NCBI GenBank assembly: GCA_038244085.1
Contig: JBBRTX010000004.1
Span: 163,179 to 195,178, forward strand
Direction: 5' to 3'
DNA: 32,000 nt
From: Bacteroidales bacterium
GTDB lineage: Bacteria; Bacteroidota; Bacteroidia; Bacteroidales; FEN-979
The number at the start of each line of letters is the position of its first letter. Within the stretch, counting starts at the first letter, position 1. The notes under the pieces were generated by a model that worked only from the letters and a program-made list of their open reading frames with translations, ran no database searches and was not told where the DNA came from. Of the stretch, positions 1-32,000 are shown piece after piece. The position numbers and the translations under genes are program-made.

Positions 1-407
1 CGGGGATTGACGATCGATAACCCCTCAACGGCAGAAACAATGGTGATGGCAGGTGTAATGATCCCATCAGCGAGCAAGGTACATCCGCCGATGATTGCAA
101 AGATGAAAGCCCATTTTGCCCGCTTACGGATCAGTGCAAAAAGTGCAAAAATCCCGCCTTCACCCTTATTATCGGCCCGGATTGTAAGAAAGATATACTT
201 GATGGTGGTTTGAAGGGTAAGGGTCCACACGATGCAGGATAGTCCCCCGATGATAAACAATTCGGAGATGGTATCCGCCCCGCCCATAATGGCACGCATT
301 ACATATAGCGGTGACGTGCCGATATCGCCATAAACAATTCCCAGCGTGATCAGCATCCCCGCCGCAGAAAGATTATTGATCTGGCCCTTATTTAAGTTAT
401 GCCTCAT
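1..407 (-). CDS. kup: Potassium uptake transporter Kup, N-terminal ~135 codons (gene runs off the window start)
   Basis: Absent from the ORF track because it is open at the window edge. Minus-strand translation from the ATG (complement of 405-407) reads [43 protein letters not shown]...[16 protein letters not shown]... It carries the GDIGTSPLY and EGGxFAL signatures of KUP/HAK/KT transporters. The start overlaps the stop of the upstream dedA-family gene by 11 nt. Confidence 0.8.
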
Positions 408-1059
408 CTTTCTCTTTACTGGAACTGAAATAGTTTCGGATCAATGCAACAAGCATCGGTAATAATGAAATGAAAATAATCAGCAGGATCGCGATGGAGA
501 AGTTTTCTTTTACTACAGTCAGATTTCCAAAAAAGTAACCCGCGAGGGTAAAAAGCGTCACCCAGAGCACATTTCCTGCAAAACTAAACGCCAGGAACCG
601 GTGATACTTCATAATCCCGATTCCGGCAACGAAAGGGGCAAAGGTCCGCAAAATGGGCATAAACCGGGCAATAATCAGGGTTTTCCCTCCATGCTTTTCA
701 TAAAACTTATGGGTCTTGATCAGGTACTCCTTTTTGATAAGTCTGTAATTCCGGTCGTATACCTTTGACCCCAGAAAATGCCCGATGAAGTAATTGGTGT
801 TATCGCCAATAAAAGCAGCTGATATCAATAAGGGAATGACAAACCAGATGCTCAGTGGCTGATTTGTCATCGCCGCGACGGTTCCTGTGGCAAACAGGAG
901 GGAATCTCCGGGGAGAAAAGGCGTAACCACCAGACCGGTTTCGCAGAAAATGATGATGAAAAGGAGCAAGTAGGTCCATGTCCGGTAATCGGTAACCCAT
1001 TGCTGGAGATAAACGTCGATGTGCAGGAGAAAATCAAAAAAAGTTCGAAGCAGTTCCAT
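397..1059 (-). CDS. DedA family inner-membrane protein (SNARE-associated/VTT domain)
   Basis: 220 aa, multi-TM. Contains [18 protein letters not shown] and [18 protein letters not shown] motifs characteristic of the DedA family. Confidence 0.85.
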
Positions 1060-1090
1060 GATTAGCCAAAATATGAAAAGTCGCGCAAAT

Positions 1091-2359
1091 CTACATTTTT
1101 ATTTCAGAACTTGTTCTGATTCGTATTCGTAGTTGCTTTTTATCGATCACAAAAAAGGCTCTTTTCAGAAAGAAAGGAGTAAGGACGGTTGTGAGGAGAG
1201 CCATGAGCACAAGACTTGAGAATACCGATATCGAAATAAATCCTTTCTGAAGCGCAACATTGGAAATTACGAGTTCCATGATCCCTCTTGCATTCAATCC
1301 GAGCCCCAGCGCAATGGATTTTGAATCATCCATACCGGCCAGTCGCCCGCCGAGGTATCCTCCCAGGATCTTACTGATAAAAGAAACGATCAGGATGGTG
1401 ATGAGAAGCGGAAAATCGCTGAGTGAAGTCAGGTTGAAGGCCATCCCGATGGACGCGAAAAAGATTGGTGCCAAAAAACCCATGGTAATGCCGGAAGTTG
1501 AATTTTTCACTTTATCAAAACTGCCCGTGGCAAACATCGTTCTTGGAATGAGGATGGCACCGAAAAATGCCCCGATGATGAAATGCAGTCCCACCCACTC
1601 AGCAATACTGGCAAAGGCAAGAACAAACACGATTACCAGTGCAAACAGGGATTCCTTCCCCTTCATATAAAGCAGGAATTTGTTGAAATAGGGGTTAATC
1701 ACTTTCACCCTCGCCTTTGCTTGTTTGAAAAGTTTATATGCAATGATCAGAAAACCCATGAACAACATCACTTTGATCAATGACCAGGATGTGGATATGA
1801 CCAGGTCTTTTAATTTTACAGATTCCTGGGAGAAATTCAGGATCACTCCAAGCACAAGTAATGACAATACATCATTGAAAATGGCCGCAGAGATGATCCG
1901 CTGACCCACATCGGAATTGAGTTTGCCCAGATCCATCAGGATCCGGATGCTGACGGGTAATGCCGTGATAGCTATGCAAAGCCCGAGAATAATGCTGAAA
2001 GTGGTATTGAAATCGAAAAGATAACCAATGCTGGTTCCACTGATAAAAGGAATGACAAACCCAAGAAGCGCGATCATACCATTTCTCCCGCGGACTGAAT
2101 TACGGATCTCTTCCACCTCGATCTCCATCCCAGCCAGCACGATCAGGAAAAAAACACCAAGGTCAGCGAGAACACTCAGATTGCCGGTAACATGGATGAG
2201 GTTCAGTACCGAAGGACCCAGCAAGATCCCTGCAAGAACTTCCCCAATCATGGAGGGTTGACCGAACCGCTCCAGTACCTCTCCCATTACTTTCGCCGAG
2301 ACGAGTACGATCAGTAAAGTTACGATGAAGGGAATCTCAGGAGCAGTGTGCAGGAACAT
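1091..2359 (-). CDS. Cation:proton antiporter (CPA2 / Na+-K+/H+ exchanger family), no C-terminal KTN domain
   Basis: 422 aa polytopic membrane protein. N-terminus ...AKVMGEVLERFGQPSMIGEVLAGILLGPSVL... is typical of the sodium/hydrogen exchanger family. Confidence 0.8.
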   Translation of the reverse strand: MFLHTAPEIPFIVTLLIVLVSAKVMGEVLERFGQPSMIGEVLAGILLGPSVLNLIHVTGNLSVLADLGVFFLIVLAGMEIEVEEIRNSVRGRNGMIALLGFVIPFISGTSIGYLFDFNTTFSIILGLCIAITALPVSIRILMDLGKLNSDVGQRIISAAIFNDVLSLLVLGVILNFSQESVKLKDLVISTSWSLIKVMLFMGFLIIAYKLFKQAKARVKVINPYFNKFLLYMKGKESLFALVIVFVLAFASIAEWVGLHFIIGAFFGAILIPRTMFATGSFDKVKNSTSGITMGFLAPIFFASIGMAFNLTSLSDFPLLITILIVSFISKILGGYLGGRLAGMDDSKSIALGLGLNARGIMELVISNVALQKGFISISVFSSLVLMALLTTVLTPFFLKRAFFVIDKKQLRIRIRTSSEIKM

Positions 2360-2419
2360 GGTCTCTACGATACTTTAATACAAAATTAAATCTTTTTATT
2401 CAGCTATACGGAAAACGGT

Positions 2420-2427
2420 TAATTTTG
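2420..2427 (+). promoter_or_regulatory. Candidate Bacteroidota-type -7 promoter box (TAATTTTG fits TAnnTTTG) upstream of pnuC
   Basis: Exact match to the TAnnTTTG pattern, 63 nt upstream of the pnuC TTG start. No clear -33 TTTG partner seen. Confidence 0.25.
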
Positions 2428-2489
2428 TTGCATTCCCGTTCACTCAACTTTTATTACTGGCGGTACATCACTGTTTATAGCCTAAATCA

Positions 2490-3071
2490 TTGAATACACT
2501 AATCCAATTTGGCCCTATTACAACCACAGGAACTGAACTGATCGCCGTCCTCTTCGGATTGCTCAGCGTCTGGTTCATGAAAAAGGAAAAGATCCTGGTC
2601 TTCCCTTTCGGCATCATCAACGTACTGATGTATGCATACATCTGTTACATCACCGGGCTCTATGCATACGCATCGATCAATATTTTTTATTTTGTGATGA
2701 GCGCCTACGGATGGTACAACTGGACGAGGAAAAAAGAAGATTCCCTGAAAATTACCCGCTGTTCATTAAAGGAACGTTTGTTCTATTCAGGATTAATCAT
2801 CATATTCTTTTTTATTCTTTGGTTTCTGCTCGTCCGTTTCACCGACAGCACGGTGCCTGTATGGGATGCCCTCACTACTGCCATCTATATCGTAGGTATG
2901 TGGTTACTGGCCAGGAAGAAAATTGAAAACTGGATACTCTGGATCGCCGGAGATACCATTTCGATATTCCTCTTCGGTTATGAGCTGTTGTACTTCAGCA
3001 GTCTGCAATTTCTCCTGTTTACAATAATTGCTGTTTTTGGATTTCTGGAATGGAAAAGGAAAATCGGATGA
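2490..3071 (+). CDS. pnuC: Nicotinamide riboside transporter PnuC
   Basis: 193 aa, about 7 TM. ELIAVLFGLLSVWFMKKEKILVFPFGIINVLMYAYICY...VMSAYGWYNW closely resembles the conserved PnuC core. TTG start as given by the ORF track. Followed by a NadR-type kinase gene with an ATGA stop/start overlap. Confidence 0.8.
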   Translation: MNTLIQFGPITTTGTELIAVLFGLLSVWFMKKEKILVFPFGIINVLMYAYICYITGLYAYASINIFYFVMSAYGWYNWTRKKEDSLKITRCSLKERLFYSGLIIIFFFILWFLLVRFTDSTVPVWDALTTAIYIVGMWLLARKKIENWILWIAGDTISIFLFGYELLYFSSLQFLLFTIIAVFGFLEWKRKIG

Positions 3072-3595
3072 GCTCAATCAGAAAGATTGCAATAACAGGA
3101 CCGGAATCAACGGGTAAATCTATGCTTACTCGCGACCTGGCTGCCCATTTTCATACTACCTTTGTCGCGGAATATGCCCGGGAATATATTGCTTCACTTG
3201 ATCGGCCCTATAATCAAAATGATATCCTTGAGATTGCCATGGGCCAACTTTCTAACGAACACCGGCTGGAGAAAACCGCCAGTGAAATCTTCTTTTGCGA
3301 TACGGAACTGATTGTCACCAAGATATGGAGTGAAGTACGGTATGGTTCCTGTAATCCGTGGATTTTGGAAAACATTTTTGCCGGTGATTATGACCTTTAC
3401 CTGCTTTGTTATATTGATCTTCCCTGGGAAGCAGATCCGCAGCGGGAACATCCGCACATGCGGCAGGAACTCTTCAACCTTTATCATGAAGAATTAAAGA
3501 AGCGGGAACTGCCCTTTGCGATTGTCCGGGGATTGGATGGCGAAAGATTGGATAATGCGATTCAGGCGATCAGATCGCATGGATTGATCCCCTGA
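3050..3595 (+). CDS. NadR-type ribosylnicotinamide kinase-like P-loop ATPase (kinase domain only)
   Basis: Walker A ITGPESTGKS, about 180 aa, immediately downstream of pnuC. An alternative start at ATG 3068 gives an ATGA overlap with the pnuC stop (3068-3071). No HTH or NMN adenylyltransferase domain is present. Confidence 0.7.
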   Translation: MEKENRMSSIRKIAITGPESTGKSMLTRDLAAHFHTTFVAEYAREYIASLDRPYNQNDILEIAMGQLSNEHRLEKTASEIFFCDTELIVTKIWSEVRYGSCNPWILENIFAGDYDLYLLCYIDLPWEADPQREHPHMRQELFNLYHEELKKRELPFAIVRGLDGERLDNAIQAIRSHGLIP

Positions 3596-3653
3596 TCAAT
3601 AAAAGTTCTTTAAAAATGTTACATTTATTGTCCAAATACAAACCGCTACCCTG

Positions 3654-4829
3654 ATGTCGAACCGCCTGAAAATCCTGTTTCTTCCCCGTTGGTATCCGAA
3701 CCGGTTCGATCCGATGCCGGGACTGTTTTTCCAGCGTCAGGCTGAGGTTCTTGTCGATTCCTGCGAAGTGGCCGTTCTTTCCGTTCACCCGGGGAAAGAC
3801 GTTCCCAACAGATATGAACTGGATATGGCATGGGAAAACGGAGTGTTTGCGGTTCGCGTCTATTACCGGATACCCAAAAAAGAGATTCCGGTTCTCGGCC
3901 GGATCCTGAAAATTTATCGGTACTACAAGGCAAATGCTATTGGAATGAAGATGTTGCGCACCTATAAAGCCGACATTGTCCATGTGCATGTCCTGACCCG
4001 CACGGGAGTTATTGCCCTGATCAATAAAATCAGGAACAAGACTCCTTACATTGTTTCTGAACACTGGTCGAGATACTTTCCTGAAAACAAAAGCTACAAT
4101 GGCTGGTTCAGGAAATTCCTCACAAGGATCGTGGTGAAAAAGGCCGGAGCGGTCATCGCAGTATCGGCAAAACTGAAAGAAGCCATGCAGGCATATCGCC
4201 TGGATAACCGTCATTTCGAAATCATCCCAAACCTGGTCGAGGTGGATAAATTTGTTCCTTCTGTAAATAAGGCATTGCCAGACACGCGGAGGGTGGTTCA
4301 TATCAGCTGTTTTGATGACAGATCCAAGAACATCACCGGGTTTTTACGAGCCATCAAAAAAGTTACAGAAATAAAATCTGATTTTATCTGCGACATGATC
4401 GGCGAGGGCCCTGATTTTGAAAAGTGCAGAAGTTATGCTTATTCACTGGGTTTGAGAGATGTAGTTATTTTTAAAGGACTTCAAACAGACGGAGCCTTGA
4501 TTTCATTGTTGAATACGGCTGATTTTCTTGTTCAGTCCAGCAATTTTGAAACTTTCGGAACTAGCATTATTGAGAGCCTGGCCTGCGGTGTCCCTGTGGT
4601 GTCAACCCGGGTGGGAATTGCAACAGAGGTAATTCATACGGTCAACGGAATCCTGGTAGCGCCCCGGGATGAAGAAGCCATGGCTGCAGCCATCGTGGAG
4701 ATGTTGGGTATTTGCAGGCAATTTGATCATGAAATCATCCGGGAAGAGATCGTTTCAACATTCAACTCCGCTACGGTGACCAGCCGTCTGATTGAAATCT
4801 ATCAACAAGTGTTGGGAATAGAAAAATAA
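3654..4829 (+). CDS. Glycosyltransferase family 4 (GT-B, group 1)
   Basis: 391 aa. C-terminal FETFGTSIIESLACGVPVVSTRVG matches the GT4 E-x7-E region. N-terminal half resembles a glycosyltransferase 4-like domain. Confidence 0.8.
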   Translation: MSNRLKILFLPRWYPNRFDPMPGLFFQRQAEVLVDSCEVAVLSVHPGKDVPNRYELDMAWENGVFAVRVYYRIPKKEIPVLGRILKIYRYYKANAIGMKMLRTYKADIVHVHVLTRTGVIALINKIRNKTPYIVSEHWSRYFPENKSYNGWFRKFLTRIVVKKAGAVIAVSAKLKEAMQAYRLDNRHFEIIPNLVEVDKFVPSVNKALPDTRRVVHISCFDDRSKNITGFLRAIKKVTEIKSDFICDMIGEGPDFEKCRSYAYSLGLRDVVIFKGLQTDGALISLLNTADFLVQSSNFETFGTSIIESLACGVPVVSTRVGIATEVIHTVNGILVAPRDEEAMAAAIVEMLGICRQFDHEIIREEIVSTFNSATVTSRLIEIYQQVLGIEK

Positions 4830-4849
4830 AATCACCAGAAGGTGATCGT

Positions 4850-6127
4850 ATGGTAAAAAAAATAATAGGTACAATAACCACCCGGGTTCTGATCGGTGTG
4901 CTCACACTCGTCATCGTGCTGGTAAATGCACGCATTCTCGGGAAGGTTGAAATTGGAACCCTCAGCCTGATTATTCTTGCCATTACCATCCTGCAACTGG
5001 TAAGCAGTATTGTTGGTGGCGGTTCCCTGGTCTATCTCGTTCCCAGGGCTCCTTTGCGTAAATTGTTGATTCCGTCTTATTTATGGAGCATCTTGATCGC
5101 CACCGTGGGCACTTTAATAATGAACCTGATTCCTTTCACCCGGGTAGACGGGTTTATGGTGCATGTGGCCTTGTTATCCATGCTGCTCTCTTTCACCAAT
5201 GCGAACCTGATGATCCTCATGGGAAAGGAAAGAATTCGCGAATATAACCTGGTCACTTTCTTTCAAATGGTTGTCCTGTTTGTGGTGCTGTTTTCATTCT
5301 TTTTTATTTTCGGATACCGGGATCTAAAAGCATACCTGTATGGGCTCTATTTTTCATACGGATTCGCGTTGTTGGCCAGTTTTCTTTTGATTCTTCCCGA
5401 AATAAAGAAAGACAAGCCTTCCATTTCAGAAAAAAATATCCTGAAAGAAATGTTTCGCTATGGCGTTACCATGCAGAGTGCAAATGTTTTCCAGTTCCTG
5501 AATTACCGGATGAGTTATTATTTTGTTGATTTTTTCCTGGGAAAAGGGTCCCTGGGGATTTTTTCGGTCGGAACACAATTATCAGAAAGTATCTGGCTGC
5601 TCAGCAAGAGCATTTCCACTGTTCAGTATACACGAATTGCCAACCAGAAGGATCCTCAATACGCAGCCAAGCTGACCCTGACATTTATAAAAATTTCATT
5701 TATCCTTACTTTCATTTCGTTGGCGGCACTTCTGCTGCTGATTCACTGGTTTTTCCCCGTCATTTTTCATCCTGAATTTGCCCCGGTGAAAAATATCATG
5801 CTGATCCTGAGTGTGGGAATTCTCATTTTCTCGGTATCTATCGTTTTGAGTCCCTACTTTTCTGGTATCGGGAAACCGGATCACAATATGTTTTCCTCCG
5901 GATTGGGATTGGTGTTAACCTTGATTTCGGGCTTCATTCTTATCCCTCGTTTGGGCCTGGCAGGAGCCGCGATGACTGCTGTCATTTCTTATGCAACCGC
6001 CACTTTGTATCAGTTTATTGTGTTTCTCCGCCTGTCCGGAATTCTTTTCAGGGATTTTTTGCTGACAGGGTCTGAAATCCGGATGGCATATCGCTTTTTG
6101 TTATCTTTGCAGTATAAAAAACTTTAA
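4850..6127 (+). CDS. Oligosaccharide/polysaccharide flippase (MOP superfamily, Wzx-like)
   Basis: 425 aa with about 12 predicted TM helices. Position directly after a GT4 gene. The call rests on topology and context, with no unique motif. Confidence 0.6.
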
Positions 6128-6129
6128 GT

Positions 6130-7986
6130 ATGATTGAGCCGGAAGCCTACGATGAAGCGAGCATACGCTCCCTCGACTGGAAAGAGCACATTCGCCTTCG
6201 TCCCGGCATGTATATCGGGAAACTGGGAGATGGTTCTTCCCCCGATGATGGCATTTATGTCCTGATCAAAGAGATTATTGATAATTCCATCGACGAATTT
6301 GTCATGGGATTTGGAAAAACGATTGAAGTCACCATAAAAGACCAACAGGTCATGGTGAGGGATTATGGACGCGGAATGCCTTTAGGAAAAATCGTGGAAT
6401 GTGTTTCCAAGATCAATACCGGTGCAAAATATGATTCCAAGGTTTTTAAAAAAGCCGTAGGGCTCAATGGAGTGGGAGCAAAAGCTGTGAACGGACTCTC
6501 TTCCTGGTTTAAGATCCAGGGTGTCCGGGATGGCATGACGCGGATAGTAGAATTTCGCCGGGGTGAAATCATTAATAACGAGAAAGAAAAACCAACCGAA
6601 CTGCGTTCCGGAACCATTGTGACCTTCGTTCCGGATGAAGAAATCTTTGGTAAATACCATTATATCCCGGAATACGTGCAGAAAATGCTCTGGAATAACG
6701 TATTCCTGAATACCGGCCTGACCATCGTTTTCAATGGTGAAAAATTCCATTCGGACAATGGTCTGCTCGATCTCCTGAACAGTTCCATTGATGCGAAAGT
6801 CCTTTACCCGATCATCCGCTTGAGTGACGGCGATTTCGAGTTCGCCTTTACCCACTGCGAGATGTATGGCGAAGAATATTACTCCTTTGTGAACGGGCAA
6901 CATACAACACAGGGCGGAACCCACCAGGCGGCTTTCCGTGAAGCGCTTGTCAAGACCATCCGCGATTTTTATAAAAAGGATTTCGATACCGGTGATATCC
7001 GTGCATCCCTCGTTGCTGCACTCAGTATAAAAGTGCAGGATCCTGTGTTTGAATCCCAAACGAAAACAAAACTGGGATCACAGAATATTGAACCCGGCGG
7101 ACAAAGCATCCGTAATTATGTGATGGATATCGTGAAAAAGCATCTCGATAACTACCTTCACATGAATTCAGATATTGCAGAAGCCTTGCTGCGAAAAATT
7201 CTTCAATCGGAAAAGGAACGTAAAGAATGGGCCAATATCCGGAAGATCGCCAAGGAAAGCGTGAAGAAGGTCAGCCTCCATAATAAGAAGCTTCGCGATT
7301 GCCGAATCCATTATAACAACCATGACGACCGGAGATATGAATCAACCATTTTCATCACCGAGGGGGATTCGGCCAGCGGATCCATTACCAAATCCAGGGA
7401 TGTAAATACCCAGGCCGTCTTCAGTCTGAAAGGGAAACCGCTCAATTGCTATGGGCTGAGTAAACGGATCGTTTACGAAAATGAAGAATTCAACCTGCTC
7501 CATTCCGCGCTTAACATAGAGGAAGGAATGGAGAACCTTCGTTACAATTATGTTGTGGTTGCCACGGATGCCGATGTCGACGGGATGCATATCCGGTTGT
7601 TGCTTCTGACTTTTTTCCTCCAGTTCTATCCCGACCTGATCCGGAATGGCCATTTGTATATCCTTCAGACACCGCTTTTCAGGGTGAGAAATAAACAGAA
7701 GACGATCTATTGTTATTCGGAAGAAGAAAAGGTCGATGCATTGACAAAGCTGGGGGTAAATCCTGAAATAACCCGTTTCAAAGGACTCGGGGAAATTTCA
7801 CCTGATGAATTCACCCATTTTATTGGTCCGTCTATGCGGTTAGATCCCGTTATACTCTCTAAAAATTCCTCGATTCCTGAAATTCTTGCCTTTTACATGG
7901 GGAAGAACACACCCGATCGGCAAGTGTTCATCATTGAGAATCTGAAAGTTGAGGAAGATGTGGTCCCAGAAACCATTGAAGTCTGA
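6130..7986 (+). CDS. parE: DNA topoisomerase IV subunit B (type IIA topoisomerase ATPase subunit)
   Basis: 618 aa. GHKL ATPase N-terminus ([17 protein letters not shown]), Toprim [21 protein letters not shown]. The short length without the GyrB-type insertion favours ParE over GyrB. Confidence 0.8.
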
Positions 7987-8601
7987 TTATTCTTTACTTC
8001 TTTTCATGGGCCAGAAATGATGGGTAAAGTGTAAATTGATTTCCCTGCGCCGCATGATGTCCTGAAGCTCAAAAAGCATATCCCTGTTAACCTCTTCAGC
8101 CATGGGAACAACCCATCGCTTGGTTTCGTCGATATATTTCAGGATATAGTTTTTATCGAAAATATCCGAGTGAAGATCGGTCAGATTGGAGATCCGGTCG
8201 GCACATTTCAGCAATTTTGCTCTTTGCGAACCTTTCCTCAGGATCCTTTCAAGAAATTGATCTTTGGTTTCCGATTTTATTCGGGTAACTTCGATCACAA
8301 GGTCGTATACGGCTTTTCCGTCACTATCAAGGTTGATAATCTCTTCGGGTGAAGTACCCTTCGTGTCTTCAAAAAGATCATGGATAAAGGAGGCCTTCAG
8401 TACGACCGGATCCAGGCAGTGATAATCCAGCAGAATGCCGAAAGTGCTGATCGCATGACGAAACTGATTTCCTCCCACAAAACGGTATTTTCCCTGTAAG
8501 GCCGTACTTTTTTGAACGTATGGCGCAAGGATCATTTTTTCGAGTTGCGTTTTTTCAACGTTTTCCATAGTTAAATTATTCTGAAGCGTCCTGGTCTTCA
8601 A
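7987..8601 (-). CDS. HD-domain hydrolase of the RelA/SpoT (RSH) hydrolase type, small-alarmone-hydrolase-like
   Basis: FRHAISTFGILL, IHDLFEDT (HDxxEDT) and LLKCADRISNL (KxADRxxN) match the RSH hydrolase-domain motifs. There is no synthetase domain. An alternative start at ATG 8568 (MENVEK...) removes the 26-nt overlap with the nnr stop. Confidence 0.7.
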   Translation of the reverse strand: MKTRTLQNNLTMENVEKTQLEKMILAPYVQKSTALQGKYRFVGGNQFRHAISTFGILLDYHCLDPVVLKASFIHDLFEDTKGTSPEEIINLDSDGKAVYDLVIEVTRIKSETKDQFLERILRKGSQRAKLLKCADRISNLTDLHSDIFDKNYILKYIDETKRWVVPMAEEVNRDMLFELQDIMRRREINLHFTHHFWPMKRSKE

Positions 8602-10147
8602 TTTTTATACCATAAATAGGTTCACGGCTTTTTTGCAAAAGCTGGAAGGCATTTCCCAGTTCCTCCGTGATGTCTGGGGCAATCAGGGCTTCAAATCCTC
8701 TCTGGGAAGCAGCCAGATCTCCAGCCAGGCCATGAAGAAACACGCCAAGGATGCAGGTTTCCAAGGATGTATATCCCTGGGCGAAAAGTCCGGCGAGTAT
8801 ACCCGTCAGCACATCCCCGCTTCCTCCTGTCGCCATACCCGGATTACCGGTTGGATTGAAATAACACCGGCCTTCAGGACTGGTAATGGCTGTATATGCC
8901 CCTTTCTGGATGATATAAACATTGTATTTGAACGAAAGTTCCTTCTGTTTCTCATTTCTTTCATAATCATCGGAAACAGGACCGGCGATTCGTTCAAATT
9001 CCTTTGGATGTGGTGTGAGGATTGACCCGGGAGGGAGAAAAGAGAGCCAGGTCTTGTTTTCAGCCAGGATATTCAGGGCATCTGCATCCAGGATCAGCGG
9101 AATTTTAGAATTCTGGATCAGGAATTTTAGGGAAACTGCCGTTTGATCGGCCTTACCAATCCCGGGACCCACGGCGATGGCTGTATAAATATCCAGTGCC
9201 GGAACCATCGAAAAGATATCTTCGTCTACATCCGGATCAAGCATGATCTCAGGAACGGCAGCTTGAACAATGCCAATGCCTGACCATGGTACGTGGCTGG
9301 TTACCAGTCCTGCACCTGCTCGTGAACAGGCCCGTGCCGACATCACCGCAGCGCCCATTTTTCCTTTGCTGCCGCAAAATAGTAAAGCATGTCCGTAATT
9401 GCCTTTGTGCGAAAATTTCTTTCTGACTTTTAAGATTTCGGATACTTCGCGTCCGGTGAGATAGTGATTTTTTGAAGGAACATTTTCAATAAACTCACGA
9501 CTGAGGCCAATATCCAGCAGCTCCAATTTACCTGCATATACATCATTTTCAGGGAAGAAAAAGGCCAGTTTCGGCGGCAGGAAACTCAGGGTATAATCAG
9601 CACAGATGATGCCTCCCTTCTGGCCGCTCACCGACTGGTCAACCATTAACCCGCTCGGCATATCGATGGAGATAATGATGGCACCTGCTTCATTGATGAA
9701 ACGGATCACCTGCTCATAAACCCCTTTTACCGGCCGGGAGATTCCGCTACCGAAAATCGCATCGATTACGATATCTTTGAGAGGATCGATTTCAGGAAAT
9801 AGGGAATCTTCAGTAAGGATTATAGGGTCATCCGGATGCATTTCCTGGTAACGGTGAAAATTCGTGAGGAAGTCCTGCGATCCCTTTTCAGGATCACCAC
9901 AAATAAAAACATGCACTTCGCGATCATGGTCCTTCAGCCTCATCATCCTTGCAACCGCCAACCCGTCGCCACCGTTATTTCCCGTCCCACAGAAAAAAAG
10001 GATCCGGTTTCCGGGCCTTATATTTTTTTCAAGCCATAAAAAACATCGCCCTGCAGCTCTTTCCATCAGGTTGACGGAAGAAATCGGCTCATGGAGGATG
10101 GTATAAGCATCCGCTTCATGAATTTGCCCGGCAGAAAGTATCTTCAT
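8576..10147 (-). CDS. nnr: Bifunctional NAD(P)H-hydrate repair enzyme Nnr (epimerase + ADP-dependent dehydratase)
   Basis: YjeF_N motif FFCGTGNNGGDGLAVARM and C-terminal kinase-fold motifs GPGIG and GGSGDVLTGI. Start set at the internal ATG 10147 (MKILSAGQIHEADAYTI). The 37-codon upstream extension in the ORF track overlaps the preceding gene and looks non-coding. Confidence 0.85.
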   Translation of the reverse strand: MKILSAGQIHEADAYTILHEPISSVNLMERAAGRCFLWLEKNIRPGNRILFFCGTGNNGGDGLAVARMMRLKDHDREVHVFICGDPEKGSQDFLTNFHRYQEMHPDDPIILTEDSLFPEIDPLKDIVIDAIFGSGISRPVKGVYEQVIRFINEAGAIIISIDMPSGLMVDQSVSGQKGGIICADYTLSFLPPKLAFFFPENDVYAGKLELLDIGLSREFIENVPSKNHYLTGREVSEILKVRKKFSHKGNYGHALLFCGSKGKMGAAVMSARACSRAGAGLVTSHVPWSGIGIVQAAVPEIMLDPDVDEDIFSMVPALDIYTAIAVGPGIGKADQTAVSLKFLIQNSKIPLILDADALNILAENKTWLSFLPPGSILTPHPKEFERIAGPVSDDYERNEKQKELSFKYNVYIIQKGAYTAITSPEGRCYFNPTGNPGMATGGSGDVLTGILAGLFAQGYTSLETCILGVFLHGLAGDLAASQRGFEALIAPDITEELGNAFQLLQKSREPIYGIKIEDQDASE

Positions 10148-10152
10148 AATTT

Positions 10153-10521
10153 CTAGTCTATCATCCCCCAAAATGGCATGGTCGCCAGGACACCCAAAAT
10201 GATCAGCAGCACCACTAAGAAAACCACGATTGAAATTACAAGTCCGATGATTGCACAAATCCGGCCCGCCTTAATGTTGTTCAGGGAACTCAATGTGTAT
10301 TTTTCCGGGTTCATCCGGTATAACATCAGGTCTTTAGATGAGAAAGACAAGGTGATGATGCTCAGCACAAAACCAATGATCGAAAACAGGTGCCACCAGC
10401 AAAAAGCGATGGACAGAATGCCAAGGATCAGTACAGTGTTGGCATTGGGCAAGTTATGTTGAGAGAGGAGGGAGTCGAAATTCTGCTTTTCTTGGTTACT
10501 CCTGGTCGGATAATCTTCCAT
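10153..10521 (-). CDS. Small membrane protein resembling the Bacteroidota 'CCC motif' membrane protein family (here CWW instead of CCC)
   Basis: 122 aa. LPNANTVLILGILSIAFCWW...KDLMLYRMNPEKY...GRICAIIGLVISIV matches my recollection of that family's layout (2-3 TM helices with an amphipathic loop). Family assignment is from memory only. Confidence 0.5.
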   Translation of the reverse strand: MEDYPTRSNQEKQNFDSLLSQHNLPNANTVLILGILSIAFCWWHLFSIIGFVLSIITLSFSSKDLMLYRMNPEKYTLSSLNNIKAGRICAIIGLVISIVVFLVVLLIILGVLATMPFWGMID

Positions 10522-10594
10522 TGATCAGCGCTTTTAATTAAAGTAAAATTAGTTGTATTTTATTTCCTTTAAAAAAAAATGCTGAAAAAATGCA

Positions 10595-11524
10595 CTAAAA
10601 ATAAACCGGATGAAACCTGAATTTGCCTAAGGTGTTGTATTCCAGTGCCGGGAATGGGATTTTGATAAAGTTCAATAAAACAAAAACGGACCGCAGGGTT
10701 TTGGAACGCGTTTTAATTCTCGTAAGATCTACATCAAGAGAAAGATAAAACTTCCGGTACCTTGTGAAATCCTGTATTTCCCGGTTTACGGTGTTTTGAT
10801 TGGCTCCGGTCATCCCTTCGGCACCATATCCGAAAGCCACATTCAGCCACCTGGGAAACCGTGAACGGGCAGGGAGAAAGGAATGGATGTTCCCTGAAAG
10901 CCAATAGGATTGTCCGTTATAATCTTTAAAGGTATTCTGCAGCAGGTTGGAACCGAGAAGATCAGGACGAAGAGCGGAATACTTTGTATGATGGTAGCTG
11001 TATTTCAACACGAACCGCTGTTCTTTCCAGATCCATTGTTGCCCCATGAACAGCACGCAGCCGGATGTATTCGAGAGAAAATCGCCCACCGAAAACCCCC
11101 AGCCCTTAGAGAAACCATCCAGAATTTCAATATTCAGGAGATAGGCAAACCCGAACAATCCGCCGAACCATACCGATTTGTTCTCATCCACCCCGGCCCA
11201 CCGGTAAGATTCATACCCGATCCGGCTTACATAAAAAGAGGTAGTGGCATGGCCAATCTTGTCCATCTGCATCCATTCGTTGTTGTCGTTGAAAAAATGA
11301 AACCTGCTTTGCGGATAATCCTTGTACCAGGCAAAATACAAACCGGTCAGGGAGGCGAGATATAAGGTTCCCTCCGTAAGAATCACGCCCGTGAGCCTGC
11401 CTTCATGGATTTTTATTGTATCGGCGGGCGGCAGGGAATCCGAATTAGCTGAAAAACCCTGGACAGTGACACCCAGAAGGAGCATAAAAATGAGAACGAT
11501 GTGAAAGGATTTTCCTGCCCTCAT
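10595..11524 (-). CDS. Signal-peptide-bearing envelope protein, DUF2279-like
   Basis: 309 aa. N-terminal hydrophobic signal sequence, MDKIGHATTSFY motif, aromatic-rich beta-type composition. The CDS is well supported; the family call is tentative. Confidence 0.5.
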   Translation of the reverse strand: MRAGKSFHIVLIFMLLLGVTVQGFSANSDSLPPADTIKIHEGRLTGVILTEGTLYLASLTGLYFAWYKDYPQSRFHFFNDNNEWMQMDKIGHATTSFYVSRIGYESYRWAGVDENKSVWFGGLFGFAYLLNIEILDGFSKGWGFSVGDFLSNTSGCVLFMGQQWIWKEQRFVLKYSYHHTKYSALRPDLLGSNLLQNTFKDYNGQSYWLSGNIHSFLPARSRFPRWLNVAFGYGAEGMTGANQNTVNREIQDFTRYRKFYLSLDVDLTRIKTRSKTLRSVFVLLNFIKIPFPALEYNTLGKFRFHPVYF

Positions 11525-11525
11525 A

Positions 11526-12575
11526 TCAGCGGATATTCAGTTTGTTCAGCGCTCTCTGGTATTTCGCCGCATTTCGTGAATGCTGGTCAATGGTGACTGC
11601 AAAAGTATGGTAACCGGAAAGATCGTCTTTTGCACAAAAATACATGTATTCGTGTTTCCGATAGTTCAGCACGGCATCGATAGAAGCAATGGATGGCAGG
11701 CAGATAGGGCCGGGTGGTAAACCCGTATGCAGGTAAGTGTTGTAAGGCGAATCAATGGATTTGTGGAAATTCAGGACTCTCTTAATGGTGTAGTCGTTCA
11801 GCGCGAAAATCAGCGTCGGGTCAGCCTGCAGGGGCCATGATTTTTGAAGACGGTTCATATACACACCTGCAATAATCGGTTTCTCTGCATCTTTGTTGGT
11901 CTCTTTCTCGACGATCGAGGCAAGGGTTATCACTTCCGGGATGGTTAATCCGGTAAGACTGATCTTTTCCACCCGTGTATCGTTCCAGAATTTCTTTTGC
12001 TCTTTGTACATCTTCCGGATGAACTGATCAGCAGAAGTGTTCCAGTAAAATTCATAGGAGTTTGGGATAAACAGGCTGAATGCAGAGGCCGGCGTTACGT
12101 CGAACTGCTGCAGGTATTCCGGATCATTCAGTAACCGGAGTAACTTTATGGAATCGGCCTCAATCTGACTTCCGATCCTGCCTGCCAGATCTTGTTTCGT
12201 TCGGATATTGTTAAAAACCAGCATCACGGGCTCCTGTTTCCCGGAAATCAAAAGGTTAATCAGCTGATTATTGCTCATCCCGTTCTTGATGCGGTAGCGG
12301 CCGGGTTTGATTTTAGTGGCATAATCTTTCTTTGTGGCAACCCATTCAAAGGACTTTGCATTGATCAGGTAATTCTTTTTGTTCAGGGAATCCTTGACAA
12401 CAGAAAAATCTGCCCCTGTCGGAATATAAAGAAAGGTATTCGTTTTTCCATCCATCTGGATGTTTGGTTTGAAGATGTACCAGTAATACCGGAGTCCGAA
12501 AATACAGATCAGGATAATCAGCAAGGAGAATATCCCCGTCAGGACAAGCCGTAATTTTCTTGAACGAAGTTTCAT
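11526..12575 (-). CDS. mltG: Endolytic murein transglycosylase MltG (YceG family)
   Basis: 349 aa. N-terminal TM anchor, then LASIVEKET, LQADPT and YNTYLHTGLPPGPI motifs typical of YceG/MltG. ATGA overlap with the upstream GNAT gene stop (12572-12575). Confidence 0.85.
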   Translation of the reverse strand: MKLRSRKLRLVLTGIFSLLIILICIFGLRYYWYIFKPNIQMDGKTNTFLYIPTGADFSVVKDSLNKKNYLINAKSFEWVATKKDYATKIKPGRYRIKNGMSNNQLINLLISGKQEPVMLVFNNIRTKQDLAGRIGSQIEADSIKLLRLLNDPEYLQQFDVTPASAFSLFIPNSYEFYWNTSADQFIRKMYKEQKKFWNDTRVEKISLTGLTIPEVITLASIVEKETNKDAEKPIIAGVYMNRLQKSWPLQADPTLIFALNDYTIKRVLNFHKSIDSPYNTYLHTGLPPGPICLPSIASIDAVLNYRKHEYMYFCAKDDLSGYHTFAVTIDQHSRNAAKYQRALNKLNIR

Positions 12576-13132
12576 CTGGATGAAAAAAGAAACTGAAACA
12601 TCATTTCATCAGCCCATTGATTATCCTGGTACCGCCATTCTTTTTTCAAACCGCATTGTACAAAACCCAGTTTCTGAAAAAGGCTTATGCTGGCCGCATT
12701 TCCAGTAAGTATTGAACAATAAAGCTGATGAAGTTGCAATATTTCGGATGCATAGGCCTTTAACAGTTCAATGGCTTCGAAGGCATATCCTTTTTCCCGC
12801 TCCTCCGGCAATATCAGGATGCCGATGCCGGCACGACGGTGATGTGGGTCGAAATCGAAAATATCAATCGCCCCGATACATTTTTTTTCTGTTTCTGTGG
12901 ATTTTATATCGATCATCAGTCTCAATTGTTTTTCCGCGTAAATGTCATGTTGCGAAGAAAAAACATACTGTTCAATCTGATACTTCGAGAAGGGCGTAAT
13001 CGTATTTCCGGCTCTCCAAACCAACGGATCATTTTCAAGTTCGAAAAGGAAATGGATATCCGCAGGCTCCACGGCGCGGAGATGCATTCTCTCCGACTGA
13101 AGGATCTTTATTTCTTTTTTGAGTGGTTCCAT
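12572..13132 (-). CDS. GNAT family N-acetyltransferase (RimJ/RimL-like)
   Basis: 186 aa. HRRAGIGILILPEEREKGYAFEAIELL is the acetyl-CoA-binding Q/RxxGxG/A region of GNAT enzymes. Confidence 0.75.
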   Translation of the reverse strand: MEPLKKEIKILQSERMHLRAVEPADIHFLFELENDPLVWRAGNTITPFSKYQIEQYVFSSQHDIYAEKQLRLMIDIKSTETEKKCIGAIDIFDFDPHHRRAGIGILILPEEREKGYAFEAIELLKAYASEILQLHQLYCSILTGNAASISLFQKLGFVQCGLKKEWRYQDNQWADEMMFQFLFSSR

Positions 13133-13198
13133 TTTTTAACTTTCTATAAAGTCAACTACCTGGCAATCAAATTTCAAATACCAAATCCCCGATAAATC

Positions 13199-13990
13199 TC
13201 AAATATTAATTTCACCGCTGAAAACAAAAGTGGCGGCCCCTTCCAGCCAGACATCGGTAAAACGATCCTTATTTCTTTTATAATATACCTTGAGCGGTCC
13301 GCCGTAAGTTTCAACCAGGCATGGCGACTTTTCTATTCCGGTGATAAGCGCAGCAGCCAGTGCCGATGCAGTCACTCCTGTTCCGCAGGATAAAGTTTCC
13401 GCTTCTACACCTCTTTCGTAAGTCCTTACCCGGATATAGTCGGGTTCGATTTTCATGAAATCTACATTGGTTCCTTCCGGATGAAAACTTTCGCGGTACC
13501 TGTTTATCCTTCCTTCCTTGATGATATCAATGCCATCCGGGTCGTCAGCGATTTTAACCAGGTGAGGTGATCCGGTGTTCAGGAAGATCTCTCCAGGGGA
13601 ATAGGAGCCCGGTATGCGGACGTCTTGCATTTTTAGCCTGATCATCGCAATATCATCCCGGTAATCAAGAACAAGGGCCTCATGTTCCCCGTCCATGGCG
13701 GAAAAACGGACTGTCTTTCCTTCAATGCCCAAAAAACGGGCAAAAGAGACGATACACCGACCCCCGTTTCCACACATGGTACTTTCCTTCCCATCGGAAT
13801 TGTAATACCGCATGGCAAAAAGCGTGTCAGTTGAAGAACCGAGCAGGATCAACCCGTCGGCGCCAACACCCCGGTGCCGGTCACATAAAAAGGCTACCTG
13901 GTTCTCCAAGGGTTCCCATTTAAGATCCCGGTTATCAACCAGCAGGAAATCATTTCCTGTGCCGTGGTATTTAAAAAAGTGCAGGTTCAT
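13199..13990 (-). CDS. dapF: Diaminopimelate epimerase
   Basis: 263 aa. FFKYHGTGNDFLLVD, YNSDGKESTMCGNGGRC and ETLSCGTGVTA contain both catalytic-cysteine motifs. Confidence 0.9.
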   Translation of the reverse strand: MNLHFFKYHGTGNDFLLVDNRDLKWEPLENQVAFLCDRHRGVGADGLILLGSSTDTLFAMRYYNSDGKESTMCGNGGRCIVSFARFLGIEGKTVRFSAMDGEHEALVLDYRDDIAMIRLKMQDVRIPGSYSPGEIFLNTGSPHLVKIADDPDGIDIIKEGRINRYRESFHPEGTNVDFMKIEPDYIRVRTYERGVEAETLSCGTGVTASALAAALITGIEKSPCLVETYGGPLKVYYKRNKDRFTDVWLEGAATFVFSGEINI

Positions 13991-14103
13991 CCAAATGTAT
14001 GATTAAAAGCCCAATGGAACGTGCGTATCAGTTTTTACTTTTTGTATGTGCCTAACTTACATACTCGTTTCATGGGACAAAAATAGCCTTTTTTATGAGT
14101 TCA

Positions 14104-14177
14104 GTCACCGACATTTTTCCCCCATCCACCGATATTCCCTGTCCGGGGATGAAATATCCTTCTATTTTTGTCACCGA
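14104..14177 (+). promoter_or_regulatory. Three direct CACCGA-core repeats (GTCACCGAcATTTTT / TCCACCGAtATT / GTCACCGAaTTTTTT), candidate LytTR operator
   Basis: CACCGA occurs at 14106-14111, 14127-14132 and 14172-14177, giving spacings of 21 and 45 bp. The repeats lie in the 219-bp divergent intergenic region upstream of the LiaF-like/kinase/LytTR genes. A near -7 box, TACTTTTA, sits at 14189-14196. Confidence 0.4.
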
Positions 14178-14209
14178 ATTTTTTATCGTACTTTTAACGC
14201 TCTGAAACT

Positions 14210-14956
14210 ATGGAAAACTCAGTTGATCAACCGACAAAACAGAAAGATCTGAAAAAGTTTTCATTTGGCTTTCTGGTCATACTCGCAGGACTTGCCCTAC
14301 TCGCGATTAATTTTGATATCCTTCCTTATTATTTCCGCCATGTGATTTTTTCCTGGCAAATGCTCCTTATCGCCATTGGTGTGATCAGTCTTTCCAGCAG
14401 TGAGAAATCAACTCCCGGTATTATCCTCATCATGATTGGTGGATTTTTTCTGATTCCTGAGATCTTTGACCTGCACATTTCCTTTTCAAGAATTTTCTGG
14501 CCTGTATTACTGATCGCTATTGGAATTTTCATCCTGGTCAAAAGAGGCAATATCCACAATGACAGGTGGCATAGAAGACATACCGGTTTCCGGGAAAGCA
14601 CTTCTTCGCTTGATGAAGGCTTTATCAATGAAACCATTATCTTCAGTGGTTCAAAGCACAGGATCGTTCAACAGGTTTTTCGCGGTGGTAAGATCAGTAC
14701 CCTGTTTGGAGGTTCTGAGATTGACCTAACGCAGGCAAGGCTGGGGGAAGGCCGCAATGAACTGGTGGTTGAATGTATGTTCGGAGGAGTAACCCTTATC
14801 GTACCCAGCGAATGGAGGGTTGTGCTGAATGTCTCTTCCATCATGGGCGGATTTTCGGATAAACGAATGATTTTCCGTCAAAATCCCGACTCACCTGACT
14901 ACCTCGTGGTAAAAGGGACTGCCATCTTCGGCGGCGGTGAAATAAAAAGTATCTGA
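14210..14956 (+). CDS. LiaF-like membrane protein (N-terminal 4-TM region + C-terminal LiaF/DUF2154 'toastrack'-type domain)
   Basis: 248 aa. Four N-terminal TM helices. The C-terminus FGGSEIDLTQARLGEGRNELVVECMFGGVTLIVPSEWRV...IFGGGEI resembles the repeated beta-strand motif of LiaF/YvqF C-terminal domains. Confidence 0.6.
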   Translation: MENSVDQPTKQKDLKKFSFGFLVILAGLALLAINFDILPYYFRHVIFSWQMLLIAIGVISLSSSEKSTPGIILIMIGGFFLIPEIFDLHISFSRIFWPVLLIAIGIFILVKRGNIHNDRWHRRHTGFRESTSSLDEGFINETIIFSGSKHRIVQQVFRGGKISTLFGGSEIDLTQARLGEGRNELVVECMFGGVTLIVPSEWRVVLNVSSIMGGFSDKRMIFRQNPDSPDYLVVKGTAIFGGGEIKSI

Positions 14957-14968
14957 TTCTGATCAGCC

Positions 14969-16027
14969 ATGATAGAACATCCTTTTTTTAAGAATTTCCG
15001 TACCATCATTTTTTACTTCAGTTTATGGATCCTCCTTGCGGGGATCCATTTTTCTTTGCTGTTTTTCTTTTACGGACAAACATTCATCCCATCGGTTACC
15101 GACAGTATCGTTTTCAACGGAATCTTATCCTTGCTCGGATTGGCACTCTGGTACACCATTCGTTTCAGTATCCCTAAAAAACCGACCATTTCAAGTATGA
15201 TTATGTCCCAGGGTCCGTTCCTGGTGATCGTGCTCCTGCTTTGGTTCGGTGCGGGCTTTACGATCCTGAAGACGGTCTTTTCTGACAATAAGGTTTATCT
15301 GCGTCTCCTTGATGATTCCATCCCCTGGAGGATCATCAGCGGAACCATGCTCTACCTGTTGATTACCCTGGTTTATTATCTGTTTATCTACTATAACAAT
15401 CTACAGGAAAAGATTCAGACCGAAGCACGACTCAATGAAATGGTGAAGGAATCAGAATTAAATCTTCTGAAATCTCAAATCAATCCCCACTTTCTCTTTA
15501 ACAGCCTCAACTCAATCAGTTCACTCACGGTGACCAACCCGGAGCAGGCTCGTGAGATGACGGTAAAACTGTCGGATTTCCTTCGGTATTCGGTTTCCCA
15601 GGGGAGCGAAAAGTTTACCTCACTGGATTCGGAAATTGAAAATATCCGGAAGTATCTTGACATCGAGAAAGTAAGATTTGGAAGCAAACTGGTTTATGAA
15701 TTTGATCTGGGAAAAGAGTGTGCAGGCATAAGGATCCCGGTGATGATTCTGCAGCCACTTTACGAAAACGCAGTCAAACACGGTGTTTATGAAAGTACAG
15801 GGGAGGTGACAATCAGAACGACCTGTTGCCGTGAAGAAAACTTTTCGTCCATTTGTATCACCAATAATTTTGAACCCGGTGCTCCTTCCCGAAAAGGAGC
15901 AGGTATCGGGTTGCGGAATATCCGTGACCGTCTTAAACTAATTTACCGAAATGATCAGTTATTAAAAACGGTGGTCACAGGCAATCAATTCGATGTAACA
16001 CTTCTTATCCCTGATAATCCTATATAA
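14969..16027 (+). CDS. LytS/YehU-type sensor histidine kinase (His_kinase PF06580 + HATPase_c)
   Basis: 352 aa. About 4 TM helices, then the LKSQINPHFLFNSLNSI H-box typical of PF06580, QPLYENAVKHG (N-box) and GAGIGLRN (G-box). Confidence 0.85.
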   Translation: MIEHPFFKNFRTIIFYFSLWILLAGIHFSLLFFFYGQTFIPSVTDSIVFNGILSLLGLALWYTIRFSIPKKPTISSMIMSQGPFLVIVLLLWFGAGFTILKTVFSDNKVYLRLLDDSIPWRIISGTMLYLLITLVYYLFIYYNNLQEKIQTEARLNEMVKESELNLLKSQINPHFLFNSLNSISSLTVTNPEQAREMTVKLSDFLRYSVSQGSEKFTSLDSEIENIRKYLDIEKVRFGSKLVYEFDLGKECAGIRIPVMILQPLYENAVKHGVYESTGEVTIRTTCCREENFSSICITNNFEPGAPSRKGAGIGLRNIRDRLKLIYRNDQLLKTVVTGNQFDVTLLIPDNPI

Positions 16028-16167
16028 ATCGCGATGCCGGATGGCGGGGATTTGTAATGCGCTCCTTGCACAAACCTTGAAAGCAAGGGTTTCGAACCCC
16101 TGCTGCAAATGCAAAATTTGGAATTTGATGTAAATTGTGATAAAGGCTATTATTAACACCAAACAAG

Positions 16168-16917
16168 ATGAGTATCAAAACCCTGATCATTGATGACGAG
16201 CAGCCCGCGAGGGATCTCATTCATCATTATCTGAATGCACATGCCGAAATTGAAATCCTGGGAGAATTTCCCGATGGATTTTCCGGAGCAAAAGCCATAC
16301 AGGATCTGAAACCTGACCTGATCTTCCTGGATATCCAGATGCCGAAGATCACCGGATTTGAAATGCTCGAACTGATCGACGAACCACCGGTCGTGATCTT
16401 CTCCACAGCCTATGATCAATATGCCATTAAGGCTTTCGAGATGAATGCCGTAGATTATCTCCTGAAACCCTATTCAAAGGAACGATTTGATCAGGCATTG
16501 CAGAAGGCGATACAAAAGGTTAGTGGCAAGACGCCAGGATCTGCCAATATCAAAGCGGTTTTAACAGCCGTCGATGAAAAAACAGAACACCTTCAGCGCA
16601 TCGCAGTGAAATCGCGTCACAAAATTGATGTAATCCCGGTATCCGAAATCATACACATCCAGGCAGAAGATGACTATGTGATGCTTCATACAGCGACCAA
16701 CAAATACCTGAAGGAAAAAACGATGAAGTATTTTGAAACGCATCTGGAGCCCGGCCGATTCATCCGGATCCACCGTTCCTATATCGTTAATGCCGATTTT
16801 ATTTCGCGTCTTGAGCTATATGATAAAGAAAGTTACGCGGTGATACTGAAAAACGGAACCAGCCTGAAAGCCAGCAATGCAGGATATAAATTACTGAAAG
16901 AAACGTTGCATCTGTAG
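16168..16917 (+). CDS. LytR/AlgR family response regulator (REC + LytTR DNA-binding domain)
   Basis: 249 aa. IIDDE...DLIFLDIQMP receiver motifs. The C-terminal ...IHIQAEDDYVMLHT...FIRIHRSYIVN is the LytTR signature. Confidence 0.9.
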   Translation: MSIKTLIIDDEQPARDLIHHYLNAHAEIEILGEFPDGFSGAKAIQDLKPDLIFLDIQMPKITGFEMLELIDEPPVVIFSTAYDQYAIKAFEMNAVDYLLKPYSKERFDQALQKAIQKVSGKTPGSANIKAVLTAVDEKTEHLQRIAVKSRHKIDVIPVSEIIHIQAEDDYVMLHTATNKYLKEKTMKYFETHLEPGRFIRIHRSYIVNADFISRLELYDKESYAVILKNGTSLKASNAGYKLLKETLHL

Positions 16918-16926
16918 AACGATTCG

Positions 16927-18351
16927 TTAATCCGCCTTCACAATGCGATGAATCTTGATAAAATTGGTTCCTCCGGGATGGGCGGGGATTCCCGCTAACA
17001 GAAGGATCTGGTCGTCATTTTTCACCAGCCCGAGTTGAAGCAGGACTGAGGATGCCATTTTCGTCATGTCATTCATATTATCAGGATGCAGGCCTACCAG
17101 GAAGGGCCTGACGCCCCATAAAAGGTTGAGGGTATGGTAGGCTTTCTCGTTGGTTGTTATTGCGAAAACCGGCGTTTTGGGTCTTTCGGCAGCCACAAAT
17201 GCAGCGCTTCGACCGCTGGTAGTCAGAACCACAATGCCTGACAAATCAATAATGTGTTCGATATGGTTGACAGCACTGCTTAGCGCAACAATGGGTGAAT
17301 CTCCTGTGGGCGGGTAATTCTTGAAATCGATTTTTGATTCAACATCACAACAGATCTTATGCATCATTTCCACCGCTTTTACGGGAAAGTCGCCCATAGC
17401 CGTTTCTCCCGACAGCATAATCGCATCGGTGCCGTCGATGATCGCGTTGGCAACATCACTGGCTTCGGCGCGGGTAGGCCGGGGTTCATGGATCATGCTT
17501 TCCAGCATCTGAGTGGCTGTTATAACCGGTTTACCTACCCGGTTACAGCGTTCAATGATTTGTTTCTGCAGCATAGGTACTCTTTCAGGACTCATTTCCA
17601 CGCCTAAGTCCCCACGCGCTACCATGATGCCATCTGCTTCAGCAACAATCTCTTCAAGATGATCGATGGCCTGAGGTTTTTCAATTTTCGCGATGACCGG
17701 TGTTGCAAATCCTTTACCGGCGATAATTCTTTTTAGTTCCTGCACATCATCTGCCTTCCGGACGAAACTGAGGGAGATCCAGTCTACCCCCATGGAAAGC
17801 CCGAATTCCAGATCTTTAAGATCCTTATCCGTGAGGGAAGGCAATTTCAGGTTGAGGTTAGGAAAGTTAACCCCTTTTCTGCTTTTGATAATGCCTCCCT
17901 CCACCACCAGGCATTTTACCTCTGTGCCTTCTATACCGGTTACTGTAAATTCAAAGAGTCCGTCTGCAAGCAGCACCTGCATTCCCGGCCGGGCTTCTTC
18001 TGCCAGATAGGGATAATCAACCGGGATTTTCCCTGATTCATCCTGATAACCTGCTTCCGGAACCAGCGAAATAACATCACCCTTCCTGACTTCGATTTCT
18101 CCATTGTGGAGTTTTCCGACCCGAATCTTAGGGCCCTGAAGGTCTTGCAACAGGGTTACCGGGGTCTTTAATTCCTCAGAAATGCTTCGTATGGTGCGGA
18201 TCACTTTTTCATGTTCCTCATAACTGCCGTGGGAAAAATTTAACCTGGCTACATCCATCCCCGCATGAATCAATGCCCGGATTATTTCGGGTGAATTACT
18301 GGATGGACCGATGGTGGCAATAATTTTAGTACGTCGCAGGAGAGGTTGCAT
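16927..18351 (-). CDS. pyk: Pyruvate kinase
   Basis: RRTKIIATIGPSS, MVARGDLGVE and ATQMLESM motifs. Start set at ATG 18351 (MQPLLRRTKII...). The 32-codon hydrophobic/Cys-rich extension in the ORF track is not typical of pyruvate kinases. Confidence 0.9.
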   Translation of the reverse strand: MQPLLRRTKIIATIGPSSNSPEIIRALIHAGMDVARLNFSHGSYEEHEKVIRTIRSISEELKTPVTLLQDLQGPKIRVGKLHNGEIEVRKGDVISLVPEAGYQDESGKIPVDYPYLAEEARPGMQVLLADGLFEFTVTGIEGTEVKCLVVEGGIIKSRKGVNFPNLNLKLPSLTDKDLKDLEFGLSMGVDWISLSFVRKADDVQELKRIIAGKGFATPVIAKIEKPQAIDHLEEIVAEADGIMVARGDLGVEMSPERVPMLQKQIIERCNRVGKPVITATQMLESMIHEPRPTRAEASDVANAIIDGTDAIMLSGETAMGDFPVKAVEMMHKICCDVESKIDFKNYPPTGDSPIVALSSAVNHIEHIIDLSGIVVLTTSGRSAAFVAAERPKTPVFAITTNEKAYHTLNLLWGVRPFLVGLHPDNMNDMTKMASSVLLQLGLVKNDDQILLLAGIPAHPGGTNFIKIHRIVKAD

Positions 18352-18662
18352 AATTTTTTTTACAAAGGTAAAAGGTATAACCCAAATAGCAGTAAATAAA
18401 CAAACGGGGCCGATGATACAACATGACAATTTTTGTAATTCATTCAATATGATTATATTTTTAAATCGATGTATGACTGTAATCCCGGGCTTTCTCGATG
18501 TGTTTTTTACCGCATAGTTAACCTAACAAGTGTTCTGAAATTTTACAGAAGAAATTCGGTTTGTATTTGTAAATATCTTGTTTTCAGTATGATTCATCGT
18601 AGAATTTTATCTTTACACCCTATAAATAATGTGACAAAATATTTTTTTGTATTAAATTTATT

Positions 18663-18670
18663 TATATTTG
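18663..18670 (+). promoter_or_regulatory. Candidate Bacteroidota -7 box (TATATTTG fits TAnnTTTG) upstream of the hybrid kinase gene
   Basis: Exact TAnnTTTG match 55 nt upstream of ATG 18725. A TTTG at 18646-18649 is closer than the usual -33 spacing, so support is weak. Confidence 0.25.
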
Positions 18671-18724
18671 GGGAAATATTTTCTGGGTTATTCGATTCGC
18701 TGCGATTTTCCTTTTAGGGTTTAC

Positions 18725-20602
18725 ATGCAAAAAAAGTTGTTATTGGTCGATGATGATTCTTACTTGTCAGGTGTGCTTAAGCGTTCACTTGAAAAGGAAG
18801 GTTTTGTTGTTGAATTGGCCGCTTCCGGTGAAGAAGCAATGAAAGTCCTCACTGAAACCCGGATAAACCTTATTTTAATGGATATTGAACTGGGGTCAGG
18901 GATGGATGGCATTGAATCGGCCAGGAAGATCCTGAGCAAAGAAATAATACCGGTTATTTTCCTTTCTTCCCATACCGAACGACGTTATGTTGATAAGGCA
19001 GGTGAGGTTTCTTCGTATGGGTATGTAGTAAAAGACAGTGGTATACCGGTTTTGATTGCTTCCATCCGAATGGCATTTCGTTTACATGAAGCCTATTGTG
19101 AACTAAAAGTAAAAGAAGAAGAGGTCAGGGAAAAGGAACGGATTCTTGCCGAATCGCAGAAAATCGCCAGACTGGGCAGTTTTACGCTTAACATGCGAAC
19201 CGGAATTTGGAAAAGTTCGGTTGTGCTGAATGAAATTTTTGGAATTGATCAGGATTTTCAGCGGACCATCGATGGCTGGCTGGCCATTATCCCTGAAGAT
19301 TCCAGACAAGGCGTACATGGGGATTTTTATAATTGTGTTAAAAACAAGTCACGATTTGACCGGGAATACAGAATCATCCGGCCGAAAGACGGAAAAGAAA
19401 GGTGTGTACATTCATTGGGTGCCTTTGACCAGGCTGACGGTAATATGATGATCGGAACTGTTCTGGATATAACCGAAAGAAAAAGAGCGGAAAAAGCAAT
19501 CAGCGAAAGCGAAACAAAATACAGAACCCTTTTGAATGCTTCACCGGAGGGGATCATTGTCATGGATCTAAAGGGTAAGATCACAGATGTATCTACCATT
19601 GCGCTTGAGTTATTCGAGAAGAAGAATTTTAGTGAGCTGACAGGGAAAACACTGTATGATCTCGTTGATGGCGAAGAGGTTAAGCGGTTAAAGGATATAC
19701 TAAAGACAACGCTTGCGGAAGGGCTTATTCAGAATGTTGAAATAATGCTGAATCGGAATGTCGCCTCAAAATTCCCGGCTGAGATCAGTACAACCCTTAT
19801 CCAGGAGAGCGATGGGAAACCCAGGGCTTTCATGGCGATCATCCGGGATATCTCCGAACGAAAGAAAATGGAGCAACAGATGATCCACTCCGAAAGGATG
19901 ATCAGCCTGGGCGAAATGGCTGCAGGGATTGCACATGAGATCAATCAGCCCCTGAATAATATTTCCTTATCGCTGGAAAACATACTGTTTAATTTAAACA
20001 CGGGCGAGGAGATCAATAAAAAGTATCTTCAGTCCAAATCAAAAAACATCTTCGACGGAATCACACGAATCGAGAACATCATTGACTACATAAGGGCCTA
20101 TTCCAGGCGGCAGGATGATTTCATTTCAGCTCCCTTCGATCTGAATGCAAGTATCCGGTTTGCCGTGATGCTGGTTTCCGAGCAACTCGGAAATAAAGGC
20201 ATTGAGCTGGAAATGGATCTGTATCCCGAGCCAATCATCATTGCCGGAAACACCTTCAAATTTGAACAGGTGATCCTTAATCTCATGGTTAACGCAAAGG
20301 ATGCCATCGAAGAAAGAGCTAAAACGGCAAAACCATCATTCGGGAAGTATATCAGGGTAAGATCATGGCAGAAAGATCAATATTTCCTGACCCAGATCAG
20401 CGATTCAGGGGTAGGCATTAAACCAGAAGATATGGATAAGATCATGCTTCCTTTTTATACCACCAAGGAGTTGGGGAAAGGGACCGGGCTGGGGTTACCG
20501 CTTTCCTACAAAATTATCAATGAGATGAAGGGGGAAATACATATTGAAAGCAAGGTTATGGAAGGTACAACCATAAAGATTAAAATACCCATAAATTGTT
20601 AG
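18725..20602 (+). CDS. Hybrid sensor histidine kinase: N-terminal receiver + two PAS domains + HisKA/HATPase_c
   Basis: Start set at ATG 18725 (MQKKLLLVDDD). REC motifs include LILMDIELG. Two PAS-like segments end in DITERK and DISERK. H-box AAGIAHEINQPL, N-box NLMVNAKDAI, G-boxes DSGVGI and GTGLGL. No TM helices, so it is cytoplasmic. Confidence 0.85.
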   Translation: MQKKLLLVDDDSYLSGVLKRSLEKEGFVVELAASGEEAMKVLTETRINLILMDIELGSGMDGIESARKILSKEIIPVIFLSSHTERRYVDKAGEVSSYGYVVKDSGIPVLIASIRMAFRLHEAYCELKVKEEEVREKERILAESQKIARLGSFTLNMRTGIWKSSVVLNEIFGIDQDFQRTIDGWLAIIPEDSRQGVHGDFYNCVKNKSRFDREYRIIRPKDGKERCVHSLGAFDQADGNMMIGTVLDITERKRAEKAISESETKYRTLLNASPEGIIVMDLKGKITDVSTIALELFEKKNFSELTGKTLYDLVDGEEVKRLKDILKTTLAEGLIQNVEIMLNRNVASKFPAEISTTLIQESDGKPRAFMAIIRDISERKKMEQQMIHSERMISLGEMAAGIAHEINQPLNNISLSLENILFNLNTGEEINKKYLQSKSKNIFDGITRIENIIDYIRAYSRRQDDFISAPFDLNASIRFAVMLVSEQLGNKGIELEMDLYPEPIIIAGNTFKFEQVILNLMVNAKDAIEERAKTAKPSFGKYIRVRSWQKDQYFLTQISDSGVGIKPEDMDKIMLPFYTTKELGKGTGLGLPLSYKIINEMKGEIHIESKVMEGTTIKIKIPINC

Positions 20603-20619
20603 GACTTAAAGCAAAAACC

Positions 20620-22038
20620 ATGAATATCAATGGAGGAAACCCTCAGTCGGGCAGAGATAAACTGTCTGTGCTGATTCTGGATGATGAAAAGATTTTTACA
20701 TCAGAACTTCGCGAATTTCTTGAAAAGAAAGGATTTACAGCGGTTGAGGCCAACCTTCCGGACGAAGGGCTGAAGATCCTGAAAAAAGAGACGACGGATC
20801 TGCTGATCCTGGATGTAAGGTTGCCAGGGATCAGCGGGCTCGATATCCTGAAAGAGGTAAAAAAAGAATACACGGACCTTGAAGTCATCATTGTATCTGC
20901 CCATGGTGATATGGATACGGTCATCAAGGCGATGCAGGCCGGGGCGATCGATTATCTCCGGAAGCCATTTCGCCATCTTGATATCCAGATGGCCATCGAG
21001 CGTACACAGAAATATCTTCTGCTTCAGCGGAAGCTGAAGAATGCGGAAGAACGTTCGTCCCTGATCTCAAAGAACCTGGTGGACCAGATCGATCGTGAGT
21101 TTATCGGCGTAAGCCGGAAAATCCTGGATGTGCTGGAACTTGCCATGACCACGGCCCGGTTTCCCGATACCAATGTACTAATTACCGGTGAAAGTGGAAC
21201 CGGGAAGGAGAACATCGCACGGATCATCCATTATTCAAGTGCAAGAAAAGATCATCTCCTTTGGGCGGTCAACAGCAGTGCAATCACTGATTCACTGCTG
21301 GAAAGTGAGTTCTTCGGACATAAAAAAGGCTCCTTTACCGGTGCCATCAATGACAAAAAAGGTTTTTTCGAGATTTGTGACAAGGGGACGCTGTTTATGG
21401 ATGAGATTGCCGATATGCCGGCAAATCTTCAGGCGAAGGTTTTACGGGCCATTGAGGAAAAACAGATTACCAGGGTAGGGGATACCCACCCTGTAAAGAC
21501 TGATTTCCGTATTATTTCGGCCACCAATCATAACCTGGATGAACTGGTAATCAGCGGGAGATTCAGGCTTGATCTGATTCACCGACTGAATACAATTCAC
21601 ATTCATATTCCGTCGCTCAGGGAACGACCCGATGATATCGAGCCACTCCTGAATCACTTCATCAAGTACTTTTCTGTTCGTTTTAATAAGCTATTACCTG
21701 AAATTGACCGGAATATCATCAAGGTTCTTGAAAAATATGAGTTCCCGGGAAATATCAGGGAACTGAAAAATATGGCGGAAAGAGCCGTCATTCTCTGTAA
21801 GAACAATAAACTGACGTTGGCAGATTTCCCGGTTAAAGAGGAAAATCATTTATCGGTAGCGGTGGAAGGCCAGCCCGCTGCTTCCCTCGATCAAAACGAG
21901 AAGGAGTTTATCCTGCAGATGCTCGAAAAGCACAATTACCACCAGATTGATACTGCCGAAGCGCTCTCTGTCACTCGCCAGACTCTCATCCGAAAGATGA
22001 AGAAGTTTGACATCACGATCCGGAAAAAAGCAGAATAA
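20620..22038 (+). CDS. Sigma54-dependent response regulator (NtrC family: REC + AAA+ sigma54-interaction domain + Fis-type HTH)
   Basis: Start set at ATG 20620 (MNINGG...). LILDDE...LLILDVRLPG receiver. Walker A GESGTGKE. GSFTGA variant of the GAFTGA sigma54-contact loop. Walker B LFMDEI. C-terminal HTH ...EALSVTRQTLIRKMKKF. Confidence 0.9.
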   Translation: MNINGGNPQSGRDKLSVLILDDEKIFTSELREFLEKKGFTAVEANLPDEGLKILKKETTDLLILDVRLPGISGLDILKEVKKEYTDLEVIIVSAHGDMDTVIKAMQAGAIDYLRKPFRHLDIQMAIERTQKYLLLQRKLKNAEERSSLISKNLVDQIDREFIGVSRKILDVLELAMTTARFPDTNVLITGESGTGKENIARIIHYSSARKDHLLWAVNSSAITDSLLESEFFGHKKGSFTGAINDKKGFFEICDKGTLFMDEIADMPANLQAKVLRAIEEKQITRVGDTHPVKTDFRIISATNHNLDELVISGRFRLDLIHRLNTIHIHIPSLRERPDDIEPLLNHFIKYFSVRFNKLLPEIDRNIIKVLEKYEFPGNIRELKNMAERAVILCKNNKLTLADFPVKEENHLSVAVEGQPAASLDQNEKEFILQMLEKHNYHQIDTAEALSVTRQTLIRKMKKFDITIRKKAE

Positions 22039-22157
22039 TTCGAATCAAAAGCGGACATAAGTACGTTCAATTCCGTACAACCTACCCTAACAGGGAATTT
22101 TGTCATTCATTCAAGTGTCTGTTGATCAGTATTTTGTGATACAATGTTGACGTTGGT

Positions 22158-22406
22158 ATGCCTTTTGAGTTAGGGAAGGCCATGCATGAATCCATTCCAC
22201 CGGGAAATCCGGAAGATGAAGCCGGTCTGCGGCTCGATGAGCAGATCCTTGAATACATCAAACAACACCAGGAAGGCGTTCGGATTACCACCATGGAGCA
22301 GAAGTTCAGGGAAAGCCGTATGCGCATCGGGTTTATCACAAAAAGGCTTTTAAATGAAGGCAAAATCCTGAGAATCCAGGACGATTTTTATCCCCCCGAA
22401 GATTAA
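22158..22406 (+). CDS. Small acidic hypothetical protein (82 aa), possible winged-helix fold
   Basis: Intact ORF between the sigma54 regulator and the giant gene. LDEQILEYIKQHQEGVRITTMEQKFRESRMRIGFITKRLLNEGKILRI has the helix-turn-helix-wing spacing seen in small wHTH proteins. No diagnostic motif, so the coding status is itself uncertain. Confidence 0.4.
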   Translation: MPFELGKAMHESIPPGNPEDEAGLRLDEQILEYIKQHQEGVRITTMEQKFRESRMRIGFITKRLLNEGKILRIQDDFYPPED

Positions 22407-22424
22407 TAATTTCCCAATCGTTTC

Positions 22425-22524
22425 TGTTACATTTTTTCGTACAAAAGTACGGTATTGTTACGTTTTTTTCTCCCCATATTTTCATTCTCATATATGTAAC
22501 AACAAGCAGATCAGTCTGTAACAA
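22425..22524 (+). promoter_or_regulatory. Composite repeat array: TGTTAC(A/G)TTTTTT direct repeats flanking a CGTAC-AAAA-GTACG palindrome, then two inverted TGTAACAA copies. Candidate enhancer (UAS).
   Basis: Elements in order: TGTTACATTTTTT at 22425-22437; CGTACAAAAGTACG at 22438-22451; TGTTACGTTTTTT at 22456-22468 (12 of 13 identical, 31 bp apart); TGTAACAA at 22495-22502 and 22517-22524 (22 bp apart, reverse complement of TTGTTACA). All lie 15-115 bp upstream of the -24/-12-like element. Confidence 0.35.
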
Positions 22525-22538
22525 ACTTGTTTTGTTCT

Positions 22539-22553
22539 TGGCTCATGTTTTGA
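22539..22553 (+). promoter_or_regulatory. Candidate sigma54 -24/-12 promoter element (TGGCTC-ATGTT-TTGA)
   Basis: Matches TGGCAC-N5-TTGC at the GG and the TTG with correct 10-nt GG-to-G spacing. It has A instead of the highly conserved C of the -12 GC. Located 162 nt upstream of the giant-gene ATG and next to a sigma54 activator gene. Confidence 0.25.
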
Positions 22554-22714
22554 ATAGGATAGAAGCATGGGGATTTATATTTTCAGATAATACTTCGGAT
22601 CCATGATGATTTTTTTCCGACGGAGGAATAAGGGAATCACCTATGATGAAAATCATTGAATAAGATATAAAGATTTAAGAATCAATAATAACCAATTTAA
22701 ACCAAAAAACCAGA

Positions 22715-22777
22715 ATGATGAAACAGCTATTTACCCTGCTCATTGCATTATTTACATTATGCAGTGTTGCCTTTTCG
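22715..22777 (+). other. Sec signal peptide of the giant protein (aa 1-21)
   Basis: Lys at position 3, a hydrophobic core LFTLLIALFTL, and AFS-A as a likely signal peptidase I site. Confidence 0.7.
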
Positions 22778-25700
22778 GCGAATTATCATGTTACATTGTA
22801 CAGCGCCGATGCTACACCTGTTGGAGGAATTGCGACATCCTCACCATCCCCCCAAATCCTTGGAACAGGATCATGGCAAAATAACCAAGCCGCCAGTAAA
22901 ATGGAGTTATATCTTCCATTAACGGCATTAGGTTCATTTACTATTGATGACATTGTCAGCCTAAAGTTTTCAACCCAAAAGACGACACCAATCCCGGCAT
23001 CACCAGACCTTGATTTTTTCTGGAGTATCTATACTATGCCCTACACTGGTGGATTTGCAACATGGTATGGACAAAAACTTACTTCAGAACCCATGTATTA
23101 CAACGGGTACGTTTCACTCTATAATGCATGGTCAACATACCAGACAGGTGGAACCTCAAACCAGATGACCTTTTTTGATTCAAATCACTCGCCAATTGGG
23201 TATAACAATGCACCCACTCTTGTTGATATTCAGGCTGGTCTTGTAAATTTTAATTATACAGCTCCTTATTGGACTTCAGGTACCGGTATTGATTATGGCG
23301 CTCAAACTGTAAAATATATTTCTATTGCTACTGGAGGTGCATGGAATAGTGCTATGTTATCATATCTTGATAACATTATTATTACCCTGACTAACGGAAA
23401 TACACTTACTATTGATTTAGAAAATGGTTATCCTAATCCGATCACTACCATTCAAGCACCGATTTCTCTTTCCTGTGGCACCTATGATGTACCTGTAACG
23501 GTTAAGGATTTTTCAGCAATTGGCGCAATCTCTCTTAATTTGAATTATGATCCTTTGGTTTTTGACTACCAGGGAGTTACGCTTAATCCGGCCATTGCCA
23601 CTGCGACCTATCAAAATCTTTCTGGAGTTTTCACACTTGGTCAATTCATATCACCTGAACCTGTGACCCTTCCTGACAATGCTGTTTTATTTACCTTGCA
23701 TTTGAATTTGAAACCCGCTATTTCCGGGGCAGCTACTAATTTCACCTGGAGTACGGTTTCCGGACAATGCGAATACGCAGGTCCTGGCGGAACACCAACA
23801 TATGTCAGCAGTTTCGTTGACCGTTCATGGCCAATTCCTGTAAGGCCTGTTAAAAATACAGATACAGGATTGGAATATTGTACGATCCAGGCGGCGATTG
23901 ATGCAGCTTCAGCAGGCAATACTATTACAGTGGCTGCGGGGACTTATGCTGAAAATCTAACAATTAATAAATCTTTAATTATTCTCGGGCCAAATGCAGC
24001 CAGCGATGGTTGTGGCTCACGCATAGCTGAAGCAATCATCGTTCCTGCTACGAATAGTCCGGCAGACTGGAGTTCACAGTTAGTATTATTAACTGCCAGT
24101 AATATTACTATCAAGGGGTTGACATTTGATGGAGACAACCCACTACTTAATGGTGCTGGAGACTATAATGTTAGCCAAGGAATTGTTGGTTCCACGGGAC
24201 AAGCTAATATCGTGATTGAGAATAACATTCTTAAAAATATGACTTCAGCAGCTGTGTATTTATGTGACGATGCAACGACCTCAAGTACAAGTGGCAATAT
24301 TATCAATAAAAATAAAATTGATAATATAAGCCCTACTGCAGGTTTTGGTATTGGAGTTTATACAGGCAACAACACTTATGTTGACATTACCAATAACTGT
24401 ATGACCAATGTCCGCAAAGGGATTCAGGGTGGTGAAAACAACCATAAAGCCAATGCCGGTAATATTAGCCCTGTATGGTCAGGCAACACAATTCAGTCGT
24501 ACAAAATTGGCATCTGGAATAATTTAGCTTATAGTTTAGCTACTCCGGTTACCATTACTGGTAATACCGTAACGACTGTTTCTGGTTCAACTATCAATAG
24601 TGGTATTGAAATTAGTTCAATACAAGGAACAAGTTCTGTAAATGTTTACGGCAATACGGTAACCGGTGCAATGGCAGGGATAAACCTTTGGAGCAATACT
24701 ACAACTGGTCCTTTAGCCATAGGAGCTAATACTTTTATAGATTGCAGCTATGGCGTATTTGCCAATAACTATGATGGATATAGTTCAAATGCCAATTCAA
24801 GTTCTTACATTATTAATGGAGGAACCATTACCAATCCATTATTGGCAGCAGTTTATGTAAAAGATAATTTACTTAATAGCAACGGTGCAACTGTAGCTGT
24901 TAATATTGCCGGAACAAGTATCTCAGGAACGGCAAGCGGTATGAAAGCTTTCCTGGTTGAAGGCGGCAGTGCATCTTTAAGTTTTTCAGGCGCTCAACCA
25001 CAAGCTACTATTGTAGGAGCACCCAAATATATTGTACTTCAGAGTAACACTTTAGATGTTCCAGCAGGAAATATCGATGCAACGCTGGTAATGCTGGATA
25101 CAAAGTACGGTTCGACAATGGATCTTCCGACGCTGTTTGCAGCGGAAGATAGAATCGATCATAAAATCGATAATGCTGCTCTTGGGTTTGTAACAGTAAA
25201 AGCCAATAACGATTATGTAACTGTAAATAGTTTTGTGGCGCCCAATACTACTCCGCTTATTCAGCGCGGTATTGATGTAGCTTCGACAGGTTGGACAGTG
25301 AATGTGGCTGAAGGAACTTACAATAAAGTTGTTAATATAAACAAGGCCAATTTAACTTTAAAAGGCATTGGCCCTAACAAACCATTAATTATTCCTGATG
25401 GTACAGATGCTCCACAAACAGATGGCCGTAGGGTTGGTATTTATATAAATGAGGTTGATGGTGTAACTATCGACAATTTTGAAGTTGATGGTACCAATAG
25501 CACAATCCTTCAGTACGGTATCTACGGTTTTAATACCTATTCAACTACAGTAAAGAATTGTAAAGTTCATGATATTGGTGCTATTGACAATTCAACAGGA
25601 ATTGGAATTTTGTATTTTGGTTATGATCATGATATAAAAAATGCGATAATTGATGATAATATTGTGTATAATACCGGAAGACAGGGTATTATAGTCAATG

Positions 25701-28700
25701 CAATGAATGAAACCCCATTTAATTGGTTATTAAATGATAATAATAAAATACGTAATAATACAGTTCATGACTGTTGGAAAACTGGTAATAATGGTGCTTC
25801 AGTCCAGATAATTGGGGCTTTAAATTCGGAAATTTCTGGCAACACTGTTTATAATACATTCAATCGTAACATGACTTATGGTATCTCTATCATGGGATCA
25901 GCCGGAATTAACAATTCTATTACCGGTAATATCTTGTATAATAATGATAGGGCCATTTTTATTGAATCAATTTACAATTCAGTTTTATGGGGAAGCAATG
26001 CAGCAGCTTCGCCAAGGATCGTATCCAACAGTATTATTGGTTCAATTTATAACCTAAATAATGCAAATAATTTACTTTTGGATGCTTCCTGCAACTGGTG
26101 GGGAACAAATACGGTTAGCGGCGTTTCGTCGCTGATATCTGGTCTGGTTAATTACACTCCCTGGCTGATTGATGGCACCGATATGGGTAATCCTGGTTTC
26201 GTACCCGGTGGTTCATGCTCAGGTGCAACCGACCTCTTTGTGAACGATGGTACCCTCAATGTCAATGACATATATACTACAGCTATAGGTAACGATGCCA
26301 ATCCGGGAACACATTCAGCTCCATTTTTAACTATTGGTAAAGCTGTTTCAACAGCCGTTGCCGGAACCAAAATATGGGTGGATGCAGGAACTTTCCAGGA
26401 ACAGATTTCTGTTGGTAAGACTGTAGATATTACTGGTGTGGACAGGACGAAAACGATTGTGAAAGCACCTACAACTTTATTCGGATTTATAAATGCCAAC
26501 GGCACTTCTTATGCAATTATTTATGCCAATGGTAATACAAATACCATCAATATTGATAAAATCCTTGTTGATGGTGACAATGGAAGGCCAGATGCTACCT
26601 TTACAGGAGTTCATTATTTTGCTGCAAATGGAGCATTCACAAATTCCAGAATTACAGCAATCAGGAATAATCCTTTCAGCGGAGTCCAGGGAGGGACAGC
26701 TTTCACTGCCAATCATCAATGGGATATTTCAGTTCTCCAAACGGTAACAGTTGATAATAACATCATTGACGATTACCAGAAGGCCGGCATAGTGATTAAT
26801 GAACTCAACACTCAGGGTATTATTACTAACAATACGGTAACTGGTCAGAATATTCCTTTGGTAACTGGTCAGAACGGGATTCAGCTCGCATATGGTGCAT
26901 ATGGAACCATTACCGGTAACATTGTTACAAACAACATCTGGAATAAGGTTGAGCATCCGCATGTGTGGACTGCTTCAGGGATTTTACTCGTAGGTGTAGG
27001 CATAGATTATCATAATGCTGCCACAGGCAAACTGACAGTTGTTGACGGAAATAATCTTAATGGAAATGAGGTCGGGCTTTTTGTTGCAGGAGATAATACA
27101 TTCGGTTATACTTCAAATGCAGGTTTAACTATTAATCCAAATACATTTAGCAATAACAAGATTCATGTTTCAATGAATAGTCCTTCAATTGTTCCTTCTG
27201 CTCCCGTTAGCTACGATAAACGTGTTGATAATCCTGATCAAACCAATATTGTATTTGGTTGCATCCAGTATGCGATTGATGAAGCAAGCACGGGAAACAC
27301 CCTGAATGCCAGTGCAGGAACATTCATTGAGAATGTTAACGTTCATACTGCGGTTAGCATCCTTGGCCCGAATGCGGCCATTAACCCGAACACAGGTGCT
27401 CGTGGACCTGAAGCCTATGTAAAACCTGCAGCCACTGATGTAAGCAACGGAATCGTTTTTATCGTCCAGAAGAGTAATACCATCATTAAGGGATTTACTA
27501 TTGATGGCGACAATCCTGGCCTTTCGGGCGGAACCAACGTATTTGGTATTGACGTCAATGCAAGGGGAGGTATCTGCAATGGTTTGTTTAACGGACCTTA
27601 CAGCCAGGTGGATAATCTACGGTTTGAGAACAATATTTTCAAGGATTTTATTTCTGATGGAATTTATATCGAAAATTCCTTCGGTGCCAACTATTCCTGG
27701 AATTACCTTGTGAACAATCAGTTTGATAAAATGCGGGAAGGGGTTCAAACCTATGCTCTTCATGCTGACATTTCCGGTAACTTCATGACCCATGTCAACC
27801 GTGGTATCAGTATTCACGGTACTAATACTGCCTGCGATGATGGATTTGTTCCTAAAATCAATAACAATGATATTACATTGTCCTGGCAGTGGGTTCATCC
27901 GTCATTATCTGGAAACAGGGCGATCGGGATCTGGGTGAATTATCGCCGACAAAATGCTGCTGATCTGATTGTAAACACTAATATAATACGCTTTCCCGAA
28001 GCAATATCGGGAGGTATTTCAGCCTGGGGTATTTATTCAATAACCATGGATGATAATCGTAAGGTTACTTATACCGGTAATTCCGTAATTGGTGCTGGTA
28101 ATTGTAATATTGGTTATTATACCTCGGCGGTTTCCAGTCCAAATGTAAAGGTTACCGGCGGTTCACTTTCGGGTATTAAAGATTACGGAGTACTTGCAAC
28201 TACGAATGACCCAGTCTGGGGTGCAGGTGATGCAAGTGTTACGCTTGACAATGTCAACATCAGCGTTGCAGCCGGTGGAATTGGTGTAAAAGCCTATATG
28301 GATCCTGCCGCTTCTTCAAATGTTGCCGTCGTAAATGTAACCAACAATTGTGATATCACTGGTGGAACTACCGGTATCCTTGCCGAAGGAGTCCATGCTT
28401 CAGTATCAGTAACTAACAATGTCACGACCATTACGGGTAACCAGGTTGGTATTCTTATCAAAAATGGAGGTAACCTTCTTTCCTGTAATAATAACACGAT
28501 AACCAATAATACAGTTGGTGGGATTATCATTGAATCCACCGCAGGTACCATTGGCATTATAAGCGATAATACGATCAGCGGGAATGGCCCTGCTCCTCAC
28601 GGACTGGGTGTCAGCAATGCAAAGTCTTCTTCTGTAAACGCTATAAACAACTGGTGGGGTGATGCCACAGGTCCCTATAATGACCCGAACAATACCTGCG

Positions 28701-31183
28701 GGCTTGGGAATGCCGTATCAGCCAAGGTTGATTTTAAACCCTGGTACCAGTATGCTTCGATGACGACTTTTTACACGCTTCCACTTCCGTTGTTATCGTC
28801 ATGTACTTCTCCGATAACGCTGGATCAGCATGCTGAAAGAGATCCTTATGCTACCGGTACGCCAACGGTCACTACCTGTTACGGTCCTTATTCCTTAACT
28901 TATGATGATAACCGTTCCGGGCTAACTTCCTGCAATGCAACCGGTACGATCATCCGCACCTGGACTGTAAAGGACTATTTTGATAATACCACAACCTGTG
29001 TTCAGAATATTGTTATCCAGGATAATGATAACCCGGTTGTTACCTGTCCATCCAATATAGTGACATATACAGATCCCGGACTATGCACTGCAGTAGAGAC
29101 ATTCAATCCAACAGCCACAGACTTCGGATTCTTCCAGGGATTTGAAAATCCTAATTGGGTTGCCGGTCTTGCCGCGAACAATCCTTCTGTTGATTGGAAT
29201 GAATATAGTAGCCCAATTGTTCGAGTTACTTCCGGAACTGATGGTATCACTTCAAAGTCTGGGAGTGCACATGCCGTTATAAATTCCACAGCTAACATTA
29301 ATCCAAATACTACGGGCGCATTTGGTCGACTAGGTGGATATAATGGTACTTTCGGCTTAGGCTTTATTTCGAAAGTGGATGTCTATTTTAATATGTCAGA
29401 TGGACGCATATCTACCGGTACTTACGGATGGGACCTTGATCAGGCCGTTAGCAGTAGCAGTGCTGGATTCCTGCGTGATTTCGTTTACCATGTCGGCGGA
29501 GATAACACCGGAATATATGTGTGCGCAAGCAATAACTCAAATAATGTAATCCCGGCAATGAGCCCTGCTTATATTCAAACCCAGCCTCATGCTACAATTA
29601 CTGCAACAGGATGGTACACAATGGAGTGGGAAGCACGTGATAATGCAGGTTTCCTGGCTATGGATTTCAATATACGCAATGCTTCAGGTGCAATTGTATG
29701 GACAACTACTATCAACACTACCGATGCTATTGCTGGTGTAGGTGGAAATCGTTATATGTGGTTCAATTTTATCGCTGCTGATAAACTGGCAATTGATAAT
29801 ACAAGTTTATTACGCAAGTTATCGGTTACTGCATCCCCGGTAAGCGAAACTGTATTTGATATCGGCTCAACTCCTGTGAATGTTACATCCTTGGATGCTT
29901 GCGGAAAAACAGGAACCTGTAGCTTCACTGTGACCGTCGAAACTGTATCCATAGCCGGCGCCATTACCTATTATAACACTGCAAACACTCCGATGAATAA
30001 TGTGACCGTCAATCTCAAGCAGGGTGGTGCTACAAAATATACTGCTGTTGCAAATGGATTTGGCGGCTATTCTTTCTCCGGTGTGTGTAACGGCAATTAT
30101 GATGTGGTATTCTCGACTTCCAAACCTGCTGGTGGTATCAACTCGACTGATGCTGCACAGGTAAATGCCTGGTCGGTAGGACCGCAGTATTCAATTGAAA
30201 AGGTGAGGTTCTTTGCCGGTGATGTTGTTAGGGACGGAAACATTCTGCCTCTTGATGCCCAGAGAATTGTACAATACTTTGTATCCGGCGGAGCTCTTGC
30301 ATTCAATCCTGATTGGACTTACTGGAAAACAAATGACCCTACCACAACGAACGCGGGTACTTATGCTTTGACACTGAATGTAACCGGTCCGCTGACGCAG
30401 AATTTTTATGCGCTGGCAACCGGAGACTTTAACCGCAGCTTTATTCCTGGCGGTGCCAAGAGCGCAAGTGACAACCTTGAATTGAATATCAATGGCAGCA
30501 TACAGGCAGAGAAGGGGATTGAGTTCGAATTACCGGTCTATGCAAGTGCTGCAATGGATGTGACGGCTGTTTCGATGATCCTCAACGTTCCGTCTGATAA
30601 ACTTGAAGTGACAGGAATCTACCTCGGCGCTAACCTGGCAAGTCCGCTGGATTATGCGGCAACCGGCGATGAACTCAGGATCGGATGGCAATCACTTTCC
30701 CCCGTTTCCCTGAATCCAGGTGAAAAACTTCTCACCCTGAAGCTCAGGTTGAAGGTTGAACTGGGAGAAGGCGAGTCAATCCGTTTCAGCCTTGCCGGCA
30801 ACGAACTCAATGAGCTTGCCGATGCCGACTACGATGTTATTCCAAATGCTGTGTTATTCACAAATGCTATAGGATCAGCGCTCGGAGTTGATGTGCTGCC
30901 GGGATTCGGAACACTCACTTTTGCCAACTACCCCAATCCGTTCAGGAACCAGACAACCTTTGCTTATTCCCTGCCAGTCGACGGTTTCGTTTCGATTGAA
31001 ATCTGTAATATGCTGGGAAGTAAATTGAAAACGCTGGTGAATGAAATGCAGACAGCGGGAGATCATACCCTGACACTGGATGCCAACATCATGGGGCCGG
31101 GCGTTTACATCGCTACCTTAAGGCTTAACGCAAAAGGCCAGCAATTCAATCGACTGATCAAGATTATACGCAACCAGGATTAA
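22715..31183 (+). CDS. Giant (2822 aa) T9SS-secreted multidomain surface protein: signal peptide, cohesin-like module, four right-handed beta-helix cassettes, HYR-like modules, dockerin-like segment, second cohesin-like module, T9SS C-terminal sorting domain
   Basis: Single uninterrupted 8.5 kb ORF. The N-terminal signal peptide is MMKQLFTLLIALFTLCSVAFS|A. Domain calls are listed separately below. N/T/G/S-rich composition is typical of PbH1 beta-helix proteins. Confidence 0.9.
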   Translation: MMKQLFTLLIALFTLCSVAFSANYHVTLYSADATPVGGIATSSPSPQILGTGSWQNNQAASKMELYLPLTALGSFTIDDIVSLKFSTQKTTPIPASPDLDFFWSIYTMPYTGGFATWYGQKLTSEPMYYNGYVSLYNAWSTYQTGGTSNQMTFFDSNHSPIGYNNAPTLVDIQAGLVNFNYTAPYWTSGTGIDYGAQTVKYISIATGGAWNSAMLSYLDNIIITLTNGNTLTIDLENGYPNPITTIQAPISLSCGTYDVPVTVKDFSAIGAISLNLNYDPLVFDYQGVTLNPAIATATYQNLSGVFTLGQFISPEPVTLPDNAVLFTLHLNLKPAISGAATNFTWSTVSGQCEYAGPGGTPTYVSSFVDRSWPIPVRPVKNTDTGLEYCTIQAAIDAASAGNTITVAAGTYAENLTINKSLIILGPNAASDGCGSRIAEAIIVPATNSPADWSSQLVLLTASNITIKGLTFDGDNPLLNGAGDYNVSQGIVGSTGQANIVIENNILKNMTSAAVYLCDDATTSSTSGNIINKNKIDNISPTAGFGIGVYTGNNTYVDITNNCMTNVRKGIQGGENNHKANAGNISPVWSGNTIQSYKIGIWNNLAYSLATPVTITGNTVTTVSGSTINSGIEISSIQGTSSVNVYGNTVTGAMAGINLWSNTTTGPLAIGANTFIDCSYGVFANNYDGYSSNANSSSYIINGGTITNPLLAAVYVKDNLLNSNGATVAVNIAGTSISGTASGMKAFLVEGGSASLSFSGAQPQATIVGAPKYIVLQSNTLDVPAGNIDATLVMLDTKYGSTMDLPTLFAAEDRIDHKIDNAALGFVTVKANNDYVTVNSFVAPNTTPLIQRGIDVASTGWTVNVAEGTYNKVVNINKANLTLKGIGPNKPLIIPDGTDAPQTDGRRVGIYINEVDGVTIDNFEVDGTNSTILQYGIYGFNTYSTTVKNCKVHDIGAIDNSTGIGILYFGYDHDIKNAIIDDNIVYNTGRQGIIVNAMNETPFNWLLNDNNKIRNNTVHDCWKTGNNGASVQIIGALNSEISGNTVYNTFNRNMTYGISIMGSAGINNSITGNILYNNDRAIFIESIYNSVLWGSNAAASPRIVSNSIIGSIYNLNNANNLLLDASCNWWGTNTVSGVSSLISGLVNYTPWLIDGTDMGNPGFVPGGSCSGATDLFVNDGTLNVNDIYTTAIGNDANPGTHSAPFLTIGKAVSTAVAGTKIWVDAGTFQEQISVGKTVDITGVDRTKTIVKAPTTLFGFINANGTSYAIIYANGNTNTINIDKILVDGDNGRPDATFTGVHYFAANGAFTNSRITAIRNNPFSGVQGGTAFTANHQWDISVLQTVTVDNNIIDDYQKAGIVINELNTQGIITNNTVTGQNIPLVTGQNGIQLAYGAYGTITGNIVTNNIWNKVEHPHVWTASGILLVGVGIDYHNAATGKLTVVDGNNLNGNEVGLFVAGDNTFGYTSNAGLTINPNTFSNNKIHVSMNSPSIVPSAPVSYDKRVDNPDQTNIVFGCIQYAIDEASTGNTLNASAGTFIENVNVHTAVSILGPNAAINPNTGARGPEAYVKPAATDVSNGIVFIVQKSNTIIKGFTIDGDNPGLSGGTNVFGIDVNARGGICNGLFNGPYSQVDNLRFENNIFKDFISDGIYIENSFGANYSWNYLVNNQFDKMREGVQTYALHADISGNFMTHVNRGISIHGTNTACDDGFVPKINNNDITLSWQWVHPSLSGNRAIGIWVNYRRQNAADLIVNTNIIRFPEAISGGISAWGIYSITMDDNRKVTYTGNSVIGAGNCNIGYYTSAVSSPNVKVTGGSLSGIKDYGVLATTNDPVWGAGDASVTLDNVNISVAAGGIGVKAYMDPAASSNVAVVNVTNNCDITGGTTGILAEGVHASVSVTNNVTTITGNQVGILIKNGGNLLSCNNNTITNNTVGGIIIESTAGTIGIISDNTISGNGPAPHGLGVSNAKSSSVNAINNWWGDATGPYNDPNNTCGLGNAVSAKVDFKPWYQYASMTTFYTLPLPLLSSCTSPITLDQHAERDPYATGTPTVTTCYGPYSLTYDDNRSGLTSCNATGTIIRTWTVKDYFDNTTTCVQNIVIQDNDNPVVTCPSNIVTYTDPGLCTAVETFNPTATDFGFFQGFENPNWVAGLAANNPSVDWNEYSSPIVRVTSGTDGITSKSGSAHAVINSTANINPNTTGAFGRLGGYNGTFGLGFISKVDVYFNMSDGRISTGTYGWDLDQAVSSSSAGFLRDFVYHVGGDNTGIYVCASNNSNNVIPAMSPAYIQTQPHATITATGWYTMEWEARDNAGFLAMDFNIRNASGAIVWTTTINTTDAIAGVGGNRYMWFNFIAADKLAIDNTSLLRKLSVTASPVSETVFDIGSTPVNVTSLDACGKTGTCSFTVTVETVSIAGAITYYNTANTPMNNVTVNLKQGGATKYTAVANGFGGYSFSGVCNGNYDVVFSTSKPAGGINSTDAAQVNAWSVGPQYSIEKVRFFAGDVVRDGNILPLDAQRIVQYFVSGGALAFNPDWTYWKTNDPTTTNAGTYALTLNVTGPLTQNFYALATGDFNRSFIPGGAKSASDNLELNINGSIQAEKGIEFELPVYASAAMDVTAVSMILNVPSDKLEVTGIYLGANLASPLDYAATGDELRIGWQSLSPVSLNPGEKLLTLKLRLKVELGEGESIRFSLAGNELNELADADYDVIPNAVLFTNAIGSALGVDVLPGFGTLTFANYPNPFRNQTTFAYSLPVDGFVSIEICNMLGSKLKTLVNEMQTAGDHTLTLDANIMGPGVYIATLRLNAKGQQFNRLIKIIRNQD
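23441..23839 (+). other. Cohesin-like module 1 (aa ~243-375)
   Basis: ...GTYDVPVTVKDFSAIGAISLNLNYDPLVFDYQGVTLNP...GVFTLGQF...DNAVLFTLHLNLKP...TNFTW follows the cohesin pattern: a hydrophobic strand, then xPVxV, L.L.YDP..L, and later G.LFTL.F. Confidence 0.55.
23867..28750 (+). other. Four tandem right-handed parallel beta-helix (PbH1 / pectate-lyase-fold) cassettes (aa ~385-845, 846-1160, 1170-1500, 1505-2012)
   Basis: Each cassette opens with a variant of the xIQxAIDxAxxGxTIxVxxGTYxExV cap: CTIQAAIDAASAGNTITVAAGTYAENL; PLIQRGIDVASTGWTVNVAEGTYNKVV; FLTIGKAVSTAVAGTKIWVDAGTFQEQI; GCIQYAIDEASTGNTLNASAGTFIENV. Each continues with ~22-25-aa NxxxxGxxI/V turns. Cassettes 2 and 4 end with CNWWGTN...YTPW and NNWWGDATGP...FKPW. 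Confidence 0.7.
28796..29122 (+). other. Cys-containing Ig-like/HYR-like region (aa ~2028-2136)
   Basis: ...TVTTCYGPYSLTYDDNRSGLTSCNATGTIIRTWTVKDYFDNTTTCVQNIVIQDNDNPVVTCPSNIVTYTDPGLCTAVETFNPTATD. The xPxxxCPxxIxxxxDxGxCxAxVxxxxPxAxD stretch is the N-terminal half of an HYR-type repeat. Confidence 0.5.
30125..30289 (+). other. Dockerin-like segment (aa ~2471-2525)
   Basis: The second repeat GDVVRDGNILPLDAQRIVQYFV fits the dockerin Ca-loop/helix pattern D-x-x-x-D-G-x-I-x-x-x-D-A-x-x-I. The first repeat AGGINSTDAAQVNAW keeps G-x-I-N-x-x-D-A but lacks the first acidic ligands. Confidence 0.5.
30476..30874 (+). other. Cohesin-like module 2 (aa ~2588-2720)
   Basis: LELNINGSIQAEKGIEFELPVYASAAMDVTAVSMILNVPSDKLEVTGIYLG...GDELRIGWQSLSPVSLNPGEKLLTLKLRLKVELGEGESIRFSL follows the cohesin strand pattern. 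Confidence 0.55.
30911..31180 (+). other. Type IX secretion system C-terminal sorting domain (Por_Secre_tail, TIGR04183-like)
   Basis: ANYPNPFRNQTTFAYSLPVDGFVSIEICNMLGSKLKTLVNEMQTAGDHTLTLDANIMGPGVYIATLRLNAKGQQFNRLIKIIRN shows the canonical NYPNPF...I.i.d..G......l.....G.h...ld...l..GvY...l......K.i.k layout at the extreme C-terminus. Confidence 0.85.
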
Positions 31184-31190
31184 CAGAAAA

Positions 31191-31234
31191 AACGAGAACG
31201 GGAGCAAGATTCTCCCGTTCTCGTTTTTATTTAT
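31191..31234 (+). terminator. Rho-independent terminator after the giant gene
   Basis: Perfect 14-bp stem AACGAGAACGGGAG (31191-31204) / CTCCCGTTCTCGTT (31212-31225), a 7-nt loop, then TTTATTTAT. It begins 8 nt after the stop codon. Confidence 0.8.
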
Positions 31235-31335
31235 CAATGGAAAAATATTATCTAACTCATTATTAAACAAAAAGATTGAAGAGAGAAGAGATCGTTGGAT
31301 TTTTTTGAAAATTTAATTTTTTTTCAAGCTGGGAA

Positions 31336-32000
31336 ATGAAAAAAATTAAACAAATAGCGTGGGTTCTTATTTATTTACCCTTCATCGGTATTCAGGCTCA
31401 AAACGGACCTGTTACCCTTGCAGGCAATATTGTTACACCGGATTCTTCAATTACACTTCCTGTTATTGCTTCCGATTTTAACAACATCGGAAGTTGTGGC
31501 TTGCAACTGTTGTATGATCCGGAAATTATGATTGCCACTGCCGTTACTGCCGGTCCGCTTCTTGGCGGCAATTTGAATTCAAACCTTACCGTTGCGGGCC
31601 GGATAATCCTGGGATGGTACACCTGGCCAGGTGTTTCTCTGGCCGACAGCACGGTGATTTTTAACATTGTTTTTTCAAGAGCCATAACCGGGACTTCTGC
31701 TATTACCTGGTTTGATGATGGTTACTCTTGTTATTACAGCAATGGTCAATCTGTCATCTTAAACGATCTGCCTTCCAATAACTACTATATCAATGGTTCT
31801 GTGACTTTTCAGTTGCCAGCGCCCTTTACGATGGCTCCTTCAATCAGTGCGTTTCCGGGTACAACTGTTGATATCCCTATTAGGATATCCGGCTTCCGGG
31901 ATATCGGGAAGATCAACCTTGTCCTTCAATATGATCCGCTGGTGCTTTCCTTGCAGACCTGGTCGGATTCCTCCGGATTTCCGGGCTTGACGGTTCGGGA
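31336..32000 (+). CDS. Secreted protein with tandem cohesin-like modules (5' part; runs off the window end)
   Basis: Absent from the ORF track because it is open-ended. ATG at 31336 gives MKKIKQIAWVLIYLPFIGIQAQ (signal peptide). Next comes ...ITLPVIASDFNNIGSCGLQLLYDPEIMIATAV...ADSTVIFNIVFSR...ITWF..., followed by a second module, ...TVDIPIRISGFRDIGKINLVLQYDPLVLSLQTW... The frame stays open for 221 codons to the window edge. Confidence 0.7.
   Translation, partial: MKKIKQIAWVLIYLPFIGIQAQNGPVTLAGNIVTPDSSITLPVIASDFNNIGSCGLQLLYDPEIMIATAVTAGPLLGGNLNSNLTVAGRIILGWYTWPGVSLADSTVIFNIVFSRAITGTSAITWFDDGYSCYYSNGQSVILNDLPSNNYYINGSVTFQLPAPFTMAPSISAFPGTTVDIPIRISGFRDIGKINLVLQYDPLVLSLQTWSDSSGFPGLTVR

What the first reader, a model, noticed from the sequence alone, without database searches (positions are those of the whole stretch)
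22715..32000. Candidate T9SS-exported cohesin/dockerin-like surface assembly built around a 2822-aa multi-beta-helix protein
One protein combines all of the following: (i) a Sec signal peptide and a T9SS C-terminal sorting domain, implying export and probable covalent surface anchoring; (ii) four beta-helix cassettes; (iii) two cohesin-like modules; and (iv) a dockerin-like segment. The next gene starts after a strong terminator and encodes a secreted protein made of further cohesin-like modules. Cohesin-dockerin pairs are the glue of clostridial cellulosomes. Non-cellulosomal cohesin- and dockerin-like modules are known to be widespread, but their functions are largely untested. A cargo carrying both partner types could polymerise head-to-tail. 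It could also dock onto the neighbouring multi-cohesin protein, giving a self-assembling fibre or layer on a Bacteroidota outer membrane. With the dedicated sigma54 two-component system upstream, this reads as a self-contained, conditionally expressed surface-assembly locus, which I have not seen described as such.
Basis: partly seen in the sequence, partly recalled or inferred. Interest (0 to 1): 0.8.

Follow-up and report, generated by a model that had tools for sequence, protein, structure and literature searches.

The report
Giant surface protein with cohesin-dockerin tail
An uncultured Bacteroidota bacterium encodes a 2822-residue exported surface protein carrying two cohesin modules and one dockerin-like module, followed by a small surface-anchored two-cohesin protein; this gene pairing recurs in related bacteria and probably forms a cellulosome-style "plug and socket" assembly that has nothing to do with cellulose.

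Summary
ORF 22715-31183 encodes 2822 aa with a signal peptide, an unknown N-terminal domain, a cohesin (Pfam 29.9 bits; fold TM 0.78), four beta-helix cassettes and HYR modules. The last ~420 aa are a beta-sandwich with an embedded dockerin-like three-helix module, a second divergent cohesin, and a type A T9SS sorting domain. The downstream gene, recovered from an identical public contig, encodes 399 aa: signal peptide, two cohesins and a T9SS sorting domain.

New findings:
- The sandwich/dockerin/cohesin tail is one colinear unit. It is present in 51 of 131 homologues and in 87 further database representatives, ending about 96 aa before the C-terminus.
- In all six loci examined where the giant carries this tail, cohesin-protein genes lie within two genes downstream. 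A tail-less homologue has none.

The cohesin-dockerin assembly reading is therefore plausible but untested. The first dockerin Ca loop is degenerate. The dockerin's partner is unknown: neighbour cohesins, its own tail cohesin in cis, or other giants. The sigma-54 two-component system recurs in only one other locus, and no convincing sigma-54 promoter was found. No CAZyme or CBM is present, so this is not a cellulosome. Verdict: a new variant of the non-cellulosomal cohesin-dockerin kind.

The parts
18668..20602 (+). Hybrid sensor histidine kinase (REC-PAS-PAS-HisKA-HATPase)
   Evidence: Pfam. Overlaps the next gene by 7 nt.
20596..22038 (+). Sigma-54-dependent response regulator (REC, AAA+ Sigma54_activat, HTH_8)
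   Evidence: Pfam PF00158 199 bits. 42% identical to the regulator upstream of the giant in L008.
22158..22406 (+). Small 82-aa ORF, winged-helix-like (weak RPA_C match). Not conserved in the related loci.
   Evidence: Gene call in the identical contig L013. Pfam 23.7 bits. No tblastn match in other loci.
22539..22554 (+). Weak sigma-54 promoter-like site, TGGCTCATGTTTTGAA. Not significant.
   Evidence: Two mismatches, with -12 GA instead of GC. 22 such sites in the window versus 14.8 expected.
22715..22777 (+). Signal peptide of the giant protein (aa 1-21)
   Evidence: Sequence read by eye. Homologues align from residue ~21.
22778..23425 (+). N-terminal domain of unknown family (aa 22-237)
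   Evidence: 62-70% identical in 14 homologues. No Pfam, NCBIfam or PDB match. The AF2 model is poor here.
23426..23854 (+). Cohesin 1 (aa 238-380), type-I-like, same class as the neighbour's cohesins
   Evidence: PF00963 29.9 bits. Foldseek TM 0.78-0.79 to 1g1k and 3ul4. BLAST E 1e-9 to the downstream cohesins.
23855..28744 (+). Four right-handed beta-helix cassettes (aa 381-840, 841-1170, 1171-1500, 1501-2010)
   Evidence: PF13229, DUF1565 and NosD hits. N-cap motifs at aa 391, 849, 1207 and 1517. Each cassette has a different best homologue, showing mosaicism.
28745..29944 (+). HYR-like modules flanking a 230-aa unknown domain (aa 2126-2355, nt 29090-29779)
   Evidence: PF02494 30.4 bits. 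The unknown domain is up to 82% identical in homologues and has no Pfam, PDB or NCBIfam match.
29945..30466 (+). Beta-sandwich (SdrD-B / CarboxypepD_reg-like) with an embedded dockerin-like three-helix module (aa 2469-2535, nt 30119-30319), similar to an X-dockerin dyad
   Evidence: SdrD_B 29.3 bits, Dockerin_1 21.8 bits. Profile hits to XDoc 4wi0_B/4u3s_B at E 1.7e-5. AF2 places helices at aa 2477-2488, 2496-2502 and 2512-2523, with strands before and after. Loop residue census.
30467..30889 (+). Cohesin 2 (aa 2585-2725), a divergent class
   Evidence: Profile hit to 2xdh at E 4.6e-7. Foldseek TM 0.60-0.72 to cohesins. No Pfam hit.
30890..31183 (+). T9SS type A C-terminal sorting domain (aa 2726-2822) and stop codon
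   Evidence: TIGR04183 35.9 bits against cutoff 23. PF18962 28.4 bits against cutoff 27.
31188..31228 (+). Intrinsic-terminator-like hairpin (17-bp stem, 7-nt loop, T-rich tail)
   Evidence: strand folding gives -26.7 kcal/mol, z = -8.6.
31336..32000 (+). Start of the 399-aa SP-cohesin-cohesin-T9SS CTD protein. It runs about 535 nt past the window end.
   Evidence: PF00963 45.3 bits in 2 stretches. The identical contig L013 gives 357 of the 399 aa with the CTD start LRFYPNPF, and the gene call lists Cohesin plus Por_Secre_tail.

Best explanation
What the sequence shows. The locus encodes two T9SS substrates of an uncultured Bacteroidota bacterium that belong together.
- The first is a mosaic, adhesin-like giant. 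Its layout is: unknown tip domain and cohesin at the N-terminus, then four beta-helix cassettes and HYR modules as a long variable stalk, then a fixed tail. The tail is a beta-sandwich with an embedded single-site dockerin, a second cohesin, and a type A sorting domain.
- The second is a small protein made of two cohesins and a sorting domain.

How it probably works (inferred).
- Both proteins cross the inner membrane by Sec and the outer membrane by the T9SS.
- Their sorting domains are then cleaved, and the proteins are either attached to the surface or released, as for other type A substrates.
- The dockerin-like module next to the membrane-proximal end of the giant then engages a cohesin. 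This follows the plug-and-socket principle that anchors cellulosomal scaffoldins through X-dockerin and type II cohesin.
- The most likely sockets are the cohesins of the neighbouring small anchored protein. The giant's own cohesins offer further sockets for other giants.
- The result would be a non-covalently cross-linked surface layer or a tethered fibre.

No enzyme or carbohydrate-binding module is involved, so the assembly would be structural or adhesive rather than degradative.
For: - Module identities rest on HMM, profile-to-PDB and fold evidence.
- The tail is one colinear unit in 51 of 131 homologues. In 87 further 50%-identity representatives it ends 93-105 aa before the C-terminus in 85 of 87 cases.
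- Cohesin-protein genes lie on the same strand within two genes downstream of the giant in 6 of 6 loci whose giant carries the tail. Several of these cohesin proteins carry T9SS sorting domains of their own.
- The one tail-less beta-helix homologue examined (L009) has no cohesin neighbour.
- Family-wide conservation within the dockerin: INSTDA in repeat 1 has N and D in 28/28 sequences and T in 27/28. Repeat 2 has the Ca ligands D1 (28/28), D/N5 (22/28) and D12 (27/28). From my own knowledge, the Ser-Thr pair of that motif is the cohesin-contact pair in C. thermocellum type I dockerins (structures 1OHZ, 2CCL).
- The closest PDB sequence match of cohesin 2 is the A. fulgidus non-cellulosomal cohesin. 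From my own knowledge, its host organism also has a single cognate dockerin.
- The sandwich-plus-dockerin region aligns to X-dockerin dyads, which in cellulosomes are the anchoring modules.
Against: - No binding data or complex model could be obtained here.
- The Pfam dockerin score is just below threshold.
- The first Ca loop lacks acidic ligands in the whole family.
- The giant has its own sorting domain, so it does not obviously need a non-covalent anchor.
- AF2 gives pTM 0.74 for the four-part tail.
- The locus has more cohesins (four) than dockerins (one).
- The T9SS machinery is not in the window.
Confidence: 0.5

Rival explanations
1. Cis pedestal. The dockerin-like module binds cohesin 2 of the same chain, or simply packs with it and the sorting domain. 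This makes a rigid membrane-proximal pedestal that is part of an extended T9SS tail. The neighbour's cohesins and cohesin 1 would then bind something else, such as other dockerin-like proteins encoded elsewhere or a non-protein ligand.
For: - The sandwich/dockerin and cohesin 2 never appear apart in the full matches. They keep a fixed order and a fixed distance from the C-terminus.
- AF2 gives pTM 0.74 and pLDDT 89.6 for the whole 418-aa tail, with only two short low-confidence linkers.
- Cohesin 2 is a different class from cohesin 1 and the neighbour's cohesins. BLAST gives E 0.22 for cohesin 1 versus cohesin 2, against 1e-9 for cohesin 1 versus the neighbour's cohesins.
Against: - pTM is indirect evidence. 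No coordinates or PAE were available to see whether the interface is the canonical cohesin-dockerin face.
- This reading does not by itself explain the strict synteny with cohesin-protein genes.
Confidence: 0.25
2. No cohesin-dockerin pairing at all. The cohesin-fold and EF-hand-like modules are only spacer or ligand-binding domains of a long adhesin, like the Ig-like, HYR and SprB repeats around them. The downstream cohesin proteins are simply further small surface proteins of the same domain repertoire.
For: - The dockerin is sub-threshold in Pfam and has one degenerate Ca loop.
- Passengers in the family are adhesin-type repeats: HYR, HYR_4C, SprB and beta-helix.
- From my own knowledge (Peer et al. 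2009, cited in PMC8542988), the functions of most non-cellulosomal cohesin-like modules are untested.
Against: - The residues conserved family-wide are exactly the dockerin signature residues.
- The region has profile-level similarity to X-dockerin dyads.
- Cohesin-only proteins are repeatedly encoded next to the only dockerin-bearing gene.
Confidence: 0.15
3. Cellulosome-like degradative complex. The beta-helix cassettes are polysaccharide lyases or epimerases, and the cohesin-dockerin modules organise them on the surface for polymer breakdown.
For: The beta-helices hit NosD, DUF1565 and Beta_helix, and homologues hit the Pel9A-like beta-helix family. Cloacimonadota MAGs were proposed to build a T9SS-anchored degradative complex (PMC8542988).
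Against: - No CAZyme catalytic family or CBM reaches threshold anywhere in the giant or its neighbour.
- The NosD and LIC10774 matches are far below their cutoffs: 28 versus 300 bits and 24 versus 380 bits.
- There are no SusC/D or glycoside hydrolase genes in the part of the window whose genes were scanned against Pfam (11526-32000). Genes before 11526 were not scanned.
Confidence: 0.1

Closest known systems
Cellulosomal anchoring through X-dockerin and type II cohesin (e.g. C. thermocellum CipA XDoc-SdbA; A. cellulolyticus ScaA XDoc-ScaB, PDB 4u3s/4wi0)
   Same: An Ig-like beta-sandwich is fused to a dockerin near the C-terminal end of a very large modular protein. Small cell-anchored proteins made of cohesins are encoded nearby. 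The family profile aligns across both the X and Doc parts of 4wi0_B/4u3s_B at E 1.7e-5.
   Different: - The host is a Gram-negative Bacteroidota, and anchoring is by T9SS sorting domains rather than SLH or sortase.
- The dockerin has only one intact Ca loop and is embedded within the sandwich, with strands before and after it.
- A cohesin and a sorting domain follow the dockerin in the same chain.
- There are no enzymes and no CBM.
Non-cellulosomal cohesin/dockerin of Archaeoglobus fulgidus (PDB 2xdh) and the modules surveyed by Peer et al. 2009
   Same: Cohesin and dockerin occur in a non-cellulolytic organism, including on one polypeptide. 2xdh is the best PDB sequence match of cohesin 2 (E 4.6e-7; Foldseek TM 0.67).
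   Different: The host is an archaeon and its proteins are small. There is no T9SS, no giant beta-helix/HYR passenger and no conserved gene neighbourhood of cohesin proteins. The statement that the archaeal modules bind each other comes from my own memory of Voronov-Goldman et al. 2011 and was not checked here.
Proposed T9SS-CTD-anchored scaffoldin system of Ca. Stygibacter (Cloacimonadota), PMC8542988
   Same: Cohesin-bearing proteins carry a T9SS C-terminal domain, and the assembly is inferred from MAG sequences only.
   Different: In that system a 3755-aa scaffoldin with tandem cohesins and CBMs receives dockerin-tagged enzymes (GH18, GH57, peptidases). Here the dockerin sits on a non-enzymatic giant that also carries cohesins, and the anchored cohesin proteins are small.
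Chlorobium chlorochromatii Cag_2037/Cag_2038 (bioRxiv 10.64898/2026.03.19.712371)
   Same: Neighbouring genes for very large surface proteins carry complementary cohesin and dockerin modules. Pairing is inferred from structure prediction, and the proposed role is in cell-surface tethering.
   Different: Export is by T1SS for an RTX protein. The cohesin and dockerin are on separate proteins. The phylum differs, and there is no sandwich/dockerin/cohesin/CTD tail.
Large T9SS-secreted repeat adhesins of Bacteroidota (e.g. SprB/RemA of Flavobacterium johnsoniae)
   Same: These are giant, repeat-rich, mosaic cell-surface proteins exported by the T9SS. Family members here carry SprB and HYR repeats.
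   Different: From my own knowledge, SprB uses a type B sorting domain and is a gliding adhesin. The present protein has a type A domain (TIGR04183) and the cohesin/dockerin modules.

Membership tests
Cohesin (PF00963) | Sequence match above the curated threshold | tested here: met
   Cohesin 1 scores 29.9 bits against 24.1. The downstream protein scores 45.3 bits in 2 stretches. Cohesin 2 gives no Pfam hit, but its family profile hits PDB cohesin 2xdh at E 4.6e-7.
Cohesin (PF00963) | Nine-stranded jelly-roll beta-sandwich fold | tested here: met
   Cohesin 1 model: TM 0.78-0.79 and rmsd 2.6-2.7 A to 1g1k and 3ul4, and the top ~40 hits are all cohesins. Cohesin 2 model: TM 0.60-0.72 to 2xdh, 5nrm, 4dh2, 2ccl and 1anu.
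Cohesin (PF00963) | Binds a cognate dockerin | not testable with these tools
   Needs a complex prediction with an interface read-out, or biochemistry.
Dockerin type I (PF00404) | Sequence match above the curated threshold | tested here: inconclusive
   21.8 bits against a cutoff of 22.9, covering profile positions 1-23 of 57 only. The family profile hits XDoc 4wi0_B/4u3s_B at E 1.7e-5 and dockerin 8ajy_B at E 0.03.
Dockerin type I (PF00404) | Two duplicated ~22-residue segments, each with an EF-hand-like Ca-binding loop followed by a helix | tested here: not met
   Repeat 2 keeps D1 (28/28), D/N5 (22/28) and D12 (27/28). Repeat 1 keeps only loop positions 9-12 (INSTD); its positions 1, 3 and 5 are T/N, K and V across the family. 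The three helices are present in the model. So this is a one-site, dockerin-like module rather than a canonical dockerin.
T9SS type A cargo | C-terminal sorting domain (TIGR04183 / PF18962) at the extreme C-terminus, plus an N-terminal Sec signal | tested here: met
   TIGR04183 scores 35.9 bits against 23. PF18962 scores 28.4 bits against 27. The signal peptide was read from the sequence.
T9SS type A cargo | T9SS machinery (porK-N, sov, porU/V) in the genome, and T9SS-dependent export | not testable with these tools
   The machinery is not in the 32-kb window. The organism is inferred to be Bacteroidota from a pyruvate kinase 66-70% identical to those of Bacteroidota/Bacteroidales MAGs.
Cellulosome | Dockerin-tagged carbohydrate-active enzymes and a scaffoldin with a CBM | tested here: not met
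   No CAZyme catalytic domain or CBM reaches threshold in the giant, the neighbour or the related loci's neighbours.
Sigma-54-dependent operon | Enhancer-binding protein adjacent, and a -24 GG / -12 GC promoter upstream of the target gene | tested here: inconclusive
   The enhancer-binding protein is present (PF00158 199 bits) and recurs in L008. The best promoter-like site has 2 mismatches including the -12 C, and such sites are not enriched in the window. Other loci lack the pair.
Right-handed parallel beta-helix (PF13229) / HYR (PF02494) | Sequence match above the curated threshold | tested here: met
   PF13229 scores 42.2 bits against 25.9. PF02494 scores 28.5-30.4 bits against 21.7.

The most novel reading that the evidence does not exclude
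The ~420-aa tail (beta-sandwich with embedded one-site dockerin, then cohesin, then type A sorting domain) marks a large, so far undescribed family of mosaic giant T9SS surface proteins in Bacteroidota. These giants are encoded together with dedicated small CTD-anchored 'mini-scaffoldins'. Together they would build a cohesin-dockerin cross-linked surface lattice or fibre, unrelated to polysaccharide degradation. That would be a Gram-negative, T9SS-based counterpart of cellulosome anchoring, used for cell-surface architecture or adhesion.
Probability: 0.35. Interest if true: 0.8.

Novelty: new variant of a known kind. Interest (0 to 1): 0.62.

Why it matters
Cohesin-dockerin pairs are among the strongest known protein-protein interactions, yet almost all functional knowledge comes from Gram-positive cellulosomes. 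Here the modules sit in a fixed tail in front of a T9SS sorting domain on non-enzymatic giant proteins, with cohesin-only, sorting-domain-bearing partners encoded next door in every locus examined.

If the pairing is real, it would give a concrete and testable function to the long-noted but unexplained non-cellulosomal cohesin/dockerin modules. It would also show how some Bacteroidota organise very large adhesin-like proteins on the outer membrane. And it would supply new orthogonal plug-and-socket pairs for surface display in Gram-negative hosts.

The conserved tail is also a practical search handle. 2626 50%-identity representatives score E <= 1e-30 against it, although part of that count comes from repeat-only proteins rather than the full tail.

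Tried and rejected
- Exact look-up of the giant protein's contig failed twice. The window's own contig was reached indirectly through the pyruvate kinase and the 82-aa ORF. That gave only 406 nt beyond the window, so 42 aa of the neighbour and all further downstream genes remain unseen.
- The GTDB genome scan did not contain this genome.
- Model coordinates and PAE are not returned by the tool. Cis versus trans packing of the dockerin could only be guessed from pTM.
- The N-terminal domain model is poor (pLDDT ~60-85) and gave no non-cohesin fold match.
- The 230-aa domain between the HYR modules has no Pfam, NCBIfam or PDB sequence match.
- The twin 'D.N.D..VYI.DYTD.WVP.FG' motifs at the end of the three-cohesin proteins of L001/L006 looked dockerin-like by eye but give no Pfam hit. 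I do not call them dockerins.
- I first took the tail to be a generic tail for any T9SS cargo, because it occurs in proteins of 407-6857 aa. Pfam on ten short members showed HYR, HYR_4C, SprB and cohesin passengers, and several start mid-domain, so they look like contig fragments. I therefore narrowed the claim to adhesin-like giants.
- L014 looked like a strain variant of the locus, but the protein is identical from M108 onward; only the gene call differs.
- The sigma-54 promoter search gave nothing significant.
- Peer et al. 2009 (PMC3035643) is not held.

Full report
**1. The observation**

The window holds one uninterrupted ORF at 22715-31183 (+) of 2822 aa. The same DNA is present without a single mismatch over 19,843 nt in an independent public assembly, Logan SRR19962014 contig 133707. 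The protein is also on record from a 212,792-nt NCBI contig. It is therefore not an assembly artefact.

A pyruvate kinase in the window is 66-70% identical to those of MAGs labelled Bacteroidota or Bacteroidales. Homologues of the giant come from Lentimicrobiaceae, Prolixibacteraceae and Bacteroidales MAGs. The organism is an uncultured Bacteroidota.

**2. Anatomy of the giant**

Scanning the whole protein against Pfam gave Beta_helix, DUF1565 and HYR above threshold. SdrD_B, CarboxypepD_reg and Por_Secre_tail were below threshold, and there was no cohesin or dockerin hit. Scanning the segments separately changed this.

- **Cohesin 1.** Residues 238-380 reach Cohesin PF00963 at 29.9 bits against a cutoff of 24.1.
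- **T9SS sorting domain.** The last 99 residues reach Por_Secre_tail at 28.4 bits (cutoff 27) and TIGR04183 at 35.9 bits (cutoff 23).
- **Dockerin-like segment.** Residues 2469-2535 reach Dockerin_1 at 21.8 bits, just under the cutoff of 22.9, and match only the first half of the profile.
- **Beta-helix cassettes.** Four N-cap motifs of the form I/L-Q-x-A-I-D...G-T-Y/F lie at aa 391, 849, 1207 and 1517, which confirms four cassettes.
- **Unassigned domains.** The N-terminal 216 residues and a 230-residue domain inserted between HYR modules (aa 2126-2355) match no family.

**3. The tail is one conserved unit**

BLAST of the segments against 131 homologues showed that 51 carry the whole stretch aa 2405-2730 as a single colinear match at 36-55% identity. 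It is always about 100 residues from their C-terminus.

A profile of 28 such tails was compared with PDB sequences:
- It hits the X-module-dockerin chains 4wi0_B and 4u3s_B of Acetivibrio cellulolyticus at E 1.7e-5, across the sandwich plus dockerin.
- It hits a free dockerin, 8ajy_B, at E 0.03.

AlphaFold2 on this alignment gave pLDDT 89.6 and pTM 0.74. Along the chain the model shows:
- a beta-sandwich (aa 2410-2467);
- three helices (aa 2477-2488, 2496-2502, 2512-2523);
- three further strands (aa 2534-2568);
- a short low-confidence linker;
- a beta-sandwich (aa 2588-2721) that Foldseek matches to cohesins at TM 0.60-0.72;
- a second short linker and the sorting domain.

The N-terminal cohesin was modelled separately. 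It matches type I cohesins at TM 0.78-0.79, with cohesins filling the top of the hit list.

Across the family its first repeat keeps only I-N-S-T-D-A and lacks acidic residues at loop positions 1, 3 and 5. The second repeat keeps D1, D/N5 and D12. It is a one-site, dockerin-like module embedded in a sandwich, closest in layout to an X-dockerin dyad.

**4. The neighbour**

After a strong hairpin (31188-31228, -26.7 kcal/mol, z = -8.6) a gene starts at 31336. The identical Logan contig shows it encodes 399 aa. Of these, 357 are readable: a signal peptide ending ...IQA/QNG, two cohesins (PF00963 44.6 bits in two stretches) and the start of a T9SS sorting domain, LRFYPNPF....

Its relatives are mostly signal peptide, one cohesin and a sorting domain, 255-275 aa long. 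The two neighbour cohesins resemble cohesin 1 of the giant (BLAST E 1e-9). Cohesin 2 belongs to a separate class.

**5. Conserved neighbourhood**

In every locus examined where the giant carries the tail, genes for cohesin proteins follow on the same strand within one or two genes.

| Locus | Giant | Downstream genes |
|---|---|---|
| Window | 2822 aa | 399 aa: two cohesins + CTD |
| L001 | 2959 aa | 676 aa with three cohesins; 391 aa; 676 aa with cohesin-PKD-CTD |
| L005 | 3519 aa | 266 aa cohesin-CTD; 311 aa with PKD hits; 759 aa with cohesin |
| L006 | 2607 aa | 675 aa with three cohesins; two further genes (393 aa, 705 aa) |
| L007 | 4358 aa | 646 aa cohesin-PKD-CTD; 405 aa cohesin |
| L008 | 4385 aa | 467 aa; 498 aa cohesin |

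A beta-helix homologue without the tail (L009) has no cohesin neighbour. L010 looks like a fragmented member of the family. Six of six is a small sample, but it is unlikely to be chance given that these loci otherwise share no flanking genes.

**6. Size of the family**

A profile of the tail without the sorting domain was searched against 1.84 billion 50%-identity representatives. It found 33,610 proteins at E <= 1e-3 and 2626 at E <= 1e-30. Part of these are SdrD-B repeat proteins that match only the sandwich.

Among 132 newly returned best hits, 87 contain the full tail. In 85 of those 87 it ends 93-105 residues (median 96) before the C-terminus. Ten of the shorter ones carry HYR, HYR_4C, SprB-repeat or cohesin passengers and a sorting domain, and several are evidently contig fragments.

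The tail thus belongs to a large family of adhesin-like mosaic giants, not to enzymes. Mosaicism is plain in the window protein itself. Beta-helix 1 is 74% identical to one homologue, beta-helix 3 is 74% identical to another, and the unknown middle domain is 82% identical to a third.

**7. Regulation**

A hybrid histidine kinase and a sigma-54 activator response regulator lie directly upstream on the same strand, separated from the giant by an 82-aa winged-helix-like ORF.

- A kinase plus sigma-54 regulator pair recurs upstream of the giant in L008, where the regulator is 42% identical.
- L006 has other two-component genes.
- L007 and L003 have none.
- The best -24/-12-like site upstream of the giant has two mismatches, including the -12 C. 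Such sites are not enriched in the window: 22 found versus 14.8 expected.

A regulatory link is possible but not established.

**8. Mechanism**

*Shown:* the two proteins have the sequence features of Sec- and T9SS-exported proteins, they carry cohesin and dockerin-like folds, and their genes travel together.

*Inferred:* after export, the dockerin-like module next to the membrane-proximal end of the giant plugs into a cohesin. Three geometries fit the data.
- **Docking onto the neighbour.** The partner would be the small anchored two-cohesin protein. This is favoured by synteny and by analogy with X-dockerin anchoring.
- **Packing in cis** with cohesin 2. This is favoured by the obligate colinearity of the two modules and by the high pTM of the whole tail.
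- **Reciprocal or head-to-tail links** between giants.

I put about 0.5 on a cohesin-dockerin-mediated assembly in trans, 0.25 on a cis pedestal, 0.15 on no pairing at all, and 0.1 on a degradative complex. The last is weak because no CAZyme or CBM reaches threshold.

**9. Comparison with what is known**

The nearest mechanistic analogue is cellulosome anchoring by X-dockerin and type II cohesin. The nearest sequence relative among solved structures is the A. fulgidus non-cellulosomal cohesin.

Two in-silico precedents exist for related ideas:
- a T9SS-CTD-bearing scaffoldin with dockerin-tagged enzymes in Cloacimonadota MAGs (PMC8542988);
- neighbouring giant proteins with complementary cohesin and dockerin in Chlorobium chlorochromatii (bioRxiv 10.64898/2026.03.19.712371).

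Full-text searches for cohesin or dockerin together with T9SS, scaffoldin, Bacteroidetes or Lentimicrobium found no description of this tail or this gene pairing. The held library lacks much of the subscription literature, including Peer et al. 2009.

I class the finding as a new variant of a known kind. It is not a cellulosome, since the defining enzymes and CBM were tested for and are absent. It is not a canonical dockerin, since one Ca loop is missing.

**10. Verdict**

The most valuable additions are three:
- the tail is a fixed, widespread unit;
- the neighbour is itself a T9SS-anchored two-cohesin protein;
- the giant/cohesin-protein pairing is conserved across loci.

Interest is 0.62. 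The system is coherent and testable and gives a handle on the old question of what non-cellulosomal cohesins and dockerins do, but no interaction has been shown and related proposals exist.

Noticed in passing
window 29090-29779 (aa 2126-2355 of the giant): A 230-aa domain inserted between HYR-like modules is the most conserved part of the protein: 75-82% identical in several homologues whose other parts are only 40-55% identical. It matches no Pfam, NCBIfam or PDB sequence. It could be the ligand-binding head of the adhesin.
   Followed up: partly
window 22778-23425 (aa 22-237): The N-terminal domain is conserved at 62-70% identity in 14 homologues and always sits directly before cohesin 1. 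It has no family match, and the AF2 model with 11 sequences is poor.
   Followed up: partly
L001 9715-11745 and L006 17918-19945: The three-cohesin, 675/676-aa proteins that follow the giants in two related loci lack a sorting domain. They end in two copies of a D-x-N-x-D-x-x-V-Y-I-x-D-Y-T-D-x-W-V-P-x-F-G motif, which is EF-hand-like and dockerin-like by eye. There is no Pfam hit. P0128 ends in a similar pair of acidic loops.
   Followed up: partly
window 31336-31401 and relatives P0121-P0129: The predicted signal peptides of the small cohesin proteins all end ...A/QN(A/G)PV, which puts Gln at the mature N-terminus. This fits the Bacteroidetes 'Q-rule' (PMC10653852). The giant itself does not follow it (AFS/ANY).
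   Followed up: no
window 22715-31183 versus homologues P0002-P0014: The mosaic pattern is strong: each beta-helix cassette has a different closest homologue, at 53-74% identity. Several contigs carry two family members (P0049 and P0069 on one contig; two divergently oriented large ORFs in L003, only one of them compared here). This suggests cassette shuffling among paralogues.
   Followed up: partly
window 14210-16917: A separate three-gene module lies upstream: a LiaF-like membrane protein, a LytS-type histidine kinase (PF06580) and a LytTR response regulator. It is separated from the sigma-54 system by a pyruvate kinase gene on the opposite strand.
   Followed up: no
window 22158-22406: An 82-aa ORF with a weak winged-helix (RPA_C) match lies between the sigma-54 regulator and the giant. 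It is called as a gene in public assemblies but has no counterpart in the related loci. L006 and L008 have unrelated small ORFs at the same position.
   Followed up: partly
L003 9140-9154: A perfect TGGCAT-N5-TTGC sigma-54-type site lies about 780 nt upstream of the giant homologue in L003, although no sigma-54 regulator lies within the 10 kb upstream there.
   Followed up: no
L014 2587-8700 (Logan SRR19962012_92764): In a sister sample the giant gene is called from Met108, and the gap to the 82-aa ORF is 630 nt instead of 309 nt. The protein is identical from residue 108 onward. I did not check whether the N-terminal difference is a real variant or an assembly or gene-calling effect.
   Followed up: partly
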